Positions 1-64,000 of a DNA stretch of 64,000 nt are shown here, piece by piece. This DNA comes from a virus. The notes under the pieces were generated by a model. The model searched no databases. It saw only the letters and a list, made by a program, of their open reading frames with translations, and was not told where the DNA came from. Both the position numbers and the translations under genes were made by a program. Numbering within the stretch: the stretch's first letter is position 1; the number at the start of each line of letters is the position of its first letter. The stretch lies in IMG/VR virus record IMGVR_UViG_3300045988_162908. One strand, given 5' to 3'.

Positions 1-407
1 ATGCAGGACAGGCACTTGTTTCTTCTACCTTTATTGGCTCGGATGGCAAGGAGCATAAGGCTTGGGAAATCGTAGAGATTGAAACGAAGGCTAACGACCA
101 AGCGAGTGCTGACAAGACCGAGTTGCAGGAGATTTCAAGTATCATCTTCTTTGCTATGGGTCTTGACGCAAAGCTCATCGGTAATACTCCTGGCGATACG
201 GCTTCATCGGGTGGTACGGACTTGCGAGAGCGATTTTTAGTTAAGCAGATCCAGTTTGCTATTCTGCAGCAGTTGATGTTGCGACCCTTGGAGGTTATCT
301 CTCGCTTCAATGAATACGACGAACATCTGGTTTGGCAGATAGACAGAGAGGTGCTGACTACTCTCGATAATTCAAAAACGGGAGTGACGAAGCAGGAAAG
401 CGTTTAA
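1..407 (+). CDS. partial CDS, 3' end of a virion-module gene (5' end lies outside the window)
   Basis: The frame of ORF 123..407 stays open back to base 3, so the gene enters from upstream. Stop TAA at 405-407. Function not recognisable; portal-like is only a positional guess. Confidence 0.5.
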   Translation, partial: AGQALVSSTFIGSDGKEHKAWEIVEIETKANDQASADKTELQEISSIIFFAMGLDAKLIGNTPGDTASSGGTDLRERFLVKQIQFAILQQLMLRPLEVISRFNEYDEHLVWQIDREVLTTLDNSKTGVTKQESV

Positions 408-455
408 GAAATGAGAAATGACAAATGACAAATGAGAAATGATTTCTTGAAATAA
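408..455 (+). repeat. 7-nt tandem array ATGAGAA/ATGACAA (family H, copy 1)
   Basis: gaaatgagaaatgacaaatgacaaatgagaaatga starts directly after the stop codon. Same family as 55948-55990 and 56205-56298. Confidence 0.8.
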
Positions 456-472
456 CAAAATATGATAAGGAT

Positions 473-1543
473 ATGATACTCTTCACTAATCAAGAACTCC
501 GGCTGCATATCCCGAGTAATTCCGTGGACGAGGTGGCCAACTTGCAAGGTATGCTTGATAATAGCGAGAAGGATTTTCTGAAACCTCGCTTAGGAGCTTC
601 GCTTTATGACCGACTTTGCAAGTACTATGCAAGTATTGAACCTAATGATTTCTGCGATACGGTAATCAATGGCAACTATACTGACAATCCTTGGAGCGAA
701 CTTCTGGTTTATGCGCAACGCATGGTTGCAAATGATGCGATGGCGCAGAATGTAGAAAAGCAAATTCTCTCTGTCAATGGCTCCGGTATCAACGTGGCTT
801 CCAGCAGTGACTTTGCCGCGGCTACAAAAGACCAGATAGCACAGGGCAAGGAAAGCTATCGCCAGTCGGCAATGACTTCGCTCAATAACATGCTTTCTCT
901 CTTGGAAGGATGGGCAAAGGAGATAAATACTCCTATGCCTATCGACACTTCGGGCGAGCATACAGATAGCGGTAATGATGCCGCAACCGAAGCCGAGACC
1001 AAACGACATGAAGCAATAGAGGAAATCGTAACCCTGTGGCAGGAAAGCGAATACTACTACTATCATAAGGATTTGCTTTTCCCTACCTGCGAGTCTTTGC
1101 GTCCGTATCTCGATATTTATGGTAACAGAGATAAGTTTGTGCGTCTTATCCCTGATATGCTTTTCATTCAGAGCGAATACCTGGAGGAAGCATTTGGCGA
1201 AGATTTCATCCCTCGCCTCTTGCAGGCTGATGAGAACGACAAGATGCTAAAGAAGGCTCGCCAGCTCGTAGCCGCTTATCTCAAGCAGCGTACATCAGTT
1301 ATCAATTTTGATAAACTGACCCGTTCTCTTGCCCATGATGATGCCATTACTATAAGGGAAAGTATTCATCGCTTACTGAAAAAAGAGAAGGCAGAGGCAC
1401 AGGCAAAACTCGATGCTGCTAACGAGAAAGCTGATTTGGCCAAGAGTGACACCTCTAATGAGTCTGCATCGGATGATAGTAGCGAATGCTATAAGAACAA
1501 TCAGGCTGGCTCCAGAATATTCGTAACCCCTCTTCTGTGCTAA
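473..1543 (+). CDS. hypothetical virion-module protein (356 aa, acidic)
   Basis: Long ORF co-oriented with its neighbours. The antisense ORF 590..1066 looks like a shadow. No motif recognised. Confidence 0.6.
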   Translation: MILFTNQELRLHIPSNSVDEVANLQGMLDNSEKDFLKPRLGASLYDRLCKYYASIEPNDFCDTVINGNYTDNPWSELLVYAQRMVANDAMAQNVEKQILSVNGSGINVASSSDFAAATKDQIAQGKESYRQSAMTSLNNMLSLLEGWAKEINTPMPIDTSGEHTDSGNDAATEAETKRHEAIEEIVTLWQESEYYYYHKDLLFPTCESLRPYLDIYGNRDKFVRLIPDMLFIQSEYLEEAFGEDFIPRLLQADENDKMLKKARQLVAAYLKQRTSVINFDKLTRSLAHDDAITIRESIHRLLKKEKAEAQAKLDAANEKADLAKSDTSNESASDDSSECYKNNQAGSRIFVTPLLC

Positions 1544-1685
1544 GAGTTTTAAAAATGGCTTATTTTCGGTTTTATGTCGCATCAAGCGTTCTCAAAACCG
1601 CTTAATTTGACATTTAATTGAAAATCAAGCCGAAAATGGGAAAAATTTATTCTTAAAATTCAAATAAACAACAAAATAAGGATTT

Positions 1686-2774
1686 ATGAAAGATTTATCT
1701 AAAGAACAGATTGTTCAGCTCCTTGCTCCTGCCATTGGCGCAAGAATGCTTACATCCGACCAGCGTGAGGCTTTTGAGCAGGGACTTGACATCTTGAGCA
1801 ATGTCGTTAAGGCGAAATCCTTCGTCAAAGACTCACGCCGTTTTAGAGATTATCATCGTCGTGTGCGCCAGATGGTAACTTATCTGCAAACCCTCGATAC
1901 CGGCAGCGCATCATCTGCTTCCGATAAGCGACGTGTGGGCAGACCCACCAAGAAGGAACAGGCTGAGTATGCCGAACTTCAGAAGAAGAAAGCCATGGAA
2001 GAGGCAAAGCAATCTCTCTTTCCTAACTTGAAGCCGAACACAAACATCCAGCCACTTACCTACAATGGTATCGTAGCCAATCCTAACGGTGAGAGTATTG
2101 CTGCTACGATGCCTAATTTGATACAGATCCGTCCGTTCCTCTCTCCTTCCCTGCAGGAGCAGGTAAACACCGTGCGTGAACTTCGCAACGAGATGGCAAG
2201 TAAGGCAGAACAGGCTAAGACCATGGCAGAGGCTAACGAGAAGGCTATATCGCAAGGTAAGGGCGCTATCTATACTGAAGAAGAAATCGCCGCTTTTGCA
2301 ACCCGTGCTACTGAAATCGAAAGTGAACTCTTGCCTAATATCTACACTGCTGTAGATAGAGAGATGGGCGAATGTTACCTGCGTCTGAGCGAGAAGACAG
2401 GTGATCCTGAATACATCGCCTACGCAAAGAAAGCCTTTACCATTGACCCTCAGACTCTCCGTACCCAGTTTAAGCCGTTCTATGAAAAAGCTCTGGCTCG
2501 TGATCCTCATTTTGCCGAAGCTATCGCTGAAAAGATAGCTAACGACCGTCCAGAAGTAAAGGCAGCCCGTGATGCAGCCGCCAAGCACAAAGCAGAAGCT
2601 GATGCCCTTATAAAGTACATCATCCGTAAGGATAAGCCTTCTACAAAGACGAGAGTGAAAGGTATTAAGGAGCGCATCGATCAGCTTCGCCAAAAGTATG
2701 CTGACATCGTGAGTGAGGATGAACTTACCGGCTATGAGGCAATTCTTGCTAAAACGGAAGAAGCGGCGATTTAA
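1686..2774 (+). CDS. hypothetical protein, K/E/A-rich and coiled-coil-like (scaffold-like guess)
   Basis: 362-aa ORF with a charged, helical-looking composition in the late operon. The antisense 1911..2693 is Leu/Ser/Cys-rich and treated as a shadow. Confidence 0.6.
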   Translation: MKDLSKEQIVQLLAPAIGARMLTSDQREAFEQGLDILSNVVKAKSFVKDSRRFRDYHRRVRQMVTYLQTLDTGSASSASDKRRVGRPTKKEQAEYAELQKKKAMEEAKQSLFPNLKPNTNIQPLTYNGIVANPNGESIAATMPNLIQIRPFLSPSLQEQVNTVRELRNEMASKAEQAKTMAEANEKAISQGKGAIYTEEEIAAFATRATEIESELLPNIYTAVDREMGECYLRLSEKTGDPEYIAYAKKAFTIDPQTLRTQFKPFYEKALARDPHFAEAIAEKIANDRPEVKAARDAAAKHKAEADALIKYIIRKDKPSTKTRVKGIKERIDQLRQKYADIVSEDELTGYEAILAKTEEAAI

Positions 2775-2798
2775 AGGTAAAAGGGTAAAAAGGTAAAG
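2773..2798 (+). repeat. GGTAAAAA-family array A1
   Basis: aaaggtaaaagggtaaaaaggtaaag overlaps the stop of 1686..2774. Confidence 0.8.
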
Positions 2799-2806
2799 AA
2801 GTGAAT

Positions 2807-3460
2807 ATGGGAAAGGATCAAGAGACTGTAGAACAGAAAAGCCAGCGATTTAAGCAACTCTGCATTGGCATTCTTGCACAGAGCGGGAATTGCCAGGCTT
2901 CTCAGCATGATTTTGGTGAAACTACAAGTATCAGGGAAATGTGCGATACTTGGCATAAGTATTGGCATGGCATGATAACGGAGGTTCCACAACAGGTGGT
3001 GCAAGCCTTTCATGATTTCTATCCCGATTTCAAGACTGAAATCAATGCGGCTGGCATCTTCTATAATGAGGACTCCCGAACAGGCTATGTACTTGTTGGG
3101 GATAGCGATGAACCTATTCATCTTTTCTTTGCCCATACCGCTTATATTCTCGGCAAAGCGCAGGTGGTGCTGCATGGCAGTGCCTCTGCCTTGGCCATGA
3201 CTACTGGCTGCAAAGTGGAATTGTTGGATAATAGCCGAGCCACCATCAAGGAAGGTTACGCTATTGCCCGAAATAATTCTTATCTTGTGACAAGTAAGGT
3301 GGCTGAGTGTTACGACTGCGCTACCGTCCATATAACTGATGGCACATTGCACGACCATGGTCATAGAGAAATCTGTGCTTATGGAGAGGCAACTATCCAT
3401 AGTTTTACTTCTCGTCTGATAAAATTATACGATAAATCTAAATTGAGTATTAAGAAATGA
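2807..3460 (+). CDS. hypothetical protein (217 aa)
   Basis: First ATG of ORF 2801..3460. Its stop overlaps the next start (ATGA at 3457-3460). The equally long antisense ORF 2771..3400 is rejected on orientation and because its tail is repeat-derived. Confidence 0.5.
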   Translation: MGKDQETVEQKSQRFKQLCIGILAQSGNCQASQHDFGETTSIREMCDTWHKYWHGMITEVPQQVVQAFHDFYPDFKTEINAAGIFYNEDSRTGYVLVGDSDEPIHLFFAHTAYILGKAQVVLHGSASALAMTTGCKVELLDNSRATIKEGYAIARNNSYLVTSKVAECYDCATVHITDGTLHDHGHREICAYGEATIHSFTSRLIKLYDKSKLSIKK

Positions 3461-6366
3461 AATCCCATCTCACTATATTGGTTGACGACAAACCTACGGC
3501 GCAGGCTCCTGATTTCTCTATTGATATAGAGGATCAGAACCCTGTGTTCAACGATACCGAAATGTTCTCTTATCCATTCTCTTTACCGCTTGACGGAAAC
3601 AGATGGCTATTGAAGAACATCGAAGATCCGCGTGCGTCTATTCGTGCGGTAAACTTAGAGTATAAGCCTACCAAGATTTATGCCGACGGCTTGCCTTTCC
3701 GTAATGGTACGCTTGTCATGCAGGATGATGACGAGATAACCGATTCTCTCTCGATGAATATTGATGCCAGCACGCAATCATTCAGCGACCTTATCGGTTC
3801 GTTGAATTGCCGTGATATTCCAGTCAAGGACACAATCATCATCGGAGAAAAGATAGGTAATGTAAGAGTGGATATTGAGAGTGATCCGATAGTGAAGGTA
3901 GAGGTGTTTGTGGCTGGAGGTAAGCACAAGAGCGATAAGACGGAAACCAGAATAATACAGGCTCGACACGTTAGCGTGAGCAAGGTGCTGGAGCCGCAAG
4001 CCCTTGGCTTTTCTTATCCTGGTTCTTGTAAGGAATATGCTGGTACGACTACCGATCATAAGGCGGCAGACGCTTATAAGGCTGGCGAGAGGTCTTACCC
4101 TAACAATCATACCGTAAACGTTCCCGCTTTGGCAGATATGGGCGATTATATCAATGTATCGGCGGCTTATGGTGAGACGGATGGAGCAGGACGTGCCGCT
4201 ACTTATTGTAATGCTCGTGTCTGTTATAAGCATCATGGTTTGGATGATGAAGGGCAAACATCGAGTGATGTTATCAGCGTAAAGGATTGTAAGTGGACTT
4301 ATGAGGATTTATATCCATATTGGGTACTTGATGCAAGGCGACCGCAATCGGGTATCTGTTTCTATGTACTCTATTTTTTGGATTGTCTTTTTGCTCACCT
4401 TGGTGTATCTTTCGATAAATCTGCATTGATGAAAATCGAGGATATGAAGCATCTTTGTTTCTTTACAACTGTATGCGCCTACGATACTATCAGTTATTCT
4501 TATGATGAAAATGACCTTACTGGCGATAAACAACCTTTCCTTCATCGTCACCATGGTGACTATTATACGGAAAGGGAGATTTGGAATGCAAAGGATAAGA
4601 TTAATGATCCAACGTATGTAGCAGGTTCTGATAAGGAGGCAGAAGTTGTAGCAGAGAAGATTCCTGGCGAAATCAAGACAGGCTTCTTCAAGACGCAGGA
4701 ACATATCAATAGCTGGTTGGAGTCTCGTGGTTGCGGTGGTAAGATTGAAATCATTAAAGCAGAGGATAAAACGGTACAGGAACTTACCCTTACCACGCCT
4801 GAAGGTACGACAGAACATGTACAGGTAGGTGAAACGACAAGTGAAGGTGGTAAGGTTACAGGTATCAGTATCGAAGCTCAAATCAAGAAGTTCAGCGTAC
4901 AGGCGAATGTTCTCAATATGAAGGCGAATAGTGATAACTTTCCTGATGAGAGCGTAAGCACTGTTATCTCATCCTTAGAGGCAGCTTTTGGTATTAAGTT
5001 TTCCTATGATTATGAACAAAAGAAGGTTACTGCATATCTCATAAGGGACGTGTTGCGCCGTAGTGGTAATCCTGCCCGAACATTCCATGCAAACGTCCAT
5101 TCTATCACTCCTATGACAGAAAAGATTACAGGTGTGCGTATGCGCTATTCAGAGGAAAATGATACAAAAGACCAGCAGCAGTATATCAAGGACAGCCGTA
5201 AAAACAAGAATATGGGTTATGATACCGATTATAATTATACCGACTATCCAGAGCCAAATTCCGGAGATAATGCGACTGTTTACAATAAATCTTATGTGGA
5301 GTTCTTTCACAATCTCAGCAATGGCGATAAGCGATGCTATATCGACCAAAAAACGGGTAATGCCTATCGTGTCAAGGTAAATAGTGATGCTACTACCACG
5401 TCAGACTTGAAGCCTGTCCTTTTTGAGGTAGGTCAGTTTAAGGGAGTGGAATACGGAGATTGTAGTGAGGAAAATGAGGACTTTATTCAGGATATTAGTA
5501 TCGACTTTACTCCTGTACCTTTCAATGATGTTAATTACTTCAAGGAGATAGAGGCTGCATACGGCTCTCACGAGGCAACCGATTCTCATAGCGGAAAGAA
5601 ATATGGCGTAACTATCGCCGATAGTCAGCCTATTCTTTGCGCCTATGTGGATGAAGATATGGAACATGAATTTGTAGAGCAGATTATTAACCAAACTATT
5701 TCCTCTCCATTCTGCGATTTCTATATGAAACAATCTTTGAAACTCGTAGAGAGTTATGATCCATCGGACACCGATGACGGCAACTCTCCTTTGCAGGATG
5801 ATTCCCGTTGGGGCTTTGCTTTGGCGCTAATGCGAGGTGGTGGTGCAGACGCAAGTATTCAGTCTTATGATTTCAATTACGATGGTTTCGGTACATCGAA
5901 ATGGCGCTCTGCGGTAGGAAAATATGCCCTTGCTTGTGACTCTCTCGATATGATGGGCAATCTTTTTGATTATAATGGTATTCAGGAAGGATTGGGTGGT
6001 GGAGAGCGTTTTTCTCTAAAAATACGTGCATTCAAAGAACCTTCTTGGTTGAAGGACCCTAAGTATGCAGATGTTTCACTCTGTGCGCCTGACGAGGTGG
6101 ATGCGAGCACAGGTAAAGTAACAACTAAAATCAAGTCTCGCGGCTTGTTTGATACTTTTATTTTGCCGTATGCTTATTTCCTACTTAATCGCAAGAAATA
6201 CAAGATACGTTGCTCTACTACCGTGGCGCAGATAGCTGACATTCCTAATCACTGGCAGGAATGGTGGAATATAGGCGGTATCAAATGTCTTATTGACAAG
6301 GTGAATACTACTATCAGCGCAGAAACTGGACTTGACGAGGTAGAATTGACCGTGTATGCGCTATAA
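3457..6366 (+). CDS. large virion structural protein (969 aa; baseplate/tail-like guess)
   Basis: Uninterrupted 2.9-kb ORF, translationally coupled to the upstream gene and located just before the fibre genes. No catalytic motif seen. Confidence 0.75.
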   Translation: MKSHLTILVDDKPTAQAPDFSIDIEDQNPVFNDTEMFSYPFSLPLDGNRWLLKNIEDPRASIRAVNLEYKPTKIYADGLPFRNGTLVMQDDDEITDSLSMNIDASTQSFSDLIGSLNCRDIPVKDTIIIGEKIGNVRVDIESDPIVKVEVFVAGGKHKSDKTETRIIQARHVSVSKVLEPQALGFSYPGSCKEYAGTTTDHKAADAYKAGERSYPNNHTVNVPALADMGDYINVSAAYGETDGAGRAATYCNARVCYKHHGLDDEGQTSSDVISVKDCKWTYEDLYPYWVLDARRPQSGICFYVLYFLDCLFAHLGVSFDKSALMKIEDMKHLCFFTTVCAYDTISYSYDENDLTGDKQPFLHRHHGDYYTEREIWNAKDKINDPTYVAGSDKEAEVVAEKIPGEIKTGFFKTQEHINSWLESRGCGGKIEIIKAEDKTVQELTLTTPEGTTEHVQVGETTSEGGKVTGISIEAQIKKFSVQANVLNMKANSDNFPDESVSTVISSLEAAFGIKFSYDYEQKKVTAYLIRDVLRRSGNPARTFHANVHSITPMTEKITGVRMRYSEENDTKDQQQYIKDSRKNKNMGYDTDYNYTDYPEPNSGDNATVYNKSYVEFFHNLSNGDKRCYIDQKTGNAYRVKVNSDATTTSDLKPVLFEVGQFKGVEYGDCSEENEDFIQDISIDFTPVPFNDVNYFKEIEAAYGSHEATDSHSGKKYGVTIADSQPILCAYVDEDMEHEFVEQIINQTISSPFCDFYMKQSLKLVESYDPSDTDDGNSPLQDDSRWGFALALMRGGGADASIQSYDFNYDGFGTSKWRSAVGKYALACDSLDMMGNLFDYNGIQEGLGGGERFSLKIRAFKEPSWLKDPKYADVSLCAPDEVDASTGKVTTKIKSRGLFDTFILPYAYFLLNRKKYKIRCSTTVAQIADIPNHWQEWWNIGGIKCLIDKVNTTISAETGLDEVELTVYAL

Positions 6367-6369
6367 TTT

Positions 6370-6431
6370 AAAGGTAAAAAAGTAAAAAGGTAAAAAGGTA
6401 AAAAGAGCATTCTTGCTTTTAAAGGTAAAAA
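6370..6431 (+). repeat. GGTAAAAA-family array A2 with AGAGCATTCTTGCT core
   Basis: aaaggtaaaaaagtaaaaaggtaaaaaggtaaaaagagcattcttgcttttaaaggtaaaaa lies between the 969-aa gene and the ketosynthase. Confidence 0.85.
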
Positions 6432-6440
6432 TATACGACT

Positions 6441-7679
6441 ATGATGTACAAAGTAAGAAACGAAAGAAACTATATCACTGGTTTGGGTATTCATTCATGT
6501 CTTGGCGAGGATATTCCATCCTTCGCCAAGGCTTTGCATGATGGTAAATGCGGCTTATACCATGATACCTATCGAGAGAAGATTGGGTATCAGTCATGTT
6601 TGTGCGGTGCAGTACCCCAGGTAGCATTCAAATATACAGATCGTCTATCCAGGGCACAGAGGCAATGCTTCTCCCTTCCTACTTACTATGCGCTAAGTGC
6701 CGTAAAACAAGCTCTTGAAGAAGCAAAGGTAAGCGACGATTTCTTGAAGGATCATCATGTTTCTCTTATCGTAAGCAACGATTCTACCGCAGATGCAATG
6801 ATGGATATAGGTACAATCATGCAGCACACGAATGACACACGCTGTCTGGGTGCAGGTGCGGTGTTCCGCTCGCTCAACTCTACAGCGAGCATGAACCTTG
6901 CTTCCCTCTTGGGTATTCACGGTTTATCGCTTACCGTGAGTGCAGCCTGTGCAGGAGGCGGTCATGCCATCGGCTTAGCACAGATGCTTCTCAATAGTCA
7001 TCAAACGGAAATGGTTATTGTGGTGGGTATGCAGGAGGCTGGACCTTCCTCTATGCAGTCTTTCGACGCTTTGGGTGTATTCGCTACAGATGCGGTGCGA
7101 CCTTTCGATAAACACCGTTCTGGTCTTGCTCCTTCGGGTGGTGCGGCTTGCGTTATCTTAGAGTCGGAATATTTCTATCGCATGAGAAAGGAGGATGAGG
7201 ATATGAAACATACTCCTTTGGCAAAACTATCCGGCTACGGTTTCTCTACCAATGGTTTACAGTCTCCTTGCACCCCACTTGCCTCTTACGAGTCTGTTTC
7301 TATGGTTAAGGCGATAGATGATGCAGGCTTAGATGAAGGCGATATTGATGCGATCCTTGCTCATGCCACTGGTACCCCTGCAGGAGACGAAGCCGAGGCG
7401 ACTGCTATCATGGACTCCTTTACGCTCTGCCCTTACGTGGTAGCTACAAAGGGTATGACAGGGCATGAGTGTTGGATGGCAGGTGTATCGCAAGCCGTGC
7501 AAGCTACTTTGATGATCAAGCACGGCTTTCTTCCTGGTTGTGTAGGTACGAATGACAATGCCTTCCCTGATATGAAACTTGTAATGAAAACCATGAAATA
7601 TGAGCCGCATAATATCCTCTGTAATTCGTTTGGATTTGGGGGAACAAATGCGTCGTTTGTTATATCGAAGGCTATTTAA
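6441..7679 (+). CDS. beta-ketoacyl-ACP synthase, elongating KAS I/II type (FabF/FabB-like)
   Basis: Active-site Cys in SAACAGGGHAIG, first His in AHATGTPAGDEAE, second His in TKGMTGHECWMAG. C-terminal NSFGFGGTNASFVI. N-terminal ITGLGIHSCLG. Confidence 0.9.
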   Translation: MMYKVRNERNYITGLGIHSCLGEDIPSFAKALHDGKCGLYHDTYREKIGYQSCLCGAVPQVAFKYTDRLSRAQRQCFSLPTYYALSAVKQALEEAKVSDDFLKDHHVSLIVSNDSTADAMMDIGTIMQHTNDTRCLGAGAVFRSLNSTASMNLASLLGIHGLSLTVSAACAGGGHAIGLAQMLLNSHQTEMVIVVGMQEAGPSSMQSFDALGVFATDAVRPFDKHRSGLAPSGGAACVILESEYFYRMRKEDEDMKHTPLAKLSGYGFSTNGLQSPCTPLASYESVSMVKAIDDAGLDEGDIDAILAHATGTPAGDEAEATAIMDSFTLCPYVVATKGMTGHECWMAGVSQAVQATLMIKHGFLPGCVGTNDNAFPDMKLVMKTMKYEPHNILCNSFGFGGTNASFVISKAI

Positions 7680-7697
7680 AGGTAAAAAGGTAAAAGG
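7678..7697 (+). repeat. GGTAAAAA-family array A3
   Basis: aaaggtaaaaaggtaaaagg lies between the ketosynthase stop and the ACP start. Confidence 0.8.
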
Positions 7698-7700
7698 AAT

Positions 7701-7949
7701 ATGGAAAGGAAAGATATACAAAAAAGGCTGCATTCTATTATTAATGGATTGAGGTCATCGTGGAATAATGCAGAGATAACTGACAGCTCTGATCTGCGAG
7801 AAGATATAGGCTTAGAGTCTATTGATTTCTTGGACTTGATACTTCAGACAGAAACGATGTTTAGCATCAAGATTACTCCATCTGAAGCCGCAGGTTGCAA
7901 GGTAGTTTCAGACTTTGTTTCACTCGTGGAACAAAAAGTCAATAAGTAA
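7701..7949 (+). CDS. acyl carrier protein
   Basis: 82 aa. DIGLESIDFLDLILQTETMFSIKI matches the ACP D-S-L phosphopantetheine-serine helix II pattern. Lies directly downstream of the KS. Confidence 0.8.
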   Translation: MERKDIQKRLHSIINGLRSSWNNAEITDSSDLREDIGLESIDFLDLILQTETMFSIKITPSEAAGCKVVSDFVSLVEQKVNK

Positions 7950-7974
7950 CGTCTAACATTAAAATTAAATTAAA

Positions 7975-9078
7975 ATGGCAGAACAGATACTCTTAACATC
8001 CGGCTCTATATTGGCTGGCAATCCTATTACGTTTTCTATTAAACCGAGTGACGCGGGAAAATTACCATTTTTTCATCGTGTCATCGTAGAAGTAACGTAT
8101 GACACTAATAATGGTAGATACGAGTTTAACAAATTGCCTGTACCAGTAATTCAAGAAGGTAAGGATGTAGAGCTGGACGTTTCCTCTGCATTGCGTGTGC
8201 TTTTGGTGGACTTTCAATATTCGCCTCTTGTTGCTACTTACCCAATGGTCAAATGGTATATTAGGGCATACGATGAGTATATGGATAGTAATGGCGAGCT
8301 GCATACTAATGTAGGAGAGCATTTTTATCCGAAGAAACCGGAAGCAAGTGATGGCGGTGCCACCAATCTGCGATGTATTGCAGGCGCATTTTGGGATATT
8401 GAGAGAATGGTATCAGGTGTAACGAAATCGGTTAAATCTTTATCACGTAAACCTCAGTCTTTACCGCAACTGATGGTTGTAGGAGATACTTATGCCTATA
8501 CTCCTGCCTACCCTAAGCCTCAGTCTTTGTTGGATAGTCCAGAAAAACTCGTTGTCGATCAGTCTTTAGTGGATAACCCCAAAAAACTTGTTGCTCCACA
8601 ATCTCGTGAGGTTGAAATAACGAAGGAGGGTTTGCAGACCATTGGCGAGCAAAGTATCTATGCTATGCCGAAAGATGAAGGGAAAGACCGTATGGTTTTC
8701 CGTTTTATTAATTCCTTCGGTGTATTGGAGTGCGTAAACATACCAAGAACGTATAGCAAGAAACTCTCTATCCAGAGTAATACCTATACAGTTACGAAGT
8801 TGGAAACCTTCAATAGCTTTTCTCGTTCTGCAGTAACTAAGAAGAATGATCGGGAAAGCTGGTTGTTTATGACTGACCCGCTGGATGAGAATTGGTTGCA
8901 ATGGTATCTGCATGAGTTCTTGATGAGTAATCATATCTGGCTAAATGTGAAGGGTAACTGGATTCCAGTTACCATCATTCCGGAAGATGAAATCACATTC
9001 CTGGATAAGACTAATACTAATATGTATTCCGTATCATTTACAGCGAAATTCGACATCTACGGACCAGCAAGCGTTTAA
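7975..9078 (+). CDS. hypothetical virion-module protein (367 aa)
   Basis: Long co-oriented ORF between the ACP and the giant fibre gene. Confidence 0.65.
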   Translation: MAEQILLTSGSILAGNPITFSIKPSDAGKLPFFHRVIVEVTYDTNNGRYEFNKLPVPVIQEGKDVELDVSSALRVLLVDFQYSPLVATYPMVKWYIRAYDEYMDSNGELHTNVGEHFYPKKPEASDGGATNLRCIAGAFWDIERMVSGVTKSVKSLSRKPQSLPQLMVVGDTYAYTPAYPKPQSLLDSPEKLVVDQSLVDNPKKLVAPQSREVEITKEGLQTIGEQSIYAMPKDEGKDRMVFRFINSFGVLECVNIPRTYSKKLSIQSNTYTVTKLETFNSFSRSAVTKKNDRESWLFMTDPLDENWLQWYLHEFLMSNHIWLNVKGNWIPVTIIPEDEITFLDKTNTNMYSVSFTAKFDIYGPASV

Positions 9079-9110
9079 TCCCTTGTCCTTATTGATTTTT
9101 TTTTTGTTGT

Positions 9111-9118
9111 TATCTTTG
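9111..9118 (+). promoter_or_regulatory. Bacteroidota-type -7 promoter box TATCTTTG
   Basis: Matches TAnnTTTG, 40 nt upstream of the 9158 start. No clean -33 TTTG. Confidence 0.45.
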
Positions 9119-9157
9119 TGATGTAAAAATATGAAATTTTGAAATCCGAAAAGAAAG

Positions 9158-12100
9158 ATGGCAACAGAAGCAAAAACTACTAACTATTGGATCTCCAATA
9201 GTGCGCTTTATATTCAGCTCAATGCAACAGGCGAACCTAACCGCATTCAGGCGAGTGTGGTTAGCGGTGCTTCGATACTCTGTTATATGCAGGGTATCGA
9301 CGGACTGGGCTATGATGCAGGGCATAATTACCAGCGATGGACGCTTGCGGCTTATCCCTCCGAGTTTCCGAGTGATGAGAAGCGATACGTTTACGTAGCT
9401 ATTCCAAGAAAAAGGACATCTGATAATGATATAGCTACAATAGTCTTCCCAAGCCAAAAAATTGACATTTACGGTAAGGCTATTGTTTTAAAGACAGATG
9501 AGGACGGAAAACAAGAAGAGGTTGTTGGCGATCAGATAGGCTCTGAAGATTATTATTATATTTATCTGCAGGGTATTATTTCCGAGGTGTACTTGAATGA
9601 AGCTAATGATCGTATAAGGCGATGGGTTCAAGATGTTGACTTTGGCAGCCTCTCTACTGACGAAGCTTTAGCGAGCGGTGGTGTCGCTCAATGGTGGAAG
9701 TATAATTCGGTTTCTGATACAATAACGTTTTTAAAAACTATTCTTTCTGCTACATTTGAATCTCTTGTAGCAAAGACTATTAGTGTCACGACGTTGTTTT
9801 TCGGAAAAGAGAAGAAGATTACAGGTATTGCTTCTGATGAATCTAAAGAGGATAGTGAGGAAGTGATCGTTACTCCTAAATATGGAAATCGTAATTATCT
9901 TTCAAAAATAAAAGATGATATCGCAGAAGGCTTAATAACCTTTGCTAAAGGTCTGATTACCGACGCCATTAAGTCTCTCGATTACGACAATGCGGCTGAA
10001 CAGGGCTTCTCTGTTGAGAAGGAGAAGAATGGCAAGTATCATGCGTTTTTCACCAACCTCACAATTTGGGGCAAGGCGATATTTCATGAATTAGAGGTGC
10101 GCAAGCTGTCTTATTCGGGAGGTAACATCTATCTGTCTGGCGCAGGAAGTAAGCTTATTAAGGTTGTACCTGTCAAGAAATCGGTTTCTAATGGTTTGAC
10201 ATCTTGGGTAGAAACAACTGAGGATGATACGGAATGCGTCGGTTGGAAATGTTATCTCTTAGCTGACAATGGAACTACTGCTACGATGAATTATTGGCAG
10301 GAGGGCGACCAAGCGCGCTGTCAGACCATGGGCGAAATTGTGGCTGGTGGAGCGTATAGTGATGTAAGCAACAAGAGCTATTGGCGTACTATTCCTGACG
10401 GTGGTATATCTACACAGAATGAGAAGATATACGGCACTATGACGGAGACTTACCTTGATGAAGCTGGTAAGGAGCAGACGAAAAAAGTACAGGTGGAATT
10501 GTACGGTGGTCAGTCGTTTGCCTGGATTGTTATTGGCAAGCATGGAGATTTAGATGGATATACTAATGAGAATAGTGAGCCTAATGAGAATAGTGCTCCT
10601 GCTGAGACGAGCGGTATTCCTGCCGAGGGCGACACAATCGTGCTTGATGGCAACAGACATCGTAATAAACACGGTGAGTATGACAAGACAGACAGACAGA
10701 ACGTGATTATCTTAGAGACGACGGGCGAATATGCTCCTCGTATCGCTTGTTATGCTAATATCTCTGAGTATAAGCACACTTTCGTAAAAAACGTGAATGG
10801 TAGTGATAAAGAGGTATCTCTGTCTGTATTTGAGACCTCTCCAAAGGGAGGAACGAAAATCAACTCTTCACGCTTTGAATGGATTTCGGAAGATGGCAGT
10901 ACTATCAATATCATCAACTATAGAGGTGACTGGTCAAAAGATTATACTTATCGTAAGAACGACCAAGTAAATCACAACAATGCCGTATGGGTGTGCGTTG
11001 CTAATTCGGGGGTTGATGTCAGCGAAGAGCCTTCTGATAGTTCGAAACAATGGAAAAAAGTCCTTTCTGGAGGCAAAGGCGAGAAGGGAGATGATGCAGT
11101 TAGCTATTCCGTGAGTCTTATGAAGGAATTAAGAACAATCGCAGGTCACAGCAATCAATCCGCTGTAACTGTTAGTTTCCGTAAGCAGAAAGGCAGTAAG
11201 AGCACTATTTCGGGAAATATTGCGACTTTTGGTGATTCGGCTTCCGTAAAATGCTATGTCGATGGTGAACGTAGCGATAATATGACGGATTGGATAAATA
11301 GCGGAAATGATTACTTCGGCTATTTGAATTATGAGGATGCTTGGGCAGGAAAGTCTGTTATTACCGTCGTTATGTATATCGGTGATAATATCGTTGCCTC
11401 TGCCAACTTCTCTCTTGGGCAGAGTGGTGAGGGTGTTGTAATGGCGTACAAAAATGCTCCGTCTCAACCTTCAAAACCAACTGTTGAAGACTTGTCTCAG
11501 CTATCTGACGGATGGTCTCGCACACCTCAGAAAGGTGGGTCTTATAACAAGGTGAGCAACATCAGCTACGGAAATTACAGCGTCGATAATACTACGAGCG
11601 GATATAGCACCTCGGAGTGGTCGGAAGTTTCCGATAGTGGAGAAACATGGCGAAAATCTCCTTCTGGGCTGTCTGATAACTACGGATGGGCAATAATGAA
11701 AGTATCATTTTCTACGAATGTAGATAATTCGGACGTTAAAGTTATTATTAAGGCTTATTCCGAGGGCAACTATGACTTCATTCAAGTTCATGCACTTGAT
11801 ACGGAGATAACAGGTTCAAGCAGCCTTCGGAAGACGGGTGTAGCGTATACATCAGGCAACAGCGTAGAGGATTCGTATTCTTACCACGTGGCAACGGCAG
11901 GACAGCATTTCTTCTATGTCTCTTATTGTAAGGATAGTAGCGGTAATGCTAACGGAGACTATGGTTTATTCCGCTTCGACCTATCCGATAATCTCGTCTC
12001 TATGCCATCAACGGTATGGATGAGTCAGGCTGTGCTGAAAGACGGGAAGGCTGTACTTCCTTGGTCAACACCTGTACAGATAACAGGCGATGATGCCTAT

Positions 12101-14737
12101 CGAGTAGAAGTTTCTCCATCCACTCTCGTTTTCGATACAAACGAAAATGGTCTTGTTGACTCTGCTACATTAAGCGGTAAATATGCGACTGTGACTGTCT
12201 ATAAGGGCAATCAGAAGATAAGCGCAGACAACCTCTCTCTGCCAAGCAATTACGCAACGAAAAAATGCACAAACGTAGATGGCAAAATATCTAATGTCAA
12301 TGGAGAGGCAAGAATTACTATTGATAGAATAGAACAGGAAACTATTAGCGGAGACGAAAAAGTCAGCAAGTCAAGCGGACAGATTTCCTTCCCTATCGAC
12401 GTGTTTGGAGAGCGAAGTACTCTTATGTGGGTTACGGTAAACGTGCAAGTCAACGTTTCTAAGTTCACTGGTTCTGTAGCATTTGACAATAAGGGCTACA
12501 AGGCACAATTTGATGAATTGTCAAAGAATGCTGCAACTAAAAACGAGCTGACCCAAGCAACGTCGAAATTTGAACAGACGGCAAGGGAAATCTCACTTTC
12601 TGTGAGCGAAAAGTCGATAGCGAGACGTAACCTTCTCGTGGGGAGTGCATTCCAGCGTGATGATAATAACGTCGAAATATCTGATGGCGCAAGAATCGAG
12701 ATGAACTCGGGTTATCAGGGCACGAATTGCATTCATATCATTGACGAGACTGACAGGACACCACACTATCTTGGTGCGTTTTGGGATGGTTCACAGGGTG
12801 GTAAGAGTATCGAGATAACAAAGGGCAAGAAGTATATTATATCATGCTGGTATATGACCAATGATGTGAATGGACACCTTTATCTTAAAGCGCTTTATAC
12901 GGACAAGCAGACAAATGCAAAAAGGCAAGGAGGTCCAAACTATCTCTCACCAAGCGCTTTCACTGTTAAAAAGGTCAATGAATGGGAATTGTTCACAGCG
13001 GTTATAGATACAACCGATGCACAATATAATTATCTCGCCTTTAACTTTTTTGAGTCTTGTAATGGCAAATTTGGTCGCATTGAAGCTTGGATTTGCAGAC
13101 CGATGGTCGAGGAAGGTGATACTTACAACGGCTGGACGCTATCACAAAACGATTACGACATCATCGGTGCTAACTTGATTGACAATTCAAGGACGCTTGA
13201 TGCAGGTGGTAATGTGCTGGAAGTGAAGGGTCAGAAAGCTCTTGTGGGCGATGCTTATGAACTCACATATATAGGCTCTGACGACTACAATACATTCTAT
13301 CGAATAAAAGGCAGCACCTTCCAGCTCGGCGTAGATTATACTATCAGCTTCGAGGTAAGAGGCGATGCTGAGTATATGGGTGTATATGCCTATTATCCTA
13401 TCACAAACACCAAGTTCACTTTTTACGCAGAATCGAAGAATGGTGCAATGACCGAAGTGACAGATGGCGGAAAGGTTGATAATTATGTTGCTTTGATTCA
13501 AGTAAAAGAGCTATCTAAGCAGCAGAGGGTGTGGAGTCATTTTCGATTCAAGGACAGACTTCCTGATCATATCTACTTCCTGTTCCCAAAGAATGCGCAA
13601 CAGACTGGCGTAACGAGCTGGAGTGTGGCCATCACGAAGCCGAAAATCGAGGTGGGCGCAGTCGTTACTGAGTACACTGAGCGCAAGAGCGACCTTGTGG
13701 ATAAGGCAAGCTTGAAGGCAGCAGGTATAGAAATTACGAGCGACCAAGTTACCTTGTATGGCAATCAGATACACGTAAAGAAGAACAAGACTGATGCAAA
13801 CGATACAGTGCTTATCGACAACGAGACAGGCCAGGTGTCGGCAGGGCTGATAAATGCTAATAAAGTTGTAGCGGATGGTATTAAAACGCAGGACCTTGAA
13901 GCGCAAAATCTGAATGTGACAGGTAATAGCCGACTTGGAATCTTTCGGATAAAGACATCGGGCGCAGACGAGAGGGACCAATATACCATAGCTGGCGATA
14001 TGATTACATACAGCGGAGATTATAAATTCCCTGACGGAACAACGACTATTACTTCTGATGACGGTTTAGCCTACTTGATGTACAAGCCTTTGTTCATCAG
14101 ACAAGGTGCCCCTGATGCGGGTAAGTATATGAGACTCGGAAATTGCTACACAGAATGGGACGATTCCGGATTTGGTTTTGACCATAGTTATCTATTCAAT
14201 GGTGCGTCGGCGAGATATGTATGCGGCGGAGTAGAATCTGAGTGTAAAAAGTATGTCCTGCCTACAGATCTGACTTACAACGCTAATTATTTCCCAGTCT
14301 CGTACATATATTCCATTAAGTCCTCTCCGAATGACCCTGCTTTCGCCATCAATGTGCAAAAGGCAGAAAACACAACAGGTGAGCGAACGGCTATACAGAC
14401 AAACGGCGCTATACGAGGAGTGTTAGCACCAAACACAGAGATTATTAGTGATACTCAGCAAATATTAAACGGCGTCGGAATCGTTATTTGCACAAATCCT
14501 TCTGATATGACGTTAACACTTCCTGCCAATCCTGTTGATGGTCAGACGATGATAATTATTCAAGGTAATGACAAAAGGGTATATATCGTTCCTCCTAAAG
14601 GCGATACGATATATTGGGGTGGTCAGACGAGATACGATACCGGCAATAGATTCTATTCGGGAACGATAGGACAGTTTACTATCCTTGTTTTTATCCGTGG
14701 GGCTTGGCAACTGCAATTCATGAATTATCGTCCATAA
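9158..14737 (+). CDS. giant tail fibre / tail-associated protein (1859 aa)
   Basis: 5.6-kb uninterrupted ORF next to the second fibre gene. Short collagen-like GGKGEKGDD motif, shared in type with the 933-aa fibre (GRKGDKGDS). Confidence 0.85.
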   Translation: MATEAKTTNYWISNSALYIQLNATGEPNRIQASVVSGASILCYMQGIDGLGYDAGHNYQRWTLAAYPSEFPSDEKRYVYVAIPRKRTSDNDIATIVFPSQKIDIYGKAIVLKTDEDGKQEEVVGDQIGSEDYYYIYLQGIISEVYLNEANDRIRRWVQDVDFGSLSTDEALASGGVAQWWKYNSVSDTITFLKTILSATFESLVAKTISVTTLFFGKEKKITGIASDESKEDSEEVIVTPKYGNRNYLSKIKDDIAEGLITFAKGLITDAIKSLDYDNAAEQGFSVEKEKNGKYHAFFTNLTIWGKAIFHELEVRKLSYSGGNIYLSGAGSKLIKVVPVKKSVSNGLTSWVETTEDDTECVGWKCYLLADNGTTATMNYWQEGDQARCQTMGEIVAGGAYSDVSNKSYWRTIPDGGISTQNEKIYGTMTETYLDEAGKEQTKKVQVELYGGQSFAWIVIGKHGDLDGYTNENSEPNENSAPAETSGIPAEGDTIVLDGNRHRNKHGEYDKTDRQNVIILETTGEYAPRIACYANISEYKHTFVKNVNGSDKEVSLSVFETSPKGGTKINSSRFEWISEDGSTINIINYRGDWSKDYTYRKNDQVNHNNAVWVCVANSGVDVSEEPSDSSKQWKKVLSGGKGEKGDDAVSYSVSLMKELRTIAGHSNQSAVTVSFRKQKGSKSTISGNIATFGDSASVKCYVDGERSDNMTDWINSGNDYFGYLNYEDAWAGKSVITVVMYIGDNIVASANFSLGQSGEGVVMAYKNAPSQPSKPTVEDLSQLSDGWSRTPQKGGSYNKVSNISYGNYSVDNTTSGYSTSEWSEVSDSGETWRKSPSGLSDNYGWAIMKVSFSTNVDNSDVKVIIKAYSEGNYDFIQVHALDTEITGSSSLRKTGVAYTSGNSVEDSYSYHVATAGQHFFYVSYCKDSSGNANGDYGLFRFDLSDNLVSMPSTVWMSQAVLKDGKAVLPWSTPVQITGDDAYRVEVSPSTLVFDTNENGLVDSATLSGKYATVTVYKGNQKISADNLSLPSNYATKKCTNVDGKISNVNGEARITIDRIEQETISGDEKVSKSSGQISFPIDVFGERSTLMWVTVNVQVNVSKFTGSVAFDNKGYKAQFDELSKNAATKNELTQATSKFEQTAREISLSVSEKSIARRNLLVGSAFQRDDNNVEISDGARIEMNSGYQGTNCIHIIDETDRTPHYLGAFWDGSQGGKSIEITKGKKYIISCWYMTNDVNGHLYLKALYTDKQTNAKRQGGPNYLSPSAFTVKKVNEWELFTAVIDTTDAQYNYLAFNFFESCNGKFGRIEAWICRPMVEEGDTYNGWTLSQNDYDIIGANLIDNSRTLDAGGNVLEVKGQKALVGDAYELTYIGSDDYNTFYRIKGSTFQLGVDYTISFEVRGDAEYMGVYAYYPITNTKFTFYAESKNGAMTEVTDGGKVDNYVALIQVKELSKQQRVWSHFRFKDRLPDHIYFLFPKNAQQTGVTSWSVAITKPKIEVGAVVTEYTERKSDLVDKASLKAAGIEITSDQVTLYGNQIHVKKNKTDANDTVLIDNETGQVSAGLINANKVVADGIKTQDLEAQNLNVTGNSRLGIFRIKTSGADERDQYTIAGDMITYSGDYKFPDGTTTITSDDGLAYLMYKPLFIRQGAPDAGKYMRLGNCYTEWDDSGFGFDHSYLFNGASARYVCGGVESECKKYVLPTDLTYNANYFPVSYIYSIKSSPNDPAFAINVQKAENTTGERTAIQTNGAIRGVLAPNTEIISDTQQILNGVGIVICTNPSDMTLTLPANPVDGQTMIIIQGNDKRVYIVPPKGDTIYWGGQTRYDTGNRFYSGTIGQFTILVFIRGAWQLQFMNYRP

Positions 14738-14755
14738 TAAATTTTATATAAGCTT

Positions 14756-17557
14756 ATGAAAAAAATAGTGAAAGGAAATGACTTCACGCTGCGAATCCCA
14801 GTGATGAAGATGGTAGAGGGGACAGCTCAGGCTTTCCCTCTGCCAGCCTGTACCGACGTGCTGGTACAGGTGTGTAATCAGTTTAGGCGCATCCCTCTTG
14901 CATTTGAGATTGATGTAAAGGAGGACAATGTTCTCCTTGCGAGAGTAGAGGGTGACAAGATGAGCCTCGGAACTTACGCCATCGAGGTAAGGGGCAAAAT
15001 CTTCGGCAATGACTGGCGAAGCAACGAATATCCTCAGTTTTCCATTGTAGCTAAGAATGCCGATGCTGATACTGAATTTGGAGAGACTGACGAGGGCGAT
15101 AATAGCGTGGAGATGGATACCGCTATAGTCATCCTCCCTCCTTCCGTGGAATTGTCTGACCTCATCAATAAGGCGAATGATGCTCTCAAAACCAACAAGG
15201 AGACAAACGATACCCTCAATACTAACGAGGAAGCACGTAAGGAAGCAGAGGTGAAACGAGTATCTGCCGAGTCTGAGCGAGTATCTTCCGAACAGACGAG
15301 AGTATCTGCTGAGGATGCTCGCATGACGGCAGAGACCAGTCGTGTAAATGCGGAATCCGACCGAGAGCGAGCGGAAGATGCTCGTACCCAAATCGAGATT
15401 GAGCGACAGGCAAATGAACTTACACGCAAGGATAACGAGGCGAAGCGTATCAATGCTGAAACATTAAGGAACAATGCCGAGAAGTTGCGTGTCTTGCAAG
15501 AGAATGAGCGCAAGGGTAACGAGGACGTTCGTAAGTCAGATGAGGATGCACGTATCAAGGCTGAAAGCGCACGTAGCAAGGCTGAGACCAAGAGAGAGGA
15601 AGATTTCTCTGCATCAAAGGAAGCCGCTGACAACGCAACCGAAAAAGCTTTATCTACTTATTCCCACCCTCCTTATGCTGATAGCGATGGTTTCTATTAC
15701 AAGTGGAATCCTGACACGCAGAGTTACGACAAGACGGATGTGAACTTGAAGGCGCAGCCTAGCAAACCAGCCTTTGTCTTCAAGTCGGTTGAAGAAATGG
15801 AGACTACGGACATAAATAACTTCGACCTGTATGATTATGTTATCATCAATACCGACGATACAGAGGATGAGGACAATGCGAAGCTGTACCTCATAGACAA
15901 GAACGAGGATGGCACAAAATATTACCATTACCTTGTTGATATGAGTGGTTTCCGTGGATTTGCTGGCAAGACACCTCAAATCTCCATCGGAACGATTACC
16001 ACCCTACTTCCTAGCGAGAAGGCTAGTGTAGCCATGACCAGCGACGGTATGGATGAGCAAGGAAACCCCAAATACGTCATTAACTTCGCTATTCCGCAAG
16101 GACGGAAAGGCGATAAGGGTGATTCATTTTCTTACGCTGACTTCACGGCAGAGCAAATCGAGGAGCTACAAAAACCTGCTACTGATGTTATTGCAACACT
16201 TGGTCAGACCAAGGTGGATTGTGAGAATGCTACAAAGGCAGCAAACGATGCTGCTTCTGACGCTACCGTAGCTAAGACCAAGGCAGAGAACGCTGCTTCT
16301 GGGGCAGAGAAGTGTAACGTCATCCTTGAAGGCTCTACTATCTCTGTGACCAACAGACACGGAGAAACCGAGTCGGTAGATGTTATTAATACCGACGAGG
16401 AAGTAACCGTTACCATCGCCTCTTCTGTGGAATCTATCAAGGTGGCAGGCATTAAGATTAATGTGTTCCTCAATAACGGAAAGACACCTCAGAGCTATAC
16501 CACCAACGCAGAGGGTAAGGCTACATTCACTATTTATCGAGGAAACTACTATCAGGTCGTATTCCCTGAGTATGGCAATGCGCAGCCTATCGCTCCTCAA
16601 GGCTATACAGCAGTATTGGGCAGTCGTAATATCAATGTAGAATATCTGCCTTACGATGAAGACAGTATGGAGAAGGCGATTATCACGGTTACTAAGTACG
16701 ATAATAACGTGGGGACGGCATGGGAAGGTATTCCTGTTGTTGTGACCGTTGACAGAAAAGATACCACCTATCAAACTGACGCAAAAGGTCAGGTAACGGT
16801 ATTCGTACCATATAAGAAGGAATATACTGTAAGAATTGATAATCAGGATGGCTATAACGTTAGCTTTAACAAAAATTCAAGAACCAATACCGCGAATGTT
16901 CCTCAGAGACTTATCGACTACAGGTTCTATCAGTTTAAGGCAGGTATTTTTGTAGTAGATATTGACAAAAATGAGTACTACATCGAGGACTGGGTAGCAG
17001 CAGGCAAAACCGCTGATGATGCGGTAGCTATCAAGGTGGCGGATGCCTCATTATTAGTCAATCATGGTACTTTCTGTATCCGTACAAGTGACATTAAGAA
17101 CGTGTCGCAGTTGGTCAGTAAGCCATGGTGTACACAGAACTTGCAGTTCGATTCTATTGCGCTGAATGGTAATAATGTAAAAGATGCAAATTACTACAAC
17201 GGAGAATCTTCATCATACCTTATCAGACAGGAGGCTCAGGAGCGAAGTTTATCTGTGCCAGCTTTTGATTATGCCTACGATCAGATATTCACAATCGGTG
17301 ATGAAGAACTTCATGGATTTGTCATGTCGGTTGGTCAGGAATACGTACATGTAGCCAATATCGGTATCATCAAACAGGTGTTGGAAACCCTGTATGGCGA
17401 AGAAGTAGCTACTAATTATTACGACTTTGTGATGAAGAAATACAGATGGACTTCTACGCAGGGCAGCGCTACGAACGCTTGGACCTTCAGTAGTAGTGCA
17501 AGCAACTTCTACTCCAAGTGGTACGGTTCCGTGGTCCTGCCAGTTTACGCTTGTTAA
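14756..17557 (+). CDS. tail fibre / receptor-binding protein, DGR target (933 aa)
   Basis: Periodic AE..R coiled-coil repeats (about aa 150-290), a GRKGDKGD motif and two beta-sandwich-like segments. The C-terminal ...WTSTQGSATNAWTFSSSASNFYSKWYGSVVLPVYAC is the variable region matching the TR. Confidence 0.9.
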   Translation: MKKIVKGNDFTLRIPVMKMVEGTAQAFPLPACTDVLVQVCNQFRRIPLAFEIDVKEDNVLLARVEGDKMSLGTYAIEVRGKIFGNDWRSNEYPQFSIVAKNADADTEFGETDEGDNSVEMDTAIVILPPSVELSDLINKANDALKTNKETNDTLNTNEEARKEAEVKRVSAESERVSSEQTRVSAEDARMTAETSRVNAESDRERAEDARTQIEIERQANELTRKDNEAKRINAETLRNNAEKLRVLQENERKGNEDVRKSDEDARIKAESARSKAETKREEDFSASKEAADNATEKALSTYSHPPYADSDGFYYKWNPDTQSYDKTDVNLKAQPSKPAFVFKSVEEMETTDINNFDLYDYVIINTDDTEDEDNAKLYLIDKNEDGTKYYHYLVDMSGFRGFAGKTPQISIGTITTLLPSEKASVAMTSDGMDEQGNPKYVINFAIPQGRKGDKGDSFSYADFTAEQIEELQKPATDVIATLGQTKVDCENATKAANDAASDATVAKTKAENAASGAEKCNVILEGSTISVTNRHGETESVDVINTDEEVTVTIASSVESIKVAGIKINVFLNNGKTPQSYTTNAEGKATFTIYRGNYYQVVFPEYGNAQPIAPQGYTAVLGSRNINVEYLPYDEDSMEKAIITVTKYDNNVGTAWEGIPVVVTVDRKDTTYQTDAKGQVTVFVPYKKEYTVRIDNQDGYNVSFNKNSRTNTANVPQRLIDYRFYQFKAGIFVVDIDKNEYYIEDWVAAGKTADDAVAIKVADASLLVNHGTFCIRTSDIKNVSQLVSKPWCTQNLQFDSIALNGNNVKDANYYNGESSSYLIRQEAQERSLSVPAFDYAYDQIFTIGDEELHGFVMSVGQEYVHVANIGIIKQVLETLYGEEVATNYYDFVMKKYRWTSTQGSATNAWTFSSSASNFYSKWYGSVVLPVYAC
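17455..17549 (+). other. DGR variable region (VR)
   Basis: 95 nt that align to TR 18145-18236. There are 9 substitutions, all opposite TR adenines, plus one extra codon (tcc at 17513-17515). Confidence 0.9.
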
Positions 17558-17671
17558 TCTCTTTATCTCTTCAAAATCTCTTCCTCTCTCCATGTAAGCA
17601 GCGAGCAGGCAGCGAGCAATGAGCAGGGAGGAGGGATATAAGAGCAATTTTTAATTTCATTCCCTTAAAAA

Positions 17672-18289
17672 ATGGCATTTACAGAGGATTTGTACATATA
17701 TAAAGATACGCTACTCTTGTGCAAGATATTACTCAAGTATAGTAATAGCGTGAGTAGAACCGTCAGATTTACAACCTACAATGAAGCGGTCGTCAAGTCT
17801 TGTACAGCTCTTGACTTGGTTAGGAGAATTAATGAAAGTTGGGAGAATAGAGAGGAGCGTATGCACGATTATATTCTGCTTATGTCGGAAGTTAAGTCAA
17901 GGATCAGCCTCCTCACGGATGCCGAGTTCTTAAACAAGAAACAGGCAACTAACCTTAATATGATGTCAGACAAGGTACTGAAGGAGGTGTACGGCTGGCG
18001 GAAGTCTGAGCGGAAGCGCAAAGGCGAGAATTGCAGAGTCAACGACAATGCGAGAGTGCCGTCACTGGATGTGACAAGGGGTACAATCACGCAACTCACT
18101 TATGTGAGAAGTGAGCAGACTGAAAAACAGAGAATGTACCGAGATACGCAGAGCAGCGCTACGAACGCTTGGAACTACAGTAGTAGTGCAAACAACAACT
18201 ACAAGTGGAACAGTTACGTGGTCCTGCCAGTTTACGATTATCCAACAGTGACGAATGCCTCTGTATTTGCTATTTTTAAAGGGATATGA
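17672..18289 (+). CDS. avd: Avd-like accessory protein; the ORF continues through the TR
   Basis: The N-terminal ~115 aa are helical and basic (..EVYGWRKSERKRKGE), in the position of the DGR accessory variability determinant. The ORF has no stop until TGA 18287-18289, which overlaps the RT ATG. Confidence 0.7.
   Translation: MAFTEDLYIYKDTLLLCKILLKYSNSVSRTVRFTTYNEAVVKSCTALDLVRRINESWENREERMHDYILLMSEVKSRISLLTDAEFLNKKQATNLNMMSDKVLKEVYGWRKSERKRKGENCRVNDNARVPSLDVTRGTITQLTYVRSEQTEKQRMYRDTQSSATNAWNYSSSANNNYKWNSYVVLPVYDYPTVTNASVFAIFKGI
18145..18236 (+). other. DGR template region (TR)
   Basis: tacgcagagcagcgctacgaacgcttggaactacagtagtagtgcaaacaacaactacaagtggaacagttacgtggtcctgccagtttacg. AAC-rich and lies between avd and the RT. 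Confidence 0.9.
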
Positions 18290-19452
18290 AATTTGAAAGA
18301 GAATATGTTACGATAGAAGAGGTGTATGCCGCCTATTATGACTGCTGCAAGCATAAAGGTTCAACACCAGGTTGCATCGAATATCAGATGAACTACATTG
18401 CGAATAATTATCAGCTATATATCGAACTCAACTCGATGATATATGAGATAAGTAAGAGCAAGGCGTTTTGTGTGACGAGACCAAAGCTCAGGGAAGTGTT
18501 CTGTGCAGATTTCCGTGACCGCATCATTCACCATCTGCTTGCTATCAAGTTCACGGATATACTCGAAGGCGAAATGACAGATAAGGCGTATGCCTGCCGT
18601 AAGGGTAAGGGAACTGGTTATGGTATCGCTGATGTCAAGAAGCAAATAAAGCGAGTGAGCGATAACTATACTAAGGAAGCATGGATATTGAAAGGTGATT
18701 TACAGGGCTTCTTCATGAGCATCAATCGTTTACTCCTTTACGACCTCTTCGAAAAGGCCATCAGAAAAAAGTATCATGGAAGTGATATAGAATGGTGGCT
18801 GTGGCTATGGAAGAAAGTCGTCTTACATGACCCGACAAAGAACTGTGTTCGAGTAGGCGATTTGAGCTTGTGGGATAAGCTTCCTGCTAACAAGTCGCTT
18901 TTTACCTGCGGTGAGGGCAAGGGACTCCCGATCGGCAACCTGCCATCGCAATTACTTGCCAACCTTCTGCTATCTCGATTCGATAAGCTGATGATAGAGC
19001 GAGTGGGCGAAGATGGTGGATATGGCAGATATGTAGATGATTTTGTGGTTATCGGTAGGGATAAAAAGTTACTCCTGAATATTCTGCAAGAGGCAAGGAA
19101 CTATCTGTTAGAAGAGCTTGGTCTTACGTTGCATCCTCATAAGGTTAGCCTACAGAGAGCAGCGAGTGGAGTGAGGTTCACGGGCGTATTAATTCGTCCA
19201 GGCAGGACACTTCCAAACCAACGAACGATAGAACATCTATATGACGTGATTGATAGGTTCGGGATGGCGCCCAACCCTGAAGGTGAAGTATTACAGAGGT
19301 ATGCAAACCGCATCAACAGTCTGATGGGTATGCTTGCTCATTGCAATACTTATAACATTAGACGAAAAGCGTGGACTATGATGCCGCACAAAGACAGAGT
19401 TTTCTGCATAAATATGAAGAAAATTAGAATAATGAATAAATATAAAATGTAA
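18286..19452 (+). CDS. DGR reverse transcriptase
   Basis: GLPIGNLPSQLLANLLLSRFD and YGRYVDDFVVIG (YxDD) motifs. 388 aa. Confidence 0.9.
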   Translation: MKFEREYVTIEEVYAAYYDCCKHKGSTPGCIEYQMNYIANNYQLYIELNSMIYEISKSKAFCVTRPKLREVFCADFRDRIIHHLLAIKFTDILEGEMTDKAYACRKGKGTGYGIADVKKQIKRVSDNYTKEAWILKGDLQGFFMSINRLLLYDLFEKAIRKKYHGSDIEWWLWLWKKVVLHDPTKNCVRVGDLSLWDKLPANKSLFTCGEGKGLPIGNLPSQLLANLLLSRFDKLMIERVGEDGGYGRYVDDFVVIGRDKKLLLNILQEARNYLLEELGLTLHPHKVSLQRAASGVRFTGVLIRPGRTLPNQRTIEHLYDVIDRFGMAPNPEGEVLQRYANRINSLMGMLAHCNTYNIRRKAWTMMPHKDRVFCINMKKIRIMNKYKM

Positions 19453-19458
19453 AAGATT

Positions 19459-20049
19459 ATGAAAAAAATTAATTTTATCAAGGCCTTTATCCCTAAAGGC
19501 GATTTTAGTGAAAAGTATGAGCATGGAGGAATAATGGTTCGCCATCTTGCTGCTGTGCTTGACGAAAAAATGGGAGCTTACGAATGCTACGAGTGTACCG
19601 TTCCTATCGGTGAGTACGATGAAAACGAGGTTCAGAAGGCATTTGTTGAGTTTTCGGCTAAGATGAATGCCTTGGATCTCGAACAGGCAAAGGCTGATAA
19701 GATAGCAGAAATCACAGCCTACGACAAATCCCCTGCTGTCAATGCTTTTTACCTTAACGGAGAACAACATTGGCTCGACTTTAATTTAAGAGACCGAGTA
19801 TTTGATGGTAATGAGAGAATTGCTTATAAGGGTCGAGAAGAGACGAGCCTTTGGCTTGATGGAAAGTGTTTTGTCATGCCTATCACAGTAGCTCAAGACC
19901 TCATCTGTACTATTGAGGTGTATGCTAAGGATTGCTACAATGTGACCGCTACTCATCAGGCAGAGGTCAATAAGCTGACAACCATTGAGGAGGTAGAGGC
20001 TTATAACTATAAGACGGGTTATCCTGAAAAGCTTAATCTCAAAGTGTAG
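19459..20049 (+). CDS. hypothetical protein, DUF4376-like (tail-fibre-associated family, from memory)
   Basis: 196 aa. The pattern ..AKADKIAEITAY...W.D...R......L..EEVEAYNYKTGYP resembles a family often found next to phage fibre genes. Not verified. Confidence 0.55.
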   Translation: MKKINFIKAFIPKGDFSEKYEHGGIMVRHLAAVLDEKMGAYECYECTVPIGEYDENEVQKAFVEFSAKMNALDLEQAKADKIAEITAYDKSPAVNAFYLNGEQHWLDFNLRDRVFDGNERIAYKGREETSLWLDGKCFVMPITVAQDLICTIEVYAKDCYNVTATHQAEVNKLTTIEEVEAYNYKTGYPEKLNLKV

Positions 20050-20050
20050 C

Positions 20051-20141
20051 ATCATTTTCCCATCATCGGGAAAAATGATAGCACCATTTTCCTGATGTCA
20101 CGAAAATGGTAAGACCATTTTGTTGACGTCGATAAAATGGT
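20051..20141. promoter_or_regulatory. three consecutive palindromes built on ACCATTTT/AAAATGGT
   Basis: 20051-20079 atcattttccc..gggaaaaatgat; 20083-20110 accattttc-N10-gaaaatggt; 20114-20141 accatttt-N12-aaaatggt. Confidence 0.6.
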
Positions 20142-20174
20142 ATTAATGTGTAACTAATTAAATTTCTAAAGATT

Positions 20175-20741
20175 ATGTATGTATTAAGTATGATTTCTTT
20201 CCTTCTGTGGGCAGGATTTCTCTTGCTCGCAGCCATGCGGTTCGGCATTCCCGACATGATGAGTGATGTGTATTACCAGTTGCAGAGGTGTACGGGCAGT
20301 GAAGTGATAGGCGATAAGCGTAAGCGAAATTATGGATGGGTATTTACCGCTGTCATGGTGGCGAGTGCGATACTGATGCTCATCCCTATGCTCGACTCTG
20401 GCAAGGGAATCCAATGCCTTTCCTTTTTGGGGTGCGCAGGACTGATGTTCGTAGGAGCTGCACCCAACTATATTGACAAAGATACCATGCCCGTCCATAA
20501 ATGCGGTGCGATCGTGGCAGCCATCGGGTGCGTAGGCTGGTGTATGAGCGTGAATATCCTTCCTACGGCCATCCTTGCAGTGATGCTTCTGCTCACCCTT
20601 TGGATTTTGAATAAGCAATGGGAATACTGCCTTGTAGATCGTGATGGACGTGAGCCGGAAATGCACTTGCATCCCTGGTATTGGATAGAGATAGCGGGTT
20701 TCCTTGATGTATATCTCACATATTGGTTGTGCGTATGCTGA
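20175..20741 (+). CDS. multi-pass membrane protein (188 aa)
   Basis: About five hydrophobic segments. Its stop overlaps the next start (ATGCTGA). Confidence 0.6.
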   Translation: MYVLSMISFLLWAGFLLLAAMRFGIPDMMSDVYYQLQRCTGSEVIGDKRKRNYGWVFTAVMVASAILMLIPMLDSGKGIQCLSFLGCAGLMFVGAAPNYIDKDTMPVHKCGAIVAAIGCVGWCMSVNILPTAILAVMLLLTLWILNKQWEYCLVDRDGREPEMHLHPWYWIEIAGFLDVYLTYWLCVC

Positions 20742-20977
20742 AAAGACTGTTTACCCTCAACAGGCGAGACTGGATAGGTCTTGCTTGTTGGTTTCTCTTG
20801 AGTGTGCTGATAGGCATCATAGCCCTTCCGCTGATGATTTGGCGGGAGATTTATCAGTACGACAAATATCAGCTTCCCCGCTTTGAGTGGGAAGATATAG
20901 TGAGATATTCGCTTGTCATCATCATCGGTAGCGTAGTTAATTATTGGTTATTAGATTTGTTATTATGCAGATATTGA
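20735..20977 (+). CDS. small two-TM membrane protein (holin-like guess)
   Basis: ATG at 20735 inside ORF 20723..20977. Two hydrophobic helices. Overlaps both neighbouring genes. Confidence 0.5.
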   Translation: MLKRLFTLNRRDWIGLACWFLLSVLIGIIALPLMIWREIYQYDKYQLPRFEWEDIVRYSLVIIIGSVVNYWLLDLLLCRY

Positions 20978-21399
20978 TAGATAGAAAATGGAAGAAGGAG
21001 GGTTACACCATCAGCAAGGTGTATGTAGATGGCGAGGATTTCCACTGCAATTGCCTTGAGGACACCGACCGTGGATTGTATCAGGGCATGAGTACCGCGG
21101 ACGTGCTGGCTGTAAAGGAAAAAGGCAAGACTGCCATTCCGAGAGGCACCTACCATGTGATCTACACCTATTCCCCTCGTTTCAAGCGCCGCCTGCCCCT
21201 ATTAGAGAATGTCACTGGCTTTGCGGGCATCCGCATCCACCCCGGCAATTCGGCCAAGGACACCGAGGGCTGCCTGCTTTTTGGCAAGAACGACAAGGTG
21301 GGATGGCTCAGCGACTCAAAGCTTTGGACCCTTCGCATCATCGAGAAGATGAAGGAGGCTTGGGAACGCAAGGAGAAAGTCGTAATCACAATCCAATAA
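20965..21399 (+). CDS. YkuD-like / DUF5675-like protein, candidate cell-wall enzyme
   Basis: GIRIHPGNSAKDTEGCLLFG resembles the L,D-transpeptidase-fold H..G..C catalytic motif. Follows two membrane proteins. First ATG of ORF 20944..21399. Confidence 0.55.
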   Translation: MQILIDRKWKKEGYTISKVYVDGEDFHCNCLEDTDRGLYQGMSTADVLAVKEKGKTAIPRGTYHVIYTYSPRFKRRLPLLENVTGFAGIRIHPGNSAKDTEGCLLFGKNDKVGWLSDSKLWTLRIIEKMKEAWERKEKVVITIQ

Positions 21400-21586
21400 A
21401 GGTAAAAAAGTAAAAAAGTAAAAAAGTAAAAAGAGCATTTTTGCTCCAAGATGGACTTTTAAAAGTAAAAGGTAAAAAGGTAAAAATGGCAGGGATATAT
21501 ATTGCCCTACTGATTTTTTACCTTTTTACCTTTTTACTCTTTTACCTTTTTACCTTTAAAAGGCTCTTTTTACTTTTAAAATAGCG
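21398..21586. repeat. GGTAAAAA-family array A4, forward and inverted halves
   Basis: Forward copies at 21398-21445 and 21461-21487; inverted copies at 21514-21586. Lies between convergent genes and can form a very long hairpin. The inverted half encodes the lipoprotein C-terminus (..LKVKRAF). Confidence 0.85.
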
Positions 21587-22404
21587 CTTCTGTTTTTGCG
21601 CCAAATGGCAGCCATATAGCCATTTTTCTCATTATAGAATTTCACATCGAGGCCATCCGAATTGATGTAGTAGAGACTGACCACATTTCCTTCTGTGATA
21701 TAGCCGTTGATGGTAGCTTTTCCGTTCTTGGTAGTATAGGTAGTAGTGAAATCCCACAAGCCTTCCACCACCATGTGCATTGTTCCATCCTCATTAAAGG
21801 TCATAGAAGCTACGTGGTTCTTTCCAGTTGCATGATCTGTTACCAGAGCATACCATGTGCCACGTAGTGCCATATCATGATCCGTAGCATCTGAAATATC
21901 ATCCATCTTTTTGCCACAACTTAGTCTGCATTCATTTCCGTTGGCAAATGAGCCTACGATGAATGGGCGCTGGTCGATATTGATAGAAGTTCCGCTACCA
22001 GTTAATGTGTTGTTTTCCTCCAAGTGGATGCCGGATAAGTTTCCATTCAGCAGGTTGCTTACATCAAAAGTAGCCGGACGACCGAGTACAAACTGGGTAG
22101 TGAGCTTATCGCCCGTCATCTGCCAGTAGCCAAAGCCGATGTTAGGCTCACCCACGAGTCCACCCGATGTAAAGCCCGGACTACCCTCGTAATATACCAT
22201 GTGGTTCTTGTAGTAGGAGTAAGTGCCGTTGGAGGTACCGATACTCCACTCTCTGCCAGCAAGATATTCCTCGATATTCACTTTCTCATCATCATCATCA
22301 CTACTACTGCAGGATGAGAAGGCAGTAGTCATTACGCTCATTGCCATCATAGCACAGAAGGCAAGAATAGAACGTCTCAGTTTGTTTTGAATTTCCTGTT
22401 TCAT
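21556..22404 (-). CDS. lipoprotein (282 aa), probably surface-exposed; lipocalin-like guess
   Basis: Signal peptide and lipobox ..TAFSSC, followed by SSSDDDDEK (acidic Bacteroidota lipoprotein export signal type). One of only three minus-strand genes. Confidence 0.75.
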   Translation of the reverse strand: MKQEIQNKLRRSILAFCAMMAMSVMTTAFSSCSSSDDDDEKVNIEEYLAGREWSIGTSNGTYSYYKNHMVYYEGSPGFTSGGLVGEPNIGFGYWQMTGDKLTTQFVLGRPATFDVSNLLNGNLSGIHLEENNTLTGSGTSINIDQRPFIVGSFANGNECRLSCGKKMDDISDATDHDMALRGTWYALVTDHATGKNHVASMTFNEDGTMHMVVEGLWDFTTTYTTKNGKATINGYITEGNVVSLYYINSDGLDVKFYNEKNGYMAAIWRKNRSAILKVKRAF

Positions 22405-22430
22405 ATCTTCTTATATTTAGAATGTATTAT

Positions 22431-22496
22431 TTTTTTACCCCTAAAATAGCAAGCCTGTTCTTTTTGCCTTTTTACTTTTTTACCTTTTTACCTTTT
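22431..22496 (-). repeat. GGTAAAAA-family array A5 (inverted orientation)
   Basis: ttttttacccctaaaatagcaagcctgttctttttgcctttttacttttttacctttttacctttt lies upstream of the lipoprotein gene. Confidence 0.8.
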
Positions 22497-22525
22497 CCAG
22501 TCCCATTGTTTCACGCAGAATTTAT

Positions 22526-22533
22526 TATCTTTG
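22526..22533 (+). promoter_or_regulatory. -7 promoter box TATCTTTG
   Basis: TAnnTTTG match about 320 nt upstream of 22851. Confidence 0.4.
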
Positions 22534-22624
22534 CAGATGAGAAAACTCGGAGCATGATTCCGAGAGATTTCTGGGTGAAAAATCGGCTTGATATTCGGAA
22601 AGCAATACCGAAACCGCGATAGAA

Positions 22625-22657
22625 TATTCATTGACTATTCATTGGCTATTCATTGGC
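22625..22657 (+). repeat. 3 x 11-bp direct repeat TATTCATTGRC
   Basis: tattcattgac tattcattggc tattcattggc, contiguous, within the leader between the 22526 box and 22851. Confidence 0.8.
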
Positions 22658-22850
22658 CATCCGCAGAGCATTGTCGAAAGACTAAAGAAAGGCATTCGTT
22701 TTAGAAAACTTTTCTTCTGTTCTGTTGCTTTTATGGTTCTTTTCGAGCCTTTGAAAGACGGAATGTTTCACGCTCACGAAATCTCGCCCACAACAACCCC
22801 GTCTCTGTCTCAAAATTTATTTTATTGTACTTTTAAATTATTAAAAAGTT

Positions 22851-23405
22851 ATGGCAAAAGTTAAATTTGCGCCTGATGTGGAAAGCATATCGGGCAAGCT
22901 CTGCTCCAGAAGCGGAGTTATCTATGCTGTCAACAAGCAGACGGGTGTCACACATCGTATGGAACGACATGAGTATTCTGATGCTAACACCGAAGTGCAG
23001 CAGACTCTTCGCAAGACTTTCTCGTCGATGAGCAAGTTAGCCTCCGCTTGGTGGAAAACCAACAAACCATCAGACAAGCAGCCGAAAGGCAGCGAAAACT
23101 ATCAGCTCTTGATGAAGGCTTACAAGAGTCAGCACAAGATTGGCAATCCCTACAGCTATATGCGTGCGCTTGTGACCGACGACATGAAGGTGAAGTTGGG
23201 CGACCTTGACATTACGGGTAGCGTGACCGCAGGTGGCACTGGCTCGCAGGGTGGAAGCCCTTCCACCGGCAATAGCGGCTCGCAGACTGCAGGCGGCACT
23301 GGCTCGCAGGGTGGAAGCCCTTCCACCGGCAATAGCGGCTCGCAGACTGCAGGCGGCACTGGCTCGCAGGGTGCAGGCGGCACTGGTGAAGGTGGCGAAG
23401 GCTAA
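22851..23405 (+). CDS. hypothetical protein with Gly/Ser/Thr-rich repeat tail (184 aa)
   Basis: The C-terminus is GGTGSQGGSPSTGNSGSQTA x2 plus partial copies, encoded by the 60-bp tandem repeat. Confidence 0.6.
   Translation: MAKVKFAPDVESISGKLCSRSGVIYAVNKQTGVTHRMERHEYSDANTEVQQTLRKTFSSMSKLASAWWKTNKPSDKQPKGSENYQLLMKAYKSQHKIGNPYSYMRALVTDDMKVKLGDLDITGSVTAGGTGSQGGSPSTGNSGSQTAGGTGSQGGSPSTGNSGSQTAGGTGSQGAGGTGEGGEG
23229..23392 (+). repeat. 60-bp tandem repeat (about 2.7 copies)
   Basis: gcaggYggcactggctcgcagggtggaagcccttccaccggcaatagcggctcgcagact repeats with an exact 60-nt period. Confidence 0.9.
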
Positions 23406-23425
23406 AATCCTTCTTTTTTTACTTA

Positions 23426-24013
23426 TTAGTCTTCGGGCAATAATACCACCCCTACCCTAACCTTCTGTCCACAATGTGGGCAGAAGGTTTCTGCACGCAT
23501 CATATTGTTTTCGGTACGGATATTGCCGTTTTCGGTACGGATATTGCCGTTTTCGGTACGGATATTGCCGTTTTCGGTACGATTATCGGCATTTTCCATC
23601 GACTTTTCGTCTGCTGTCATCAGTCTCTTTGGGTCGAGAAATTCCATCAATTCATCCACCTCTTCCTTCTTGATGCTTGGGTAGGCTTTCTTCACCAAGT
23701 ACTGCAATCTCAGAGCGAGTGGCGTGCTGATGTTATTTGCATAGTCGATGGCTTCTTTTATTTCCTGCTCCTGCACCTGCTCCATTTCTCTATCCTGCTT
23801 TTCTTTTTCCGCAGCCTCTTCTGCTGGGTCGGGATAGAAAAGGTCGGTGATGTCGCAGCCGATGCCTTCAGCTATCTGCATGAGCTTGGCAACGGTAGGA
23901 TTGCCTTTTATTACCGAGGTCAAACTTTGAGGAGAGAGACCTAATTTTTCGCCAAGTTGAACCTGGGTTATATTGTGATCAGATAATGCTCTTTTTATAT
24001 CTAAATGCTTCAT
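23426..24013 (-). CDS. XRE-family HTH transcriptional regulator (repressor-like)
   Basis: N-terminal ITQVQLGEKLGLSPQSLTSVIKGNPTVAKLMQIAEGIG is a classic HTH_3. Followed by an acidic linker, ENGNIRT heptad repeats and C-terminal CPHCGQ. Confidence 0.8.
   Translation of the reverse strand: MKHLDIKRALSDHNITQVQLGEKLGLSPQSLTSVIKGNPTVAKLMQIAEGIGCDITDLFYPDPAEEAAEKEKQDREMEQVQEQEIKEAIDYANNISTPLALRLQYLVKKAYPSIKKEEVDELMEFLDPKRLMTADEKSMENADNRTENGNIRTENGNIRTENGNIRTENNMMRAETFCPHCGQKVRVGVVLLPED
23507..23590. repeat. 21-bp tandem repeat (3 perfect copies plus 1 degenerate)
   Basis: gttttcggtacggatattgcc repeated. Encodes ENGNIRT repeats in the minus-strand regulator. Confidence 0.9.
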
Positions 24014-24050
24014 ATTGCTTTATCTTTATTATATTGTAATTTATGTGGTG

Positions 24051-24058
24051 CAAAAGTA
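24051..24058 (-). promoter_or_regulatory. -7 box (TACTTTTG on the minus strand) for the repressor gene
   Basis: caaaagta on the + strand is TAnnTTTG on the - strand, about 38 nt upstream of start 24013. Confidence 0.45.
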
Positions 24059-24129
24059 TAATATATTTTTATAACATACAAGTTTTTAGCCTAAAAAATG
24101 GTTAAAATAAAGATTTTTATTTAGAAACG

Positions 24130-24161
24130 TTTGGTTGTTTCGAGAAAACTCCTTATCTTTG
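24130..24161 (+). promoter_or_regulatory. canonical Bacteroidota promoter (-33 TTTG / -7 TATCTTTG)
   Basis: TTTG 24130-24133, 20 nt spacer, TATCTTTG 24154-24161. Divergent from the repressor promoter. Confidence 0.65.
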
Positions 24162-24167
24162 CACCGT

Positions 24168-24372
24168 CTAAAAATAATAAATTCCAAGAATGTATCGAAG
24201 TATATCGTTTTGATTGCGATGTAGTTTGATACGGAATGTCGCATAACTATCTAATGTATAAGAAATAGCTGTGCGCACTCCCTCGCCTACGGTTAATGCC
24301 TTGGGCGTGGTTCTTTCTTTGGAATTTAGAACCATTAGACAGAGGGCGAGGCGCACGGCCTTTTATTTTATT
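24168..24372 (+). ncRNA. candidate ~200-nt sRNA or leader ending in a long hairpin plus T-run
   Basis: Starts after the 24130-24161 promoter. gtgcgc/cctcgcc (24271-24287) pairs with ggcgag/gcgcac (24345-24356), followed by ccttttattttatt. No credible ORF. Confidence 0.4.
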
Positions 24373-24502
24373 CGAGATTACGTATCTTATGCTGACGCGA
24401 TAGAAGTATTCCTATCCCCCATCTCAGTTTTGATATTGTTTCGTATATATATAATGAATGTATGCGCAAATGTCTAACAATATTTAATAAATTCCAATTT
24501 TA

Positions 24503-24694
24503 ATGATGAAAGAAACAACTATTACCCTACCTATGGGTAAAGCTGACCTTCAAGAGGCAGTTACGGCAGTTATCGAGCAGCTTGCCACTGCGCCACCCGA
24601 CACCGAGAGCATGAGTCAAGAGCAGTCCATATCCTATAATATGGGCTTGAGTATCCTTTTTGCGTGTTTGCGCTCTACTTTTGTGCAAGCATAA
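24503..24694 (+). CDS. hypothetical small protein (63 aa)
   Basis: Co-oriented ORF just upstream of 24722. Confidence 0.4.
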   Translation: MMKETTITLPMGKADLQEAVTAVIEQLATAPPDTESMSQEQSISYNMGLSILFACLRSTFVQA

Positions 24695-24721
24695 AGTTTC
24701 ACTTTTAAAGAGATTAAGATT

Positions 24722-25363
24722 ATGAATCAGTTAACTAAGAAAAGTAGTGAGAGTGAGATTAAGGCATACTTCGAGAGTATTGCTAAGCTGATGCAGAGTA
24801 ATGAGCAGTTTCCGGTTAACCTGGAAGATGTTTGGCAGTTGGTATATGCCACAAAGAGTAAGGCTGTACAAACACTCAAAAGAAGCGAATTATTTATCGA
24901 AGGTATTGATTATCAATCATTAAACCAAAAAGTACAGCGAGAAGTAGGTGGTACAACGAGAGTTGAATATATGCTTTCAGTTCCTTGCCTTGAGTTTTTT
25001 ATCGCCCGCAAGGTTCGTCCAGTATTCGAGGTTTACCGCAAGGTATTCCATAAGGTAGTAGATACGGTGCAATCAACCACCATTTCCACTTTCCAACCTA
25101 TCAGTTTCGTTGACAGTTTAGAGCCGCTGGCAGAGCTTAACCGTAGCATCATGGCTCGTTTCAAGCGATTGCAGGAAATGTCTGGCGGTTGTTCCTGTGT
25201 AACCCAGGTATTGAAAGCTTATCGCGAAGGATACCTTATATACCGTGGTTGTATCAGTGACCTCACCTTTTTGGAAGGAGTAGCCAAGTGTGACGGCGCA
25301 GAATATTTGAAGGAATTGAGATATACCGATGGCGATGGTTCTATTCAGATGCCTAAGATATAG
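24722..25363 (+). CDS. phage regulatory DNA-binding protein (antirepressor/KilAC-like guess)
   Basis: FPVNLEDVWQLVYATKSKAVQTLK...GIDY...YMLSVPCLEFFIARK resembles the N-terminal domains of phage antirepressors. 213 aa. Confidence 0.55.
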   Translation: MNQLTKKSSESEIKAYFESIAKLMQSNEQFPVNLEDVWQLVYATKSKAVQTLKRSELFIEGIDYQSLNQKVQREVGGTTRVEYMLSVPCLEFFIARKVRPVFEVYRKVFHKVVDTVQSTTISTFQPISFVDSLEPLAELNRSIMARFKRLQEMSGGCSCVTQVLKAYREGYLIYRGCISDLTFLEGVAKCDGAEYLKELRYTDGDGSIQMPKI

Positions 25364-25376
25364 ACAGAAACAGAAT

Positions 25377-25401
25377 AGCCCAGAGCAAAAAGCCCTGGGC
25401 T
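25377..25401 (+). terminator. intrinsic terminator
   Basis: agcccag-N11-ctgggct followed by a T-rich tract, 14 nt after the stop of 24722..25363. Confidence 0.6.
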
Positions 25402-25683
25402 TTACCATTATATTTATTTAGTTTTTAGCAAGAAAAATCGCAATTTTATCTATATACTTATTTATTTTTAAGATAAAAACGTATATTTGAGTATTTTTTA
25501 CCCATATTTTTAATAAGGATAAGACGTTTTGGTTGATTTCTGAATTATTTTTAAACCCCGATAACGTATTGAAAATCAAAGTCTTATAAAACAATTATCG
25601 TGTTTTCTTCCTCCCGACTGGAGAATATAAATAATTGATATTTAGAGCAATCCGTTCTCTACGATTGTCCCGAAAACTTTAAG

Positions 25684-25836
25684 TCGCACGGATTAGCCCC
25701 GCCGCCCTGAAACGACTCCCTCCTGCCCTCCTGCCTGGGATCGGTTGGGAATATGAGGCCGCCACCAGGAGGTAGCCCCACCAGCCACCGCCGGAACTCA
25801 TCCCCCACCAGCCACCAGGAGGTAGCCACCAGCCGT
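25684..25836 (+). repeat. GC-rich, C-strand-biased repeat island in AT-rich spacer
   Basis: gccaccaggaggtagcc occurs at 25761-25777 and 25811-25827, exactly 50 nt apart. ccaccagc occurs three times (25778-25785, 25806-25813, 25826-25833). Confidence 0.75.
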
Positions 25837-26009
25837 TTAATTTTTCCTTATATATAATAAGGTGTAAACCATATAATCAGAATAAAGGTATAGTAATATA
25901 TCCTTATTAATATAAGCGTATATTTTTTGTGAATAACTGTAAATATAAAGGTATATATTGTTTTTAAACGTTAAATATAAGGGTAAATCTTTATTTTTTT
26001 CGCAAATTG

Positions 26010-26041
26010 TTTGGTGGAATAAAAATATATTATTATCTTTG
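26010..26041 (+). promoter_or_regulatory. canonical Bacteroidota promoter (-33 TTTG / -7 TATCTTTG)
   Basis: TTTG 26010-26013, 20 nt spacer, TATCTTTG 26034-26041. Points into the small-gene array. Confidence 0.65.
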
Positions 26042-26427
26042 CAAACGTAAAACAAAAGGTAATAGTTTTACGATTGATCTTTGACTTAATTACATATTGT
26101 GTGTAACTGCAGGCAGTTACTCAAAATCACAAACGAAATGAAAATATATAATAAGTAGTAAATACTTATTAATAAACATATAAGGATTTTTGCCGTTAAC
26201 CTTCAGGAAACGGCGGGCACTAACAACAGGCTATTATAAAGAATGTAGCGAGCTATTAGGTAGTGTATCTTATTACAGGCGCGGGCGTTATTTTATTGCA
26301 ACGGTAAGAAACGGTAACAACTCAAGCCAAACGAAATACAAAATACATTACATTATAGACGGTGAAAACATTTAGCTTTTGCAAAAGAGGCAGCTTCTTT
26401 TATAGCCACAAATTAAAACAAGAAACA

Positions 26428-26456
26428 TATTATAGAACATTTAAATTTTGAAAATT
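26428..26456 (+). promoter_or_regulatory. motif-1 copy (TATTATAGAAC..AAATTT..AATT fused to the ATG)
   Basis: tattatagaacatttaaattttgaaaatt|ATG. Confidence 0.75.
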
Positions 26457-26843
26457 ATGAAAAAGAATTCAGTTATTGCAAAAGTTGCTGCGATTGCAGC
26501 ATTAAACCCTTCAGGTTTCACCGTTGACGCTGCAACTTTGCAGCCTGTAACAGCCGGTTACGCGGTTGCTATGAAACAGACACAAAACAGCTTTGGACCT
26601 GAAGGTCTGGCAAAGGTTGCAAACACTATCGAGGAGCTCCAGGCCGGCGCCGCAAAGATCGGCTTAAATATAGACGGCCGTCTGGCTTTTGGCGGCTGGT
26701 ATGACTCAGAAAGCGGCCTCTATTATTATGATGCTACTTTGATTTTTCCGGAAAATTGGAAAAAAGAAGCAATCGAGGCCGGTCGCGCAAACGAGCAAAT
26801 AGCAATCTTCGACCTGTCAAACTTGGAGGAGATTCGATTGTAA
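26457..26843 (+). CDS. hypothetical protein (128 aa)
   Basis: ATG preceded by motif-1; the tracked start 26448 is a TTG inside the motif. No family recognised. Confidence 0.65.
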   Translation: MKKNSVIAKVAAIAALNPSGFTVDAATLQPVTAGYAVAMKQTQNSFGPEGLAKVANTIEELQAGAAKIGLNIDGRLAFGGWYDSESGLYYYDATLIFPENWKKEAIEAGRANEQIAIFDLSNLEEIRL

Positions 26844-26854
26844 TATAAGTTAAC

Positions 26855-26874
26855 GGGGGCCGTTCCTGGCTCCC
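26855..26874 (+). terminator. gene-end hairpin
   Basis: gggggcc-gttcct-ggctccc (one G-U pair), then a T-rich stretch. Confidence 0.4.
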
Positions 26875-26886
26875 TTATTATCCCTT

Positions 26887-26917
26887 TATTATAGAAACAT
26901 TTTAAAATTTAGAAATT
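26887..26917 (+). promoter_or_regulatory. motif-1 copy
   Basis: tattatagaaacattttaaaatttagaaatt|ATG. Confidence 0.75.
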
Positions 26918-27355
26918 ATGAAAAATAAAAGATATAATATCAAAACATTTGATTTTGTAGTTAACGGCGAACATATTTATTTTACTTGTAGCACTTCAAA
27001 CACACGAAACGGCTTTTGTCATCATGTTTTTGCATTCGGAGGCGGCAAAGATTATGAGCACTCCCGCGTATCATATTATAACCGCACTTGGGAGACCTTC
27101 GAGTATGAAACGGCCCTATATCACGCTATAGAGAAGTTTTCTAAAAGTATGCGTGAACCTTTGCGCCTCGAAGTGGAGGCGCTGGCACTCGATGAACACA
27201 AAAAGGCCGAATGCTTTATAAAAGCATTCGAAGCTAATTTTGTCGCATTAAGCGACGAACAAAAGAAATTTGTGTGTGAACACACACCAGAAATCACAAA
27301 CAAGGACCAGGCAAAAACCGTTAACGCGGCCGTTGCCATGATGGCGGCGCTATAA
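26918..27355 (+). CDS. hypothetical protein (145 aa)
   Basis: ATG preceded by motif-1. Confidence 0.65.
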   Translation: MKNKRYNIKTFDFVVNGEHIYFTCSTSNTRNGFCHHVFAFGGGKDYEHSRVSYYNRTWETFEYETALYHAIEKFSKSMREPLRLEVEALALDEHKKAECFIKAFEANFVALSDEQKKFVCEHTPEITNKDQAKTVNAAVAMMAAL

Positions 27356-27371
27356 TATATTTTAAGGATTC

Positions 27372-27426
27372 CAGGGTACAAAGGTAGCCAGGCCAACACG
27401 GCGGATCATTCCCGCCGGTACCCCCT
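27372..27426 (+). repeat. structured intergenic element, copy 1 (domain 1 only)
   Basis: Outer stem gggtac (27374-27379) / gtaccc (27418-27423). Inner stem cggcgg/ccgccg with loop atcattc. Confidence 0.7.
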
Positions 27427-27456
27427 ATTTATAGAACATTTAAAATTTTAGGAATT
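27426..27456 (+). promoter_or_regulatory. motif-1 copy
   Basis: tatttatagaacatttaaaattttaggaatt|ATG. Confidence 0.75.
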
Positions 27457-27768
27457 ATGAAAAAGAATTTTGATTTTTTTGGTATCATGGCAAAGTTGAA
27501 GGCAGTAGCCGCAAAGGTAAAGTTTTTCTTTGCCGTACTCGCAAAGGTAGAAGTTTTTTATTTTTTCCCTGTAGCCCTGGCGATCGTCTTCTTTGCGGTT
27601 GTTATTGATTGCGTTTTTGCACTTGTTTCCGGCGGGTGCCCTAATGTTGCTAAAGCCGTCGAAGGTATTATTATTTTCGGCCTTCTGTCTTTTGTTTCCG
27701 CTTTCGCGGGTATTGCCTGTATCGCTGCAGATTGGGACTATACAAAGAAAGAAGTGCTAATTAAATAA
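27457..27768 (+). CDS. small membrane protein (103 aa)
   Basis: Motif-1 lies upstream. Several hydrophobic helices. Confidence 0.6.
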   Translation: MKKNFDFFGIMAKLKAVAAKVKFFFAVLAKVEVFYFFPVALAIVFFAVVIDCVFALVSGGCPNVAKAVEGIIIFGLLSFVSAFAGIACIAADWDYTKKEVLIK

Positions 27769-27820
27769 TATGAGATAACAGCGAGAAAAGAAAGTATCAA
27801 TTTTCTAAACATATAACATC

Positions 27821-28012
27821 ATGGCAAAGAAGACAATTAAACAACAGTACGACGAGTTAGCAAAATACGGTGAATGTTTCGAGCAAGAAGGTTATGGAGG
27901 CTTTGCCCTTGTAATCGACGAAAACGGGGAACGTGCCCTATATAAGGTTTGTTATAACAATACGGAGGAACTTTGCGCGCGCTGGCAAAAAAATAAAATA
28001 CACGTGCCCTAA
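27821..28012 (+). CDS. hypothetical small protein (63 aa)
   Basis: Co-oriented ORF, but the only one in the block without motif-1. Confidence 0.4.
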   Translation: MAKKTIKQQYDELAKYGECFEQEGYGGFALVIDENGERALYKVCYNNTEELCARWQKNKIHVP

Positions 28013-28100
28013 AAAAGAAAATAACTGGCCCCGTCCTTATATCACAATTAAGGGAGTGCGCCACTATCTCGACAACTTCATGCGGTGTGCATAAAAGCCC

Positions 28101-28125
28101 GGTACCCTGAACCTTCCAGGGTACC
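28101..28125 (+). terminator. gene-end hairpin with CCAGGGTACC arm
   Basis: ggtaccctg-aaccttc-cagggtacc, a perfect 9-bp stem. Confidence 0.45.
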
Positions 28126-28138
28126 CACAAAATAACTA

Positions 28139-28167
28139 TATTATAGAATTTTTAAAATATTGAGAAA
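28139..28167 (+). promoter_or_regulatory. motif-1 copy
   Basis: tattatagaatttttaaaatattgagaaa|ATG. Confidence 0.7.
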
Positions 28168-28428
28168 ATGAACAATTATAATATTACATTTTCGCGCCGT
28201 TCCAGTACGGCGGCCCTGGTAAGTGTTTTATTTGCCGTGTGTGCCATTCTGTTTGCACGCCTGAATAAAAGTACCTTTGCAGCTATAAAAAGCGCCTGGC
28301 GATGGTTATTTGCGCCTAAAACCTACTTTGCCAGCGATGGCGACGGTGTAACGGTCAACGGGCTTCAATTTATCGGTATTAATCTAATAGCCGCGGCCGT
28401 GTGTGTATTACTGTCTATCTCCTTATAA
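28168..28428 (+). CDS. small membrane protein (86 aa)
   Basis: Motif-1 lies upstream. Two hydrophobic segments. Confidence 0.55.
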   Translation: MNNYNITFSRRSSTAALVSVLFAVCAILFARLNKSTFAAIKSAWRWLFAPKTYFASDGDGVTVNGLQFIGINLIAAAVCVLLSISL

Positions 28429-28456
28429 AGATATTCTTTTTCAAACTTTAAATATC

Positions 28457-28556
28457 AGGGTGCAAAGGTATCCAGGCCAAAACGGCGGATCATTCCCGCC
28501 GGCACCTTCTAATAAGTGATAAAGCCGCTTTTATAGCGGTTGCAAAATATCACAAG
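28457..28556 (+). repeat. structured intergenic element, copy 2 (domains 1 and 2)
   Basis: Domain 1: agggtgc / gcacctt around cggcgg-atcattc-ccgccg. Domain 2: gtgata..gccgct-tttat-agcggt..tatcac. Confidence 0.7.
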
Positions 28557-28570
28557 GAATTAATAAAATA

Positions 28571-28600
28571 TATTATAGAACATTTTAATTTTTAGGCAAT
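28571..28600 (+). promoter_or_regulatory. motif-1 copy
   Basis: tattatagaacattttaatttttaggcaat|ATG. Confidence 0.75.
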
Positions 28601-28819
28601 ATGAAAAAGAAAATTTTCTCATTTGAAATGTACCTTATTATGAACGGTACGTGGACCCTGTTACGTAATTTTCGTTGTGATATAAACGAAAAGAGAAAAC
28701 AAGTAGCATACCTTAAAAACAAGGGTTATGTTTACGACCGAAAAGAAAAAGCCTACTTTTTACGAAATGTAGGCACCGCCTATAATTGCGCCGTGTCAAT
28801 TAAAAGCTATGAGATGTAA
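28601..28819 (+). CDS. hypothetical small protein (72 aa)
   Basis: Motif-1 lies upstream. Confidence 0.55.
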   Translation: MKKKIFSFEMYLIMNGTWTLLRNFRCDINEKRKQVAYLKNKGYVYDRKEKAYFLRNVGTAYNCAVSIKSYEM

Positions 28820-28831
28820 AATATAGTGCTA

Positions 28832-28862
28832 TATTATAGGACGTTTTTAAAAATAGAAAATT
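28832..28862 (+). promoter_or_regulatory. motif-1 copy
   Basis: tattataggacgtttttaaaaatagaaaatt|ATG. Confidence 0.7.
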
Positions 28863-29051
28863 ATGAAAGCAGCATCTTTTATTACATCAAAAAATTATAG
28901 CGGTGAAGACATTTGTCAAATATATTTGGGACGTCGAGCCGCTGAAGAAGGATACCAGAGTATCCAGGAGCTTATTTCAGACTTACCAAACAGGACACCC
29001 AAGGGCAAAAGAAGCGGAATTGGTTTTTGGTCCTTATGTTTTAAGAAATAA
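28863..29051 (+). CDS. hypothetical small protein (62 aa)
   Basis: Motif-1 lies upstream. Preferred over the overlapping ORF 28903..29187, which runs through the structured element. Confidence 0.5.
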   Translation: MKAASFITSKNYSGEDICQIYLGRRAAEEGYQSIQELISDLPNRTPKGKRSGIGFWSLCFKK

Positions 29052-29150
29052 GGTGCAAAGGTTTAAGGCCCACACGGCGGATCATTCCCGCCGGCACCTT
29101 CTAATAAGTGATAAAAGCCCTATTTATAGCGGCTGCAAAATATCACGAAG
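29050..29150 (+). repeat. structured intergenic element, copy 3 (domains 1 and 2)
   Basis: Domain 1: aaggtgc / gcacctt around cggcgg-atcattc-ccgccg. Domain 2: gtgata...tatcac. Near-identical to copy 2. Confidence 0.7.
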
Positions 29151-29163
29151 AATTATTAAACAG

Positions 29164-29191
29164 ATTATAGAACATTTAAATTTTTAGAGTT
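29164..29191 (+). promoter_or_regulatory. motif-1 copy
   Basis: attatagaacatttaaatttttagagtt|ATG. Confidence 0.75.
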
Positions 29192-29578
29192 ATGAAGACT
29201 TTTCATTTTAATTACACGGTGACTCCTTCTGTATTATACGACAAGGAGGGCAACGAAAAAAGTGCGGATTTTTGGATTGATATTAGAAATCAGCACAGCG
29301 AGATCCAGGCGGAAAACCTGAAGGAGGCGTGCCGGGCATTCAGCGAGATTCTGAGCCGTAACTGGTGCATAGATTTGACCAAAAACGGCATAAAAACCGC
29401 TGAAGGTGTGTATAGAGACACCGACAAAGGAGTAGAACAGGTAGGTCTTGTATTCAAGGCGCGCACGGAGATTGAATTTGATTACGCTTATAAAAGACGT
29501 AATATTCGAGTATGGGCATCTATCCGTGAAGAGTTCATTCCCGATTTTGAGAAAGAAGGCTTTAAGGTATCATTATAG
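29192..29578 (+). CDS. hypothetical protein (128 aa)
   Basis: Motif-1 lies upstream. Confidence 0.65.
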   Translation: MKTFHFNYTVTPSVLYDKEGNEKSADFWIDIRNQHSEIQAENLKEACRAFSEILSRNWCIDLTKNGIKTAEGVYRDTDKGVEQVGLVFKARTEIEFDYAYKRRNIRVWASIREEFIPDFEKEGFKVSL

Positions 29579-29599
29579 ACTCTTTAAAATTTTGAGGAT
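29572..29599 (+). promoter_or_regulatory. motif-1 copy (overlaps the upstream stop codon)
   Basis: attatagactctttaaaattttgaggat|ATG. Confidence 0.7.
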
Positions 29600-29887
29600 A
29601 TGAAGAAATTAAAGAAATTAGCTATTTTATTGCGTGCCCTTGGCTTTAAGGTTGAAGTAAGACACGAGCCTATCACTTTTGATGATGGCACCGTAATAGA
29701 AAATATCTTTGCCGCCGTCGATTTAGCGGGCTGTCACTGGGACATCTGGCACGAAGGTGTTACCTTTGAAATGCACTTTTATAGGAATAAGGAGTGTATT
29801 TATGATCAGGTGTACTACTCGTTTCAGCTTGGAGTTATCAAACAGATTTTTATAGACTTCGACAAGTACGAAAAATACGCCTGTTAA
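29600..29887 (+). CDS. hypothetical protein (95 aa)
   Basis: Motif-1 lies upstream. Confidence 0.6.
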   Translation: MKKLKKLAILLRALGFKVEVRHEPITFDDGTVIENIFAAVDLAGCHWDIWHEGVTFEMHFYRNKECIYDQVYYSFQLGVIKQIFIDFDKYEKYAC

Positions 29888-29891
29888 GGCT

Positions 29892-29916
29892 TCCAGGGCA
29901 CTCCTGGAGTCTTTTA
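29892..29916 (+). terminator. gene-end hairpin plus T-run
   Basis: tccagg-gcact-cctgga then gtctttta. Confidence 0.45.
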
Positions 29917-29940
29917 TATAGGATGCAAAGAATATCACTA

Positions 29941-29971
29941 TATTATAGAACAATTTTAATTTTGAGGAATT
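29941..29971 (+). promoter_or_regulatory. motif-1 copy
   Basis: tattatagaacaattttaattttgaggaatt|ATG. Confidence 0.75.
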
Positions 29972-30796
29972 ATGGAAGCAAAGATAGATTTTGAGAATTT
30001 GGAAAAAGAGGCCATCTGGAAAATTGAGGACCGCCTGGGTGATTTAAAAGAAGACTCCGGAGACGTTTTTCTGTGGGCAAGTAATTCTATCCCGGCTACA
30101 AAACCGGAACGTTTTAGCAGCGTGAAAAATGCAAAAGAATACGGAATTTTGAGAAATGAGTCTTACATGCGCCGTGGTATAATGAAACGAGATGAGCCAA
30201 TAGACTATATTATAGGATCGGAAAAAGATTACCAAAAAACCGTGAAGTCTTGGTTCCGTCGCAAGAAAAACGAGATGGTAAGAAAGTACCGCGAACACGT
30301 CGAAAAACTCGTGGACCGCTCAAACAAAGAAATAACAGCGATGAAGGCGTTTAAAGACGTTTGCCGTACCTTCGATGGCAAAGTGATAAATAAGCGCTTT
30401 CTGGACGCTGCAAGGTATGCTACAGGCTTTTCTTGTAGCTTTTATGATGGCTGTCTTGAAATGAACGCTATCAATTCTTACGGAGAATACGCTCCAGGTA
30501 TCACGTTTTATTCTCCTTGTTGTTCTCTGACACAAAAAGCCTGGAAGTGGACGACAAACGACCGTATGGCTGCAGCAGAAGCCGTCGATCTGATAGACGG
30601 GTATATCTTGAACAAAACACGGGATATTGCTAAATACAAAGATAGCATCAAACATTATGCAAAGTACGTGGACCAGGTACGCAAAATCGAGGCTTCTCTT
30701 CATAAGCTGGTAAAAACCGATGTAACGATCAGAGGCTGGGCACGTGAACACGACCTGGAGAAGTACCCACTGTTTGGTCACATCTGGGTATGCTAA
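29972..30796 (+). CDS. hypothetical protein (274 aa)
   Basis: Motif-1 lies upstream. Largest gene of the array. The antisense 30320..30799 is treated as a shadow. Confidence 0.65.
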   Translation: MEAKIDFENLEKEAIWKIEDRLGDLKEDSGDVFLWASNSIPATKPERFSSVKNAKEYGILRNESYMRRGIMKRDEPIDYIIGSEKDYQKTVKSWFRRKKNEMVRKYREHVEKLVDRSNKEITAMKAFKDVCRTFDGKVINKRFLDAARYATGFSCSFYDGCLEMNAINSYGEYAPGITFYSPCCSLTQKAWKWTTNDRMAAAEAVDLIDGYILNKTRDIAKYKDSIKHYAKYVDQVRKIEASLHKLVKTDVTIRGWAREHDLEKYPLFGHIWVC

Positions 30797-30802
30797 CAAA
30801 TA

Positions 30803-30823
30803 GCCCTGAATGCTATTCAGGGC
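30803..30823 (+). terminator. gene-end hairpin
   Basis: gccctgaat-gct-attcagggc, a 9-bp stem. Confidence 0.45.
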
Positions 30824-30852
30824 ACCCTTTATAGAATGAGTGATTTTTTACT

Positions 30853-30883
30853 TATTATAGAACGTTTTTAATATTGAGGAATT
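30853..30883 (+). promoter_or_regulatory. motif-1 copy
   Basis: tattatagaacgtttttaatattgaggaatt|ATG. Confidence 0.75.
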
Positions 30884-31595
30884 ATGAAAGACAATAAATT
30901 GTATGTAGATATTTTGAGCCGACAGGCAAATAAGGATGGCAGACCATACGAAATGGCACTGAGCGATTTCTGTGACTTCCTTCTGGATTTATTCAGCGTC
31001 GAGGCATTCAAGGGCAAAGATGTTGACAGCCTGCAAAACTGGTTTAGTGAGCGTATCAGCAAGAAGCCTGACTTCGGGCTACTGGCTACAAACTGGCTGG
31101 TAGATGTAAGCGTGGCACTTCAGAATGGTACCTGGCTTGATGTGTTTGGCATTCTTTATGAGAACATGTACCTATTACCTGGCAAGGCCTCCAAGACAGG
31201 GCAATTTTTCACGCCTCCTGCCATTTCCGACCTAATAAGTGATATTATAGGCTCGAAGAAAAAAACAGGCTTCCAGCCCTAATATTTCAGGCAAAACGGT
31301 AAATGATTGCGCCGCTGGTAGCGGTCGCCTTCTTCTGTCACACTTTGCTAAAATGAGCAGCCCTGATCCTTCAGTAGGTAGAACATATAAGTATGTTGCC
31401 CAGGATTCAGATCCGCTGGCATGTAAGATGTGCGCCCTGAACATGATGGCGCACGGTATGAATGGCGTGGTAATCTGCCAGGATACCTTGGCAATGAGTA
31501 CACCATCGGCGGTGTATTACGTCAACGAAGTGAAATATCCATTTAATACGCCTTATTATAGCGTGCGTGTAGTATCAGGGGATCCAGCAAAATAG
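30884..31595 (+). pseudogene. frameshifted, C-terminally truncated N6-adenine methyltransferase-like gene
   Basis: ORF 30884..31282 carries GQFFTPPAISDLISDIIG (MTase motif X). After the A7 tract at 31259-31265, the +1 frame continues ..VNDCAAGSGRLLL (motif I) and ..ACKMCALNMMAHGMNGVVICQDTL. No NPPY/F motif before the stop at 31595. Confidence 0.6.
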
Positions 31596-31622
31596 GATTC
31601 CCTGGCAATAAAGAAAATAACA

Positions 31623-31642
31623 TATTATAGAACAGATAGAAA
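31623..31642 (+). promoter_or_regulatory. motif-1 copy (short form)
   Basis: tattatagaacagatagaaa|ATG. Confidence 0.55.
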
Positions 31643-31999
31643 ATGAAGAAATCATCAGTTATATATAATTTCGCTATCTCGCAGCATCAGGGTAAAATCC
31701 TGCTGACTGCCCAGGAATACCCCTGGAGTGTGCTCCAGGTAATCACTTTCGAGCCACAATTTTTCGACAAGGTGGTGGCGCTTTGCAAGCGCCGCGGTAT
31801 GGTAGCTACCCACGACAAGGATCGCTCCTTCTGCATCATCCATCTTGGCAGTGGAGATCAGAACGGCAAATATCCAGATAGGCATATCAATACCGATACG
31901 CCGGCAGCTATCGACAAGTATCTGGAGGCATTGAAAGATGCGATGGCGCAAGCAGTGGTTTGGTATTTTACGAATATTATAGAACGTGTGAAAAATTAG
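31643..31999 (+). CDS. hypothetical protein (118 aa)
   Basis: Short motif-1 lies upstream. Confidence 0.6.
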   Translation: MKKSSVIYNFAISQHQGKILLTAQEYPWSVLQVITFEPQFFDKVVALCKRRGMVATHDKDRSFCIIHLGSGDQNGKYPDRHINTDTPAAIDKYLEALKDAMAQAVVWYFTNIIERVKN

Positions 32000-32004
32000 A
32001 AATT
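31975..32004 (+). promoter_or_regulatory. motif-1 copy (inside the 3' end of the upstream gene)
   Basis: tattatagaacgtgtgaaaaattagaaatt|ATG. Confidence 0.7.
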
Positions 32005-32265
32005 ATGATAGAATATTTGTTAGATATATATACGATCCGCAGATATACAAATGGGAAGGTAACATGTGAGAAAATCTCGAAAGTACTTAAAGAAAGTACG
32101 GTAAAACTTGCAAAACGAGCTTGCAAAAACGTTGGTTATAAGTACATCGGACGTTACAAGGATACATACGGTAACTATTATGCCAAGTATGAACGCAAGG
32201 ATGAAAAGTTATCTAATTCCGAATGTGAAGTTTACTTCAGGCAGATATTCACAAAATTAAAGTAA
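32005..32265 (+). CDS. hypothetical protein (86 aa)
   Basis: The ATG at 32005 follows motif-1; the tracked 31960 start is probably too far upstream. Confidence 0.55.
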   Translation: MIEYLLDIYTIRRYTNGKVTCEKISKVLKESTVKLAKRACKNVGYKYIGRYKDTYGNYYAKYERKDEKLSNSECEVYFRQIFTKLK

Positions 32266-32295
32266 TATAGAATCAATAAAAAATTAGAAAATCGT
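32263..32295 (+). promoter_or_regulatory. motif-1 copy (divergent)
   Basis: taatatagaatcaataaaaaattagaaaatcgt|ATG. Confidence 0.55.
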
Positions 32296-32595
32296 ATGAA
32301 GCATATTTATATACTGAGCACTTGCGACAACTGGAAATCCCGCGGCTCAATGATTAGATATTACGTCGGATCATCCGACAAGGCTGGCACCCGCCGACTG
32401 CTGGCAGCTATCACAAAAGGTATTAGGGATCGCGTTTTCCGTTGGGCTACGAATGGCGAGAAGATTCCGGTACTGGAACAGATAGAAGACTTTCAACACG
32501 ATGTGAAGTTTGCCGGTGCTACAGTTGCGTATGAAATCCAGAGTAAACTGGAAGGCGGCTCGCTGGAGCTCGTAGAGTTTAACAGTTATCAGTAG
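32296..32595 (+). CDS. hypothetical protein (99 aa)
   Basis: Divergent motif-1 lies upstream. Confidence 0.6.
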   Translation: MKHIYILSTCDNWKSRGSMIRYYVGSSDKAGTRRLLAAITKGIRDRVFRWATNGEKIPVLEQIEDFQHDVKFAGATVAYEIQSKLEGGSLELVEFNSYQ

Positions 32596-32625
32596 TATTG
32601 TAGAATCATAAAAAAATTAGAAATT
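32596..32625 (+). promoter_or_regulatory. motif-1 copy (divergent)
   Basis: tattgtagaatcataaaaaaattagaaatt|ATG. Confidence 0.6.
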
Positions 32626-32886
32626 ATGGCAAAGTTAACAAAGAAAGATAAGGAGTTTTTAAAGAAAATCGGCTATCTCGAAGAGGATTTCAATCAGATA
32701 GAAAAAGCCAATTACAAGTATTACACCAAAGATGATCAGAGAATCAGCGAGGAGGAAGCTCTTAAAAAGTTAGGTAGAGATCGCTGGCTGTCTGGTATAG
32801 GTAGAGCCTGTTTTCATGCTTCATCTGTAAGAGATTACAAGCGTGGTTCAGGATATGTATATATAAATAGTGATACTTTCCAATAA
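32626..32886 (+). CDS. hypothetical protein (86 aa)
   Basis: Motif-1 lies upstream. Confidence 0.6.
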   Translation: MAKLTKKDKEFLKKIGYLEEDFNQIEKANYKYYTKDDQRISEEEALKKLGRDRWLSGIGRACFHASSVRDYKRGSGYVYINSDTFQ

Positions 32887-32904
32887 ATAATATCACGATC
32901 ATCA

Positions 32905-32934
32905 TATTATAACAACATTAAAAAATCAGAAATT
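32905..32934 (+). promoter_or_regulatory. motif-1 copy (divergent)
   Basis: tattataacaacattaaaaaatcagaaatt|ATG. Confidence 0.55.
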
Positions 32935-33477
32935 ATGGAATCAAAGAATAATAATAAGAACGGTATGAACGTTATAGAGAATATAGAAAACGAAGTGAAG
33001 GTAACAGAAGAGAGCCGCAAGGCATACGGACGACCATCTGTTAACGAGGAAAAGGGCTGGAAGCTGGATCACGTTATCCCTTTTGACTTCTACCACAACG
33101 CATATATAAAGAGCCGCATGGGTATTGATGAACTCGTAGAGATAGTGCTGCAGGAGTGTAATATCAGCGCGGATGATACCTGTTCCTGGGCAAAAGATAT
33201 TCGCACACTCATTAAGTACGCCATCGAGCATTTCGATGAGCGGATGGAGGAGGACGAGGAAGACCCGGATGGGGAAAATGAACTCTTATCAGGGTGCTGG
33301 ATAGGCGATGCTATCACCCTGCGTGAAGAGGCGTACGAGTGCGCAGAAATGCACCGCAGCCACACACCAGAAGAGAGACAGGAGTTTCTTGAATATTGCT
33401 GGGGATTTGCATCTAAGGCTGCGAGCCGCATCGACCGCATGATGAAGATATTTGAGCCTTCAGACACGAAGCAGTAA
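32935..33477 (+). CDS. hypothetical acidic protein (180 aa)
   Basis: Motif-1 lies upstream. Contains the run MEEDEEDPDGENE. Confidence 0.6.
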   Translation: MESKNNNKNGMNVIENIENEVKVTEESRKAYGRPSVNEEKGWKLDHVIPFDFYHNAYIKSRMGIDELVEIVLQECNISADDTCSWAKDIRTLIKYAIEHFDERMEEDEEDPDGENELLSGCWIGDAITLREEAYECAEMHRSHTPEERQEFLEYCWGFASKAASRIDRMMKIFEPSDTKQ

Positions 33478-33492
33478 CCCACCATCCCATAC

Positions 33493-33517
33493 AGGGGAAG
33501 TCTGAAAGCCTTCCCCT
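33493..33517 (+). terminator. hairpin at the end of the motif-1 array
   Basis: aggggaag-N9-cttcccct, an 8-bp stem with no T-run. Followed by about 250 nt of GC-rich hairpin-prone spacer. Confidence 0.4.
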
Positions 33518-33819
33518 ACCCCGTCCGGCAGACCGGCAAGCGTGGAGCGACACCACGGCGAGGTGCATTATTTCTTTGAAATAACTTTGAAATTTTAAAT
33601 GTTTTTTGCGGAAGCGTCCGCACTTGTTTTCACGCTGTCTGCGGTCCGTGAGGATAGCAGCGGCATTTTTTCCCATCGCTGCCACGGCTGGCACCATCTA
33701 TTGAAGATGTGAGGATCGACACCTCAGAGCGAACAATGACTGACAAATAAGGTATAGAGTGCTGAAAACGTGATAAAACGTTAAAAATACATCTAAAATA
33801 GTATTTTATGTGTATTTTA

Positions 33820-33851
33820 TTTGGTAGTTTCAGAAATTATCCGTACCTTTG
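33820..33851 (+). promoter_or_regulatory. canonical Bacteroidota promoter (-33 TTTG / -7 TACCTTTG)
   Basis: TTTG 33820-33823, 20 nt spacer, TACCTTTG 33844-33851. Heads the motif-2 gene set. Confidence 0.65.
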
Positions 33852-33897
33852 CATCAGATAAAACAAGAAGATAATATATAATACTAATAATCATTTT

Positions 33898-33932
33898 TAG
33901 CCCTAAGCGCATCACGGTTAAGCGCAAGTAAT
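33898..33932 (+). promoter_or_regulatory. motif-2 copy (AGCCCTAAGCGC-ATCACGGTTAA-GCGC hairpin before the ATG)
   Basis: tagccctaagcgcatcacggttaagcgcaagtaat|ATG. Confidence 0.75.
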
Positions 33933-34298
33933 ATGAAAACAATTTCCTTTAATTTAAATTTTGTAGAAATCCAATCCTTGCTTACATCTATTATCAATAT
34001 AGATAAGTTAATGGGTGTGCATGATTGTTCAGATCAAGACTATCCACGAACACCGCAGGAGGTAAAGATTGCGGTTGCCATCGAATTGAAGGCGATGGGC
34101 GTGTTAGCCTACGACCTCGACAATATCACCGACAAGACCCGCGATACCTTGGAGAATCGAGGATATACGGGAGAGTGGCAGGACGAGTACGAATCCTTCT
34201 GGCTGAAGGGTCAATATGTATGGGTGCGAGTAAGAATGCTCTACAAAACGGACGGAACGCCTGTTATAGCTTTGGAGGCAAAAGCCAATAATCAATAA
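33933..34298 (+). CDS. hypothetical protein (121 aa)
   Basis: Motif-2 lies upstream. Confidence 0.65.
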   Translation: MKTISFNLNFVEIQSLLTSIINIDKLMGVHDCSDQDYPRTPQEVKIAVAIELKAMGVLAYDLDNITDKTRDTLENRGYTGEWQDEYESFWLKGQYVWVRVRMLYKTDGTPVIALEAKANNQ

Positions 34299-34311
34299 TA
34301 CATTTATAATT

Positions 34312-34346
34312 TAGCCCTAAGCGCATCACGGTTAAGCGCAAACAAT
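34312..34346 (+). promoter_or_regulatory. motif-2 copy
   Basis: tagccctaagcgcatcacggttaagcgcaaacaat|ATG. Confidence 0.75.
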
Positions 34347-35054
34347 ATGGGAACATATAGAAGAGTATTTATTCCTTCCAAATTTTCATCTGTTGAGAAT
34401 GCTAACAAAAAGCATAAGAGTAGAGTTTCAGCGTGCAGAAAGAACGGTGTAGTAAACGTTTGTGTCTTCGATGGTACCGCATCACTCCTGGGTAAGCTGA
34501 AGGCTTTCGTCGAAGAAAAGAAGGTAGATTATCATACCTTCGGTGATAACTACAACGGCTACGGCTACCAGGATCACTATCACGATTATTACCTGAATAC
34601 AAAGGACGGAAAAGCATTCATCGAAATGCTTGACGGGAAAAAGAAGGTCGTAAAGAAGGCGAAAACCTGGGAGGACGTTCGCGACGCATGGGCTCGCTCG
34701 CTGGTTAGAAAATCAGAGAATGCAGTTACCTTCGAAGAGGCGCAGCAGATGGCAGAGGAAAAGGTAGATTATAAGAACGACAGAATATCTGCGATGATCT
34801 CGCGCCAGTCTGAGCGAGGCGACAGCGTAAAGCGCGGCAAGCTCATTGCAAAGATGGAGCGTGAAAATCCTTTCCGTCCTATCCGAGATTACGACCACGC
34901 CCTGGCTATCATTGCAGCAAGCAAACGTCACAATAATACGGCCTACGATAGTCTCCTGAACGAGGCGCACGATATGGAGCGCTATGGCGATATTGAGCCA
35001 GGAACCGCAAAAGAGTGGGCACGTGAACAGATAAAGAGAACTAAGCAGTTATAA
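34347..35054 (+). CDS. hypothetical protein (235 aa)
   Basis: Motif-2 lies upstream. Confidence 0.65.
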   Translation: MGTYRRVFIPSKFSSVENANKKHKSRVSACRKNGVVNVCVFDGTASLLGKLKAFVEEKKVDYHTFGDNYNGYGYQDHYHDYYLNTKDGKAFIEMLDGKKKVVKKAKTWEDVRDAWARSLVRKSENAVTFEEAQQMAEEKVDYKNDRISAMISRQSERGDSVKRGKLIAKMERENPFRPIRDYDHALAIIAASKRHNNTAYDSLLNEAHDMERYGDIEPGTAKEWAREQIKRTKQL

Positions 35055-35061
35055 TTATTAC

Positions 35062-35097
35062 TAAGCCCTAAGCGCATCACGGTTAAGCGCAAATAAT
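35062..35097 (+). promoter_or_regulatory. motif-2 copy
   Basis: taagccctaagcgcatcacggttaagcgcaaataat|ATG. Confidence 0.75.
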
Positions 35098-35688
35098 ATG
35101 AAGAAGTTTTTTGTATATTTCGACAAGAAAGTTATTATTGACTCAGCAGAAAAAGCCGAGGAGTTTATTAACAGCCTGACTGACAAGAACGAGCCTGACG
35201 GCAGAAAGTTGGAGGTTAACGACAACGTTCATTCCCTTCTGAAGAAGATTTATCAGGACGAACAGGCGGGCAGAAAATTGCAGACTACAGGCTGTAGCCC
35301 ATCATCCTTCATCTATTGCTATCCTGCCCTTGCTGATACTCCAGAGGAGTGCGAGAAGGCTATCATAGCAAAAGAGGCAGCAGACCGCAAGCACAAGCAG
35401 GATGAGGAGATCCAGGAGAAGCAGCGTATCGCCCGTGAAATCAACGAGCGCCGCAAGGAACTGGCTGCGATGCCGAAAGGTTTCTTTACCGTCTGTCTTT
35501 GTGCAACCGTCAATTTTTCATATAAATATTATGAGTACGTAGGCTATGCCGAGAATGGCGAGGAGGCATATAAAATGGCAGTAGCGAAGCTACAGAAAGA
35601 TTTCGGTACCCACCTCTGGGATTACGATAACATCCTGGATGCAGAAATCATTCCTCGCCTTCTTGGTGATGAAGTTTATTCGTTATAG
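35098..35688 (+). CDS. hypothetical protein (196 aa)
   Basis: Motif-2 lies upstream. Confidence 0.65.
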   Translation: MKKFFVYFDKKVIIDSAEKAEEFINSLTDKNEPDGRKLEVNDNVHSLLKKIYQDEQAGRKLQTTGCSPSSFIYCYPALADTPEECEKAIIAKEAADRKHKQDEEIQEKQRIAREINERRKELAAMPKGFFTVCLCATVNFSYKYYEYVGYAENGEEAYKMAVAKLQKDFGTHLWDYDNILDAEIIPRLLGDEVYSL

Positions 35689-35723
35689 CATCGGATTTTT
35701 ATTACTGGTTTATAGATTATTTT

Positions 35724-35756
35724 CAGCCCTACGCATCACGGTCAAGCGGAACTAAT
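35724..35756 (+). promoter_or_regulatory. motif-2 copy (variant stem)
   Basis: cagccctacgcatcacggtcaagcggaactaat|ATG. Confidence 0.65.
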
Positions 35757-36353
35757 ATGGAAAGAAACGACATAGTAGTATTGGAGAATCTTCAGCAAGA
35801 AGATGATCAACCAAGATACCTTGTAGTATTAGCTAAGGAAATAGAAAATTATGCCGCAGACGGAAGCAGCTACGATTATTCCTTAGAGAACGGCGAGAGT
35901 GAGTGTGAGCATGATATGATGAAGGCTATAGAGAAGAAGTTCGGAATTAACACTGCCGAGCTGTCTCTATGTGGAGAAGACAACGAACTTGAAGCTTGTA
36001 TCGCTTCTGAAATTAGCGATGAGTTGCTTGCCGAGATAAACACTTTCGCTAAAAAATGGCGAGAGGAAAATGAATGGTTTGATAATCCGCTCTATTGGAA
36101 CTATTTTGATGGCTCAAACTGGAAGTCAGAGCTGTTACATAGTGAAGTAGAAGGTGTGAATGACAACCGTCAGTATGATTTGCTCGATAGCAATGGCGAG
36201 ACCGCAAAGGACGTTATTGCGGCATACGACAGAGCCGAGGACGTTCCAAGACAATGGGAAAACGGATATTCTACCTTCATTGATGAAGAAACCGGGTATG
36301 AGGTTAGATTCTCTCAATGGTACGGACACGCAAGTATGGCAGACGTTTATTAA
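35757..36353 (+). CDS. hypothetical strongly acidic protein (198 aa)
   Basis: Motif-2 lies upstream. D/E-rich throughout. Confidence 0.65.
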   Translation: MERNDIVVLENLQQEDDQPRYLVVLAKEIENYAADGSSYDYSLENGESECEHDMMKAIEKKFGINTAELSLCGEDNELEACIASEISDELLAEINTFAKKWREENEWFDNPLYWNYFDGSNWKSELLHSEVEGVNDNRQYDLLDSNGETAKDVIAAYDRAEDVPRQWENGYSTFIDEETGYEVRFSQWYGHASMADVY

Positions 36354-36365
36354 AATCATTATTAT

Positions 36366-36397
36366 CAGCCCTCGACATCACGGTTAAGTCAATAGGT
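36366..36397 (+). promoter_or_regulatory. motif-2 copy (variant stem)
   Basis: cagccctcgacatcacggttaagtcaataggt|ATG. Confidence 0.6.
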
Positions 36398-36985
36398 ATG
36401 GAGGTTTTTAATCTTGTTATAGAAGGGCAAAATAACCTTAAATGTTTATTAAGCGTAAAATTGCCCGTTGATGATCCTAAATATTCAAAGTTTGGGAAAG
36501 ACTTTTTTGATGATGAGTTTATAAATGATGAAGTCTTTAAATATTTCGATCGTTATTTTATGTATCTTTCAGATGAGTTTACTGCCTGGTATCAGCAAAA
36601 CGAAGAAGAAGCATGGTTTGACTTACGCTTAGGCGATGATGGCAAAATGTATGCGGTAGCAGGCGACTCAGAAGGTATTAAGTTCTTAAATGAGGTAATC
36701 TATATAACATTAGATTATCTCGATCATGAGATAAACTTTATGGGTAGCGAGAAAGATAGTAGTTATTGGTTTAGTTTTTGGATTGACCCAGATGGTGGCA
36801 TCCTAAAAGCTGCTGACCATTGTCGTTCTTTTGACTTTTATGACGACTTAAATGATGATGACGCATATTATCCGATGACAGAATATAGCTTCAAGGCAGC
36901 TCTCGATGATTTGATTGCACATAGCGACGACTATCAGAATCCTATCGAGGAGGAGGACGAAGAAGAGGAGGAAGAGGAAGAATAA
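36398..36985 (+). CDS. hypothetical acidic protein with poly-Glu tail (195 aa)
   Basis: The ATG after motif-2 is preferred to the tracked 36317 start. Ends IEEEDEEEEEEEE. Confidence 0.6.
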   Translation: MEVFNLVIEGQNNLKCLLSVKLPVDDPKYSKFGKDFFDDEFINDEVFKYFDRYFMYLSDEFTAWYQQNEEEAWFDLRLGDDGKMYAVAGDSEGIKFLNEVIYITLDYLDHEINFMGSEKDSSYWFSFWIDPDGGILKAADHCRSFDFYDDLNDDDAYYPMTEYSFKAALDDLIAHSDDYQNPIEEEDEEEEEEEE

Positions 36986-37157
36986 AAAAGCCCCGACCTA
37001 AGCCGGGGCACTGCGAGCCTTCTGGCTCGAATCTACTATAGTAGAAATTTGGCTCTTTAAGAGCGTTTGAATCCACAGACTTTTGAAAGTCTGACCGTCA
37101 ACGGAAGTTTTATTTTTCTTTCTATTCCATAAAGGTACGATTAAAAATCTTCCGAAG
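36986..37157 (-). ncRNA. candidate minus-strand multi-hairpin sRNA
   Basis: Minus-strand -7 box at 37164-37171. Six short hairpins lie in 36990-37104. gccccg-N8-cggggc is followed by a T-run only on the minus strand. No ORF. Confidence 0.35.
36990..37029. terminator. two adjacent hairpins after the poly-Glu gene
   Basis: gccccg..cggggc (36990-37009) and cgagcc-ttct-ggctcg (37014-37029). Confidence 0.55.
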
Positions 37158-37163
37158 ACGGTG

Positions 37164-37171
37164 CAAATTTA
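37164..37171 (-). promoter_or_regulatory. -7 box TAAATTTG on the minus strand
   Basis: caaattta on the + strand. Points toward the hairpin cluster. Confidence 0.35.
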
Positions 37172-37231
37172 AGAAATAAAACAATACGGTGTATCAATTT
37201 ACACGAATTATTAATATTAATTAAGATATTT

Positions 37232-37263
37232 CAGCCCTACCGCAGCACGGCGAAGCGGATTTT
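37232..37263 (+). promoter_or_regulatory. motif-2 copy (compensated stem CCGC/GCGG)
   Basis: cagccctaccgcagcacggcgaagcggatttt|ATG. Confidence 0.6.
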
Positions 37264-37737
37264 ATGGAGGATATGAAAAATCAGGCATCATCAACCGCCA
37301 CGAAAGATAGTATCAGCATCGCTCCCCGTGATGTGCTCCAGTGTTACGGCCTATTGGAGGCTCACCTGGATAATTTGAAGCCTGGCGAGTATTCCGTCTG
37401 CATCAATTACAAGAAAAAGGGTGTTGTAGAGCTGCGCAGGAACCCACGTCCTGCTGATCACCTGAACGTATTGGAGAAGGTAACGAAGGAGGAGAAGAAT
37501 ACCAAGGCAGCCCTGCATCGTTTTGCTGTCGAGGTTCGTAAGGCGTACCAGTCTGGTATCACCATCATCGGCAAGACTCATGCCCTGAAAAGTTTCGGAA
37601 AACGTATCGTAGATGCAGCGCTATGTATTAAGGAAGCCAACAACCAGTATTATTCCTGCGCTGCTCCTCGTCAGTACTACGATAAGAATGCGCTGGTATA
37701 TATGAAGCTGGAGCAGATAGAGAATGAAGATAAATAA
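37264..37737 (+). CDS. hypothetical protein (157 aa)
   Basis: Motif-2 variant lies upstream. Confidence 0.6.
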   Translation: MEDMKNQASSTATKDSISIAPRDVLQCYGLLEAHLDNLKPGEYSVCINYKKKGVVELRRNPRPADHLNVLEKVTKEEKNTKAALHRFAVEVRKAYQSGITIIGKTHALKSFGKRIVDAALCIKEANNQYYSCAAPRQYYDKNALVYMKLEQIENEDK

Positions 37738-37773
37738 AGTAATTATCGTAACTATTAAAATTCACTTGAAGTT

Positions 37774-38433
37774 ATGAAGAAAGATAGATTTGTTGTAAAA
37801 TCCAGCAAGACCGAATCTGTAGTATGGACGGTTGAAGATAATATGTCGGGCATAGGCATCACTTTCGTAGAAGGAGATTTGTTTGATACTTGTAGATATT
37901 TTTTCATCGACAAAGCAAAATGCAAGAATAAGAATATTGATGGCATCGTTGCAAATATCACTAAGTGGATAGGTGAGAACCACCTGGATTTAGCTGTATG
38001 TAACGTTTCTGCCCGATTTCGTGCTATCTGGCTGCTGAACGATTCCCACTGCCTGACAGTCATCACTGAGGCTATTAAGGGTATCTCTCCTAACGATGTG
38101 GATATGGCCAAAGCTTCTGATACTCTCTTTAACAAGGTTCACGATTACGTTCTTACGGGCGATGGCGAAAATGAGTTCTGTTCCGAGCAGGAGATTACCC
38201 GACTCCTTGGCGCGGTATCTATGCTATCAGATAAAGAGGCGATGGAGGTGTATTGTCTGGCTTCCGTCTTCTGGAATTACAAGGATAAGGCAGAAATAGA
38301 TATTGGCAATTATGCAGATGATCTTATTTGTTGGCCAGTCTATTTACCTCGTGAGCAACAAGCCGAGGCGATGGGCAATGATAGCAAGATTATCGAAGCT
38401 GAAGATTTTGAACTCGAAGAAGAGGAAAAATAG
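37774..38433 (+). CDS. hypothetical protein with acidic tail (219 aa)
   Basis: Co-oriented ORF ending EDFELEEEEK. The antisense 37755..38135 is treated as a shadow. Confidence 0.6.
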   Translation: MKKDRFVVKSSKTESVVWTVEDNMSGIGITFVEGDLFDTCRYFFIDKAKCKNKNIDGIVANITKWIGENHLDLAVCNVSARFRAIWLLNDSHCLTVITEAIKGISPNDVDMAKASDTLFNKVHDYVLTGDGENEFCSEQEITRLLGAVSMLSDKEAMEVYCLASVFWNYKDKAEIDIGNYADDLICWPVYLPREQQAEAMGNDSKIIEAEDFELEEEEK

Positions 38434-38513
38434 AACACGAAAAGGCTTTGGCCAAACTTCTATTTAGGAAAAATAGAACATTTATAGTAACTTTTTTAAA
38501 TCACAAAAATAAT

Positions 38514-38708
38514 ATGGCAACGATTACGATTGTAGATAATAAAGGCAGAAAAGGCAGACCTGCTGCTGAAGGCAAGAAACGACAGTATGTCATCCCTGAC
38601 GATGTGCATGAGTGGATCATGAGTCACGGAGGCAGCAAGTATATTGCTGATACTTTCCGAGCTATTAAGACTACGACCTTACAGGCGCAGGAGGACCCCT
38701 CGTTATAG
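38514..38708 (+). CDS. hypothetical small basic protein (64 aa)
   Basis: First ATG in ORF 38448..38708. Begins MATITIVDNKGRKGRPAAEGKKRQYVIPDD. Confidence 0.45.
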   Translation: MATITIVDNKGRKGRPAAEGKKRQYVIPDDVHEWIMSHGGSKYIADTFRAIKTTTLQAQEDPSL

Positions 38709-38773
38709 TGTCGGTGATTTTTCACCGATGCTGCGACAAAATTATAAACATCAATACTAAAATTTACAAGGCT

Positions 38774-39073
38774 ATGAATAAAGAAGAAATCGAAGAGATT
38801 GTTTGCAATAAGCTCGCAAACGATCTGAACTTTAACGAAATGCAGATTCGCCATGAAACCATCACGGATATTACAAACAAATGCGGTACCATACAACCTT
38901 GCATTATTGCGATGCAGCCGGTTGTAGATTGGTTTAACTCGAAAAAGCTCGAAACCAAACTGAGGAGAGAGCAAGAGCCTTATGTGGGTGTACTCCTCAA
39001 TCTGATTGCGTTTCTTGCTGCAAACGACATTGCAGGCTTGACGCAGAACTGGGTACTCAGTGATATGGAATAA
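38774..39073 (+). CDS. hypothetical protein (99 aa)
   Basis: First ATG in ORF 38708..39073. A competing antisense ORF exists at 38624..38974. Confidence 0.4.
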   Translation: MNKEEIEEIVCNKLANDLNFNEMQIRHETITDITNKCGTIQPCIIAMQPVVDWFNSKKLETKLRREQEPYVGVLLNLIAFLAANDIAGLTQNWVLSDME

Positions 39074-39112
39074 GAAACATCAATTTAAATACATTCAAAA
39101 GATTATAGCAAT

Positions 39113-39235
39113 ATGAAAAAAGCAATTACATATTCCCTTGCAGCCCTCGCCCTCGTAGGTGTAGCGGTACTGCTCTTCTCTACTATCGGTGTAGCAGTAT
39201 TCTTCCTGCCTCTTCTGGCTGGAGCATTCAAGTAA
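39113..39235 (+). CDS. possible 40-aa hydrophobic peptide
   Basis: MKKAITYSLAALALVGVAVLLFSTIGVAVFFLPLLAGAFK. Below the ORF-track cutoff; found by reading the sequence. Confidence 0.3.
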   Translation: MKKAITYSLAALALVGVAVLLFSTIGVAVFFLPLLAGAFK

Positions 39236-39370
39236 GACAGGGTTTCAAACTCTATCTTACTTGAATATAGTTTGAAGTAGCAGCGAAACTTCGCTGGGAA
39301 TCTAAAAAATACGTAGATACACACAATATTCCGGAATGGTATGCGTTATTATGGTATGCGAAGATAATCA

Positions 39371-39400
39371 CAGGAAGCGGCTATATACTGCTTCCTGTGA
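39371..39400. promoter_or_regulatory. perfect 10-bp-stem hairpin
   Basis: cacaggaagc-N10-gcttcctgtg, just upstream of the lipoprotein gene. Confidence 0.5.
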
Positions 39401-39441
39401 CAAAATATAAAACTAATAACATATTAAAGTCGAAAACTGAA

Positions 39442-40398
39442 ATGAAGAAGAAGAACTTTTTAGTGGCTGCTCTGATGATGGCAGCAAGCGTGATGTCCCT
39501 TACATCATGCAGCGAAAACGAAGTAATCAATCAGTCTGAAGAACAAGATCAGAGTGCAGACCATGGTAAGGTTGCGGTCAAGTTAGTCTGCTCCCCTACT
39601 CCATCGGTAACTTACACCCGTGCATCCATGACAGCGAATGGCAAGCAGCTCACGGATCTCTACATCCTTGACTACAACAAGGCAACCGGCAAACTGCTCC
39701 AGGTATTACACCAGACGAGCACGGCAGAAGACTTTGCCGAGCCTACGCTGAACCTCGATTACGGCAACCACATTTTCAAGGTGATTGCTACGAGAAGCGC
39801 ATCCCCTACCCTATTGGGTGAAGATGGCGCTTTATGGAACCTGCAGGAGAACACTGCTTTTGCGGTAGCCGATGATGGCAATGTGCCTGTAATATGGACG
39901 AGTGACAAGACCTCTGATAGTTTCGGAGCTTCGCAGGATGTCAATGTAGGCATAGGCAAGGACCAGACCATCCATATCCAGTTGGAGCGTATGGTAGCGA
40001 AATTGGTACTCAAGAATACGGGTACCTTTCCGGCTGATTGCAGCACCATCCAGTTGTCTCTCGACGAGTACAAGACCTGGAACTGGCAAAGCTTCTCCGT
40101 TATGGAAGCTGCAAAAAATCAGCGTATCTCTGACGCTTCGCAGTATGCTGGCCAAACGGGTAGTACTATTTCCTACTTCTTCCTGGCTCCTGATGGCGAT
40201 GGCTACACTACGGACATTTCTCTCCAGATGAACCGCAAGGATAGCAACGAGCCGTATGCTGCCTTCACCATCCCGAATGTGCGCCTCCAGCGTAACCGTA
40301 TCACTACCATAAGCGGTTCTTATTATGACCACCAGTCCGGCTTTTCCCTTACGGTAAATGATGCGTGGGAGGAAGAACAGAACAATGTAGAGTTTTGA
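39442..40398 (+). CDS. lipoprotein (fimbrillin-like fold is only a guess)
   Basis: MKKKNFLVAALMMAASVMSLTSC lipobox followed by acidic SENEV..SEEQDQ. The ATG at 39442 is preferred to the tracked 39397. Confidence 0.7.
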   Translation: MKKKNFLVAALMMAASVMSLTSCSENEVINQSEEQDQSADHGKVAVKLVCSPTPSVTYTRASMTANGKQLTDLYILDYNKATGKLLQVLHQTSTAEDFAEPTLNLDYGNHIFKVIATRSASPTLLGEDGALWNLQENTAFAVADDGNVPVIWTSDKTSDSFGASQDVNVGIGKDQTIHIQLERMVAKLVLKNTGTFPADCSTIQLSLDEYKTWNWQSFSVMEAAKNQRISDASQYAGQTGSTISYFFLAPDGDGYTTDISLQMNRKDSNEPYAAFTIPNVRLQRNRITTISGSYYDHQSGFSLTVNDAWEEEQNNVEF

Positions 40399-40454
40399 GT
40401 AAAGGTAAAAAGGTAAAAGAGTAAAAAGGTAAAAAGAGCATTCTTGCTTTTACC
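40399..40454 (+). repeat. GGTAAAAA-family array A6 with AGAGCATTCTTGCT core
   Basis: gtaaaggtaaaaaggtaaaagagtaaaaaggtaaaaagagcattcttgcttttacc. Confidence 0.85.
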
Positions 40455-40502
40455 GAGGATAAAGCGTGCGGATATGCTATTATGGAATTGCATATTCGCA
40501 CG

Positions 40503-40592
40503 TTTCCATTATACCATATTACCATAATCAAAGATTTCCATAACAACAGATTTCCATAATTCAACGTTCATGCAAGAGTATCATTCCATAAA
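40503..40592 (+). repeat. TTCCATAA direct repeats (centromere-like)
   Basis: gatttccataa at 40533-40543 and 40549-40559. Related copies at 40503-40513 and 40582-40592. Confidence 0.6.
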
Positions 40593-40633
40593 CCCACAAA
40601 CACACAAACGTGCATATATTTATGCGTTTATGG

Positions 40634-40673
40634 ATTTATGTATTTGTTGATTTCAATATACAAATACATAAAT
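40634..40673. repeat. 13-bp perfect inverted repeat
   Basis: atttatgtatttg (40634-40646) and caaatacataaat (40661-40673). Confidence 0.8.
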
Positions 40674-40838
40674 CAACGTAGAAACATACACACTCATACA
40701 TATAGAAATACATTCATACACCAACGAAGAAATAAACACATTAAGCAATAAAAGAATGAATAAATACACTAATACATATACAAATGAACTAATAAATGAA
40801 GAAATTTACGCATAAAAGCATTAAATATTTTAAATTTG

Positions 40839-40870
40839 TTTGGCGGTTTAAATTTAATTTCTTAAATTTG
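40839..40870 (+). promoter_or_regulatory. canonical Bacteroidota promoter upstream of parA
   Basis: TTTG 40839-40842, 20 nt spacer, TAAATTTG 40863-40870. acacaaacgtgcat occurs on both sides (40602-40615 and 40898-40911). Confidence 0.6.
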
Positions 40871-41034
40871 CAGTCATAAAAGCACAAAAACATAAAAACA
40901 CAAACGTGCATTTGTATATTTGTGTATTCATGCACTTATGTGTATGCAGATTAGTGGATGTGTGTATTCGTGTATTGTTTCCTGCATTGTCAGGCTAAAG
41001 AGAAGATAATAATAAATAACCAAAAATATAAGTT

Positions 41035-41910
41035 ATGGCAGAAACAAGATTGAAAGAAATCCTCGCCTTCGTAAATCACAAGGGAGGAGTTGGTAAGACA
41101 ACAACAGTTCAGAGTTTGGCAACAGGTCTTCGTCGTTACGGCAAAGGTCATTTCGGTTTGGGTAAAGATGGCAAGGAGCGCAAGCCTCGCATCCTGCTAA
41201 TTGACCTTGACCCCCAGTCAAGTCTCTCCTTCCTCTTTGGATGGAGTGAGGCAGAGAATGCCGGGCAGCCTACCGTATATGATGCGATGATACAGCAGTC
41301 TCGTTTGCCTGTCTATCAGGTAAGAGAGGGCATATATCTCGCTCCTGCATCTTACAGATTGATCAACATCGAGCCTTTCCTCAACCAGATGCCGGTACCA
41401 CGCAAGGCTTTGTTTAAGCTATTCAGTAAGCCGATGACGGAAGTTCGAGGCGACGAATTGACAACGGAAGGAGTTTCATCTATCCTGGAGGCTTTCGATT
41501 ACGTTCTGATAGACTGCCCCCCAGCGTTATCTCTGCTTACGCATAATGCCCTATCGGTTGCATCGGGCGTGGTAATACCTATCCAGCTCGAAATGCTGGC
41601 AACAAAAGGTATTGCTGAAATTCTGAATGCGGTGCAGGAAACTCGTGAAGACTTGAATCCTGATATTGATATTCGCGGTTTGTTCATGGTAATGAGCAAT
41701 GATCAGACAAGAGCCACTAAGCAGTTTAAGGAGTATCTGGGCAATAAGTTTGATGACTATATGTTTGATTCATACACTCGTCGAGATACGAAGATGGTGG
41801 AGGCACAAGCCCTCAATCAGGATATATTCTCTTATTCGCCTTATTGCAGGGTAGGACAAGACTATGAGAATTTTACGAAAGAGATATTGGCCAGTATGCC
41901 GAAAGATTAA
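41035..41910 (+). CDS. parA: ParA-family partition ATPase
   Basis: Deviant Walker A NHKGGVGKTTT. 291 aa. Has ..LIDCPPAL.. and the overall ParA/Soj layout. Confidence 0.9.
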   Translation: MAETRLKEILAFVNHKGGVGKTTTVQSLATGLRRYGKGHFGLGKDGKERKPRILLIDLDPQSSLSFLFGWSEAENAGQPTVYDAMIQQSRLPVYQVREGIYLAPASYRLINIEPFLNQMPVPRKALFKLFSKPMTEVRGDELTTEGVSSILEAFDYVLIDCPPALSLLTHNALSVASGVVIPIQLEMLATKGIAEILNAVQETREDLNPDIDIRGLFMVMSNDQTRATKQFKEYLGNKFDDYMFDSYTRRDTKMVEAQALNQDIFSYSPYCRVGQDYENFTKEILASMPKD

Positions 41911-41958
41911 GGCACCGGACGTTATAGATAATGTATCATTTTAAAAAGAAACATAGAT

Positions 41959-42366
41959 ATGGCAAGACAAGCATCGAATAATTTGAATAAGTTTAAAGGA
42001 CTGGAAGACTCTCCAGCCATCCAAGGTATAGAAAGAATTTATGAGGCTAACGAGGAAGCTCACCAAAAGCGAGTTGCCGAAGCTTTGGAACAACAGCAGA
42101 ACGGACAGGGTACCGCAGAGACGGACACTATGTCACAGACTGATGCACCTTCGCACTCTCCGGTCCCTCCTGTATCATCTGCCCCTATTTCTACTCCCGA
42201 ACCTGCTCCAGCGAAAAAAACTGGCAAGAAGACTCAGAACGGCATCACTATCTATGTGCCGATGAACTACTACATGCAGATATTACAGATGAAGATGGAG
42301 ACGGGTGTTCCTATTAAGGATATTGCCCTGCAAGCTGTCATCGAGTACCTGAATAGACATAAATAA
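41959..42366 (+). CDS. ribbon-helix-helix centromere-binding protein (ParG/CopG-like)
   Basis: Disordered P/S/T-rich N-terminus. C-terminal GITIYVPMNYYMQILQMKMETGVPIKDIALQAVIEYLNRH fits strand-helix-helix. Directly follows parA. Confidence 0.6.
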   Translation: MARQASNNLNKFKGLEDSPAIQGIERIYEANEEAHQKRVAEALEQQQNGQGTAETDTMSQTDAPSHSPVPPVSSAPISTPEPAPAKKTGKKTQNGITIYVPMNYYMQILQMKMETGVPIKDIALQAVIEYLNRHK

Positions 42367-42400
42367 AGGTAAAAGGGCAAAAGAGTAAAAAGGCTTTTGC
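42365..42400 (+). repeat. GGTAAAAA-family array A7
   Basis: aaaggtaaaagggcaaaagagtaaaaaggcttttgc. Confidence 0.75.
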
Positions 42401-42422
42401 TGGTAAATGAAAAGTCAGATTT
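42401..42422 (+). repeat. iteron, isolated forward copy
   Basis: tggtaaatgaaaagtcagattt. Confidence 0.8.
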
Positions 42423-42433
42423 CTACCTTCTGA

Positions 42434-42472
42434 GGTACCGAAAACTATACCCCTCGGCACTATTTCGGTACC
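42434..42472. repeat. 10-bp perfect inverted repeat in the origin region
   Basis: ggtaccgaaa-N19-tttcggtacc. Confidence 0.8.
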
Positions 42473-42528
42473 AACTCACTACATTTGTGGCTAAGTTTAG
42501 GCGAAATCCTACTAAATCATTTTACCTT

Positions 42529-42550
42529 CAATCTGACTTTTCGTTTACCA
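42529..42550 (-). repeat. iteron, inverted copy
   Basis: caatctgacttttcgtttacca is the exact reverse complement of the 22-mer. Confidence 0.85.
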
Positions 42551-42647
42551 AAAAATGAAAACTTTAAATAGAAAATTATAAGATTATAGATATTATATAT
42601 ATTAGGAAAATCTTAATAGTTTGGTTTTCAGACACTTACAAAGTTAC
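42551..42647. other. AT-rich stretch (candidate DNA-unwinding element)
   Basis: aaaaatgaaaactttaaatagaaaattataagattatagatattatatatattagg... lies between the inverted iteron and the iteron array. Confidence 0.5.
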
Positions 42648-42779
42648 TGGTAAACGAAAAGTCAGATTGTGGTAAACGAAAAGTCAGATTGTGGTAAATG
42701 AAAAGTCAGATTGTGGTAAACGAAAAGTCAGATTGTGGTAAACGAAAAGTCAGATTGTGGTAAACGAAAAGTCAGATTT
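42648..42779 (+). repeat. six tandem 22-bp iterons (origin of replication)
   Basis: tggtaaacgaaaagtcagattg x6, head to tail with no spacers (copy 3 has c->t). Ends 3 nt before the rep ATG. Confidence 0.9.
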
Positions 42780-42782
42780 GAT

Positions 42783-44075
42783 ATGATTGATGATAATGAA
42801 AACAAGGGTTTAGCCTGGATAAATACTCCTTTTTCACTCACGAAACTGGATAGACAATACTCTCTTTTTCAGCAAAATGTGTTGATGATAACAAGCACGC
42901 ACCTACAGAAGTTTGTAGATGAGTACTTTTTAGAGAAAAGGCAGTTGGGCGATGCTCGTTCTGATTTTCTTTTTGAGCAAGGCGTGGACCATGCTGTGAT
43001 GAATATCCCGCCTATTAAGATAGACATCCATGATTTCATTACTTGCGAGAATATGAGCTATCAGAAGTTGAGATCGGAGCTAAAGACAAGCATTCTCGAT
43101 ATGACGGTGAAGAGTACGCTGCCCGATGGTAGCGATGAGTTTGCTCATATATTCAGCCGCATGAGTATTCCGTCATCGAAGAACGGATATACGACTAAGG
43201 ACGGAAAGAAGGTGAACCGCATATTGGGATATATCACGCTTGAGATTGATCCGAAACTTTCTAAGCGGGTGTTTGATATGGGACAGGGGTATATTCACCA
43301 TATATCTATGATAGCTAAGTTTGCTAAGAATGTGAATACCCCTCGTGTCTATATCTATCTTTTGCGACAGATAGGATTGAGCAGGAGTATGGATATAGCC
43401 GTACCCTTCCTGGAGCTGAAATCTTATCTTGGTTTAGTGGAACTTGATTGTAATAAGAAAGAAATCTTAAAGAATGAATCTGGAGAGCCTGTTATGAACA
43501 AATATCCTAAATTTTCTCAGTTTAGAAAGCAAGTTCTTGATGTGGTATGCAGAGATTTGCAGAGAATGGAAAAGCTATCCCAGACAGATATTGTGTTTGA
43601 CGAATTGAAAGATGAGGATATTATCTATAAATCGGGTAAACGGAAAGGTGATCCGGACTTCATCAGATTTCGCGTGAAGCGCACAGTAGTAGGTGAGAAT
43701 CATTTATCTAAGGATAAAAATACCGATATTGCCGCTACTCTGAATGAGCGATACAAGCAGAACAGCGTACAGAAGACCGGGAAACTGGTAGAGGGTGATA
43801 TATTCGCCCATGTGCATCAGCCTACGGAAAGCAAGATTATAACCGAGAGCGGACAGGGTACCGACAAGTGGAAGGCTTTCTGTAAGCTCATTATAGGCGA
43901 CGCTGAAAAATCACTGGTTTCCCGCATTTCCTTTGTCGGTATGAAGAACGACAGGTTCTGCGTGGAGTGCAGCGATGAGGACTTTGATATGCTTCGAAAG
44001 TTGGGCATCGAGGAAAAAGCTAAGGAGTTCTTTGACTGCAAAGGTTCTTTTGCACCAGTATTCTACCGAGGGTAG
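42783..44075 (+). CDS. plasmid-type replication initiator (Rep_3/RepB-like guess)
   Basis: The ATG at 42783 lies just after the iterons; the tracked GTG start 42735 is inside them. N-terminal ..AWINTPFSLTKLDRQYSLFQQNVLMITSTHL resembles iteron-binding initiators. The position is the strongest evidence. Confidence 0.6.
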   Translation: MIDDNENKGLAWINTPFSLTKLDRQYSLFQQNVLMITSTHLQKFVDEYFLEKRQLGDARSDFLFEQGVDHAVMNIPPIKIDIHDFITCENMSYQKLRSELKTSILDMTVKSTLPDGSDEFAHIFSRMSIPSSKNGYTTKDGKKVNRILGYITLEIDPKLSKRVFDMGQGYIHHISMIAKFAKNVNTPRVYIYLLRQIGLSRSMDIAVPFLELKSYLGLVELDCNKKEILKNESGEPVMNKYPKFSQFRKQVLDVVCRDLQRMEKLSQTDIVFDELKDEDIIYKSGKRKGDPDFIRFRVKRTVVGENHLSKDKNTDIAATLNERYKQNSVQKTGKLVEGDIFAHVHQPTESKIITESGQGTDKWKAFCKLIIGDAEKSLVSRISFVGMKNDRFCVECSDEDFDMLRKLGIEEKAKEFFDCKGSFAPVFYRG

Positions 44076-44079
44076 TCCT

Positions 44080-44250
44080 AAAGGTAAAAAAGTAAAAAGG
44101 TAAAAAGGTAAAAAGAGCCTGGCGGGATATTGCTGTTCTTTTTACCTTTTGCCTTTTATAGCAAGAATATTCTTTTTACTCTTTTACCTTTTTACTCTTA
44201 TCAGCAAGAATGTTCTTTTTACCTTTTTACTCTTTTACCTTTTTACCTTT
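44080..44250. repeat. GGTAAAAA-family array A8, forward and inverted halves
   Basis: Forward 44080-44117; inverted 44136-44250, including two agcaagaatRttcttttt cores. Confidence 0.85.
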
Positions 44251-44257
44251 AAAATTC

Positions 44258-44294
44258 TTTGTCCTTCCCATTTATTTCTTTCTTTGTATCTTTG
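44258..44294 (+). promoter_or_regulatory. promoter (-33 TTTG / -7 TATCTTTG, long spacer)
   Basis: TTTG 44258-44261 and TATCTTTG 44287-44294, 29 nt before the 44323 start. Confidence 0.5.
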
Positions 44295-44322
44295 CACCAG
44301 AAAAATTAAGAAATGAATACGT

Positions 44323-44934
44323 ATGAAACGGAAAGAGATTATACTACTACTGATGATGTCGGTAGTGATGGTGCTTACAGGCTGCGCTTCTTCTCGTCGA
44401 GTGACTGATATGAGTCACCAGGAAGTGAAGGACAGCATGAGGACAGAGCAGACGGATAGTGTACGCAAGACGGTGGTATCATCGGATAGCGTGCAGAAAA
44501 GTACACAATCGACGGTGCAGGTATCGTCTTCCACTACTGAAGGTGATAGCCTCTCTGAAACCATCCATGAGCTGATAACTGAGACCACGGATGCGCAAGG
44601 CAACAAGACGACCACCACGGATAGGACTATCCAGCGCAATTATGGCTCACAGAAACAAAGCAGTTCTCAGTTAACTGCCAACCACCAACGGCATGAAATT
44701 AAACAGATGCAGCAGAGCGTGGATAGTATTGCACTAAGCGATAAGCGTGATGTGGGTACACACTGGGCAATCAACGACAGTTTATCGGATAGGCAGGAGA
44801 AGAATACGGAAGATGTCAAAAGACAGTCTTTCATTGAAAAAGCATCCAAGAATGCCTTCGCTCTATTCGTCATTCTGGTCATCGTTCTGGTACTTACATC
44901 ATTCAAAAAACATACAGACAATGGGAAAGGGTAA
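44323..44934 (+). CDS. lipoprotein with C-terminal TM helix (203 aa)
   Basis: ..MVLTGCASS lipobox, S/T/Q-rich body, ..AFALFVILVIVLVLTSF near the C-terminus. Confidence 0.65.
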   Translation: MKRKEIILLLMMSVVMVLTGCASSRRVTDMSHQEVKDSMRTEQTDSVRKTVVSSDSVQKSTQSTVQVSSSTTEGDSLSETIHELITETTDAQGNKTTTTDRTIQRNYGSQKQSSSQLTANHQRHEIKQMQQSVDSIALSDKRDVGTHWAINDSLSDRQEKNTEDVKRQSFIEKASKNAFALFVILVIVLVLTSFKKHTDNGKG

Positions 44935-45229
44935 AAGAGGAAATGATTTTGACGGAATCGACAATAGCGATCAGGCGCAAGTAACCTTAGACGATTTCGT
45001 TATTCCGGCTAAGATAACGGCATTCTGCAATCAGTATGCGCCATTGGATCATTGGACGGAAGATTGCGATACCTATACCGACTACCAGTTGAGGAGCTAC
45101 TTCAAGGCGGTGGTCTGTCCGTTAGGCGACCCGTTGAGTCTGTATCTGCAGGAGTTGAGTTATCACGGCTTTAAGATGCACAACGATGAAAGTGGTGAGC
45201 CGGTCATTTATTGTAAGGCAAAGTTTTAA
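44921..45229 (+). CDS. hypothetical protein (102 aa)
   Basis: The ATG at 44921 within ORF 44747..45229 overlaps the upstream gene by 14 nt. Confidence 0.5.
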   Translation: MGKGKRGNDFDGIDNSDQAQVTLDDFVIPAKITAFCNQYAPLDHWTEDCDTYTDYQLRSYFKAVVCPLGDPLSLYLQELSYHGFKMHNDESGEPVIYCKAKF

Positions 45230-45248
45230 TTATCAAAATAAAGGATTT

Positions 45249-45830
45249 ATGGGAAAGAACAACAGACCTCACGTTTATCTCAAGGTAAGTGAGGAAAGCG
45301 AGACAGGTAAGAAGTTGCAAAGCTTTATTGATGATTGCAATAGGGTGAGTGAAACGGCAAGAGCCTGGGTGGAAAAGCAGGGTGGAGATACCTACTTTGA
45401 GTCGGTGGCTGGCATGGCTGGCGGTGTAGCGATGGTAGAGTTCAAGAATACCATCAGCAAGCCTGGATGGAAGAATATAGAAATCCCTAACGTGGAGGGC
45501 ATCGAGCGAACTCCTTATTTTGTTCCAGAACCTGATAGTGCGTTGGAGAAGGAAATGATGGCGCTGCCTGTTGTGAGCGAAATGAACCTGATAGGTATGC
45601 TGCAGCTCAAGCCTATTGAGGAAAAAGATAAGGATGGCAATCCTATCAAGGACCAGGACGGGAACGCAGTCATTCTTCCGTTCTCTTTCGGTGATACGGC
45701 TCCTGCCTTGTTCAAGTATCGTGGTTTCTGGTACACGGATGTGCCTTATGAGAGCCTGTCAGACGATTGTCAGGTAATCACAGAGAAGGAATTTTATCGC
45801 CGCAGAATGTCGGCAACAAATAAATCATAA
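45249..45830 (+). CDS. hypothetical protein (193 aa)
   Basis: First ATG within ORF 45186..45830. Confidence 0.6.
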   Translation: MGKNNRPHVYLKVSEESETGKKLQSFIDDCNRVSETARAWVEKQGGDTYFESVAGMAGGVAMVEFKNTISKPGWKNIEIPNVEGIERTPYFVPEPDSALEKEMMALPVVSEMNLIGMLQLKPIEEKDKDGNPIKDQDGNAVILPFSFGDTAPALFKYRGFWYTDVPYESLSDDCQVITEKEFYRRRMSATNKS

Positions 45831-45981
45831 AGTGATCGTGAGATTATTCTTTTTCTTAGAAGCGTTCTAATCGAATTTTAGAAATGATCTTAATTTTTTA
45901 TTATGTTTTTTATTATTAGTTAGATTTTTTATTATCTTCTTGGTCGCCTATCCATCACGGACGGGCGACCTTTTTTTTTGT

Positions 45982-46674
45982 TTATTTATCATCGTGCATC
46001 AGTGGGTCGGCAGCCATACCGACATTGCCAGAGCCATATCTTGCATCAGTCATGCTGAGTATGCGGTGGGTGAGGGTGGCAATCTCTCGTTGCTGTTCTG
46101 CAATGAGCGTCTGTTGCCCTGCCATCTGTTTCTGTTGCTCTGCGATAATATCGAGCATCTTGTTAAGCGTTGATAGGCTCACGTCTGATTCCTTTTCTGG
46201 AAGAGACTGATTGATGAAAGCATGATGAGCAGATGATGACTGATGGATGTCTCCAGTCTGAACATTCTGCCTATAGGCCTTGATGTTTGTCAGTCCGGGT
46301 ATGATGGATTTCATGCGATCCACATCCATAGGATCACGCAGGGCACGACCGCCGTTAGGTCGTCTCTCATTTTGTGAGATATAGCCGCCATTCGGTTCAA
46401 ACTGGTCATTAATGTCTGGTTGCACATAGTCAAGTTCATCTATGCTTTTATCGTATTTAGCATCCGTATCAACGATGAAAGCGGTGATAGGTACCTGGAA
46501 CGTATTGCAGAATCGCAGGAGTTGGATAGTAGGGATAGGGGCTTTCATTCTTTCCCAATTACCCAGCCTCGTATTGCTTGTTGTACCTATGGCATGAAGA
46601 ATCTGCCTATCCGTAATATCTCTATTCGCTTTTATCCATTTTTCGAGGAAGCTATAATTATAACAATATTTCAT
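45982..46674 (-). CDS. HTH regulator with C-terminal coiled coil (repressor-like)
   Basis: ATG at Met14 of ORF 45982..46713. ..ITDRQILHAIGTTSNTRLGNWERMKAPIPTIQLLRFCNTFQVPITAF is HTH-like. Q-rich ..IIAEQQKQMAGQQTLIAEQQREIATL. Divergent from 46842. Confidence 0.65.
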   Translation of the reverse strand: MKYCYNYSFLEKWIKANRDITDRQILHAIGTTSNTRLGNWERMKAPIPTIQLLRFCNTFQVPITAFIVDTDAKYDKSIDELDYVQPDINDQFEPNGGYISQNERRPNGGRALRDPMDVDRMKSIIPGLTNIKAYRQNVQTGDIHQSSSAHHAFINQSLPEKESDVSLSTLNKMLDIIAEQQKQMAGQQTLIAEQQREIATLTHRILSMTDARYGSGNVGMAADPLMHDDK

Positions 46675-46729
46675 ATCACTAATAATTAAAAAGGTGAATA
46701 ACTCTAAAAACACACTCTAAACTAAATAT

Positions 46730-46782
46730 TATACGTAACCTATGTTAAATTCCCCTAATTTTAAAAGAAAAATATACGTAAC
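46730..46782 (+). repeat. two TATACGTAAC boxes (operator candidates)
   Basis: 46730-46739 and 46773-46782. The second abuts the -33 of the rightward promoter. Confidence 0.55.
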
Positions 46783-46783
46783 G

Positions 46784-46815
46784 TTTGTTTATTTCAATTT
46801 TAATCTTTAAATTTG
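46784..46815 (+). promoter_or_regulatory. canonical Bacteroidota promoter
   Basis: TTTG 46784-46787, 20 nt spacer, TAAATTTG 46808-46815, 27 nt before ATG 46842. Confidence 0.65.
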
Positions 46816-46841
46816 CAACAAATTTAAGAAATTTAATTGAA

Positions 46842-47351
46842 ATGACAAAGGAAATTATAGAAAAAGTTACGCAGCAGAACAATTCGTTAGACGTTAACGA
46901 CCTAAATGCTGAAGAGAAGAAGAATTTAGCTGAGTTTTTATCGGCTAAGGGCTTCACTGACTCTACTTTTTACCTTCGATTCTTTCAGAAAGGTTTCGAT
47001 GCTTGGGAAATTCTGGGTATTAATAACTGTAAAAGTCAGTTTTTAGGTATGCCTGATATAGGTAAGGTATTACTTGAGTACGTAGAGCGTGATGCCTTGG
47101 GTAACGAGATAGGCGATAAGGGTTATCTCTATACTCTTGCCCAGAGTGATAAGCCGGGTGTATTTTATGCCTGTTTGAAGCAGGCAGCAAACGGCTTATG
47201 TATGAAACTCTACTCCTTCATGGAGGAACGAGGTATGAGTCGTACCACCATCATCAAGCGTTTCTCGTCTGATGACTGGAAAGAGTGGGAAAAGGTAGGC
47301 ATCAAAGCCTTGCTGGAAGAGTTCTTAAAAGGTAAAAAAGTAAAAGAGTAA
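46842..47351 (+). CDS. hypothetical protein (169 aa)
   Basis: The ATG after the promoter is preferred to the tracked 46785. Its last residues, LKGKKVKE, are encoded by repeat array A9. Confidence 0.6.
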   Translation: MTKEIIEKVTQQNNSLDVNDLNAEEKKNLAEFLSAKGFTDSTFYLRFFQKGFDAWEILGINNCKSQFLGMPDIGKVLLEYVERDALGNEIGDKGYLYTLAQSDKPGVFYACLKQAANGLCMKLYSFMEERGMSRTTIIKRFSSDDWKEWEKVGIKALLEEFLKGKKVKE

Positions 47352-47466
47352 AAAGGTAAAAAGCAGTCTTACTGAAAAAGGTAAAAACCTCGCATGAATC
47401 CAGGGAACAAGGAAAAGAAGCAGGAATGCTCTTTTTACCTTTTTACCTTTTTACTTTTTTACTTTT
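47327..47466. repeat. GGTAAAAA-family array A9, forward and inverted halves
   Basis: Forward 47327-47387; inverted 47421-47466 (gcaggaatgctctttttacctttttacctttttacttttttactttt). Confidence 0.85.
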
Positions 47467-47479
47467 CAAAGATGAAACG

Positions 47480-48205
47480 ATGATTGACATAACTATTGAT
47501 TTTGAAACCTGTGCGCTCCCAGCTACCGCAGCCATCATGAGTGTTGGCGCGGTAGCGTGGAAGCGCTACGATACCGAAAATCCGTTCTTCGAGAAAAGTG
47601 ACGGATTGCTGAGGTACCCAACCTTTTCGGCAAACGTCGATTTGCGAAGCTGCTTTGTGAAAGGCTTCACTTTTGACCAGAAAACTGCTGAATGGTGGTC
47701 ACAGCAGAGCGAAGAAGCAAAACAGGCTTTGCTCGATGATGATGATGGGGACAATCCTTGTCTTCCGATAGACGTGGTTATCACGGACTTGCTCGGTTGG
47801 ATAAAGGATGAGGTGCTGGCAACGCTGGGAGATACAGACCTTTGCCTTTGGGCGCAGGGTACTGATTTCGACGTCGCCATACTAAGATATGCCTGCTACA
47901 AGTTGGGCATCGAGTTCAATGTCAAGCATACTCAGTTCCGTGACCATCGCACGTACTATTTGGAGGGTGCGCGTCTCCTATGGGAGGCAAACAATACGTT
48001 TGATCACAATAGTGTTCCTTTTAGTGTTGATTGGGCTTATGGGCAAACTCAAGACTATCAGGATATTGCCGATGACGGTGCAGCTCATGACCCTATCTTT
48101 GATTGCAAGCGCAGTATATATAGCACTTGGCAGATGATGAAGAGAATGCGAGCTTTCCCGATTCGGTTATCTGAACTCGAAAAACAGAATGTCTGCGGGT
48201 CTTGA
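47480..48205 (+). CDS. DEDDh 3'-5' exonuclease
   Basis: ExoI ITIDFETC, ExoII GTDFDVAIL, ExoIII AAHDPIFDC. The ATG at 47480 excludes the repeat-derived LFLPFYLFTF leader of the tracked ORF. Confidence 0.8.
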   Translation: MIDITIDFETCALPATAAIMSVGAVAWKRYDTENPFFEKSDGLLRYPTFSANVDLRSCFVKGFTFDQKTAEWWSQQSEEAKQALLDDDDGDNPCLPIDVVITDLLGWIKDEVLATLGDTDLCLWAQGTDFDVAILRYACYKLGIEFNVKHTQFRDHRTYYLEGARLLWEANNTFDHNSVPFSVDWAYGQTQDYQDIADDGAAHDPIFDCKRSIYSTWQMMKRMRAFPIRLSELEKQNVCGS

Positions 48206-48226
48206 CGTTTTATTGCAGCAAGAGTT

Positions 48227-48649
48227 ATGAAAAGAAGATACGACTATCTGGGCATGAAATATACGCCCAATAGACAACATCTGAAGGCATCGGGGCAAAG
48301 GTCTAAACATGCCTTTATTCATCGCATCGCTTACACCGAGACGATGAGAGGCATCAGGGATGATATTCCCACCTTGCTCTTCTATGCTCCATTCGCATTA
48401 TGCTATGATGCTGCCCAATACATCTATGATATTCTGAAGAATCACGTAGAAGATATTCGGGTTGTTCCCTCGCACAGTTGCCGTGTCAAGAACGGCAAAT
48501 GCTACTGGAGAACAGAGGTGCAGGTAATAGGGCTGAATACGGAGCTTTTGAACTTTGAGAGCTTCACCAGAATGCTGATACATCGGATGCAGGTTATCTG
48601 CAACTGCAAGATACGGCATCTGAAACTTGAGACATTTTTGAACACATAG
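48227..48649 (+). CDS. hypothetical protein (140 aa)
   Basis: Co-oriented ORF followed by a terminator. Confidence 0.55.
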   Translation: MKRRYDYLGMKYTPNRQHLKASGQRSKHAFIHRIAYTETMRGIRDDIPTLLFYAPFALCYDAAQYIYDILKNHVEDIRVVPSHSCRVKNGKCYWRTEVQVIGLNTELLNFESFTRMLIHRMQVICNCKIRHLKLETFLNT

Positions 48650-48696
48650 CAACATTTTTACTCATATAACATTTATCATACAAAAGTTGTACTGAA

Positions 48697-48730
48697 AAAA
48701 GCTCCTTCGTTGGGAAACGCGGGAGTTTTT
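48697..48730 (+). terminator. intrinsic terminator
   Basis: aaaagctcc..cgtt-ggga-aacg..ggagttttt. Confidence 0.6.
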
Positions 48731-49281
48731 AAATATGAGTAACGACGTGTTTTGATACGTTCCGAATGTTTATTTTTTTTAGACAACCGAGCCATCGGTG
48801 AAATGGCAGGAAGACCGGAAGGGCGATAGTGGTGCGGTAGAGGATAATCCCTGCCACCACAATAAACGGCTCTCAAAACGACGCAGGAATAGTCTGATTA
48901 AAAAGCCTGAGAATCCTGTTTCAAAAAGTGACCGTGAAATTTGGCGTGTCGCCCGAGGTCTTCTTTATAGTGTGAAATAATGATATTGACGAATAGACCC
49001 ATGAGAGGCGAAGGATGGCAGTAATGCGTCCTGAACTCGTTCATACGCGATCCTGTGCCCGAAATAGCAATGATACCTGAATGGATAGGTGGGAGATGTA
49101 TCAATTTTACATAATTTTATGTGTCGTGGCATTACTGATACATTCCTATTGAGGCGCTCGGACAGGTACATAGCTGGAGGCTTATAACACTGGAAAGCAG
49201 GGTCGTCATCACTTAAGTTTGGCCTCGCCTATCTCATTGGGTCTATTTTCGTCGATACTATAAATATACGATAGTAAGAAA

Positions 49282-52200
49282 ATGATATATCATCCTATAA
49301 TCAACCAGCTTGCCAATCTCGACATGGCTTTCCTTGTGAAGCCTGCCGATGAGCAGCATATAGCGAATCAGACTGCCTGCTTCTGCCCGTTCTGTCAGAA
49401 GAAGGCGGATGATGGTATGGATGATAGCGATACACCTGCCCAACAGACTCCGCATTTCATTATCTATAATAATGAGCGAGGCGGTATGTACGACGGTGTG
49501 GGTGTGGATGACGACAACCAGGCAGGGCATGGAGCCTTGCGCTGGATGTGTACCAAGACCGGCAAAAGCGGTTATGGAGCATTGGAACTCTATGCTGCCA
49601 TGCGCAACCTGCCGATGCACGGGGCAAGTCTTTTGCGCCTATGCCATGACCTCGTGGTGAGGGTGTATGGCGACAATGAGAAGACAAGGGTCAAATGGCC
49701 GATGCTCTTTGCTAAGATGGACTATCGTACCATTGCCACACAAACTATTGAGACGTTTTCATTTTTACCAAAAGTTGACTTCAATCCCCAGGAGCTCGCA
49801 GCTTTGGGGTGCGATGTCACAATGGTAAAGGGAATCCCTCAATTTGGGTTTGGTAAGGATTTCAGCACGACCATGCTGAATGATGATTTCCGCATCTATG
49901 CCGTGGATAAAGTGACCTTGCCCAACGTGGTGAGAAACGGGCAATTAGCGAGTGAGGTGATCTATGGTACTCCATGGAACCCTCTTTTCGTCTGCTTCGC
50001 TACAGACGTGATAGCGCCTCAAGGCAGTTGCGGATGTTTCTTCCGTCCGGCTATGCAGCAAGACCCGATAGTCTTCTCTACCTGTGAGGATCATAGCGTA
50101 AGAAAGGTGAGCAAGTGGCTGATGGGTGATAAGGTTTTCACTTATGCGATGGACCATCGGAGTAACAACTCTACTGCCGTTCATTCGGCAATAGAAAAAC
50201 TGCAACCCGATGAGCCTTATACAGAGACTAAGGAGATATGGGTAGAGAATGAAACGAAGGAAGGAGCGCCGAAAGGTACTTATCATAGCGAAGAGGAACC
50301 CATAGAAGTGGGTGACATCAAGGCGCAGAATATCGTATTCTGCAGAACACCGGAAGACGCATTGAGTATCTATTACGCCATGCGTTCCCTGCGTCAGGAT
50401 AAGGCGCAGGACAGCCATTTTCAGAAATACTGCTGGTACCACGTAGCCTTCTCGCTTGGCAGAAGAAACTTCTGGTATATCGAGCGGGGGCAGTGGAGGC
50501 AGGAAAAGCTCGACTTCAATGCTGTGCAGTATCAGAAGATGAAGCGATTTGCCGAGAGGGTCATCATGCTTTACCCTAACGACATCGCCAGCCAGAGGGA
50601 TTGTGGAGCCATCGCAACCAAGTATTGCGATATTTGCTATGCTACATTGCCAGATGGCTTTAGAAGTAGATATAACCAAAGGTGGAACTGGTTGTATGGT
50701 TGCTCACCACGAAGCGTGAGAGATTATCTGATGTGCTATCACATGGATGATGCCGACAACTTCAAGTTCGACCACGATATAAGGTTGCCGCTATACTCAA
50801 GACTGCGAGGTGCCAACAATACGGACCCATTCGAGATAGAATATCCCCGTGACCCTCGAAGTGGCAAACCAAAACCGCCTACCTGTAAGGTATCGCCTAC
50901 TAAGGTTTGGCTTTTTATGACGTGCCATGGATATTACAGAATGATAGACCCTGAGAGTACCGACCTTGTAGGTCAGTATATCCATCTGGATAGATGTTTC
51001 GTTGAATACATCGACCAGAAGAGTATCATTCAGGCAACGAAGACCCAACTCCTGCAGTTTACAGAACAGAGTTGGCGGCATAATAACCAGGAGCGCAAGA
51101 TGATGTCAGACTGCGCCAACCTGATAGACAAGAATTTCAGCGAGAAATCGGCTGGCGGCTTGCAGGGTATGGTGATAGACTTCACCGAAAGTTTCGATGC
51201 TCATACGGAATATTTCTTCTTCCGCAATGTGGCGTTGAAGATTACTCCCGAAGTCATCATGCCAGTCAGCTACGACCGCCTGAATTTCTTTATCCCAGCC
51301 TTGGCAAAGAAACCGTATGATTTCACGATGAGGGTGTTCAATCCTCCTTTCGTAATCAGCGAGAGTCAGGAATATAAGGATAGGGTAGCAGCCATCGCCC
51401 AAGAGGAAGCGCAGGTTAACGAGGACGGTTCACCGGTCTTTTCAAGAGAGGAAATCGACCAGAAAAAAGCTGAGCTTAAAGACTGGGCGCAGACCTTCCG
51501 CTGGCAAGTGGACTGGCAAGGCAAGCAGGAAAAAGAACTTTGGCCGATACTGAGAGTGATTCGAGGCTGCTGCAATATGCAGTGGCGACTGGAGCAGGAT
51601 TGCATTCGCAACAAAGAACCGATGTCTGCCGAAGCCATCGCCGACATCAACTCCCATTTTGCCAACATGATTTCCTGTTTGGGAAGAATCTGCTATCGCT
51701 CATGGGCCAACATGCAGAGTATCTGCCCTTATCTCCTCGAAGATGAGGTGGAGGACGAGAAGCAGGCAAGTGGTGGTTCGGGTAAATCACTCATGGTGAA
51801 TCTCGTGGTAGGTTCAGCAGTGAATATACTTCGTGTCGATATGAAGGACTTCATAACGATAGCCGATGCAAAGTTCAGCCTGTCTGACTTGTTGATATAT
51901 CCAGGCAAGTTTAGAGTAGTGCATTGGGAAGATAAGCCTTCTGGTTTCCCGATGAAATACTTCTATAATAAGGTAACGGCGGGAGCCAAGGTAGAACGAA
52001 AGTTCGGCGACCCTATCGTCTTCAAGCTGGAAGAATCACCGTTAAACGTGATTACCAGTAACTCGCAGTTGAGTGATGACGATGAGAGTACCATCGGACG
52101 TTTTCCACTGGTATCATTATCTGATAGATTCTGCCGTGATAACCCTATGCAGCATAAGGTGGCGCGTTCCCCAAAGGAAGTGATGAAAAATCTCGTGACA

Positions 52201-52971
52201 GACCCAGAAGAGTTGAATGAGCGAGACCGCAATCAGGCGATATACATCTGCGCCCTTGCCGTTCAGTTCATCATGCGCTATCACACCTTTGTTATCGCTC
52301 CTCAGAAGAACGTACAGCGAAGATTGATGGTAAGAGAACTGACCGAGAATACGGTGAACTACTTCGAGTGGTTCTTCAGCCGTAACGAGGTCTATTCAGC
52401 ACCTATCTGCGCAGACGAAATGTTCAATGAGTTCATGCGAGATTGGGCTGATGCCAGTGAGGGTAAGAGTAAGGAGTATAGCCGAGCCACCTTTAAGAAG
52501 AAAATCAGGAAGTATTGCAAGAACATGAACATCATTTGCAATCCTGAAAACCTTCTTGTAGGTGAGGACAACAAGCGCCATGGTTGTTTCAAGCTTCGAG
52601 CCTGGATAACGGAGGAATACTTCGTAGGACGGGAATGGGAGAACGATGATAGCGTTGAGCCAAAGCATATCCGCAAGGTAAAGACGAGTAAGCACGTCTA
52701 TTTCTTCTTCCGCAGTGGCAAGGATCATATCCCTGAAAGCTATGACGAGTTGAAACGTATCGCCAAAGAGTATGTCGATGGTCCCGACCCATTACCTTAT
52801 CGTGATGATGATGGCAACATCGTTACACTTACTACCGAAGAGGAGGAACGCTGGAAGGCATTCACCTCTCGTAAGCAGGGTAGGAGACAAGCCATACCAA
52901 ATGGCAGTGATAGCAACAACAATGCTGCTGCTACGGTAGATGAAATAGATAAGAGTAGCCTACCTTTTTAA
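49282..52971 (+). CDS. primase / SF3 (D5- or P4-like) helicase, 1229 aa
   Basis: N-terminal CPFCQKK zinc motif. P-loop ASGGSGKS (nt ~51767-51790). Size and position match phage primase-helicases. Confidence 0.7.
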   Translation: MIYHPIINQLANLDMAFLVKPADEQHIANQTACFCPFCQKKADDGMDDSDTPAQQTPHFIIYNNERGGMYDGVGVDDDNQAGHGALRWMCTKTGKSGYGALELYAAMRNLPMHGASLLRLCHDLVVRVYGDNEKTRVKWPMLFAKMDYRTIATQTIETFSFLPKVDFNPQELAALGCDVTMVKGIPQFGFGKDFSTTMLNDDFRIYAVDKVTLPNVVRNGQLASEVIYGTPWNPLFVCFATDVIAPQGSCGCFFRPAMQQDPIVFSTCEDHSVRKVSKWLMGDKVFTYAMDHRSNNSTAVHSAIEKLQPDEPYTETKEIWVENETKEGAPKGTYHSEEEPIEVGDIKAQNIVFCRTPEDALSIYYAMRSLRQDKAQDSHFQKYCWYHVAFSLGRRNFWYIERGQWRQEKLDFNAVQYQKMKRFAERVIMLYPNDIASQRDCGAIATKYCDICYATLPDGFRSRYNQRWNWLYGCSPRSVRDYLMCYHMDDADNFKFDHDIRLPLYSRLRGANNTDPFEIEYPRDPRSGKPKPPTCKVSPTKVWLFMTCHGYYRMIDPESTDLVGQYIHLDRCFVEYIDQKSIIQATKTQLLQFTEQSWRHNNQERKMMSDCANLIDKNFSEKSAGGLQGMVIDFTESFDAHTEYFFFRNVALKITPEVIMPVSYDRLNFFIPALAKKPYDFTMRVFNPPFVISESQEYKDRVAAIAQEEAQVNEDGSPVFSREEIDQKKAELKDWAQTFRWQVDWQGKQEKELWPILRVIRGCCNMQWRLEQDCIRNKEPMSAEAIADINSHFANMISCLGRICYRSWANMQSICPYLLEDEVEDEKQASGGSGKSLMVNLVVGSAVNILRVDMKDFITIADAKFSLSDLLIYPGKFRVVHWEDKPSGFPMKYFYNKVTAGAKVERKFGDPIVFKLEESPLNVITSNSQLSDDDESTIGRFPLVSLSDRFCRDNPMQHKVARSPKEVMKNLVTDPEELNERDRNQAIYICALAVQFIMRYHTFVIAPQKNVQRRLMVRELTENTVNYFEWFFSRNEVYSAPICADEMFNEFMRDWADASEGKSKEYSRATFKKKIRKYCKNMNIICNPENLLVGEDNKRHGCFKLRAWITEEYFVGREWENDDSVEPKHIRKVKTSKHVYFFFRSGKDHIPESYDELKRIAKEYVDGPDPLPYRDDDGNIVTLTTEEEERWKAFTSRKQGRRQAIPNGSDSNNNAAATVDEIDKSSLPF

Positions 52972-52982
52972 AAGATAAAAAA

Positions 52983-53240
52983 ATGGCAAAGAAAGAAGAA
53001 ACAAAAAAGAAGAAAGGCATAAGGGTAGCCAATCGCCAAGCGTGGGTAGATACCTTCGTGTATCTCTGCCCTTGTCACCGAGGAGGAACGGGACCTGGTG
53101 AGTATTGTGAAAATCCGGATGGTACCAGAACCAACTGCACGGGTAGATGCACCTATACCGGTAGCGGAGCTTGCGAACAGGTAACGCAGTTCTTCAATAC
53201 ATACATTAAGTTCGTCAATAAAGAAATTGAATTTATATAA
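52983..53240 (+). CDS. hypothetical Cys-rich small protein (85 aa)
   Basis: Fills the gap between the helicase and clamp genes on the same strand. Confidence 0.4.
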   Translation: MAKKEETKKKKGIRVANRQAWVDTFVYLCPCHRGGTGPGEYCENPDGTRTNCTGRCTYTGSGACEQVTQFFNTYIKFVNKEIEFI

Positions 53241-53254
53241 TAAATAGAAGTAAA

Positions 53255-54448
53255 ATGAAAATACAAGCGCAATCATCCCTCTTGCTCCGTCAAGCCTTGC
53301 AGAAGGCTGCGAAGTGTGTTGACCCTAAGAATGCGATCGCCATTTTGGGAAACGTTCTTCTGACTCAGAAGAATGGAAAATTTTTCTTTGTGTCGGCTAC
53401 TACTGATTCTCAGTTGAAGGTTCCTGCACCTTTCTCTGTTGTCGAAGGCAACTTCACTGATGATGTCATACTGCACCTCGATGACATTCTGCGTCTTCTC
53501 GCTACTCTCCCTGGCGACTGCGTGATCACTTTCGAGTTGTCGGAGCAGACAGGCTCACACAGCATGAACATCGAGTACTGCACCCATAATGGAGAGACTG
53601 CCAAGCAAGGTAAGATCAGAATGGACTTTGAGGATGCAACAGAGTTCCCTCTTGTGGAACCATTCCAAAATGGAATATCTCATATCGCTCTGCCGATTCC
53701 AGTATTCAAGGAGGTGCTATCTCATGCAGGTAAGTTTGTGGCTAATGATGAGTTGCGTCCTGTAATGAACTGTCTCTGCATCGACGAGGCAGAAGACTTA
53801 TCACAAGTTACATTTGTGGCTTCGACCGGACACATTTTATTGAAGGTTATTCATACCAATGACCCGAAGACAGGTGGCAGCGATTACTACCGTGAAGGCA
53901 AAGCCAGCAAGATTCTGGTACACAGCAGTTACCTCAAGATATTCTCTGTCTTTGATGATTGCGAAACGATTGATATTGAGGACAACGAAAACGCTATCCG
54001 ATTTACAGCGGATGACATTGAACTCATCTGCAAGAAGGTAGAAGGTGGCTATCCTAACTACAACTCAGTGATACCTCGTAACAATCCTTATAGCATTGTG
54101 ATGAGTAAAAATGAGCTGATCAGCGTGGTAAAGCGTGTGGCGCTTTTCTCGTCAGAAAGCAGTAATATGATTTCTCTTCAGAAGAAGGGAATGTTCCTCA
54201 ACGTCCATGCTGAAGATATAGATTTCGGTACATTTGCCGATGATCAGGTACTAATTCAGGACAGTAACTGCCCTGAAGACTTCCGCATCGGTTTTAAGGC
54301 AAGTAGTTTGCTGGACTGCGTAGCCGTTATTCCTTGCGACACCATTCGCTTAGAGTTGAATGATCCAAGTCGGGCAGGAATATTTGTACCAAACGAGTCT
54401 TCGCCAAAGCAATTATCATTGCTTATGCCGATGCTCTTGAATGTCTAA
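53255..54448 (+). CDS. dnaN: DNA polymerase III beta sliding clamp
   Basis: ..AIAILGNVLLTQKNGKFFFVSATTDSQL.., EGGYPNYNSVIP, C-terminal LLMPMLL. 397 aa. Confidence 0.85.
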   Translation: MKIQAQSSLLLRQALQKAAKCVDPKNAIAILGNVLLTQKNGKFFFVSATTDSQLKVPAPFSVVEGNFTDDVILHLDDILRLLATLPGDCVITFELSEQTGSHSMNIEYCTHNGETAKQGKIRMDFEDATEFPLVEPFQNGISHIALPIPVFKEVLSHAGKFVANDELRPVMNCLCIDEAEDLSQVTFVASTGHILLKVIHTNDPKTGGSDYYREGKASKILVHSSYLKIFSVFDDCETIDIEDNENAIRFTADDIELICKKVEGGYPNYNSVIPRNNPYSIVMSKNELISVVKRVALFSSESSNMISLQKKGMFLNVHAEDIDFGTFADDQVLIQDSNCPEDFRIGFKASSLLDCVAVIPCDTIRLELNDPSRAGIFVPNESSPKQLSLLMPMLLNV

Positions 54449-54495
54449 TTTGTTTTTTTATTATATTAAGTTGTTGTTGTTGAACTGACGTGTAT

Positions 54496-55194
54496 ATGGA
54501 TGATACTTTGTTGTTTATCCCGCCTTGTTGTGTAGATAAGAAACTACCCAAGGCTGTAAGTGAGGCACCCAGAAGGATGCTTACCTTTTACACACATGGC
54601 GACGTAACGATGGAGAAATTCTTTCGCGCAATCGCCTATCTGATGGATGATGCACCAAGTCACAAGGAGAGTTTCCTTGTGATGGTGCTCTCCATGCCGG
54701 TTCTCTTAAATGAAACGGCAGTCTTTCTGCAGTTGTGTTTTGAGCGAGGATGGATTACCCATCTTGTACTCACTACACAGAGGGACATGAGTAATCTACT
54801 GTTCACTTATTTGGAGCAATATAAGGATAAAATCCTCTATGCTAACAATAGAAATGTGAGCAGTCTTACCTCGCACATGGTGCTCTATAAGAACGATAAA
54901 GCCCTCACGCTTTCTGGTCCTATGCTGGAGAAGATGAGCGCTAAAACTTCTGCTTACAACCTGTCATTCTTCCCGAATACTTCCAACTGGGTGAATGATT
55001 TGACTTGGGGAAATCCGGTAGAGAATGTTTGCTTTCCTGATGTTCTGTATCAGAGGCAGCATGTCAATAAGGAGAAACGAAAGGTGACAGACCTGTTATT
55101 CTCTCGTTTCCTGAAGGCAGAGTTTCCACCTTACCAAGATGAGAAGAATGAGCCGATGAGCCATTCAGATCATTATAATTTTGGGCAGGTGTAA
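54496..55194 (+). CDS. hypothetical protein (232 aa)
   Basis: First ATG in ORF 54490..55194. Confidence 0.6.
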   Translation: MDDTLLFIPPCCVDKKLPKAVSEAPRRMLTFYTHGDVTMEKFFRAIAYLMDDAPSHKESFLVMVLSMPVLLNETAVFLQLCFERGWITHLVLTTQRDMSNLLFTYLEQYKDKILYANNRNVSSLTSHMVLYKNDKALTLSGPMLEKMSAKTSAYNLSFFPNTSNWVNDLTWGNPVENVCFPDVLYQRQHVNKEKRKVTDLLFSRFLKAEFPPYQDEKNEPMSHSDHYNFGQV

Positions 55195-55220
55195 CTTCTG
55201 ATATACTAATAGATAATGTT

Positions 55221-55532
55221 ATGGGAAGATATACTCAAAGCTTCACTGTCTTACGGCAGTTTTGCGAGAAATGGCAATGGATAGACCCTCGTAGCAACCA
55301 ACTTGTTACAGGGTATATCCATCCTCAAACTGCAAGAAAGGTTGAAAGAAAACCCTTCTATATCAAGTTTCTGACCAAGACAGGGCATGTCGATGAAGGT
55401 GAATGTGTCTGCCTCAAGGTAGATGTGTTGCGTCATCAACGGATGGTCCAGTTCGTCAAGAGCAAGGAAATCCGTATCGTAAACGACATTTTGGTAATAG
55501 AAGTGGACGGAATTAGATTCATTACACACTAA
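55221..55532 (+). CDS. hypothetical protein (103 aa)
   Basis: Co-oriented ORF. The antisense 55251..55529 is rejected. Confidence 0.5.
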   Translation: MGRYTQSFTVLRQFCEKWQWIDPRSNQLVTGYIHPQTARKVERKPFYIKFLTKTGHVDEGECVCLKVDVLRHQRMVQFVKSKEIRIVNDILVIEVDGIRFITH

Positions 55533-55743
55533 GTTATTAAGTTATTTTGTTTAAAATATTGATTTCATATTGTTTGTTAAAAAGTTATTAGGTTGATTAT
55601 ATCGTTGCGAAACGAAGACGGTTTTTAAACTCTAAAAAAGTTCTCTTTAATTTAAAAGATGAATATTAAACATTATTTTTCATGTGATGAGCTTTTAGCG
55701 AAAAGCAAAATTGAACCTTATAATGTATTTGTTAATTCATGTT

Positions 55744-55777
55744 ATCTCCCTGGTCCGTGAGGATTGGGGAGATTTTT
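55744..55777 (+). terminator. intrinsic terminator
   Basis: atctccc-N16-ggggagat followed by tttt. Confidence 0.55.
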
Positions 55778-55915
55778 GTGTCTTGATATAGGTGTAAGAC
55801 TTATTTTCTGTAGAGACATTCAGTACAAAATAGATTATAGTTATAATAATTCTTAAATTTATATCTAAATGCGAAAATAAAATAGGTAAGGTATATTATT
55901 TCCCTTGTTTTTTAT

Positions 55916-55923
55916 TATCTTTG
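55916..55923 (+). promoter_or_regulatory. -7 box TATCTTTG
   Basis: TAnnTTTG match with no clean -33. Confidence 0.4.
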
Positions 55924-55947
55924 CACCCGAAAGTATATGTTACGTAT

Positions 55948-55990
55948 ATGAAATGACAAATGAGAAATGACGTTAGGGATGACGTTAAGG
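55948..55990 (+). repeat. family H heptamer array, copy 2
   Basis: atgaaatgacaaatgagaaatgacgttagggatgacgttaagg. Confidence 0.7.
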
Positions 55991-56058
55991 CTGATTTCTT
56001 GATGTGAAAAGCGTTTCTTATTATGAGAAGATAAATGATAAGATAAGTGAGAAGATAA

Positions 56059-56205
56059 ATGGGGAAGGAGAAAACCAAAGCTAAACCTTGTTGGATATGT
56101 CTATATGGTAGGTTATGTATTAGTGGGCAGTACTGCTTGAAACGTAAGCGATATGTAGAACATCAAGACACTTCGGGGTGTACAGACAAAGAAATGAATA
56201 TATAA
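56059..56205 (+). CDS. possible 48-aa Cys-rich peptide
   Basis: MGKEKTKAKPCWICLYGRLCISGQYCLKRKRYVEHQDTSGCTDKEMNI. Below the ORF-track cutoff. Confidence 0.3.
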   Translation: MGKEKTKAKPCWICLYGRLCISGQYCLKRKRYVEHQDTSGCTDKEMNI

Positions 56206-56298
56206 TGAGAAATGAAAAATGAGAAATGAGAAATGGTAAGTGAGAAATGACAAATAATTATCAGTAATATTGCATTTGATAATTTCTAATTTCTCATT
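56205..56298. repeat. family H heptamer array, copy 3 with inverted tail
   Basis: aatgagaaatgaaaaatgagaaatgagaaatggtaagtgagaaatgacaaat forward; aatttctaatttctcatt inverted. Confidence 0.8.
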
Positions 56299-56311
56299 AA
56301 AATAAAGGCTT

Positions 56312-56710
56312 ATGACAGAAATAAAATCAATATTGTTGACGAAAGAAGCCTGGATGAGTAGCTGTTTTAGCGTGGCGAAATTTTCGGGTGGTATTACCGT
56401 CACAGGTGAAGGAGGAAAGAGAAGAGAGTTCTTTGTCGTCAATAAGGAAGGCAAAACCCTCATGCAGGTCGGTATTCCAGCCGGTGAACCTGCTGACTTG
56501 GTAGATAAGGAGTTTATTCCTCTCTACAAAAAGTTGGGCAGAGAGAAGTTCATCGAGATAGTGAAGGACAATCCTCTATTGTCTCGTGAGGAACTGAAGA
56601 ATGTTCTTAGCGAAGCTGCTGATAAGGCAAAGGCAGCAAAGAAGGCTGAGAAGGAAAGAAAGAAAGCCGAGGTAGAGGCAAAATCTCCATCACTCGATTT
56701 CCAAGATTGA
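56312..56710 (+). CDS. hypothetical protein with Lys/Ala/Glu-rich tail (132 aa)
   Basis: Co-oriented ORF containing ..KAKAAKKAEKERKKAEVEAK. Confidence 0.6.
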   Translation: MTEIKSILLTKEAWMSSCFSVAKFSGGITVTGEGGKRREFFVVNKEGKTLMQVGIPAGEPADLVDKEFIPLYKKLGREKFIEIVKDNPLLSREELKNVLSEAADKAKAAKKAEKERKKAEVEAKSPSLDFQD

Positions 56711-56832
56711 AAATAACGCAGGTAAACAGTTTCGTAGTTTCGGCTTTCGTTAGTTTATTATACCGAGACTATCGTTTCACTCGTTACCTGCGACAAAATT
56801 ATAAGTTTAATCATTAAAGGATTTATGTTAAA

Positions 56833-57312
56833 ATGAGAACATTACAAGAGTTTCAATCAGACGTGTTATCTCCCTTACGTAAGGAGAGAGACGAGAAGAT
56901 GATGGCTACTTATGACCACATAAGTAGTCTGAAATCCACGTACCAGCGTGAAGGCAATGAAAGACAGGAAGAAAAAATCGCCTTTATGAAAGAACAGAAG
57001 GAGGCATTAAAGGCTTTCCTGAAGCAGCAGGCTTTTGACCTTGGTGTATTCAACGCCCAGTTGGCCACTCGCAAAACCAATTCTTTCAATCTCTTCTCTA
57101 ACGGTATGGCTCGCATTAAGCAAGAGCGCCGTACCATCAATGAGACCTATCAGGACAAAATAGGTCTCGCCTTCGCCAGATATAATAAGGAACGCATGGT
57201 AGCTGGAGAAGCGCCCGTTTTCTATGATAAAATGGATAGCGAAAAAATGGCAAAAGAGAAAGACAATGGCGAATATCAAACAGAACCTGATGCAGCCCAC
57301 TCCTTCGGCTGA
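56833..57312 (+). CDS. hypothetical coiled-coil protein (159 aa)
   Basis: Co-oriented ORF. Confidence 0.55.
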   Translation: MRTLQEFQSDVLSPLRKERDEKMMATYDHISSLKSTYQREGNERQEEKIAFMKEQKEALKAFLKQQAFDLGVFNAQLATRKTNSFNLFSNGMARIKQERRTINETYQDKIGLAFARYNKERMVAGEAPVFYDKMDSEKMAKEKDNGEYQTEPDAAHSFG

Positions 57313-57826
57313 TGATCAGGAGAGGATGAGGATGTGCAAGTTCTGCGTGCATGGCCATATCAGTGACCTCGGTTACAATCATTGCTGGCAGTCTGATATT
57401 GTCACTTGGGATGAATGTTCTCCTATGGGTATCTGTAGTGCCTTTAGGGATAAGCGGGAATGGAAACCTTACTATATAGCTCACCTCACTACTGAATATC
57501 GAGGGAATATCTGTTGGGTCAAGGCGGTTCGCAACTCTCCAGTAAAAGGCAAGAGTCGTATTTTCAAGTACGAAATCATTGATCCTGTTGCATTAACCAA
57601 GGTTACTCTCACGCCTAAAGAGTTCGTTAAGGCATATACTCCTGCCACTCCAGACTCTAAGCCTCCATATCAGATGGATGAGTATGAGAAATGGGATGTC
57701 TATTGTTTCGGCACATGCAATCCGCAGCTCACTGAGGAACAGAATGCAAGAAATAATCATGAAGCCCATTGGCAAGAAATCCTTGCTCAGGAGGCTATAG
57801 ATAAACAGATAAAAAATGAAAAATAA
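57266..57826 (+). CDS. hypothetical Cys/His-rich protein (start uncertain)
   Basis: ATG at 57266 or 57317 within ORF 57224..57826. CKFCVHGH...CWQ...C suggests a zinc site. Confidence 0.5.
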   Translation: MANIKQNLMQPTPSADDQERMRMCKFCVHGHISDLGYNHCWQSDIVTWDECSPMGICSAFRDKREWKPYYIAHLTTEYRGNICWVKAVRNSPVKGKSRIFKYEIIDPVALTKVTLTPKEFVKAYTPATPDSKPPYQMDEYEKWDVYCFGTCNPQLTEEQNARNNHEAHWQEILAQEAIDKQIKNEK

Positions 57827-57838
57827 AATAATAAGAAA

Positions 57839-58615
57839 ATGAAAGTAGTAAGATTTTTGAAAAGAGTGGGTATTGCAGCGATACCAATTCTTGCAGTGGT
57901 TATACTTATGCTGTGTTTTAACATCGCAAGTATGTCATCTTTTAATACACATTATCCTGATAAGTTATCTCAGAAACTGTTTGCAACAAATACGTTATCT
58001 ATGTATTGGTTTTTTGCGAGCATAGTTGCTTCCCTTTGGGCATTCTTTAAGCTGATGGATTGGGCAAGAGCAAAAATCCGTCAAATGGATACAGAGGAAC
58101 CCGAAGCTGAGGAGCACAAGGATGGCGATGAGGGTGAACATACTAACAATGCCAGATTCAAACCTCCCTTCAAAGCTTCATACCAGATACAAGATTGGTA
58201 CCACGTCCGCAGATATTTAATATCTGAAGTACTGATGCTTGATGTCTATGGTACCTTACATCTTGACATACCCAAGCAGCACGAGAAGGAAAATGATCCA
58301 TTCTGGAAAGATTGCGACGCTTTCGTCTGGGCACTCTTTGTGGATTGTATTGTAAGAAATACCGGTCTTGCTAAAAAGATGATGCGTGAAGCCGAGACAC
58401 TGTGCGTCATGGCAGGATGTCGTACTGTCGGATTGCGTTGGGACGATCGAGAAAGCGAGTCTTGGGTGTTAGACTGGTACAAGCGTATGGGGTATGAGGA
58501 AATAAGAGTAGAGTCTGATGGCCATGCTCATTTCCTTGTTAAGGATTTGAGCAATAAAGCTGACTCTGGTTCATCATCTGATAGCGATAAAAAGGACGAT
58601 GCAACCGAAGAATAA
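57839..58615 (+). CDS. membrane-anchored GNAT-like acetyltransferase
   Basis: Two N-terminal TM helices. The C-terminal ..ALFVDCIVRNTGLAKKMMREAETLCVMAGCRTVGLRWDD..WYKRMGYEE fits GNAT motif A/B. Not verified. Confidence 0.5.
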   Translation: MKVVRFLKRVGIAAIPILAVVILMLCFNIASMSSFNTHYPDKLSQKLFATNTLSMYWFFASIVASLWAFFKLMDWARAKIRQMDTEEPEAEEHKDGDEGEHTNNARFKPPFKASYQIQDWYHVRRYLISEVLMLDVYGTLHLDIPKQHEKENDPFWKDCDAFVWALFVDCIVRNTGLAKKMMREAETLCVMAGCRTVGLRWDDRESESWVLDWYKRMGYEEIRVESDGHAHFLVKDLSNKADSGSSSDSDKKDDATEE

Positions 58616-58745
58616 CCATATTCACACCATTGTCTTAGGTTCTCTTGATACCCCACCTTTCGATAAGCGCTTTGAGTCTTGTCGTAGGGTATTCAGTCCA
58701 CAAGGCATAGCTCCTGCGTGCCATACCTGTGGGGGGGTGGAATAG
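58599..58745 (+). pseudogene. possible relic of a C5-cytosine methyltransferase
   Basis: 48-codon ORF ..IVLGSLDTPPFDKRFESCRRVFSPQGIAPACHTCGGVE resembles the ..RVYS.eGisPTLt..GG segment of Dcm-type enzymes. A G7 tract lies at 58731-58737. Confidence 0.3.
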
Positions 58746-58804
58746 AGCCTAAGATATTGGTGGAGTTTTAGATAAAAATAAACCGCAAAAAAGGTAGGAT
58801 AATT

Positions 58805-59413
58805 ATGGCAAACAAAATAAAGATAAGCAGTTCCGAGCCTGTAAAATACAGCCGACACGATTTTCAGTTGAGTGATTATGTTTATGCTCCGGTATCTCTT
58901 GACGACCCATCACAAGGGAATCAGTTAGCTTATATCGATCAGCAGGATAAAGGTGGTTGCACTATTACCTTTGCGCAGACGGGCCACATGACTTGCAGAG
59001 AATACGATGACCTTTGTCTCGTTCCGATAACAGATGAATGGTTAAAAGAAAATCCGCAGGTGTTCATTCCTTGCAACGATATAGTACAGCCGGATAAAGG
59101 TTTCCGTTTTGCCTATCAGTATAAGTTCTCTGCCAAGCGTTTCCATGGCGATTTCTATATAGTGGCTTACGAACTGCATTATGAAGATGAAGAAGAATAT
59201 CAGCGGTTAGTAAAAGAAGGTCTGAGTTTCTTCACTTGCATCAAGGAGTCACAGGGCAAGGCTACGGTTGCGCAAATCGTGCGTTTTGTCCCTGGTAATG
59301 TAGATTTGGCAGTAGGAGTTATGCAGGTAATAAGCATTCACGACCTGCAGCATTTTCTTCGTCTTTGCGGATGTGAAGAACTAAAGATTCCTCAGTCTTT
59401 ACTCGAAGATTAA
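58805..59413 (+). CDS. hypothetical protein (202 aa)
   Basis: Co-oriented ORF. Confidence 0.6.
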   Translation: MANKIKISSSEPVKYSRHDFQLSDYVYAPVSLDDPSQGNQLAYIDQQDKGGCTITFAQTGHMTCREYDDLCLVPITDEWLKENPQVFIPCNDIVQPDKGFRFAYQYKFSAKRFHGDFYIVAYELHYEDEEEYQRLVKEGLSFFTCIKESQGKATVAQIVRFVPGNVDLAVGVMQVISIHDLQHFLRLCGCEELKIPQSLLED

Positions 59414-59424
59414 AATATGTAGAT

Positions 59425-59565
59425 ATGGAAAATCTAAAGTCTAATGAAGATGAAGATATAGAAAAGATCTGTATTGCCTTTGGTGTGAGTAAGGCAGCAT
59501 TGAAGCTTAAACTCAAGCAACTGGAGTATTTACATAATAAACGTAATAGGAGAAGAAAGAAATGA
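59425..59565 (+). CDS. possible 46-aa peptide
   Basis: MENLKSNEDEDIEKICIAFGVSKAALKLKLKQLEYLHNKRNRRRKK. Its stop overlaps the next ATG (ATGA). Confidence 0.35.
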   Translation: MENLKSNEDEDIEKICIAFGVSKAALKLKLKQLEYLHNKRNRRRKK

Positions 59566-59825
59566 CGTTAGAGTTATCGTTGGAGGAAAAGATAATCGGA
59601 ACCATTTTGTGGGTATTTACGATATTCTTTCTGTTGTTGGTTTCTGGAGTATTTGAAGGTGGGCACGAGCCTATAAAGCCATCAAATATCCCGCCACCGC
59701 CACCACCGCCTCCATCTCGTCCCCATCCTCTACTATTCCGTCGTAGATTAAGAGTAAGAACTAATAAACGAAGAAGATATGTTGTACGAAGCAAAAAAAA
59801 GAACAAAGGCTTGCGAATATATTAA
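59562..59825 (+). CDS. small TM protein with poly-Pro and Arg-rich tail (87 aa)
   Basis: One TM helix, then PSNIPPPPPPPPSRPHP and RRRLRVRTNKRRRYVVRSKKK. Confidence 0.45.
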   Translation: MTLELSLEEKIIGTILWVFTIFFLLLVSGVFEGGHEPIKPSNIPPPPPPPPSRPHPLLFRRRLRVRTNKRRRYVVRSKKKNKGLRIY

Positions 59826-60309
59826 AGGTATTCTCGAAGCTGAAGAGAAAGAGTATCAGGCTTACATGAAAAGAGTAGATGAAACCGTAGGCTTCGAGTT
59901 TGAAAAGTGGCAAGGTTATCAGCCTAACCGCAGTCTGCTGAGAGAGTATGAGATAATCGCTATCTGGGTACCATCTGAGCGATATGAAACGCTGGATAAG
60001 AAGGTATGGAAGAAACGTGATGGCAAGATGCTGGAGGATGGCTATTATGTAGCTGTAGCACCTAATAAGAGATACAAGCAGGGCAAGGCTATCGCTACCG
60101 TGCTTGCCTCTTACAAAGCTGTTACCGACCATTTCAAGATATTGAAGGAGTTGGGTGTAGGGTCTCATCAAGGTGGTTCTATTTCTATCACTCAGCTTTT
60201 CTGCTGCAATGACCGTTACTTTGCCTTCTTCGATGATAGTATTCGAGCCGAGAAATCCAATCCTGATTTCAAGGAAATCACGATAGGAGAGTATGAGGAT
60301 ATTATTTAA
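59779..60309 (+). CDS. hypothetical protein (176 aa)
   Basis: Co-oriented ORF overlapping the previous one by 47 nt. Confidence 0.55.
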   Translation: MLYEAKKRTKACEYIKGILEAEEKEYQAYMKRVDETVGFEFEKWQGYQPNRSLLREYEIIAIWVPSERYETLDKKVWKKRDGKMLEDGYYVAVAPNKRYKQGKAIATVLASYKAVTDHFKILKELGVGSHQGGSISITQLFCCNDRYFAFFDDSIRAEKSNPDFKEITIGEYEDII

Positions 60310-60339
60310 TAGTTATAATGAACAAAAACATTAAAGAAT

Positions 60340-60603
60340 ATGTCATGTGATTGTATTAGCAAAGTAGAGAAGATTATCAAGGAAAAGACCAATGAGAGCG
60401 GTTGCCTTGATGCAAGTATCGGTGTTCCGTCGGGTGTTTTGAAGGTAAACATTTACGGAATGTTCCACAAGCAGAAGAAAGATGGTACCTTTCGTGAGAA
60501 GTGGGAAAAGCTTAACATCCTTCCTGAATATTGCCCTTTCTGCGGTAAAAAGTATGTTGATGATCAGAAAGAAGAGACTCAACAGAAAGAAAAAGAGAAG
60601 TAG
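60340..60603 (+). CDS. hypothetical zinc-ribbon-like protein (87 aa)
   Basis: N-terminal CDC and C-terminal CPFC. Confidence 0.5.
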   Translation: MSCDCISKVEKIIKEKTNESGCLDASIGVPSGVLKVNIYGMFHKQKKDGTFREKWEKLNILPEYCPFCGKKYVDDQKEETQQKEKEK

Positions 60604-60606
60604 CGT

Positions 60607-61599
60607 ATGAAAACAGAAACGAAAGAGACTCCTATAAAGGGAACATTGATTTACCAGCCGCAGGGTGCGGCTGGCGAATACGCAAAGTGGGCAATCAATC
60701 TCTATCATGGTTGCTCCAATGGTTGCACTTATTGCTATAATCGCAGAGGGGTACTGAGTCATGCCTTTGGCGACAAGCCAGAGTTAGCAGCACCTATCGT
60801 GAAAGCAAGAGATAAGTATCTTAATAGATATATGAAAAAAAATAATCTGACCGCACACGATGCTATTCCGCAAAAAGTTATTCGAGATACGACTGCTGTT
60901 GTTGCCCTAAATATTGTAGCTAAAGATATAAAAAGAATTGGGGAAGATGTAATTCGTGAAGACGGAGGAATTTTCTTTTCGTTTATTTGTGATCCGTTTG
61001 ATCCTGATACAGATATAGATATGCTGCGAATGATGGTTTTTGTATTCTTAGATCATCAAATTCCAGTTACAATACTTACCAAAAATATAGATTGGTTAGG
61101 AAACGGAAAATGGAAAGCTTTTTTGGAACCTGATACCTATTGTCCGGATGAAGATTTCCTTCGTTACCTCACCATCGGCTTTACTATCACCGGAAAAGAT
61201 AAGTTTGAGCCTGGCGCTCCTTCTACTAAGGAACGTATCGAAGCCCTGCGTAAGTTGCATGATGAATACAAGATTAAGACTTTCGTATCTTTGGAGCCGA
61301 TAACGGACCTCGATATAGCATTGGAAGTAATCAAGGAAACATCCAAGATTACGAATGAAATACGCCTCGGTGTTCAGTCGCCTATCAAAAAAGATAGATA
61401 TGACCCTAACGAGTTTACCGGTTTCGTTGTCTTGGTTAAAATCATGGCACGTAGTCTTGATTGCCGTTTCATGGTAAAGGAAAGCATGTATAAGCAGGCT
61501 GAAACTTTTGAAGGTGATGATAGAGATGTGTGTGTCGCGAAACTTGATGAAATAAGAAAGATTTATGAATCAAAGCAAACAGAAAATGATGAAAAGTAA
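60607..61599 (+). CDS. radical SAM protein
   Basis: CxxxCxxC cluster motif in YHGCSNGCTYCYN near the N-terminus. 330 aa. Confidence 0.75.
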   Translation: MKTETKETPIKGTLIYQPQGAAGEYAKWAINLYHGCSNGCTYCYNRRGVLSHAFGDKPELAAPIVKARDKYLNRYMKKNNLTAHDAIPQKVIRDTTAVVALNIVAKDIKRIGEDVIREDGGIFFSFICDPFDPDTDIDMLRMMVFVFLDHQIPVTILTKNIDWLGNGKWKAFLEPDTYCPDEDFLRYLTIGFTITGKDKFEPGAPSTKERIEALRKLHDEYKIKTFVSLEPITDLDIALEVIKETSKITNEIRLGVQSPIKKDRYDPNEFTGFVVLVKIMARSLDCRFMVKESMYKQAETFEGDDRDVCVAKLDEIRKIYESKQTENDEK

Positions 61600-62236
61600 A
61601 TTAAAATATTACGCCCAGTTTATCGGTATCAACCTGTTAGCGGCATTGATACCAGTCCTTGCCGTTATCCTTATTTATGGTATCGGCAATTTAAAGAATG
61701 CCTGCACCAATCCTTATGTTATATCGCAGGAGATATATGATTGTTGTCTATGGGCAACCATTGTAGTAATGACTGGCTTTTCCGTAGGCTTCTGGCTTCT
61801 TTCTTGGGCAGACAGATGGAGAAAGGCAAAGCTTAGTGCTCTAAAGATTAAAAGAGAGCACGAGGAATTAGGATTGCGTATCGAAATGAAAGTTGAGCCT
61901 ATCGAAGAGAGGGCAGGACAGAAGAATATGCCTGCATCTGCTGATTCCCAGTGGGAAGATGTTTCCGGGTTGACGGTTAAGGAGATTTATCATCTCTATC
62001 ACGGTCGTCAAGTTCTGATTACGACTGGTAAGGCGCAAGGAAATTTCGGTTATCTTGCTGGTTATAATAACGAAGGTTCTGTTCTCTACGTAGGTTTCAC
62101 TCAATACTACACAGGTTCTTACTTTCTGAATGAAATAAATACTATGCGTGATACGAATCCCGATGTCAGTCACGTAGAACCACAATATAAAAGCTACGTG
62201 AAGCTCATCCCAAGACTCGCCCGTATTCATAAGTAA
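61565..62236 (+). CDS. membrane protein with soluble C-terminal domain (223 aa; start may be 61586)
   Basis: Three hydrophobic helices, then a charged linker. Confidence 0.55.
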   Translation: MNQSKQKMMKSKLKYYAQFIGINLLAALIPVLAVILIYGIGNLKNACTNPYVISQEIYDCCLWATIVVMTGFSVGFWLLSWADRWRKAKLSALKIKREHEELGLRIEMKVEPIEERAGQKNMPASADSQWEDVSGLTVKEIYHLYHGRQVLITTGKAQGNFGYLAGYNNEGSVLYVGFTQYYTGSYFLNEINTMRDTNPDVSHVEPQYKSYVKLIPRLARIHK

Positions 62237-62298
62237 GAATCATAAAGCATAGATTATGACAACAGCAGAAGAGGCAAGAAAAGTAAAGCAAAATAGTT

Positions 62299-62880
62299 AT
62301 GGAAAAGATTTATTTGTTTGATGTTGATGGCTTGCTGCAGGTGCTGCAAGCCATCAAAGAGGAAAGACCGGTAGAGTATCGCCCATTGGAGGAACCTAAT
62401 TGGCGAGATTTCAACCCAGAGGAATACGATATTGATACGGAAAACTGCATATATCGTGTCAAGCCTTGTGAATATAGTGAATACGTGGGAAGTATTGCTA
62501 TACCTCCTGCGCTTATGCAGGAAGGTGTGATTTATTTTCTGAAAAACAAAGACCCTCGGAGTACTAAACAGAGTTTTGCTTGCGTAAAGGCTAACCTCTG
62601 GTATATAGATAAAAAGATATTGCTTCATTTTTTTTGGAGCGAAGACGGTGATTCAAAAAAGCTTTATGTTAGCGATCCGGATAGAAGAGTTAGCCGTAGC
62701 GAGAAAACAGATAATTTCGCTAATGAAATTATTCCTGATATAAATCTTGCTGATCCTAATAAAGCCGATATATATGTAGCTTCCATATCGCAAGTCAAGA
62801 TGTTAGAGTCAAGACTCCGAGATGTGGGTTATGAATTGAAGGACGGACAAATGAAAAGGATAGATGGGAACAAAGCGTAA
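62299..62880 (+). CDS. hypothetical protein (193 aa)
   Basis: Co-oriented ORF. Confidence 0.6.
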   Translation: MEKIYLFDVDGLLQVLQAIKEERPVEYRPLEEPNWRDFNPEEYDIDTENCIYRVKPCEYSEYVGSIAIPPALMQEGVIYFLKNKDPRSTKQSFACVKANLWYIDKKILLHFFWSEDGDSKKLYVSDPDRRVSRSEKTDNFANEIIPDINLADPNKADIYVASISQVKMLESRLRDVGYELKDGQMKRIDGNKA

Positions 62881-63460
62881 ACAAACGCCTCTTCTTACTA
62901 AGGAGCAGGTAACAGAGCCGCTCCTTCAGCAGCATTTGCGTTGCTGGAAATCGAACCCTAAGTACATTGTAGAAAATCTGTATGTGTTCGACTGGGAGAG
63001 CGATATGCTCATCAAGACCCGAAGCGGATATTGGTATGAAGTGGAATGCAAGATTTCACTCGCTGATTTCAAGAATGATTTCAAGCTGAAGTGGCGAAAG
63101 CATGACCTACTGAAGACGGGGGATGAAAAGCATCGCCGCCCGAACTACTTCTGCTATTGCGTACCATGGTACCTTAGTGACAAAGTACTTCCCCTCCTTC
63201 CGAGTTATGCCGGATTGATAGTGCTTACGGAGACTGGCAAGCTGAACGAGGTAAGGCGAGCTTCGCTCCTGCATACAGATAAGTACACCGACGAGGATTT
63301 GAAGTTGTGCAATAAGTTCTATTACGCCTATCGCAACTGGAAGGAGCGTGTGGAGGATCATCAGCCTACTAAGGAAATCAAGCGCCTGAAAGATGAGATT
63401 GCTTTCCTCAAGGCAGAATACAAGGCAGTAGCAGGGTGTGACATTCAGGATGCACTCTGA
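62864..63460 (+). CDS. PD-(D/E)xK nuclease, MmcB-like
   Basis: ..FDWESDMLIKTRSGYWYEVECKISLADFKNDF...PNYFCYCVP fits the D..ExK core and the K-x-S-x-x-D-F pattern of MmcB-type proteins. Confidence 0.6.
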   Translation: MGTKRKQTPLLTKEQVTEPLLQQHLRCWKSNPKYIVENLYVFDWESDMLIKTRSGYWYEVECKISLADFKNDFKLKWRKHDLLKTGDEKHRRPNYFCYCVPWYLSDKVLPLLPSYAGLIVLTETGKLNEVRRASLLHTDKYTDEDLKLCNKFYYAYRNWKERVEDHQPTKEIKRLKDEIAFLKAEYKAVAGCDIQDAL

Positions 63461-63599
63461 GTATGCCGAAAGTTAATATATTAATTAAATGTAGCATATA
63501 AATACAAATGGGTGGTAACGTGTAGTTCGTATTGACCTTTCAGACGAAAAATAGACAAGTATTAACCATCCCCTATGGGGTATAGAATAAGCAATAACA

Positions 63600-63896
63600 A
63601 TGGAAAGTAATATTGGAAAGAAGGTCATCATTCGTGGTGATAGAAGTGGAGTAGAGTTTGGTGAGCTTGTAGCATATAGTGGTAATGAGGTAACTCTGAA
63701 GAATGCTCGCCGTATCTGGTATTGGGACGGAGCTGCATCCTTGTCCCAGTTGGCGGTGGATGGAACAGAAAAACCTGAAACCTGCAAGTTCACGGTAGCA
63801 GTAAATAGCATTACCATTTTAGATGCCGTTGAGATTATTCCTTGCACCGAAAAGGCGATTAAATCTATCGAAGGGGTAACAGAATGGAAGTATTAG
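63600..63896 (+). CDS. hypothetical protein (98 aa)
   Basis: Co-oriented ORF. Confidence 0.55.
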   Translation: MESNIGKKVIIRGDRSGVEFGELVAYSGNEVTLKNARRIWYWDGAASLSQLAVDGTEKPETCKFTVAVNSITILDAVEIIPCTEKAIKSIEGVTEWKY

Positions 63897-64000
63897 AAGA
63901 TAAGATCAAGGAGTTCCTGGCTACCAACACTGTTATTTCGCGCGTGGGTTATGGCTTTGCATCTGGTGAAGGAACCGCTCTTAGCGGTTGTTCTGGCTAT
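63884..64000 (+). CDS. partial CDS running out of the window
   Basis: The ATG at 63884 overlaps the upstream stop. Open to the end (MEVLEDKIKEFLATNTVISRVGYGFASGEG..). Confidence 0.4.
   Translation, partial: MEVLEDKIKEFLATNTVISRVGYGFASGEGTALSGCSGY

Follow-up and report, generated by a model that had tools for sequence, protein, structure and literature searches.

Type II minimal polyketide synthases (PKSs) require a chain-length factor (CLF) partner, and FabB-like enzymes normally pass their intermediates on to reductive enzymes. Aryl-polyene (APE) clusters contain a homodimeric FabB-like beta-ketoacyl-ACP synthase (KS), ApeR, which raises pathway throughput and whose pocket measures about 120 A^3 vs about 74 A^3 in FabB (PMC8358021), and an APE cluster is present in at least one gut Prevotella assembly (PMC8863827). 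In predicted roseobacter prophages, the gene set fabG-acpP-fabF has been reported (PMC8224337). Literature on phage KS and acyl carrier protein (ACP) genes yielded only generic mentions of auxiliary metabolic genes (AMGs) for a conserved phage KS+ACP, and the gut-phage family paper of Benler et al. mentions neither ACP nor ketoacyl. To judge by that literature, no such pair is known from tailed phages that infect Bacteroidota. Here we analysed a window of 64,000 nt from IMG/VR record IMGVR_UViG_3300045988_162908, in which a KS gene and an ACP gene lie side by side in a block of conserved structural genes. The phage belongs to a lineage of uncultured Prevotella/Segatella phages that turns up very often in metagenomes of the human gut.

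The KS gene (6441..7679, + strand) encodes a 412-aa product that was characterised by Pfam, NCBIfam, PDB phmmer, and Foldseek searches. The sequence-only reading had taken it for a complete elongating condensing enzyme, and that identification holds. The profile searches proposed in that reading found both ketoacyl-synt domains in the KS (N, PF00109, 85 bits, 7e-24; C, PF02801, 67 bits, 2e-18; Pfam cut-off 20.8 for each) and PP-binding in the small ORF behind it, and the KS aligns with FabB over its full length, catalytic residues included. The Cys-His-His motifs SAACAGGGHAIG, AHATGTPAGDEAE, and TKGMTGHECWMAG and the C-terminus GFGGTNASFVI were all found as quoted there. In alignments to V. 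cholerae FabB and E. coli FabB/FabF, C170 corresponds to C163 of E. coli FabB, H308 to H298, H342 to H333, K337 to K328, T310/T312 to T300/T302, and F397/F399 to the gating Phe residues F390/F392 (all E. coli FabB numbering). C170, H308, K337, H342, and F397/F399 are invariant in 20/20 KS homologues spanning 59-96% identity. The top solved-structure relative by phmmer against the PDB is FabB (4xox, 1.6e-41), and an AF2 model of the KS (pTM 0.81) matches FabB in Foldseek with a TM of 0.80 over the full length, approximately 418 columns. By sequence and fold, the product is a full-length FabB-like (KAS I-type) beta-ketoacyl-ACP synthase with all catalytic residues kept.

The KS is also well removed from the standard enzymes of this type. 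It lies below every NCBIfam equivalog cut-off by a wide margin; the best model, FabB equivalog NF005935, gave 192.4 bits vs a cut-off of 630, and FabF equivalog TIGR03150 gave 171.6 bits vs 493.75. This distance suggests that the substrate may differ from ordinary fatty acyl chains. At several pocket positions the alignment shows smaller residues than in FabB (G107S, M197S, E200S), and two of the five basic residues by which FabB docks ACP are kept. A PHROG search with the KS matched no family.

The ACP gene (7701..7949, + strand; 82 aa) starts 21 nt 3' of the KS on the same strand, and its ORF, spacing, and GLESIDFLDL motif, all previously read from the letters, were verified. The product carries a Pfam PP-binding domain (PF00550, 2e-7, 31.6 bits vs a cut-off of 20.8) and matches the PHROG 5934 family "acyl carrier protein, moron/AMG" at 9e-10. 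NCBIfam ACP equivalog models also match, at 44 bits vs a cut-off of 66, so that these cut-offs are missed. The phosphopantetheine serine within LESID lines up with the DSLD motif in AcpP of E. coli and does not vary among 51 distinct ACPs from three phage lineages. Judged by these features, the product is a genuine acyl carrier protein with its phosphopantetheine serine present. With pI values of 4.8-5.7 vs 4.05 for AcpP, the phage ACPs are the less acidic, and this, together with the partly kept docking residues of the KS, suggests a co-adapted KS-ACP pair.

Upstream and downstream of the pair, the insertion junction is formed by a conserved 969-aa gene (3457..6366, + strand) and a conserved 367-aa gene (7975..9078, + strand). 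Across clade A, the 969-aa gene is 69-100% identical and always directly upstream of the KS, and the 367-aa gene is invariably next after the ACP, which answers the call of the sequence-only reading for a synteny check in related phages. Neither protein found a match in Pfam, PHROG, or PDB sequence searches. For the 367-aa protein, AF2 modelling on a shallow input alignment (at least 79% identity) gave a pLDDT of 38.7, and the model was unusable. A 362-aa flanking protein matched nothing in Pfam, PHROG, or PDB searches or in tblastn against GenBank phages, and the 1859-aa ORF gave a single marginal tail-fibre match. The 933-aa gene (14756..17557, + strand) probably encodes a receptor-binding or tail protein; it has weak PHROG matches to virion structural and minor tail proteins, and it is the target of a DGR in which the VR (17455-17552) and the TR (18145-18239) show mismatches confined to TR adenines. 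The Avd and RT of the DGR (17672..19452) adjoin this gene. The 933-aa DGR target is the best evidence that the block is a virion module. The four flanking genes of 969, 367, 1859, and 933 aa do exist and are co-oriented with the pair, as had been claimed, and the virion or tail nature ascribed to them is borne out in part: for the 933-aa protein by the DGR and PHROG matches and for the 1859-aa protein marginally, the 969- and 367-aa proteins having no match.

Two repeat arrays accompany the KS. An (AAAGGTAA)n array with an 8-nt unit (6370..6431, + strand) occupies the 74-nt spacer 5' of the KS, and a short (AAAGGTAA)n array (7678..7697, + strand) lies in the 21-nt KS-ACP spacer. These GGTAAAAA arrays had been noted as bracketing the KS and seen as a sign of insertion. 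They are located as described, but they are not specific to the KS: the window holds 35 copies of GGTAAAAA, where 3.15 would be expected, and they occupy at least 10 intergenic sites. The arrays occur in a near relative (L001) and are absent from other clade A loci with the same KS-ACP insertion. We rejected them as insertion scars because they are spread across the window and missing in other carriers of the pair; GGTAAAAA is a genome-wide intergenic repeat specific to one sub-lineage and unrelated to the insertion. No terminator-like sites were seen on the + strand from 6366 to 7975, and a sigma-70 promoter scan around the pair, with a model that does not describe Bacteroidota promoters, gave nothing above chance.

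The same gene order was found in about 70 independent IMG/VR contigs of approximately 100-107 kb, with KS identity down to 55%. When contigs were retrieved from IMG/VR through the 969-aa gene, 61 of 66 carried KS-ACP, including every contig with at least 68% identity in that gene. In the other five, all distant relatives, the 969-aa gene adjoins a 367-aa homologue with no KS or ACP at the junction, and the gap between the two is approximately 15 nt in L223, L231, L239, and L242. Since the junction is contiguous in relatives that lack the KS, the KS-ACP pair is an insertion. The description of the pair as a moron in the late operon is accordingly right in one respect, in that it interrupts a block contiguous in five relatives, and wrong in another, as the insertion is neither recent nor sporadic, given its presence in 61/66 contigs, its flank-like GC, and selection. 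The GC of the KS-ACP segment (0.435) equals that of the flanks. The dN/dS of the KS is about 0.07-0.11, and that of the ACP lies at 0.04-0.06 for four close comparisons out of five, with the fifth at 0.31; these ratios indicate that both genes are under purifying selection. Between sub-clades, the KS diverges faster (59% identity) than the neighbouring structural genes (77-78%). The 90%-identity cluster that holds the KS of the window has 953 members, and E was <= 1e-10 for 7,934 of the 8,000 candidates scored in the KS search.

The association with tail genes is not general. In sister clade B (~100 kb), the order is ACP-KS; the tape-measure gene lies immediately before the pair and primase and thymidylate-synthase-like genes come after it, where the pair borders the replication module. 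That tape measure is neither the 969- nor the 1859-aa protein, which show no BLASTP similarity to it. In a 160-kb phage, the pair sits among nucleotide-metabolism and replication genes, next to the terminase. The link to tail genes drawn by the sequence-only reading therefore does not hold for all carriers of the pair. All three phage lineages carry the KS-ACP pair in differing genomic contexts and without further pathway genes, a recurrence that fits KS + ACP as the specificity-determining minimum.

The closest cellular KSs are chromosomal enzymes of Bacteroidota with 40-43% identity and the same KS-then-ACP adjacency. No relative above 43% identity was found among species-representative genomes, and no Prevotella or Segatella genome is among the 80 best cellular KS relatives. 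The Flavobacterium pectinovorum locus, the sole cellular locus scanned with Pfam, reads aromatic-amino-acid lyase, KR, KS, ACP, LpxL-like acyltransferase, FAD oxidoreductase, and FabH-like. The motifs TGHECWM, xNDS, and NST are common to the phage and flexirubin-cluster KSs and absent from E. coli FabB/FabF. In an NJ tree, phage clades A and B group together (support 93), and the phage KSs and the flexirubin-cluster clade fall within one FabB-like group (support 97); the direct sister relation between these two has a support of just 42-65. From these similarities, the two-gene KS-ACP cassette was likely captured long ago, its source being a type II cluster of the flexirubin/aryl-polyene type in Bacteroidota. 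Among GenBank "phage" records, the only related KS is on an unannotated 6.8-kb faecal contig (41% identity), and relatives of the phage lineage itself were not found there. The KSs in Listeria, Staphylococcus, Enterococcus, and E. coli "phage" records were set aside; at 25-29% identity, they are FabF/FabB-like and probably represent host DNA or cargo.

We searched for partner enzymes over about 95 of the ~107 kb of the genome, using Pfam on called genes around four anchors plus an extra 10 kb, and tblastn with E. coli FabD, FabG, FabH, and PlsX, the KR, LPLAT, and FabH-like proteins of the Flavobacterium cluster, the phage KS, and FabF as queries. Over these 95 kb, Pfam returned no PPTase, AT, KR, DH, ER, or TE, and tblastn returned no FabD, FabG, FabH, PlsX, LPLAT, or second KS/CLF; the phage KS and FabF queries both retrieve one gene only. 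Most ORFs of the genome lack a family assignment, and a very divergent PPTase or acyltransferase may have escaped these searches. Several ORFs elsewhere in the genome have a GNAT-type acyltransferase fold. The statement that the window holds no acyltransferase, reductase, dehydratase, or PPTase is confirmed and now extends to about 95 of ~107 kb. As no other FAS/PKS genes were found, host functions of the AcpS and FabD type would be needed, in line with the earlier suggestion.

The reading we tentatively prefer, at a little short of an even chance, is that KS and ACP form a minimal chain-elongation module private to the phage, with all other functions borrowed from the host. As part of that reading, the KS is predicted to be a catalytically competent, homodimer-type condensing enzyme. 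The cassette would have entered the ancestor of a Prevotella/Segatella gut phage clade with genomes of ~100-107 kb, landing between two conserved structural genes, and would have been retained since by purifying selection. Its expression in clade A would coincide with that of the late genes. An AcpS-type PPTase of the host would convert the phage apo-ACP to holo-ACP, and host FabD would load it with malonate; FabD and AcpS serve heterologous type II ACPs, as known from type II PKSs. The phage KS, primed with an acyl starter, would then condense that starter with the malonyl-ACP of the phage, and the beta-keto intermediate would be processed by host enzymes of the FabG/FabZ/FabI type. Host malonyl-CoA and acyl flux would in this way be diverted into an acyl-ACP pool tagged by a phage-specific carrier. 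What we infer is that the module depends on host AcpS, FabD, and reductive enzymes, when it is expressed, and that an orthogonal acyl pool is its purpose. Counting against the module, a lytic-cycle late operon has no evident need for extra lipid synthesis. An extension of the same idea, which we hold to be unlikely, makes the pair the core of a virus-directed biosynthetic line, with an infection-specific product drawn from an orthogonal, phage-labelled acyl- or polyene-ACP pool. Candidates for such a product are a lipid or polyene remodelling the Prevotella outer membrane, a small polyketide signal, or a lipid that anchors to a virion protein or a receptor-binding protein.

The nearest cellular relatives come from a pigment (polyene) pathway and not from FAS, which favours an APE role over borrowing from FAS. 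The pair may feed an aryl-polyene/flexirubin-like pathway of the host, rather than FAS-II, and so boost or redirect the synthesis of polyene lipids anchored in the outer membrane; possible purposes are to shield the infected cell from oxidative stress or to remodel its surface (superinfection exclusion). The nearest cellular KSs do form one clade, whose inspected member sits in a flexirubin/APE-type cluster with KS and ACP adjacent, and their derived motifs are common to the phage enzyme. ApeR is likewise a homodimeric FabB-like KS within APE clusters (PMC8358021), gut Prevotella can carry such a cluster, as at least one assembly does (PMC8863827), and the three smaller pocket residues would agree. 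However, every host strain would need an APE cluster, and Prevotella and Segatella are missing from the best cellular relatives noted above. The cellular clade is also distant in identity and its sister placement is poorly supported, and in ~95 kb of the phage the searches turned up no lyase, CoA ligase, KR, DH, or LPLAT. We consider this use of the pair unlikely.

The lack of reductive enzymes in those ~95 kb, a PKS-like ancestry, and the conservation of just KS + ACP in three lineages with unrelated contexts could also describe a minimal PKS. Such a synthase would work with host FabD to yield a short unreduced poly-beta-keto or beta-keto-acyl product, for example a pyrone, methyl ketone, or beta-keto acid, which could act as a diffusible signal, toxin, or cofactor-like molecule. 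This is quite improbable in our estimation, since a minimal PKS requires a CLF and tblastn found no second KS-like ORF, since the KS is of the FabB-like type that normally feeds reductive enzymes, and since neither a cyclase nor a thioesterase was found.

The sequence-only reading had also raised the idea that the acyl-ACP lipidates a virion, tail, or fibre protein, to which may be added that the KS and ACP are themselves packaged. The clade A pair is indeed inside the structural block, upstream of the DGR-diversified 933-aa protein, the clade B pair comes immediately after a tape-measure gene, and the GNAT-type ORFs could supply an acyltransferase fold. Against this, no acyltransferase adjoins the pair, relatives with the same structural genes have no pair at the junction, a replication module adjoins the pair in clade B, and in the 160-kb phage its neighbours are nucleotide-metabolism genes. 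The position of the pair in clade B and the 160-kb phage weakens the idea that a tail or fibre protein is acylated, and we regard it as very doubtful. Less likely still in our judgement is a host-takeover or inhibitory role, in which the pair, as a sink or decoy, would use up malonyl-CoA or the holo-ACP machinery, or titrate host FAS partners, and shut down host lipid synthesis without making a useful product. The faster divergence of the KS relative to its structural neighbours and the fact that no consumer enzyme for a product was identified are compatible with such a role, but the strict conservation of the catalytic residues and of the ACP serine argues for real turnover, and a dedicated ACP would be superfluous for a sink. 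Lastly, although many KS matches in GenBank "phage" records resemble host DNA, we reject a misassembly, host contamination, or a recent non-functional host hitch-hiker as practically without probability: the chimeric assembly that had been a concern is excluded by the occurrence of the same KS protein, without any change, on at least 13 contigs, with three independent samples inspected, the junctions recur in the approximately 70 IMG/VR contigs, and flank-like GC, a dN/dS of about 0.1, and the lack of any close cellular relative all speak for a resident gene pair.

A conserved, selected KS+ACP beside which the ~95 kb covered showed no further pathway genes points to a defined reprogramming of host lipid or polyketide chemistry by these phages. 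Segatella and Prevotella are keystone taxa in non-Westernised gut microbiomes, and the pair offers a testable handle on phage-host lipid interplay in them. It is also a natural minimal gene set for an orthogonal acyl-carrier line on host FAS and so of interest for pathway engineering. If the virus-directed line is true, a PKS-type module would count as a hallmark gene set in a phage lineage abundant in the human gut, and the cassette would have spread between at least three large-phage lineages. If the pair is merely a fatty-acid AMG, the finding is modest, and the gene pair still marks the lineage.

Compared with known systems, the KS and ACP are closest to those of flexirubin/aryl-polyene clusters, with which they have in common the FabB-like fold, the full Cys-His-His triad, and no CLF-type Gln substitution. 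Those clusters contain a lyase, KR, DH, LPLAT, FabH-like protein, and exporter, none of which was found in ~95 kb of the phage, and the phage pair is virus-borne and, in clade A, within a structural block. Against the FabB profile, the phage KS scores 192 bits vs 402 bits for the Flavobacterium enzyme. E. coli and Vibrio FabB and FabF have the same catalytic residues and gating Phe, and the Ser motif of the phage ACP is AcpP-like. However, identity to the phage KS is 26-29%, the pair is not in a fab operon, and relative to FabB/AcpP the docking basic residues are mostly replaced, the pocket residues smaller, and the ACP less acidic. The type II minimal PKS represented by the ishigamide KS/CLF (6kxd), which is among both the sequence and structure matches of the phage KS (PDB phmmer, Foldseek), likewise uses a discrete KS and a dedicated ACP with the malonyl transferase of FAS; it has a CLF, whereas no CLF gene was found in ~95 kb of the phage, whose KS is nearer the homodimeric FabB type. 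Like the lipid AMGs of other phages (the ACPs of PHROG 5934, PMC8224337), the pair is a host-derived metabolic gene set. Unlike them, it does not follow fab-operon order, is fixed across a large lineage, and appears to have PKS-like rather than FAS ancestry.

The condensing enzyme at 6441..7679 (+ strand, 412 aa) contains both ketoacyl-synthase domains by Pfam, and the 82-aa ORF that starts 21 nt past it (7701..7949, + strand) matches the PP-binding domain above threshold. The top NCBIfam models for the β-ketoacyl-ACP synthase (KS) were FabB (192 bits), a polyketide KS model, and FabF, every one far under its curated cut-off; for the smaller ORF, the best-ranked models were acyl carrier protein (ACP) models. 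Searching PDB sequences with phmmer aligned FabB over its full length, with V. cholerae 4xox as the top match (1.6e-41). When aligned with E. coli FabB and FabF from NC_000913.3, KS residues C170, H308, T310, T312, and D316 correspond to FabB C163, H298, T300, T302, and D306, while E319, K337, H342, F397, and F399 correspond to E309, K328, H333, F390, and F392. An AF2 model of the KS (pLDDT 70.7, pTM 0.81) returned FabB structures as its top Foldseek matches (TM 0.80). Every KS and ACP motif quoted in the sequence-only reading was found in the sequence, and given these domains, motifs, catalytic residues, alignments, and structural matches, its enzyme identification is sound. The ACP matches PHROG 5934; the KS matches no PHROG family. 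The ACP is less acidic than AcpP and the KS has lost the majority of the basic ACP-docking residues of FabB, which suggests a co-adapted pair.

A profile scan of IMG/VR found 189 KS relatives, 80 of which were fetched. About 70 loci (clade A, KS identity 55–100%) share an invariant gene order: the DUF6712 gene, 362 aa, 219 aa, 969 aa, KS, ACP, 367 aa, and 1859 aa. The KS catalytic residues do not vary among 20 aligned homologues, and all 51 distinct ACPs keep the serine of the motif L-[ED]-S-[IL]-D. Against five close relatives, Nei-Gojobori dN/dS was 0.07–0.11 for the KS; for the ACP it was 0.04–0.06 in four comparisons and 0.31 in the fifth. Neighboring genes gave similar values. Based on the invariant active sites and low dN/dS, both genes are maintained for function.

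We retrieved 66 IMG/VR loci with a profile of the 969-aa protein (3457..6366), and 61 carry the KS downstream of it. The pair is missing at this junction in the other five (L223, L231, L233, L239, and L242), distant relatives on 63–95 kb contigs whose 969-aa homologues are 36–47% identical. In four of the five, the 969-aa homologue is followed after a gap of ~15 nt by a homologue of the 367-aa gene (7975..9078 in the window), and three of these four continue with an 1859-aa-like gene. The pair therefore splits a junction that is otherwise contiguous, and the proposed insertion into the structural block is borne out. The KS scan, which used an FGFGGTN pattern found unchanged in all KS examined, did not match these contigs either, so the KS is probably missing from them genome-wide. 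The structural block in this sister group reads 598 / 335 / 334 / 862 / 341 / 667 aa, and the group is a natural set for comparing phages with and without the cassette.

The 8-nt arrays on either side of the KS had been taken as brackets of this insertion, an idea that does not hold. The GGTAAAAA octamer occurs 35 times in the window versus 3.15 expected, with arrays in at least 10 intergenic regions; where genes converge or diverge, several are arranged as inverted pairs at the gene ends. Arrays of the unit AAAGGTAA lie at 2773-2797, 6370-6431, 7678-7697, 21398-21557, 22460-22496, 40401-40436, 42365-42394, 44080-44250, and 47327-47466. They are present in one near relative (L001) and missing from other clade A loci despite the same insertion; the arrays are an unrelated repeat specific to the sub-lineage of the window. 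Inverted array pairs could fold as long hairpins, and possible roles for the arrays include terminator, regulator binding site, or translation leader. Elsewhere, at 42648-42778, a 22-nt unit (TGGTAAACGAAAAGTCAGATTG) stands in six perfect tandem copies; this block overlaps the beginning of ORF 42735..44075 and is located 0.7 kb downstream of the ParA-like partition gene (41035..41910). The repeats resemble iterons or a parS site, which hints at plasmid-like maintenance and a phage-plasmid lifestyle. The segment 23225-23596 is locally GC-rich (0.50 versus about 0.43) and repeat-dense (a 60-nt unit x2.5 and a 21-nt unit x3.6), and ORFs on both strands overlap there (22851..23405, + strand; 23426..24013, - strand).

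The pair also occurs in other genomic settings. In a second group of ~100-kb contigs (clade B), the KS is 40–48% identical to that of the window and the order is ACP-KS. Clade B and the window have in common a primase-like gene, clamp, exonuclease, and radical-SAM-like gene, and homologues exist in clade B for the DUF6712, 219-aa, and 367-aa genes as well, and for the 1859-aa protein at its N-terminus. In clade B contig L067, the pair directly follows the tape-measure protein (phrog_25337, 8.6e-36), with primase-like, thymidylate-synthase-like, and the shared radical-SAM-like genes (PHROGs 13321) downstream. The last of these, a 330-aa ORF with a weak PF04055 match, lies at 60607-61599 in the window, 14662-15438 in L067, and 16945-17763 in L075; it is 33–38% identical across the two KS-bearing clades, which otherwise have few genes in common beyond the replication genes and KS/ACP. 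A third lineage, the larger, unrelated phage L081 (IMG/VR, 160,875 bp), has KS-ACP at 9992-11358, with a dNMP kinase/5'-3' exonuclease region on one side and a T4-type terminase on the other; its KS is 377 aa, N-terminally shortened, and 35% identical. A neighbor-joining tree built with 100 bootstraps joins the KS of clades A and B (support 93). A link specific to tail genes thus falls away, with the pair bordering a primase-like gene in clade B and lying near nucleotide kinase, exonuclease, and terminase genes in L081; location among tail genes is a trait of clade A only. The picture is one of a two-gene cassette that has moved among, or within, large Bacteroidota phages before becoming fixed.

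Among 1.84 billion representative proteins, the KS family is isolated: matches outside phage clusters are at most 40% identical or are multi-domain type I PKSs. In a scan of one genome per prokaryotic species, the best cellular KS were 40–43% identical, on chromosomes of Flavobacterium, Sphingobacterium, and Chryseobacterium and in Tannerellaceae and Bacteroidales MAGs, and none exceeded 43%. Given this ceiling, the pair is not a recent capture from the host. Recent moron status, as implied earlier, is likewise contradicted by the 61 of 66 loci that carry the pair and by its GC (0.435), which equals that of the flanks. The F. pectinovorum locus, the one cellular locus scanned with Pfam, encodes an aromatic amino-acid lyase, KR, KS, ACP, LpxL-like acyltransferase, FAD oxidoreductase, and FabH-like enzyme, and by this predicted make-up is a flexirubin/aryl-polyene-type cluster. 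As in the phage, its ACP directly follows the KS. A Bacteroidales MAG (L155) has similar ORF sizes, with an ACP-sized ORF three ORFs downstream of the KS. The motifs TGHECWM, xNDS, and NST are common to the KS of all three phage lineages and these cellular KS, whereas E. coli FabB/FabF have GHSLGAAG/GHLLGAAG in place of TGHECWM and other residues at the xNDS and NST sites. Beside the KS/CLF pair, aryl-polyene clusters are known to include ApeR, a FabB-like KS that forms homodimers (PMC8358021). In the tree, the phage KS and flexirubin-cluster clade fall within one FabB-like group (support 97) with E. coli FabB outside; their exact sister relationship is weak (support 42–65). The KS and ACP probably have a polyene-cluster ancestry.

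No PPTase, acyltransferase, KR, DH, ER, or thioesterase was found by Pfam in the window or the 10 kb flanking it on either side, nor in another 10 kb of a 96%-related IMG/VR contig; this covers about 95 kb of a ~107-kb genome, in which most ORFs have no assignment. Upstream, a LysR-type regulator gene (HTH_1 and LysR_substrate) at 1-145 of the 71.8-kb contig L014, 10 kb before the window start, precedes an endolysin/methylase region; it may be phage-borne or mark a host junction. In the sequence examined, tblastn gave no match to E. coli FabD, FabG, FabH, or PlsX or to the Flavobacterium cluster KR, LPLAT, and FabH-like proteins, and no second KS/CLF. The KS and ACP stand alone as far as the genome was examined, consistent with the predicted need for host enzymes.

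By its sequence, the phage encodes a FabB-type condensing enzyme that is intact and under selection, together with its dedicated carrier protein. In type II FAS/PKS systems, chain chemistry and pathway identity are set by the KS and ACP; the PPTase, malonyl transferase, and reductive enzymes are promiscuous by comparison and open to borrowing. Our leading, still tentative, interpretation sees the pair as a minimal private elongation module that would borrow host AcpS, FabD, and FabG/Z/I and generate a phage-labelled acyl-ACP pool, presumably co-expressed with late genes in clade A. The main rival, possible but clearly less likely, is that the pair feeds a host aryl-polyene/flexirubin-like pathway, and a gut Prevotella assembly with an aryl-polyene-type cluster has been reported (PMC8863827). 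That the pair makes a minimal-PKS small molecule is doubtful, and acylation of a virion protein slightly more so, as the non-tail settings of the pair in other lineages speak against it. An inhibitory sink is improbable, and an artefact hardly credible: the exact KS protein is recorded on at least 13 contigs, the three occurrences inspected come from three independent samples, and together with the even GC this rules out a chimeric assembly.

The surrounding gene content is viral, with a ParA-like gene, sliding-clamp homologue, exonuclease, 1229-aa primase-like gene, and diversity-generating retroelement (Avd and reverse transcriptase, 17672..19452). The latter is complete (14756-19452), with the Avd-like gene at 17672..18289 and the reverse transcriptase at 18286..19452. 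Its variable repeat (VR, 17455-17552) lies at the 3' end of the 933-aa ORF (14756..17557) and differs from the template repeat (TR, 18145-18239) solely at TR adenines, so the 933-aa protein is probably a hypervariable receptor-binding protein. No tRNA genes were found in the window, and Pfam/PHROGs recognized no terminase, portal, major capsid, sheath, or tube in the window and flanking loci (L014, L015, L176). Other window proteins were found on contigs of 107,243 and 107,314 bp. Metagenomes contain a very large KS family (7,934 of 8,000 scored candidates at E <= 1e-10), the 90% cluster of the window KS holds 953 members, and source-given names indicate Prevotella/Segatella MAGs. The GenBank phage collection held no related genome and no record resembling the region of the pair, the putative capsid-block gene, or the primase-like gene. 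This phage lineage is abundant in gut metagenomes yet structurally uncharacterised.

Literature searches on phage KS/ACP genes yielded no description of such a lineage-fixed pair. Phage ACPs are already known as auxiliary metabolic genes or morons, and fabG-acpP-fabF trios in host operon order have been reported from predicted roseobacter prophages (PMC8224337). The KS-ACP pair is a phage auxiliary metabolic module; what is new is a KS outside PHROG families, a pair that is a lineage hallmark rather than sporadic cargo, and an ancestry that appears polyene-PKS-like.

Follow-up and report, generated by a model that had tools for sequence, protein, structure and literature searches.

The locus under study is a 7-kb bank of 15 co-oriented small genes (26428-32935) in an uncultured phage from the human gut with a genome of about 107 kb; the window is the 64,000-nucleotide stretch of DNA that was analysed. 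The block is flanked by an immunity region on one side and by replication genes on the other, and a copy of the same short sequence, hereafter the box, stands before each gene. The features of the array, all on the + strand, are the following.

26010-26041, +, Bacteroidota-type promoter (TTTG-N20-TATCTTTG) at the array head, from a regex scan
26428-26456, +, unit A box (26428-26438) and leader; gene 26457-26843, 128 aa
26855-26874, +, G+C-rich, terminator-like hairpin with T-rich tail after gene A
26887-26917, +, unit B box and leader; gene 26918-27355, 145 aa
27365-27426, +, first of three copies of a branched hairpin element, extending to the next box; fold z = -2.1
27427-27456, +, unit C box (ATTTATAGAAC) and leader; gene 27457-27768, 103 aa, 3 TM segments
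28101-28125, +, hairpin GGTACCCTG...CAGGGTACC after the C/Q unit
28139-28167, +, unit D box and leader; gene 28168-28428, 86 aa, 2 TM segments
28457-28553, +, branched hairpin copy 2, then a second hairpin with box-like TTTTATAGCGG; fold z = -3.5
28571-28600, +, unit E box and leader; gene 28601-28819, 72 aa
28832-28862, +, unit F box and leader; gene 28863-29051, 62 aa
29050-29146, +, branched hairpin copy 3 and a second hairpin; fold z = -3.1
29163-29191, +, unit G box and leader; gene 29192-29578, 128 aa
29571-29599, +, weak box (CATTATAGACT) and leader, overlapping the end of gene G; gene 29600-29887, 95 aa
29886-29913, +, hairpin with T-rich tail after gene 29600-29887
29941-29971, +, unit H box and leader; gene 29972-30796, 274 aa
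30803-30823, +, hairpin GCCCTGAAT...ATTCAGGGC after gene H
30827-30837, +, decayed "orphan" box (CTTTATAGAAT), 26 nt upstream of the unit I box
30853-30883, +, unit I box and leader; gene split into 30884-31282 and 31353-31595
31576-31604, +, inverted repeat CAGGGGATCC...GGATTCCCTG at the end of unit I, read from the sequence, folding having covered part of the repeat
31623-31642, +, unit J box and 9-nt leader; gene 31643-31999, 118 aa
31975-32004, +, unit K box and leader, inside the 3' end of gene J; gene 32005-32265, 86 aa
32263-32295, +, unit L box (TAATATAGAAT) and leader, overlapping the K stop codon; gene 32296-32595, 99 aa
32596-32625, +, unit M box (TATTGTAGAAT) and leader; gene 32626-32886, 86 aa
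32905-32934, +, weakest box (TATTATAACAA) and leader of the last gene, 32935-33477, 180 aa, acidic
33607-33622, +, terminator-like hairpin with T-tail, closing the block
33820-33851, +, next Bacteroidota-type promoter, at the head of the following block, from a regex scan

Each of the 15 start codons for which the earlier note had reported an upstream element was checked, and all are preceded by it. The single gene said to lack it, 27821-28094 (Q), is a box-less frameshifted gene held within unit C, whose 90-aa counterpart has its own box in the relatives L003 and L008. With regard to the products, the statement that none belongs to a recognisable family has to be amended, as the two halves of the unit I gene make up a frameshifted N6_Mtase-like protein, split by one additional A in an A-run and intact in relatives (235-238 aa). 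The "several" membrane peptides are just two, encoded by 27457 and 28168. The fold of the gene A product recurs within large multi-domain phage proteins, one of them named Zeta-toxin domain-containing and another XkdF.

The box is far more frequent than expected, keeps to one strand and lies between genes. It is 11 nt long (TATTATAGAAC; its consensus is also written wTATTATAGAAC), and the core ATTATAGAA is invariant across 111 distinct sites in 13 genomes. The exact 11-mer occurs six times in the 64 kb, always on the + strand and between 26428 and 31985. With at most one mismatch allowed, the window holds 11 matches against 1.75 expected (shuffle maximum 6, n = 100), ten of which are found inside the array on the + strand, and all matches of at least 14.7 bits in a position-weight scan are intergenic sites of the array. 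Weak copies precede the last gene (32905, 8.6 bits) and are also found at 29571 and 27427. A motif scan of the genome and related phages, as the earlier note had proposed, revealed a box that is conserved in relatives and essentially confined to the block (about 104 kb of the ~107-kb genome covered). In flanking sequence amounting to approximately 40 kb, taken from this phage or its relatives, there was no match of at least 12.5 bits and a single one of at least 12 bits, a 12.0-bit site without a start codon behind it. A box-like site on the minus strand (TATTATAGGAT, 24631-24641, 13.2 bits) lies near the immunity region, within an ORF at 24503-24694.

The "30-bp element" described earlier is real but bipartite, being composed of the 11-nt box and a variable AU-rich leader. 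The box is specific to the block, whereas the leader, which is AU-rich and ends in purines, is the start context that genes in this genome usually have. The Shine-Dalgarno-like core, which had been regarded as special to the block, is part of this generic context and lies outside the specific signal, since AGGA/GAGG-like cores also precede genes elsewhere. The element overlaps the preceding gene in three cases (29571, 31975 and 32263) rather than in two, and abuts it in a fourth (32596). The box ends 17-22 nt before the ATG, except at gene 31643 (J), where it ends 9 nt before it and the 30 bp are therefore truncated. Such spacing is compatible with a promoter and not with a fixed-distance translational signal. 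No conservation extends more than 2-3 nt upstream of the box at the 111 sites, and 110 of them carry an A 7 nt past the box end, which would fit the purine of a start site if TAGAAC/T acts as a -10-like hexamer. The box itself has neither a conserved RNA structure nor a match in Rfam. As the earlier note had stated, it is not a host TAnnTTTG promoter: 2 of 83 leaders contain one, and the box differs from the -7/-33 consensus of the host.

About eight boxes have a stable G+C-rich hairpin 0-30 nt upstream, and the claim that many genes end in a hairpin holds for about eight genes; the compact 3' part (31643-32935) has none. The hairpins at unit ends have CCAGGG/CCCTGG arms in common, and many internal hairpins lack a clear U-tract on the + strand. 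Branched hairpin copy 1 belongs to repeat families D5 and D12, and copy 2 to D5 and D11. The hairpin after the C/Q unit presents compensatory changes in relatives (GGTTCC...GGAACC; alignment judged by eye), while that of gene H is kept in 10 relatives, with a two-sided change at one pair. The view that each gene is for the most part self-contained, with a start element, an ORF and in many cases a hairpin, is supported.

Dozens of related IMG/VR contigs carry the box at equivalent positions, even where the adjacent protein has fallen to 40% identity. In front of orthologous genes, homology begins at or just before the box regardless of the upstream neighbour. Boxes are followed by 26 gene families, 9-15 of which are present per genome, and gene H was found in 13 of the 13 genomes compared. 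The earlier description of an accessory gene bank is supported, and the bank is variable, relatives differing in cassette content. That of cassette shuffling holds for the content and for the junctions, which fall on boxes, but not for reordering: gene order is mostly colinear, with units gained, lost or replaced at fixed slots and one exception in order, unit E. Several junctions lie exactly on a box or leader. Homology to L001, L002 and L008 stops at 28594/28595, within the unit E leader, and homology with relatives picks up again at ~29049-29052, the start of branched hairpin copy 3. The unit J box (31625-31634) is the exact point where relatives carry an extra unit, O, and the gain/loss junction of unit K is likewise on its box. 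L001 lacks unit L, and the flanking matches overlap there by 30 nt, corresponding to box and leader. Gene C entered downstream of a leader, without a box of its own, and at the position of the orphan box relatives have a perfect box with no ORF. The interval from -10 to +35 around box starts contains 34% of the ends of homology over all pairs (random expectation 5.5%), an enrichment that is in part expected for any indel at gene boundaries.

The head of the array follows different rules. Textbook TTTG-N20-TAnnTTTG promoters are also found at block heads elsewhere in this phage (regex scan), and in about 25 relatives such a Bacteroidota-type promoter is located ~45 nt before the ATG of gene A, which there has the usual leader and no box. 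The box is missing where a host-type promoter adjoins, which suggests that it is dispensable given another promoter and unnecessary for translation. The unit A box is found only in this window, relatives having AAAGTATAAAC at that place; it matches the unit G copy at 90% identity over 39 nt (repeat family D6). Since the hairpin after gene A is T-tailed, read-through from the head promoter is probably limited. In the block that follows the 33820-33851 promoter, a different gene-proximal motif precedes each ATG.

These features make it reasonably probable that the box is a phage-class promoter without an upstream partner and that, together with the hairpins, it forms promoter/terminator cassettes and recombination patches analogous to the promoter-early stem-loop elements (PeSLs) of T4-type phages. 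This phage would have a promoter class of its own, with the box, a short A+T-rich element of the melting type, as its core. The host-type promoter at the head would drive gene A, and, with a box before nearly every gene, each small gene would be transcribed into a separate mRNA whose leader is very short. The G+C-rich hairpins would act as terminators or insulators, so that hairpin and box would make up a terminator/promoter cassette boundary. We infer promoter activity, its timing and the identity of the reader: the box promoters would fire after the head promoter and be recognised by host RNA polymerase redirected by a putative phage factor, although neither an RNA polymerase or sigma factor (Pfam) nor a DFDxD motif was detected in ~103 of the ~107 kb. 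Moreover, about 30 bp repeated 15 times in one orientation constitute patches of homology, which may offer a route for loss, gain, replacement and gene conversion of whole units.

Sequence alone does not decide between a promoter and a signal at the RNA level. It is possible, if doubtful, that the box marks a site of cleavage or defines a 5' end, or is bound by a phage RNA-binding protein, within one early polycistronic transcript from the 26010-26041 promoter, which would be cut into monocistronic mRNAs whose 3' ends the upstream hairpins would protect. One long early transcript is conceivable given this promoter, the only canonical host-type one that the regex scan detected at or between the genes, and the many hairpins without a good U-tract; the strand-specific box is always near an ATG, and the next block has the same arrangement of head promoter and gene-proximal motifs. 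In the 3' part, which has no hairpins and whose boxes lie within upstream ORFs, a promoter every 300 nt would be superfluous. The missing box at the first gene in relatives, where the promoter sets the 5' end, fits processing and promoter equally. However, endoribonucleases mostly read short or degenerate motifs or structures, and a nearly invariant single-stranded sequence of 9-10 nt, devoid of conserved structure, would be unusual for them and is typical of promoter cores. The 9-22 nt spread to the ATG speaks against a translational operator, the gene A hairpin resembles a real terminator, and orphan boxes persist without ORFs.

An operator role, in which a phage DNA-binding protein on the asymmetric box switches the bank on and off from a promoter elsewhere, is unlikely. 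Candidates would be a CI-like HTH_3 protein (23426-24013), encoded 2.4 kb upstream, or a phage LysR-family regulator conserved in the lineage, and the box resembles the stoperators of cluster A mycobacteriophages in being asymmetric, co-oriented with transcription and intergenic. The minus-strand site near the immunity region would also agree with it, but apart from that site the box is confined to 7 kb instead of extending across early and late operons, and no box-like site lies between the repressor gene and 24503, a space holding a host-type promoter (24130-24161). HTH_3 and LysR proteins normally bind dyad-symmetric sites, and no separate promoter element is conserved beside the boxes, so that an operator alone would leave genes behind terminator-like hairpins without a promoter. 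Ordinary early promoters read by the host primary-sigma holoenzyme without any phage factor, with the box as a divergent -7/-10 element, are very unlikely. TATTAT and TAGAAT do resemble -10 hexamers, TAnnnTnG is common to TATTATAG and TAnnTTTG, and no phage sigma factor or polymerase was found; nevertheless, the box has neither the TTTG of the -7 box nor a -33 element, it is absent where a host-type promoter adjoins, and, with the textbook promoters at block heads, two different consensus sequences coexist in one genome. Most improbable is that the boxes serve no purpose in expression and are dedicated sites for site-specific recombination in an integron-like cassette system. The junctions at boxes and the arms shared by unit-end hairpins recall such a system, but Pfam detected no integrase or recombinase near the block or in the flanks examined, the order is colinear, the box is locked to the ATG and not to unit ends, and gene C arrived behind a leader without its own box. 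Moreover, integron cassettes are promoterless and carry attC at the 3' end.

The promoter reading has parallels in several phages. T4 late promoters (TATAAATA), which gp55/gp33 recognise together with the sliding clamp, likewise have a short A+T-rich element of the -10 type as their sole conserved part; it does not correspond to a host consensus promoter and is followed by a short leader. The present phage also encodes a sliding-clamp homologue (53255-54448), while no gp55/gp33-like protein was recognised in it; the consensus sequence differs, and T4 late promoters serve late structural genes rather than accessory genes of an early region. The host-takeover module of SPO1 and the early regions of T4 and T5, with one strong promoter per small gene, share the dense run of small co-oriented genes of unknown function adjoining the immunity and replication region and the repeated promoters and terminators. 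Their promoters are of the host primary-sigma type, whereas the element repeated here is unlike the host-type promoters of its own genome. Cluster A stoperators (L5 gp71 sites) are equally short, one-oriented and placed in short intergenic spaces near gene starts or stops, but they occur genome-wide, with a matching operator at the early lytic promoter, while the sites here are confined to 7 kb and distance-locked to the ATG.

PeSLs are known from hyperplastic regions in T4-type phages (Arbiol et al. 2010, PMC2839356; Comeau et al. 2014, PMC4122927), where the architecture of promoter and stem-loop flanking ORFans, with indels at the elements, was validated experimentally. As in the present array, many copies of a small composite element, a stem-loop with a promoter behind it, stand between genes in a single orientation and border small genes that have no known homologues and lie in a variable part of the genome; close relatives differ by insertion, deletion or replacement of units with junctions in the elements, and the short repeats serve as homology patches. 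The sequences are unrelated and the host phylum differs, which makes the array an analogue and not a homologue. Furthermore, the box departs from the consensus of the host primary sigma factor and lacks a -35/-33 element upstream, stem-loops are missing from the boxes in part of the array, and promoter and terminator activity are here predictions from the sequence, as any mini-circles would be. A counter-defence role of the bank is a candidate suggested solely by the N6-methylase-like half-protein and the recurrence of the gene A fold. The layout is already familiar from phages, its closest counterpart being the promoter/stem-loop cassettes of T4-type phages, and the consensus sequence is new.

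Reading of 26000-33600 and of the 36 nt before 16 start codons bore out the earlier observation of a common element in front of 15 co-oriented genes, from 26457 through 32935. Each of them is preceded by a TATTATAGAAC-like string (the box, 11 nt) and by an AU-rich leader that extends to the ATG, and only gene 27821 (gene Q) is devoid of the element. Six exact copies of the 11-mer are present in the 64-kb window, each of them on the plus strand and within 26428-31985. When up to one mismatch is allowed, 11 matches are found against 1.75 expected (at most 6 in 100 shuffles), ten of which lie in the block and on the plus strand. A weight matrix derived from the 15 array sites reaches at least 14.7 bits nowhere in the window outside the block sites. 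About 40 kb of flanks were also scanned. No box of at least 12.5 bits lies in the two 10-kb flanks of the window, read from contigs encoding identical window proteins, nor in the last ~20 kb of the genome, for which two relatives were used; the strongest match in that part scores 12.0 bits and is not followed by a start codon. The box sites are confined to 26428-32915, the one box-like site near the repressor gene (24631-24641, minus strand) being within an ORF. The few chance matches, the strand bias and the clean flanks indicate that the element is real, non-random, strand-specific and limited to one 7-kb block.

For the anatomy of the element, 111 distinct sites were aligned, drawn from the window together with 12 related loci. 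What had been described as a single 30-bp element consists of two parts, of which the box is specific to the block, whereas the purine patch of the leader is also found before genes outside it. The box reads TATTATAG, with positions 2-10 (ATTATAGAA) invariant or nearly so, and the alignment holds no information beyond 2-3 nt upstream of it. The leader is AU-rich, carries an A 7 nt past the box end in 110 of the 111 sites and closes with the purine patch, followed by (A/T)TT and the ATG. The distance from box end to ATG is 17-22 nt in 100 sites and 9-10 nt in the other 11, all of which belong to gene J (31643 in the window). Since the purine patch and (A/T)TT-ATG also precede genes 473, 1686, 19459, 20175 and 24722, outside the block, they are not part of the specific signal. 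The GAGGA core does not stand out as the earlier note had proposed, as 24 of 83 leaders have an AGGA-type core, which several other genes also show upstream.

Promoters of the Bacteroidota host type (TTTG-N20-TAnnTTTG) are found at a few intergenic sites only, at the heads of gene blocks:

24130, plus strand, host-type promoter
26010-26041, plus strand, host-type promoter heading the array (head promoter)
33820-33851, plus strand, host-type promoter
40839, plus strand, host-type promoter
46784, plus strand, host-type promoter
46849, minus strand, host-type promoter

Between the head promoter and gene A, the first of the array (26457), lies a non-coding insert of ~365 nt (26051-26416) with a hairpin and, at 26352-26360, a box-like ATTATAGAC. 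Besides the window, only a few relatives have this insert (the IMG/VR loci L001, L005, L027, L065 and L073), and the promoter abuts gene A in most of the others. Just before the AT-rich region and the head promoter lies a G+C-rich stretch (25660-25835) with direct repeats (CACCAGGAGGTAGCC and CCACCAGCCACC, twice each) and a counterpart in L003; a comparable G+C-rich stretch follows the array at 33480-33560.

The block headed by the promoter at 33820-33851, the next one after the array, carries a different gene-proximal motif (class 2), AGCCCTAAGCGCATCACGGTTAAGCGCAA, which ends ~6 nt before the ATG, is conserved in relatives and has no stable RNA fold. It may be another class of promoter or operator, on near-leaderless mRNAs:

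33896-33932, class-2 motif of gene 33933
34310-34346, class-2 motif of gene 34347
35062-35097, class-2 motif of gene 35098
35727-35756, class-2 motif of gene 35757
37235-37263, class-2 motif of gene 37264

Structural genes are preceded by tandem AAGGTAAAA repeats. A third class of upstream motif consists of tandem GGTAAAA(A/G) repeats, found on either strand between genes of the structural and replication blocks:

2776-2800, GGTAAAA(A/G) array
6373-6430, GGTAAAA(A/G) array
7681-7697, GGTAAAA(A/G) array
21401-21554, GGTAAAA(A/G) array
40404-40454, GGTAAAA(A/G) array
44083-44247, GGTAAAA(A/G) array
47331-47447, GGTAAAA(A/G) array

As had been noticed before, none of them falls within 26.4-33.5 kb. 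The upstream motif classes differ block by block, so the genome uses several, in a pattern such as that of a temporal promoter scheme.

Gene A is informative with regard to the level at which the box acts. In ~25 relatives, a host-type promoter ends ~45 nt before the gene A ATG, and the usual AU-rich leader follows AAAGTATAAAC instead of a box. The normal leader without a box shows that the box is not needed for translation, and its absence where another route to a 5' end exists counts against a translational enhancer; the same absence is compatible with a promoter and with a processing site alike. In the window, the gene A box and the box of unit G (repeat family D6; a unit being a box with its leader and gene or genes) share 90% identity over 39 nt, while all relatives are without a box at this place. 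This identity and this absence make gene conversion between units the best explanation of its presumed origin.

Gene A was also considered as a specificity factor, since it comes first in the array, occurs universally and is driven by a host promoter, but nothing in it points to a DNA-binding or sigma fold, and the idea was set aside. Its 475 homologues all belong to this lineage, and it has no Pfam family. Its AlphaFold model (pLDDT 73) has no match in the PDB, and in BFVD it matches an uncharacterised phage domain that is either free-standing or inside large multi-domain proteins. The free-standing form is found in actinophages and the embedded form in 800-1100-aa proteins of uncultured phages; of these large proteins, one is named Zeta-toxin domain-containing and one XkdF. 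Going by the modelled structure, gene A (26457-26843) may encode a widespread early or polyvalent-protein module.

The hairpins with which many of these genes had been said to end are present in part of the array. A G+C-rich hairpin lies 0-30 nt upstream of ~8 of the 15 boxes, and none is found in the compact 3' part (31643-32935), where boxes are within or against the preceding ORF. The unit at 29571 and the five units from 31975 onward have no hairpin upstream. The folds are significantly stabler than shuffled sequence, and some have a T-rich tail that merges into the T-rich start of the box. One hairpin is kept across 10 aligned relatives, with one pair altered on both sides, and changes from GGTACC to GGTTCC...GGAACC in other hairpins were judged by eye in the alignment. 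Repeat families and folds additionally reveal a branched hairpin element in three copies:

27365-27426, branched hairpin element
28457-28553, branched hairpin element
29050-29146, branched hairpin element

With the 274-aa unit H protein as query, 12 IMG/VR loci of 40-91% identity were found. All 12, including two loci at 40% identity, carry 9-14 boxes on the same strand and with the same ATG spacing, and almost none on the opposite strand. A pattern search with the box and the first 7 leader nucleotides added some 35 further loci, with ~25 more contigs of 60-108 kb, most of which hold an exact copy two or three times; the rest look like lone chance matches. Across 47 loci, 26 protein families are found behind boxes, with 9-15 per genome. 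Units H, I, O (which is found in relatives), J and D are near-universal, and the other families are patchy. The order is essentially colinear with presence, absence or replacement of units, unit E being the one exception. The proposal of a cassette bank thus survives as gain, loss and replacement of units in an order that is not identical in all relatives, whereas free shuffling is not borne out, given this colinearity.

BLAST comparisons of the window with close relatives placed the following junctions on the elements:

31625-31634, box at which L001, L002, L003 and L008 carry an extra unit O of 212-214 aa, exactly there
32263-32594, unit L, absent from L001, where the matches on either side share 30 nt, equal to one box and leader
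unit K, absent from L002 with the same pattern as unit L in L001
28594/28595, end of homology with L001, L002 and L008 inside a leader, with resumption at ~29050 in the repeated hairpin element
32263-32290 and 32594, junctions on elements

Over all pairs, 34% of homology ends fall between 10 nt before and 35 nt after a box start (5.5% for random positions), an enrichment that is partly expected for any gene-boundary indel. In alignments of the regions upstream of orthologues, similarity starts at AATATCAC-TATATTATAGAAC whatever the upstream neighbour. Furthermore, 26 nt upstream of some real boxes there is an orphan box whose leader is truncated and that has no ORF (L004, 7153 and 8066; a decayed copy at 30827 in the window); these look like putative scars of box-proximal deletions. 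Not all events use boxes, since gene C, which has no box itself, entered behind a leader and ahead of the ATG of gene Q.

In the reading favoured here, which the sequence makes moderately probable, the box would be a phage-class promoter core, one before each small gene, paired with hairpins acting as terminators or insulators, and the repeated boxes would double as homology for the modular gain, loss and conversion of units. If TATTAT or TAGAAC/T within the box is read as a -10, the A found invariantly 7 nt downstream of the box would be well placed as the start site. No RNA polymerase or sigma factor was detected by Pfam and PHROGs in most window ORFs above 110 aa, in the precomputed Pfam annotation of the 10-kb flanks, or by Pfam in the ORFs of the remaining ~20 kb from relatives, a search that covers about 103 of ~107 kb. 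Neither was a [DN]xDxD/DFDxD catalytic motif found in proteins of 356-1859 aa, where the sole regex match, NADAD in a 933-aa protein, is not catalytic-loop-like; PDB sequence searches with the 1229-aa protein, which is primase-like, and a 969-aa protein gave no match.

Several known promoter types were rejected for the box. TATAGAA, contained in the box, is also part of the SP6 start region. T7/SP6-type promoters have ~20 conserved bp, roughly from -17 to +6, and a phage RNA polymerase (PF00940), and the array has neither: conservation does not extend more than 3 nt upstream of the box, and no RNA_pol family matches in the window, the flanks or the remaining ~20 kb. An ECF-type reading with GAAC as -35 was discarded because the -10 would land on or past the ATG and the 9-nt spacing variant cannot fit. 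The virion RNA polymerase of crAss-like phages is a large virion protein with DFDxD, and the early transcripts have no common upstream motif, as in phi14:2, in contrast to the shared box of the array genes. Rfam, at gathering and permissive thresholds, yields no RNA family at the box; in the literature the box string appears only within unrelated primers, and the crAss001 paper has no phage promoter content.

Among the other explanations, a signal acting at the RNA level within one long early transcript from the head promoter is unlikely, albeit the least so of these, and the box-less gene A of relatives would fit a processing site too. An operator for a phage regulator is a rather improbable alternative. 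The confinement of the sites, with no box of at least 12.5 bits in ~40 kb of flanks, argues against an operator or stoperator, and the intergenic space upstream of the repressor gene has no box, the nearby minus-strand site being inside an ORF. Stoperators, moreover, are asymmetric, genome-wide and identical to the lytic-promoter operator, whereas the array boxes keep to one block.

That the box is a plain host promoter seems very unlikely, and the earlier statement that the element is not of the TAnnTTTG type holds. The Bacteroidota primary-sigma promoter has TAnnTTTG at -7 and TTTG at -33, 19-21 nt upstream; both parts are absent at the box, and nothing is conserved upstream of it. A leader hiding TAnnTTTG, with the box as its upstream element, was likewise rejected, as only 2 of 83 leaders contain one. 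A dedicated recombination site is the most improbable of all, as no integrase was found by Pfam near the block or in the flanking sequence covered, the box is tied to gene 5' ends and the order is colinear. Integron cassettes come with an integrase, are promoterless, carry attC at the 3' end and reorder freely, a set of features that the array does not match.

The closest known system is that of the promoter-early stem-loop cassettes (PeSLs) of T4-type phages, for which promoter and terminator activity, recombination and excised mini-circles have been shown experimentally (PMC2839356). As to their order of stem-loop and promoter, ~8 of the 15 boxes have a stable hairpin close upstream, the box being a putative promoter. 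The array resembles them in the variable region flanking ORFans (26 families in 47 loci, one with a Pfam family) and in the location of indel and replacement junctions between relatives in the elements. Nevertheless, the sequences are unrelated, the promoter part does not follow the host primary-sigma consensus and part of the array has no stem-loops, so that the array is an analogue of PeSLs and not a member of that family. The concept of repeated promoter/terminator cassettes around ORFans is not new; the novelty lies in the consensus, in the host phylum and the lineage, and in there being no recognisable polymerase or sigma factor to read the box.

With regard to the products, only unit I has a recognisable family, so the claim of none needs one exception, and two products rather than several are membrane proteins. 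Unit I (30884-31595; 5251-5958 in L002) is the N-terminal half of the N6_Mtase fold (PF02384, positions 4-121; E = 3e-15 for the intact 236-aa form in L002), with NTPY in place of NPPY/F, and ends soon after. Rather than an enzyme, the product may be a SAM-binding protein or a methylase-like decoy without activity. Compared with intact relatives, one additional A in a poly-A run breaks the frame of unit I (31255-31265) and of the 90-aa gene Q (27984-27996), which could reflect assembly error, pseudogenisation or slippage-prone tracts. The last array product is acidic. With one family, two membrane products and one acidic product, a counter-defence role of the bank is only a guess.

The phage also encodes tail-fibre-like proteins, a DGR-type reverse transcriptase (18286-19452; phrog_1423, E = 3e-76) that adjoins the tail-fibre genes, a ParA-like protein, an exonuclease, a sliding clamp, the 1229-aa protein and a CI-like HTH_3 gene (23426-24013, minus strand). 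A ketoacyl-synthase-like protein (6441-7679; PF00109/PF02801) and a PP-binding acyl-carrier-like protein (7701-7949) lie among the structural genes, each behind tandem AAGGTAAAA repeats; such fatty-acid/polyketide-type enzymes are unusual in a phage virion module. The related locus L166 carries a complete LysR-family regulator (HTH_1 and LysR_substrate; 8907-9809) near head genes, with a ThyX-type and a guanylate-kinase-like protein among its neighbours, and the regulator is also the first gene in L013 and L014. The genome size of ~107 kb was worked out from how the two window ends lie on one ENA contig. No relative was found among deposited phage genomes, and a paper on candidate families of gut phages does not allow the lineage to be placed. 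Human-gut assemblies commonly contain it, as two conserved proteins match 156 and 246 IMG/VR stretches; the one match in a species-genome collection, a 1,954-bp MAG contig labelled Clostridia, is uninformative as to the host, and the promoter type suggests Bacteroidota.

Almost nothing is known about the timing of gene expression in large non-crAss gut phages of Bacteroidota, and an 11-nt, near-invariant box on one block predicts transcription start points. The box would also offer a phage-inducible promoter part for Bacteroides genetics, and marks a turnover-prone bank of ~26 small families that are natural candidates for host-takeover and anti-defence screens. A more far-reaching proposal, put forward tentatively, is that the box represents a new phage-specified promoter class in Bacteroidota, of the -10-only kind and read by the host's RNA polymerase once a small phage factor, beyond the reach of current profiles, has modified it, with the class-2 motif as a second class and the box repeats driving the turnover of the bank. 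If true, the box and the class-2 motif would outline a temporal transcription cascade in an abundant lineage of uncultured gut phages.

Follow-up and report, generated by a model that had tools for sequence, protein, structure and literature searches.

Six consecutive genes of a virus carry the same short sequence just before their start codons, and the question that this locus raises is what kind of element this sequence is and what reads it. The 64-kb window (the whole stretch of DNA that was analysed) resembles a tailed phage, with matches to a tail protein, a DGR reverse transcriptase and a clamp, and its source is a gut phage of the Prevotella type. The earlier note had described a hairpin with a conserved loop in front of six ATGs. 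We found that a search for AGCCCT-N(3-9)-CACGG returns exactly six matches in the window, all on the + strand and starting at 33899, 34313, 35064, 35725, 36367 and 37233, against a chance expectation of 0.11 matches per shuffle on average and with six or more matches in 0 of 100 shuffles. A covariance model built from relatives recovers the same six copies and no other significant match. The elements, which span 33899-37258, are the following:

33899-33925, + strand: copy 1; AGCCCU at 33899-33904, AA, stem GCGC at 33907-33910, loop AUCACGGUUAA at 33911-33921, 3' stem GCGC at 33922-33925, then a 7-nt spacer; ATG at 33933
34313-34339, + strand: copy 2; same sequence as copy 1; ATG at 34347; the preceding stop codon ends at 34298
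35064-35090, + strand: copy 3; same sequence as copy 1; ATG at 35098
35725-35748, + strand: copy 4; AGCCCU-A-CGC-AUCACGGUCAA-GCG; ATG at 35757; covariance model 38.5 bits
36367-36390, + strand: copy 5; AGCCCU-C-GAC-AUCACGGUUAA-GUC; ATG at 36398; covariance model 43.8 bits; the most frequent variant among relatives
37233-37258, + strand: copy 6; AGCCCU-A-CCGC-AGCACGGCGAA-GCGG; ATG at 37264; covariance model 17.9 bits; preceded by 247 nt of non-coding sequence with an ncRNA candidate on the minus strand

The ATG positions and the stems of all six copies agree with those first reported. However, the window holds only four distinct sequences and is by itself thin evidence for covariation, so that the case is carried by 101 distinct copies from relatives. 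The consensus consists of AGCCCU, a spacer of 1-3 nt, a stem of 3-4 bp and a loop of 10-11 nt with the sequence A-N-CACGG-N-N-AA, 24-27 nt in all. Among the 101 copies, the three inner stem pairs are paired in 87-90%, and they exchange CG, GC, AU and UA in a compensated way (CG in 51, GC in 30 and AU in 4 at one pair; GC in 53, AU in 23 and CG in 10 at another), which substantiates the covarying stem that had been claimed from the window. The covariation score is 0.50, compared with 0.17 in shuffles (0 of 500 reach 0.50), and slid controls stay at or below 0.06. Ranking by mutual information puts the stem pairs first, fifth and seventh; the remainder of the top seven are neighbouring or non-partner stem columns, and nothing stands out beyond the stem. 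Stems of 3 bp (187 copies) outnumber those of 4 bp (51 copies), and no stem longer than 4 bp was seen among the relatives' copies. The hairpin alone is thermodynamically marginal: single-sequence folds of the six leader segments gave energy z-scores of -0.5 to +1.2, no better than shuffles. The single-stranded parts are nearly invariant, with AGCCCU intact in 213 of the 216 copies whose retrieval did not depend on it, and a one-base variant of CACGG, which was not a search criterion either, in about 10 of some 240 true copies. Rfam 15 gave no gathering-score match anywhere in the window; at E <= 10, five weak matches fell within 33500-37600, none of them on the + strand position of the motif. 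No record of the element was found in the literature.

The position of the hairpin relative to the start codon is tightly constrained. The stem ends 6-8 nt upstream of the ATG in 213 of 254 copies, and 7, 7, 7, 8, 7 and 5 nt upstream in copies 1-6. The fixed distance claimed for the window thus holds for most copies, with a range of 5-8 nt in the window itself. Positions -8 to -10 are taken by the 3' strand of the stem, which has the spacing of a Shine-Dalgarno sequence. Nevertheless, a Shine-Dalgarno element was rejected, as this strand is variable (GUC, GCG, GGC, AGC and others) and has no antisense match in the 16S 3' end, where a Shine-Dalgarno would pair with CCUCC; a stem of variable sequence cannot pair with a fixed rRNA sequence. 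Unlike a Shine-Dalgarno sequence, the motif lacks complementarity to the anti-Shine-Dalgarno, which is sequestered in Bacteroidota ribosomes (PMC7797042, PMC6847099). More generally, with E. coli rRNA as a proxy, neither the 16S 3' tail nor any meaningful rRNA site proved complementary to the motif, so that recognition by the ribosome, if any, would be by shape or through a protein. The A-rich spacer, the A at -3 (61% of copies) and -6 (62%), and the invariant loop AA, which sits at -12/-11, are all reminiscent of the Kozak-like translation initiation region (TIR) of Bacteroidota (PMC7797042, PMC6847099). In Flavobacterium johnsoniae, A at -3, at -6 and in the -12/-11 region are measured positive determinants of the TIR, while in Bacteroidota a folded TIR is normally translated less well (PMC6847099).

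The arrangement upstream of the first copy suggests that the motif is part of an RNA:

33820-33851, + strand: promoter; TTTG at 33820-33823, a 20-nt spacer, TACCTTTG at 33844-33851

What had been called a consensus host promoter is one of the Bacteroidota sigma-A type (-33 TTTG, -7 TAnnTTTG; PMC7366714) and not of the sigma-70 consensus. It is predicted to drive the operon with copies 1-5, and no terminator-like site was found on the + strand between 33.9 and 36.98 kb. A TAnnTTTG box lies upstream of 35% of first-in-array copies, as compared with 4.6% of inner copies (6 of 131) and a background of 8.8%; for first copies the box mostly precedes the motif by 14-49 nt. The order of promoter and then first copy is exemplified by the window and by five related loci (L121, L135, L138, L126 and L132). 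A stop codon precedes the motif at a median distance of 13 nt. Since first copies lie downstream of a Bacteroidota -7 box, the motif would be transcribed leader RNA and not a promoter. The window promoter and the boxes before first copies in relatives also point to transcription of the set from a host-type promoter, as had been proposed. Altogether, the element has the features of a cis-regulatory 5'-UTR RNA hairpin of a generic kind, being apparently transcribed, covarying and fixed in its spacing to the start codon.

These data bear directly on a DNA-level element, either a phage RNA polymerase promoter (N4-type hairpin or T7-type) that would yield near-leaderless mRNAs, or an attC-like recombinase site that would define cassettes. 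The motif is strand-specific, stands upstream of each gene with a covarying stem like N4 early promoters, and occurs at cassette junctions, and an integrase-like family lies near 48 loci. Against this, host promoters precede first copies, no RNA polymerase or sigma factor gene was detected in the window, many carriers are apparently temperate phages and one is a microvirus. Moreover, extrusion from duplex DNA is highly improbable for a stem of 3-4 bp that closes an 11-nt loop, and attC sites measure 57-141 nt with no fixed distance to an ATG, as opposed to the 7 +/- 1 nt of the motif. We consider a DNA-level element extremely unlikely.

An endoribonuclease processing and/or stabilising site would equally be transcribed. 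In that case, a host or phage RNase would cut at or beside the hairpin, and each gene of the early polycistronic RNA would end up on a monocistronic mRNA headed by a short leader of defined length or by a protective hairpin. One copy per intercistronic gap in an operon with no internal promoters or terminators agrees with such a site, as do the invariant single-stranded bases beside a short hairpin, which would fit a sequence-specific nuclease, and the fixed AUG distance, which would set the leader length; T7 RNase III sites, T4 RegB sites and Cas6-type hairpin cleavage are comparable. However, the first copy of the array, right behind the promoter, has the motif where there is nothing to separate, the stem is much too short for RNase III, and the motif lacks the GGAG of RegB sites. 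The A-rich spacer and the AA at -12/-11 also argue that the ribosome reads an intact region, and we know of no CRISPR repeat that resembles the motif. Processing is thus distinctly unlikely in our judgement.

The genes behind the six copies are as follows:

33933-34298, + strand: cassette gene 1; 121 aa, pI 4.8, without family match
34347-35054, + strand: cassette gene 2; 235 aa, pI 9.4, without family match
35098-35688, + strand: cassette gene 3; 196 aa, pI 5.2, without family match
35757-36353, + strand: cassette gene 4; 198 aa, pI 4.1, without family match
36398-36985, + strand: cassette gene 5; 195 aa from the motif-supported ATG, pI 4.05, poly-Glu tail; its family is the most common motif-driven family (24 loci)
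37264-37737, + strand: cassette gene 6; 157 aa, pI 9.1, without family match

The earlier description of the set as including very acidic proteins fits genes 4 and 5 (pI 4.1), but genes 2 and 6 are basic (9.4 and 9.1). Across relatives, motif-preceded genes encode small, acidic proteins (median about 100 aa) of great diversity, which fall into 86 families. The neighbouring operon, the motif-1 array, has a different pre-ATG motif, and this phage has no copies of the hairpin motif at its core and late genes. In this sense, the motif defines its own class of early accessory genes, in line with the claim of a regulon separate from the motif-1 array.

Overall, about 250 copies were found, and their carriers are more than 120 IMG/VR contigs, prophages of Segatella/Prevotella and one microvirus. 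The carrier viral contigs measure 30-167 kb, and prophage carriers occur in Segatella, Prevotella, Leyella and Prevotellamassilia, the genome scan having covered a single stem variant. In the microvirus the motif lies within one cassette and represents a single acquisition. At 141 loci, no candidate for a cognate protein family was found within 1-15 kb around the arrays; the only family common to more than 20 of them is an integrase-like protein (48 loci), and given these genes nearby many carriers appear to be temperate phages.

This distribution weighs on the reading as a phage-encoded RNA-binding repressor, in which a middle or late protein would bind the hairpin and AGCCCU, block 30S access and shut off the early accessory regulon together, in the manner of T4 RegA. 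A conserved-loop hairpin in the ribosome-binding region is the classic layout for such an operator; its confinement to one temporal or functional gene class next to an operon with another pre-ATG motif, and the several copies per genome, which would amount to coordinated control, fit as well. On the other hand, no candidate regulator family co-occurs with the arrays within the 1-15 kb covered at the 141 loci, and a near-invariant motif in very different viruses would mean that each needs the same protein, yet the cassettes move. The microvirus has the motif and no room for a regulator, a weak point since an unused operator would be harmless there, so that a phage-encoded repressor is compatible with the microvirus case. 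We regard this repressor as rather unlikely. The same sequence in diverse viruses and a microvirus, together with the lack of a cognate family near the arrays and the place of the motif at cassette junctions, favours a host factor over a phage-private repressor. The near-invariance of AGCCCU and CACGG and the failure to detect an RNA polymerase or sigma factor gene in the window point the same way.

We therefore lean, with a confidence somewhat short of even, towards a cis-acting module of the leader that would act in translation initiation and be read by a conserved, probably host, factor. Host RNA polymerase would transcribe the motif from Bacteroidota-type promoters, so that in early accessory operons it would lie in the 5' UTR ahead of the first gene and in the intercistronic regions of the genes that follow. 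There, the weak hairpin and the invariant single-stranded bases, at -8 to -31 and hence within the 30S binding region, would offer a conserved trans-acting partner a place to dock in a sequence-specific manner. The most probable partner is a component of the host, either the 30S platform or a host RNA-binding protein. The effect on initiation would be in cis and presumably positive, and in a host clade that lacks Shine-Dalgarno pairing each promoter-less cassette gene would thereby carry a separate initiation signal. A bolder version, which we judge unlikely when all its parts are taken together, makes the hairpin a virus-borne, Shine-Dalgarno-independent, 'IRES-like' element that would recruit Bacteroidota ribosomes: the helix would take the position of the SD-antiSD helix, the invariant bases would dock on the 30S platform (bS21/bS18/bS6 or S1), and viruses of Prevotellaceae would trade the module along with anti-host gene cassettes. 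Of note, a general enhancer might be expected at core and late genes too, where the motif is absent, an observation that runs against the leader module. The usual effect of TIR structure on translation in Bacteroidota and the missing complementarity to rRNA count against it as well.

The motif has a second role as a recombination module, as it marks mosaic cassette junctions. We found that the six motif zones contain 33 of the 85 ends of homology blocks, compared with 7.3% expected (p = 3e-16); the homology of relatives breaks at the motif, which hence bounds shuffled gene cassettes. The same module before every cassette in many viruses would supply homology for cassette exchange. The reading of the motif as chiefly a scar of recombination or a homology module, kept for exchange and with no RNA function, would account for these junctions and for the cassette gained by the microvirus, and a partly parallel proposal exists for the promoter-early stem-loop (PeSL) motifs of T4-type phages. 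Yet it leaves the compensatory stem changes, the tight ATG spacing and the strict strand and orientation unexplained, and upkeep of homology would favour identical stems and not covarying ones, which makes it very unlikely as the main function.

PeSLs are mobile regulatory cassettes of T4-type phages in which a sigma-70 early promoter is joined to a stem-loop of the terminator type (PMC2839356, PMC4122927). Like them, the present motif is a short conserved stem-loop repeated among small ORFan genes (the 86 families of about 100 aa) in early hyperplastic regions, is common to diverse phages, and has insertion, deletion and replacement junctions, with mosaic breaks, at its position. Unlike in PeSLs, the promoter is found only at the first copy of an array, and the hairpin has 3-4 bp, no T run and is not terminator-like. 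A hairpin that has a conserved 11-nt loop and stands at a fixed 7 nt from the AUG therefore suggests a leader or TIR element and not a PeSL-type promoter-terminator.

The coat-protein operator of MS2/R17 is a phage translational operator, and hairpins of this type include the AUG and a bulged A. An MS2/PP7-type operator, with a bulged purine, a 4-6 nt loop and a levivirus-type coat protein, was rejected here: the stem stops 5-8 nt short of the AUG and has no bulge, the loop has 10-11 nt and the window resembles a tailed phage. T7 RNase III sites are intercistronic processing sites of phage early transcripts. The nut site of lambda comprises boxA and the boxB hairpin, whose 5' arm happens to read GCCCU; like our motif, it has a conserved linear stretch ahead of a short conserved-loop hairpin in early transcripts, but AGCCCU has no AGGGC partner, the loop is of 11 nt instead of a GNRA-like pentaloop, and there is one motif per gene rather than one nut per operon. 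In T4, the RegA targets and the gp43 operator hairpin are translational operators, with RegA controlling many early mRNAs together, and the GGAG sites of RegB are processing sites of early transcripts (PMC3014915). As in the T4 and MS2 operators, a short RNA element with conserved loop bases occupies the ribosome-binding region; those operators belong to one phage lineage and its own protein, whereas the motif recurs in unrelated viruses of a single host clade, with no cognate protein found. RegA sites are AU-rich, unstructured and overlap the AUG, unlike the hairpin, and RegB/RegA targets were rejected, there being no GGAG and the conserved part being GC-rich, structured and upstream of -8. 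With the T7 and T4 processing sites the motif shares one defined site between early cistrons transcribed by host RNA polymerase; it differs in having no long duplex and no GGAG and in standing also before the first cistron. Other candidates were likewise discarded. In CsrA/RsmA hairpins the loop GGA is invariant, while CACGG is followed by U in most copies and otherwise by A or C, giving GGA in a minority only. N4-type hairpin promoters, read by the virion polymerase and independent of a host promoter, have a stem of 5-7 bp and a 3-nt loop, compared with 3-4 bp and 11 nt here, besides the missing polymerase gene and the host -7 boxes mentioned above. Finally, integron attC sites are imperfect palindromes with R''/L''-L'/R' boxes (GTTRRRY) beside an IntI integrase; at 24-27 nt, with no GTTRRRY and a fixed ATG spacing, the motif is not an integron attC.

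Selection and regulation of start codons in Bacteroidota, a phylum without Shine-Dalgarno pairing, are only partly understood, and a 25-nt element at the Shine-Dalgarno position with hundreds of copies in gut viruses offers a mutable handle on initiation. If the ribosome or a host protein reads it, the motif would be a new initiation signal; otherwise, it would be the operator of a widespread regulator. It also provides a route for the spread of cassettes between unrelated viruses of one host clade, including transfer from a tailed phage to a microvirus or the reverse. Genetic tools for Segatella and Prevotella are few, and the motif could serve as a portable expression part. For annotation, it flags early accessory, probably anti-host, cassettes of Prevotella/Segatella phages that are otherwise dark matter, and it predicts true start codons. 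Thus, the longest open reading frame of gene 5 reaches back to 36317 and into gene 4, and the position of the motif argues for 36398 as its true start.

The earlier note had read six copies of a hairpin just before the ATGs of six consecutive genes of the window, and this is borne out by direct reading of 33700-37500 together with the ORF list. Each copy consists of AGCCCT, a spacer of 1-3 nt, a stem arm of 3-4 nt, the loop A-N-CACGG-N-N-AA and the complementary arm, and ends 5-8 nt upstream of the start codon of a small gene (cassette genes 1-6).

Features of the window around the motif copies
23426-24013, minus strand, Cro/C1-type HTH gene, found among the window genes
33820-33851, plus strand, promoter TTTG-N20-TACCTTTG, matching the Bacteroidota sigma-A consensus
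24129, 26009, 40838 and 46783, boxes similar to this promoter (repeat family D20)
33899, plus strand, start of motif copy 1; ATG at 33933
34313, plus strand, start of motif copy 2; ATG at 34347
35064, plus strand, start of motif copy 3; ATG at 35098
35725, plus strand, start of motif copy 4; ATG at 35757
36367, plus strand, start of motif copy 5; ATG at 36398
37233, plus strand, start of motif copy 6; ATG at 37264

A scan with the loose pattern AGCCCT-N(3-9)-CACGG matched these six sites, all on the plus strand, and nowhere else in the 64 kb; shuffled sequence gave a mean of 0.11 matches, and none of 100 shuffles reached six. A covariance model built from the copies of other genomes retrieved the same six, the next match being noise (E > 2). 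The stems read exactly as first written down: GCGC/GCGC in three identical copies, and CGC/GCG, GAC/GUC and CCGC/GCGG in the others. Single-sequence folding of the six leader segments gave no signal (z-scores of -0.5 to +1.2), the hairpin being worth a few kcal/mol, and the four distinct window sequences taken alone are thin evidence of covariation.

The motif forms an RNA hairpin that is weak yet under selection, and that has invariant bases among the unpaired ones. The claim of the earlier note that the stem changes in a compensated way held up in relatives, where such changes were found across 101 distinct copies aligned with MAFFT. The three inner pairs are paired in 87-90% of these copies, and the remainder are mostly 10-nt loops displaced by one alignment column. 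Pair types were CG (51), GC (30) and AU (4) at one pair, GC (53), AU (23) and CG (10) at the next, and CG (85) and UA (5) at the innermost. Cells with both sides changed numbered 89 against 33.5 expected, and the covariation score was 0.50 against 0.17 in shuffles; none of 500 shuffles reached either value. When the 3' partner was slid by 1-3 columns, the score fell to 0.06 or less. An unbiased mutual-information scan from -40 to +3 ranked the stem pairs first, fifth and seventh. The remaining top pairs joined stem columns that are neighbours or not partners, and no position outside the stem was prominent. Stem length was 3 bp (187 copies) or 4 bp (51 copies); no longer stem was seen. When loop, stem and ATG were the sole criteria, 216 copies were found, and 213 of them have AGCCCU; with AGCCCT and ATG as the sole criteria, CACGG differs by one base in about 10 of roughly 240 true copies (UACGG, CGCGG, CAUGG, CUCGG and others). 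As for a pseudoknot between AGCCCU and the loop GG(U), both partners are invariant, and no mutual-information signal lies outside the stem.

Within the ribosome-binding region the position of the hairpin is fixed: in 213 of 254 copies, 6-8 nt separate the end of the stem from the ATG. In a numbering that sets the A of ATG to 0, the two invariant As of the loop are at -12/-11, and A at -3, A at -6 and T at -1 occur in 61%, 62% and 79% of copies, respectively. In Flavobacterium johnsoniae, A at -3, -6, -12 and -13 are measured positive determinants of initiation, and structure in the translation initiation region (TIR) acts negatively (PMC6847099). In Bacteroidota ribosomes bS21, bS18 and bS6 sequester the anti-SD, so that Shine-Dalgarno (SD) pairing is not used (PMC7797042). 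By its position relative to the ATG, the module, which spans -8 to about -31, lies where an SD helix and its upstream flank would lie. It is unusual that the SD position is occupied in a phylum that makes no use of SD.

The consensus host promoter reported at 33820-33851 is present, and it is of the Bacteroidota sigma-A type, with TTTG at -33 and TAnnTTTG at -7 (PMC7366714). A TAnnTTTG box lies within 150 nt upstream of 49 of the 139 copies that come first in their array, 40 of these boxes at 14-49 nt; inner copies have one in only 6 of 131 cases, against a background of 8.8%, and lie a median of 13 nt after the preceding stop codon. From the boxes upstream of first copies and the location of inner copies just after stop codons, we infer that the motif is probably transcribed by the host polymerase, as 5' UTR or intercistronic RNA. 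Copies 1-5 look like one operon with the motif before every cistron (the motif-2 operon), since no terminator-like site was found on the plus strand between 33.9 and 36.98 kb. The predicted transcription and the covarying stem together rule out a site for a protein binding duplex DNA, and an N4-type hairpin promoter is very unlikely given the 3-4 bp stem, the 11-nt loop and the lack of a detectable polymerase gene; no RNA polymerase or sigma factor was detected within the window. More generally, a role at the DNA level fits both the covariation and the ATG spacing poorly, and we give it hardly any credence.

Many viruses of a single host clade have the motif in conserved form. Scanning IMG/VR for the exact pattern yielded at least 120 motif-bearing contigs, mostly of 30-167 kb and in the majority from one large metagenome set, and a looser regular expression over these loci gave 254 copies, more than 90% of them with an ATG at the right distance. 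All loci were seeded by patterns containing AGCCCT and CACGG; secondary copies within loci were found independently. Hosts were assigned from a genome scan with one motif variant, the commonest, which matched Segatella copri, several Prevotella, Leyella stercorea, Prevotellamassilia timonensis, Phocaeicola oris and Bacteroidales MAGs, as well as a few short contigs assigned to Bacillota or Melainabacteria, probably by mis-binning. The chromosomal surroundings were prophage-like in the loci checked (DUF5675 and YopX domains, small-ORF arrays), and the locus of S. copri HDE04, with five copies, is syntenic with the window around copy 6. Among GenBank phage records only two carry the motif, MT836516 and the microvirus MT135448. 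PLSDB plasmids gave no match, and literature searches by exact sequence and by keywords found no description of the motif. Its occurrence in several virus families within one host clade is unusual.

Downstream of the motif we found one class of cassette genes only. The 246 downstream ORFs fall into 86 families, with a median length of about 100 aa and a maximum of 350 aa; they have a median pI of 4.68, compared with 7.72 for the remaining ORFs in these loci, and 53% of them, against 19% of those others, have a pI below 5. The six cassette proteins of the window had no usable match in Pfam, PHROGs or PDB sequences. Their genes lie about 10 kb downstream of the HTH gene and head a long plus-strand block that runs into replication genes; by inference, they are early accessory genes of a host-takeover or anti-defence type.

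Motif copies also coincide with mosaic junctions. When 33.6-38.6 kb of the window was compared with all fetched loci, homology blocks began 0-13 nt from a motif start, or ended inside a copy or up to about 16 nt past it. Of 85 block ends, 33 lay in one of the six motif zones of 61 nt, where 7.3% would be expected (p = 3e-16). Two loci (L041 and L031), for instance, have only 35725-36395 in common with this region, the stretch from the motif of cassette 4 to the following motif. This pattern matches that described at the junctions of promoter-early stem-loop (PeSL) cassettes of T4-type phages (PMC2839356, PMC4122927), and it is unusual that the same element should also serve as a shuffling module. 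Such junctions might suggest that the motif is kept purely as recombination homology, a reading that fits the covariation and the ATG spacing poorly and that we regard as very improbable.

One cassette stands in a microvirus. MT135448.1 (locus L121, from pig gut) is a genuine microvirus, with VP4 homologues in 3,050 Microviridae records, and its positions 1880-2165 hold an insert, placed between the VP2 and peptidase genes, in which a TACCTTTG promoter box is combined with the motif (stem AAC/GUU) and an ORF of 72 aa. Neither motif nor insert was detected in MG945328, which is the closest relative, nor in three further microviruses, and a scan of IMG/VR for relatives of its replication protein (Rep/VP4) found nothing. 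The insert has the look of a cassette that passed between tailed phages and the microvirus, and cassette junctions at the motif explain how a microvirus could gain such a promoter-motif-ORF unit.

We propose that the motif would act at translation initiation via a sequence-specific partner. This partner may be encoded by the host (the 30S platform or a host RNA-binding protein) and have a positive or permissive role, an option that we favour tentatively, short of calling it probable, since the element is nearly identical in viruses with little else in common, the spacer has the make-up of a good Bacteroidota TIR, the stem stays short, and a cognate protein family was not found near the arrays, where by co-occurrence only an integrase-like family was common (48 of 141 loci). 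The earlier note had suggested a translational operator for an RNA-binding protein or an RNA-processing site. A repressor operator is compatible with everything seen, and we consider it rather unlikely; a processing or stability site, for which the same holds, seems to us somewhat less probable again. With regard to a partner on the host ribosome, and taking E. coli rRNA as a proxy, the sole perfect antisense 6-mer of AGCCCU is at 16S position 1219, off the mRNA path (about 0.4 expected by chance), and no antisense match was found at the 16S 3' tail. The 5-nt identity of the loop AUCAC with 16S 1531-1535 of the same proxy was considered non-significant.

In kind, the element is a 5'-leader hairpin. 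In its working it resembles both a translational operator or TIR element and a PeSL cassette boundary, and is a member of neither family; we checked for the defining features of MS2-type operators, RegA/RegB sites and CsrA sites, and of N4 promoters, attC, SD and lambda nut, and did not find them. The absence of an Rfam match to the motif and the 86 unrelated downstream gene families argue against a riboswitch or metabolite sensor. A CRISPR-repeat decoy is argued against by the fixed ATG spacing, and to our knowledge nothing in Prevotella Cas12a, Cas13b or type I-C repeats is alike beyond CACGG.

On the minus strand, 36985-37171 holds a candidate structured ncRNA of about 170 nt, in convergent orientation with the end of the motif-2 operon. 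Besides a -7 box of its own (TAAATTTG, 37171-37164), the candidate shows several hairpins and, at 37009-36990, a strong intrinsic terminator with a T run after it. The ncRNA recurs with 80-96% identity over about 190 nt in 20 of the 141 loci, with a 47-nt core in 7 more, shows compensatory changes at five predicted pairs, and has no match in Rfam. In five of the six copies its duplex energy with the motif differs from shuffles by no more than 1.7 sd, and for copy 6 it is lower (-28.4 vs -20.8, sd 3.0); base pairing between the two is unconvincing, and every pairing uses the terminator stem.

The neighbouring operon carries another array, motif-1 (26431-32940, plus strand), with about 14 copies, one before each small gene, and the layout (A)TATTATAGAAC, 13-15 AT-rich nt, (T)AGRAATT, ATG. 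This element may be a promoter specific to the phage, or a leader of another class. A hybrid leader on the minus strand of locus L091 (position 1296) has AGCCCT directly followed by motif-1 sequence, AGCCCTATTATAGAACACATAAAATTTTGAGAAATTATG, and several motif-1 copies of the window have CCCT before them; AGCCCU may hence be a separable module.

In gene content the window resembles a phage or phage-plasmid with a Bacteroidales host, and it holds tail proteins, a diversity-generating retroelement (DGR) reverse transcriptase, a sliding clamp, a ParA ATPase, a beta-ketoacyl-synthase-like gene and a DEDD exonuclease. Among GenBank phages there was neither a near-identical match to the 12-kb region nor a near-identical relative of the window. 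The beta-ketoacyl-synthase-like gene (6441-7679; Pfam ketoacyl-synt N and C domains, E = 7e-24 and 2e-18) stands amid virion and tail genes, which is unusual for a phage structural module. The DGR-type reverse transcriptase (18286-19452; PHROG 1423, E = 3e-76) follows about 700 nt downstream of a 933-aa tail-like protein (14756-17557), and this is probably a diversity-generating retroelement directed at a receptor-binding protein. Six or seven direct 22-nt repeats (TGGTAAACGAAAAGTCAGATTG, 42626-42800) reach into the start of a 446-aa ORF near the ParA-type ATPase gene (41035-41910); this iteron-like arrangement, with ParA, suggests plasmid-style replication and partition, i.e., a phage-plasmid lifestyle. 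Upstream of parA, clustered 8-nt repeats (CACAAAC and CATAAAC units) and inverted copies surround the promoter at 40838 (40579-40943, family D9), and may be a centromere-like or operator array. Two tandem repeats (families D13/D14) lie within genes: a 60-nt unit in three copies (23225-23404) in the ORF at 22851-23405, and a 21-nt unit (TTTCGGTACGGATATTGCCGT) in four copies (23488-23592) in the minus-strand HTH gene. Arrays of 3-5 units of the 8-nt GGTAAAAA are found at operon boundaries, often followed by inverted TTTTTACC repeats around a short GC hairpin.

Arrays of GGTAAAAA in the window (families D1, D2, D4 and D11)
2764-2824
6361-6429
21389-21561
22425-22499
40400-40460
42364-42393
44071-44264
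47319-47478

These GGTAAAAA/TTTTTACC arrays may be bidirectional terminators or protein-binding arrays.
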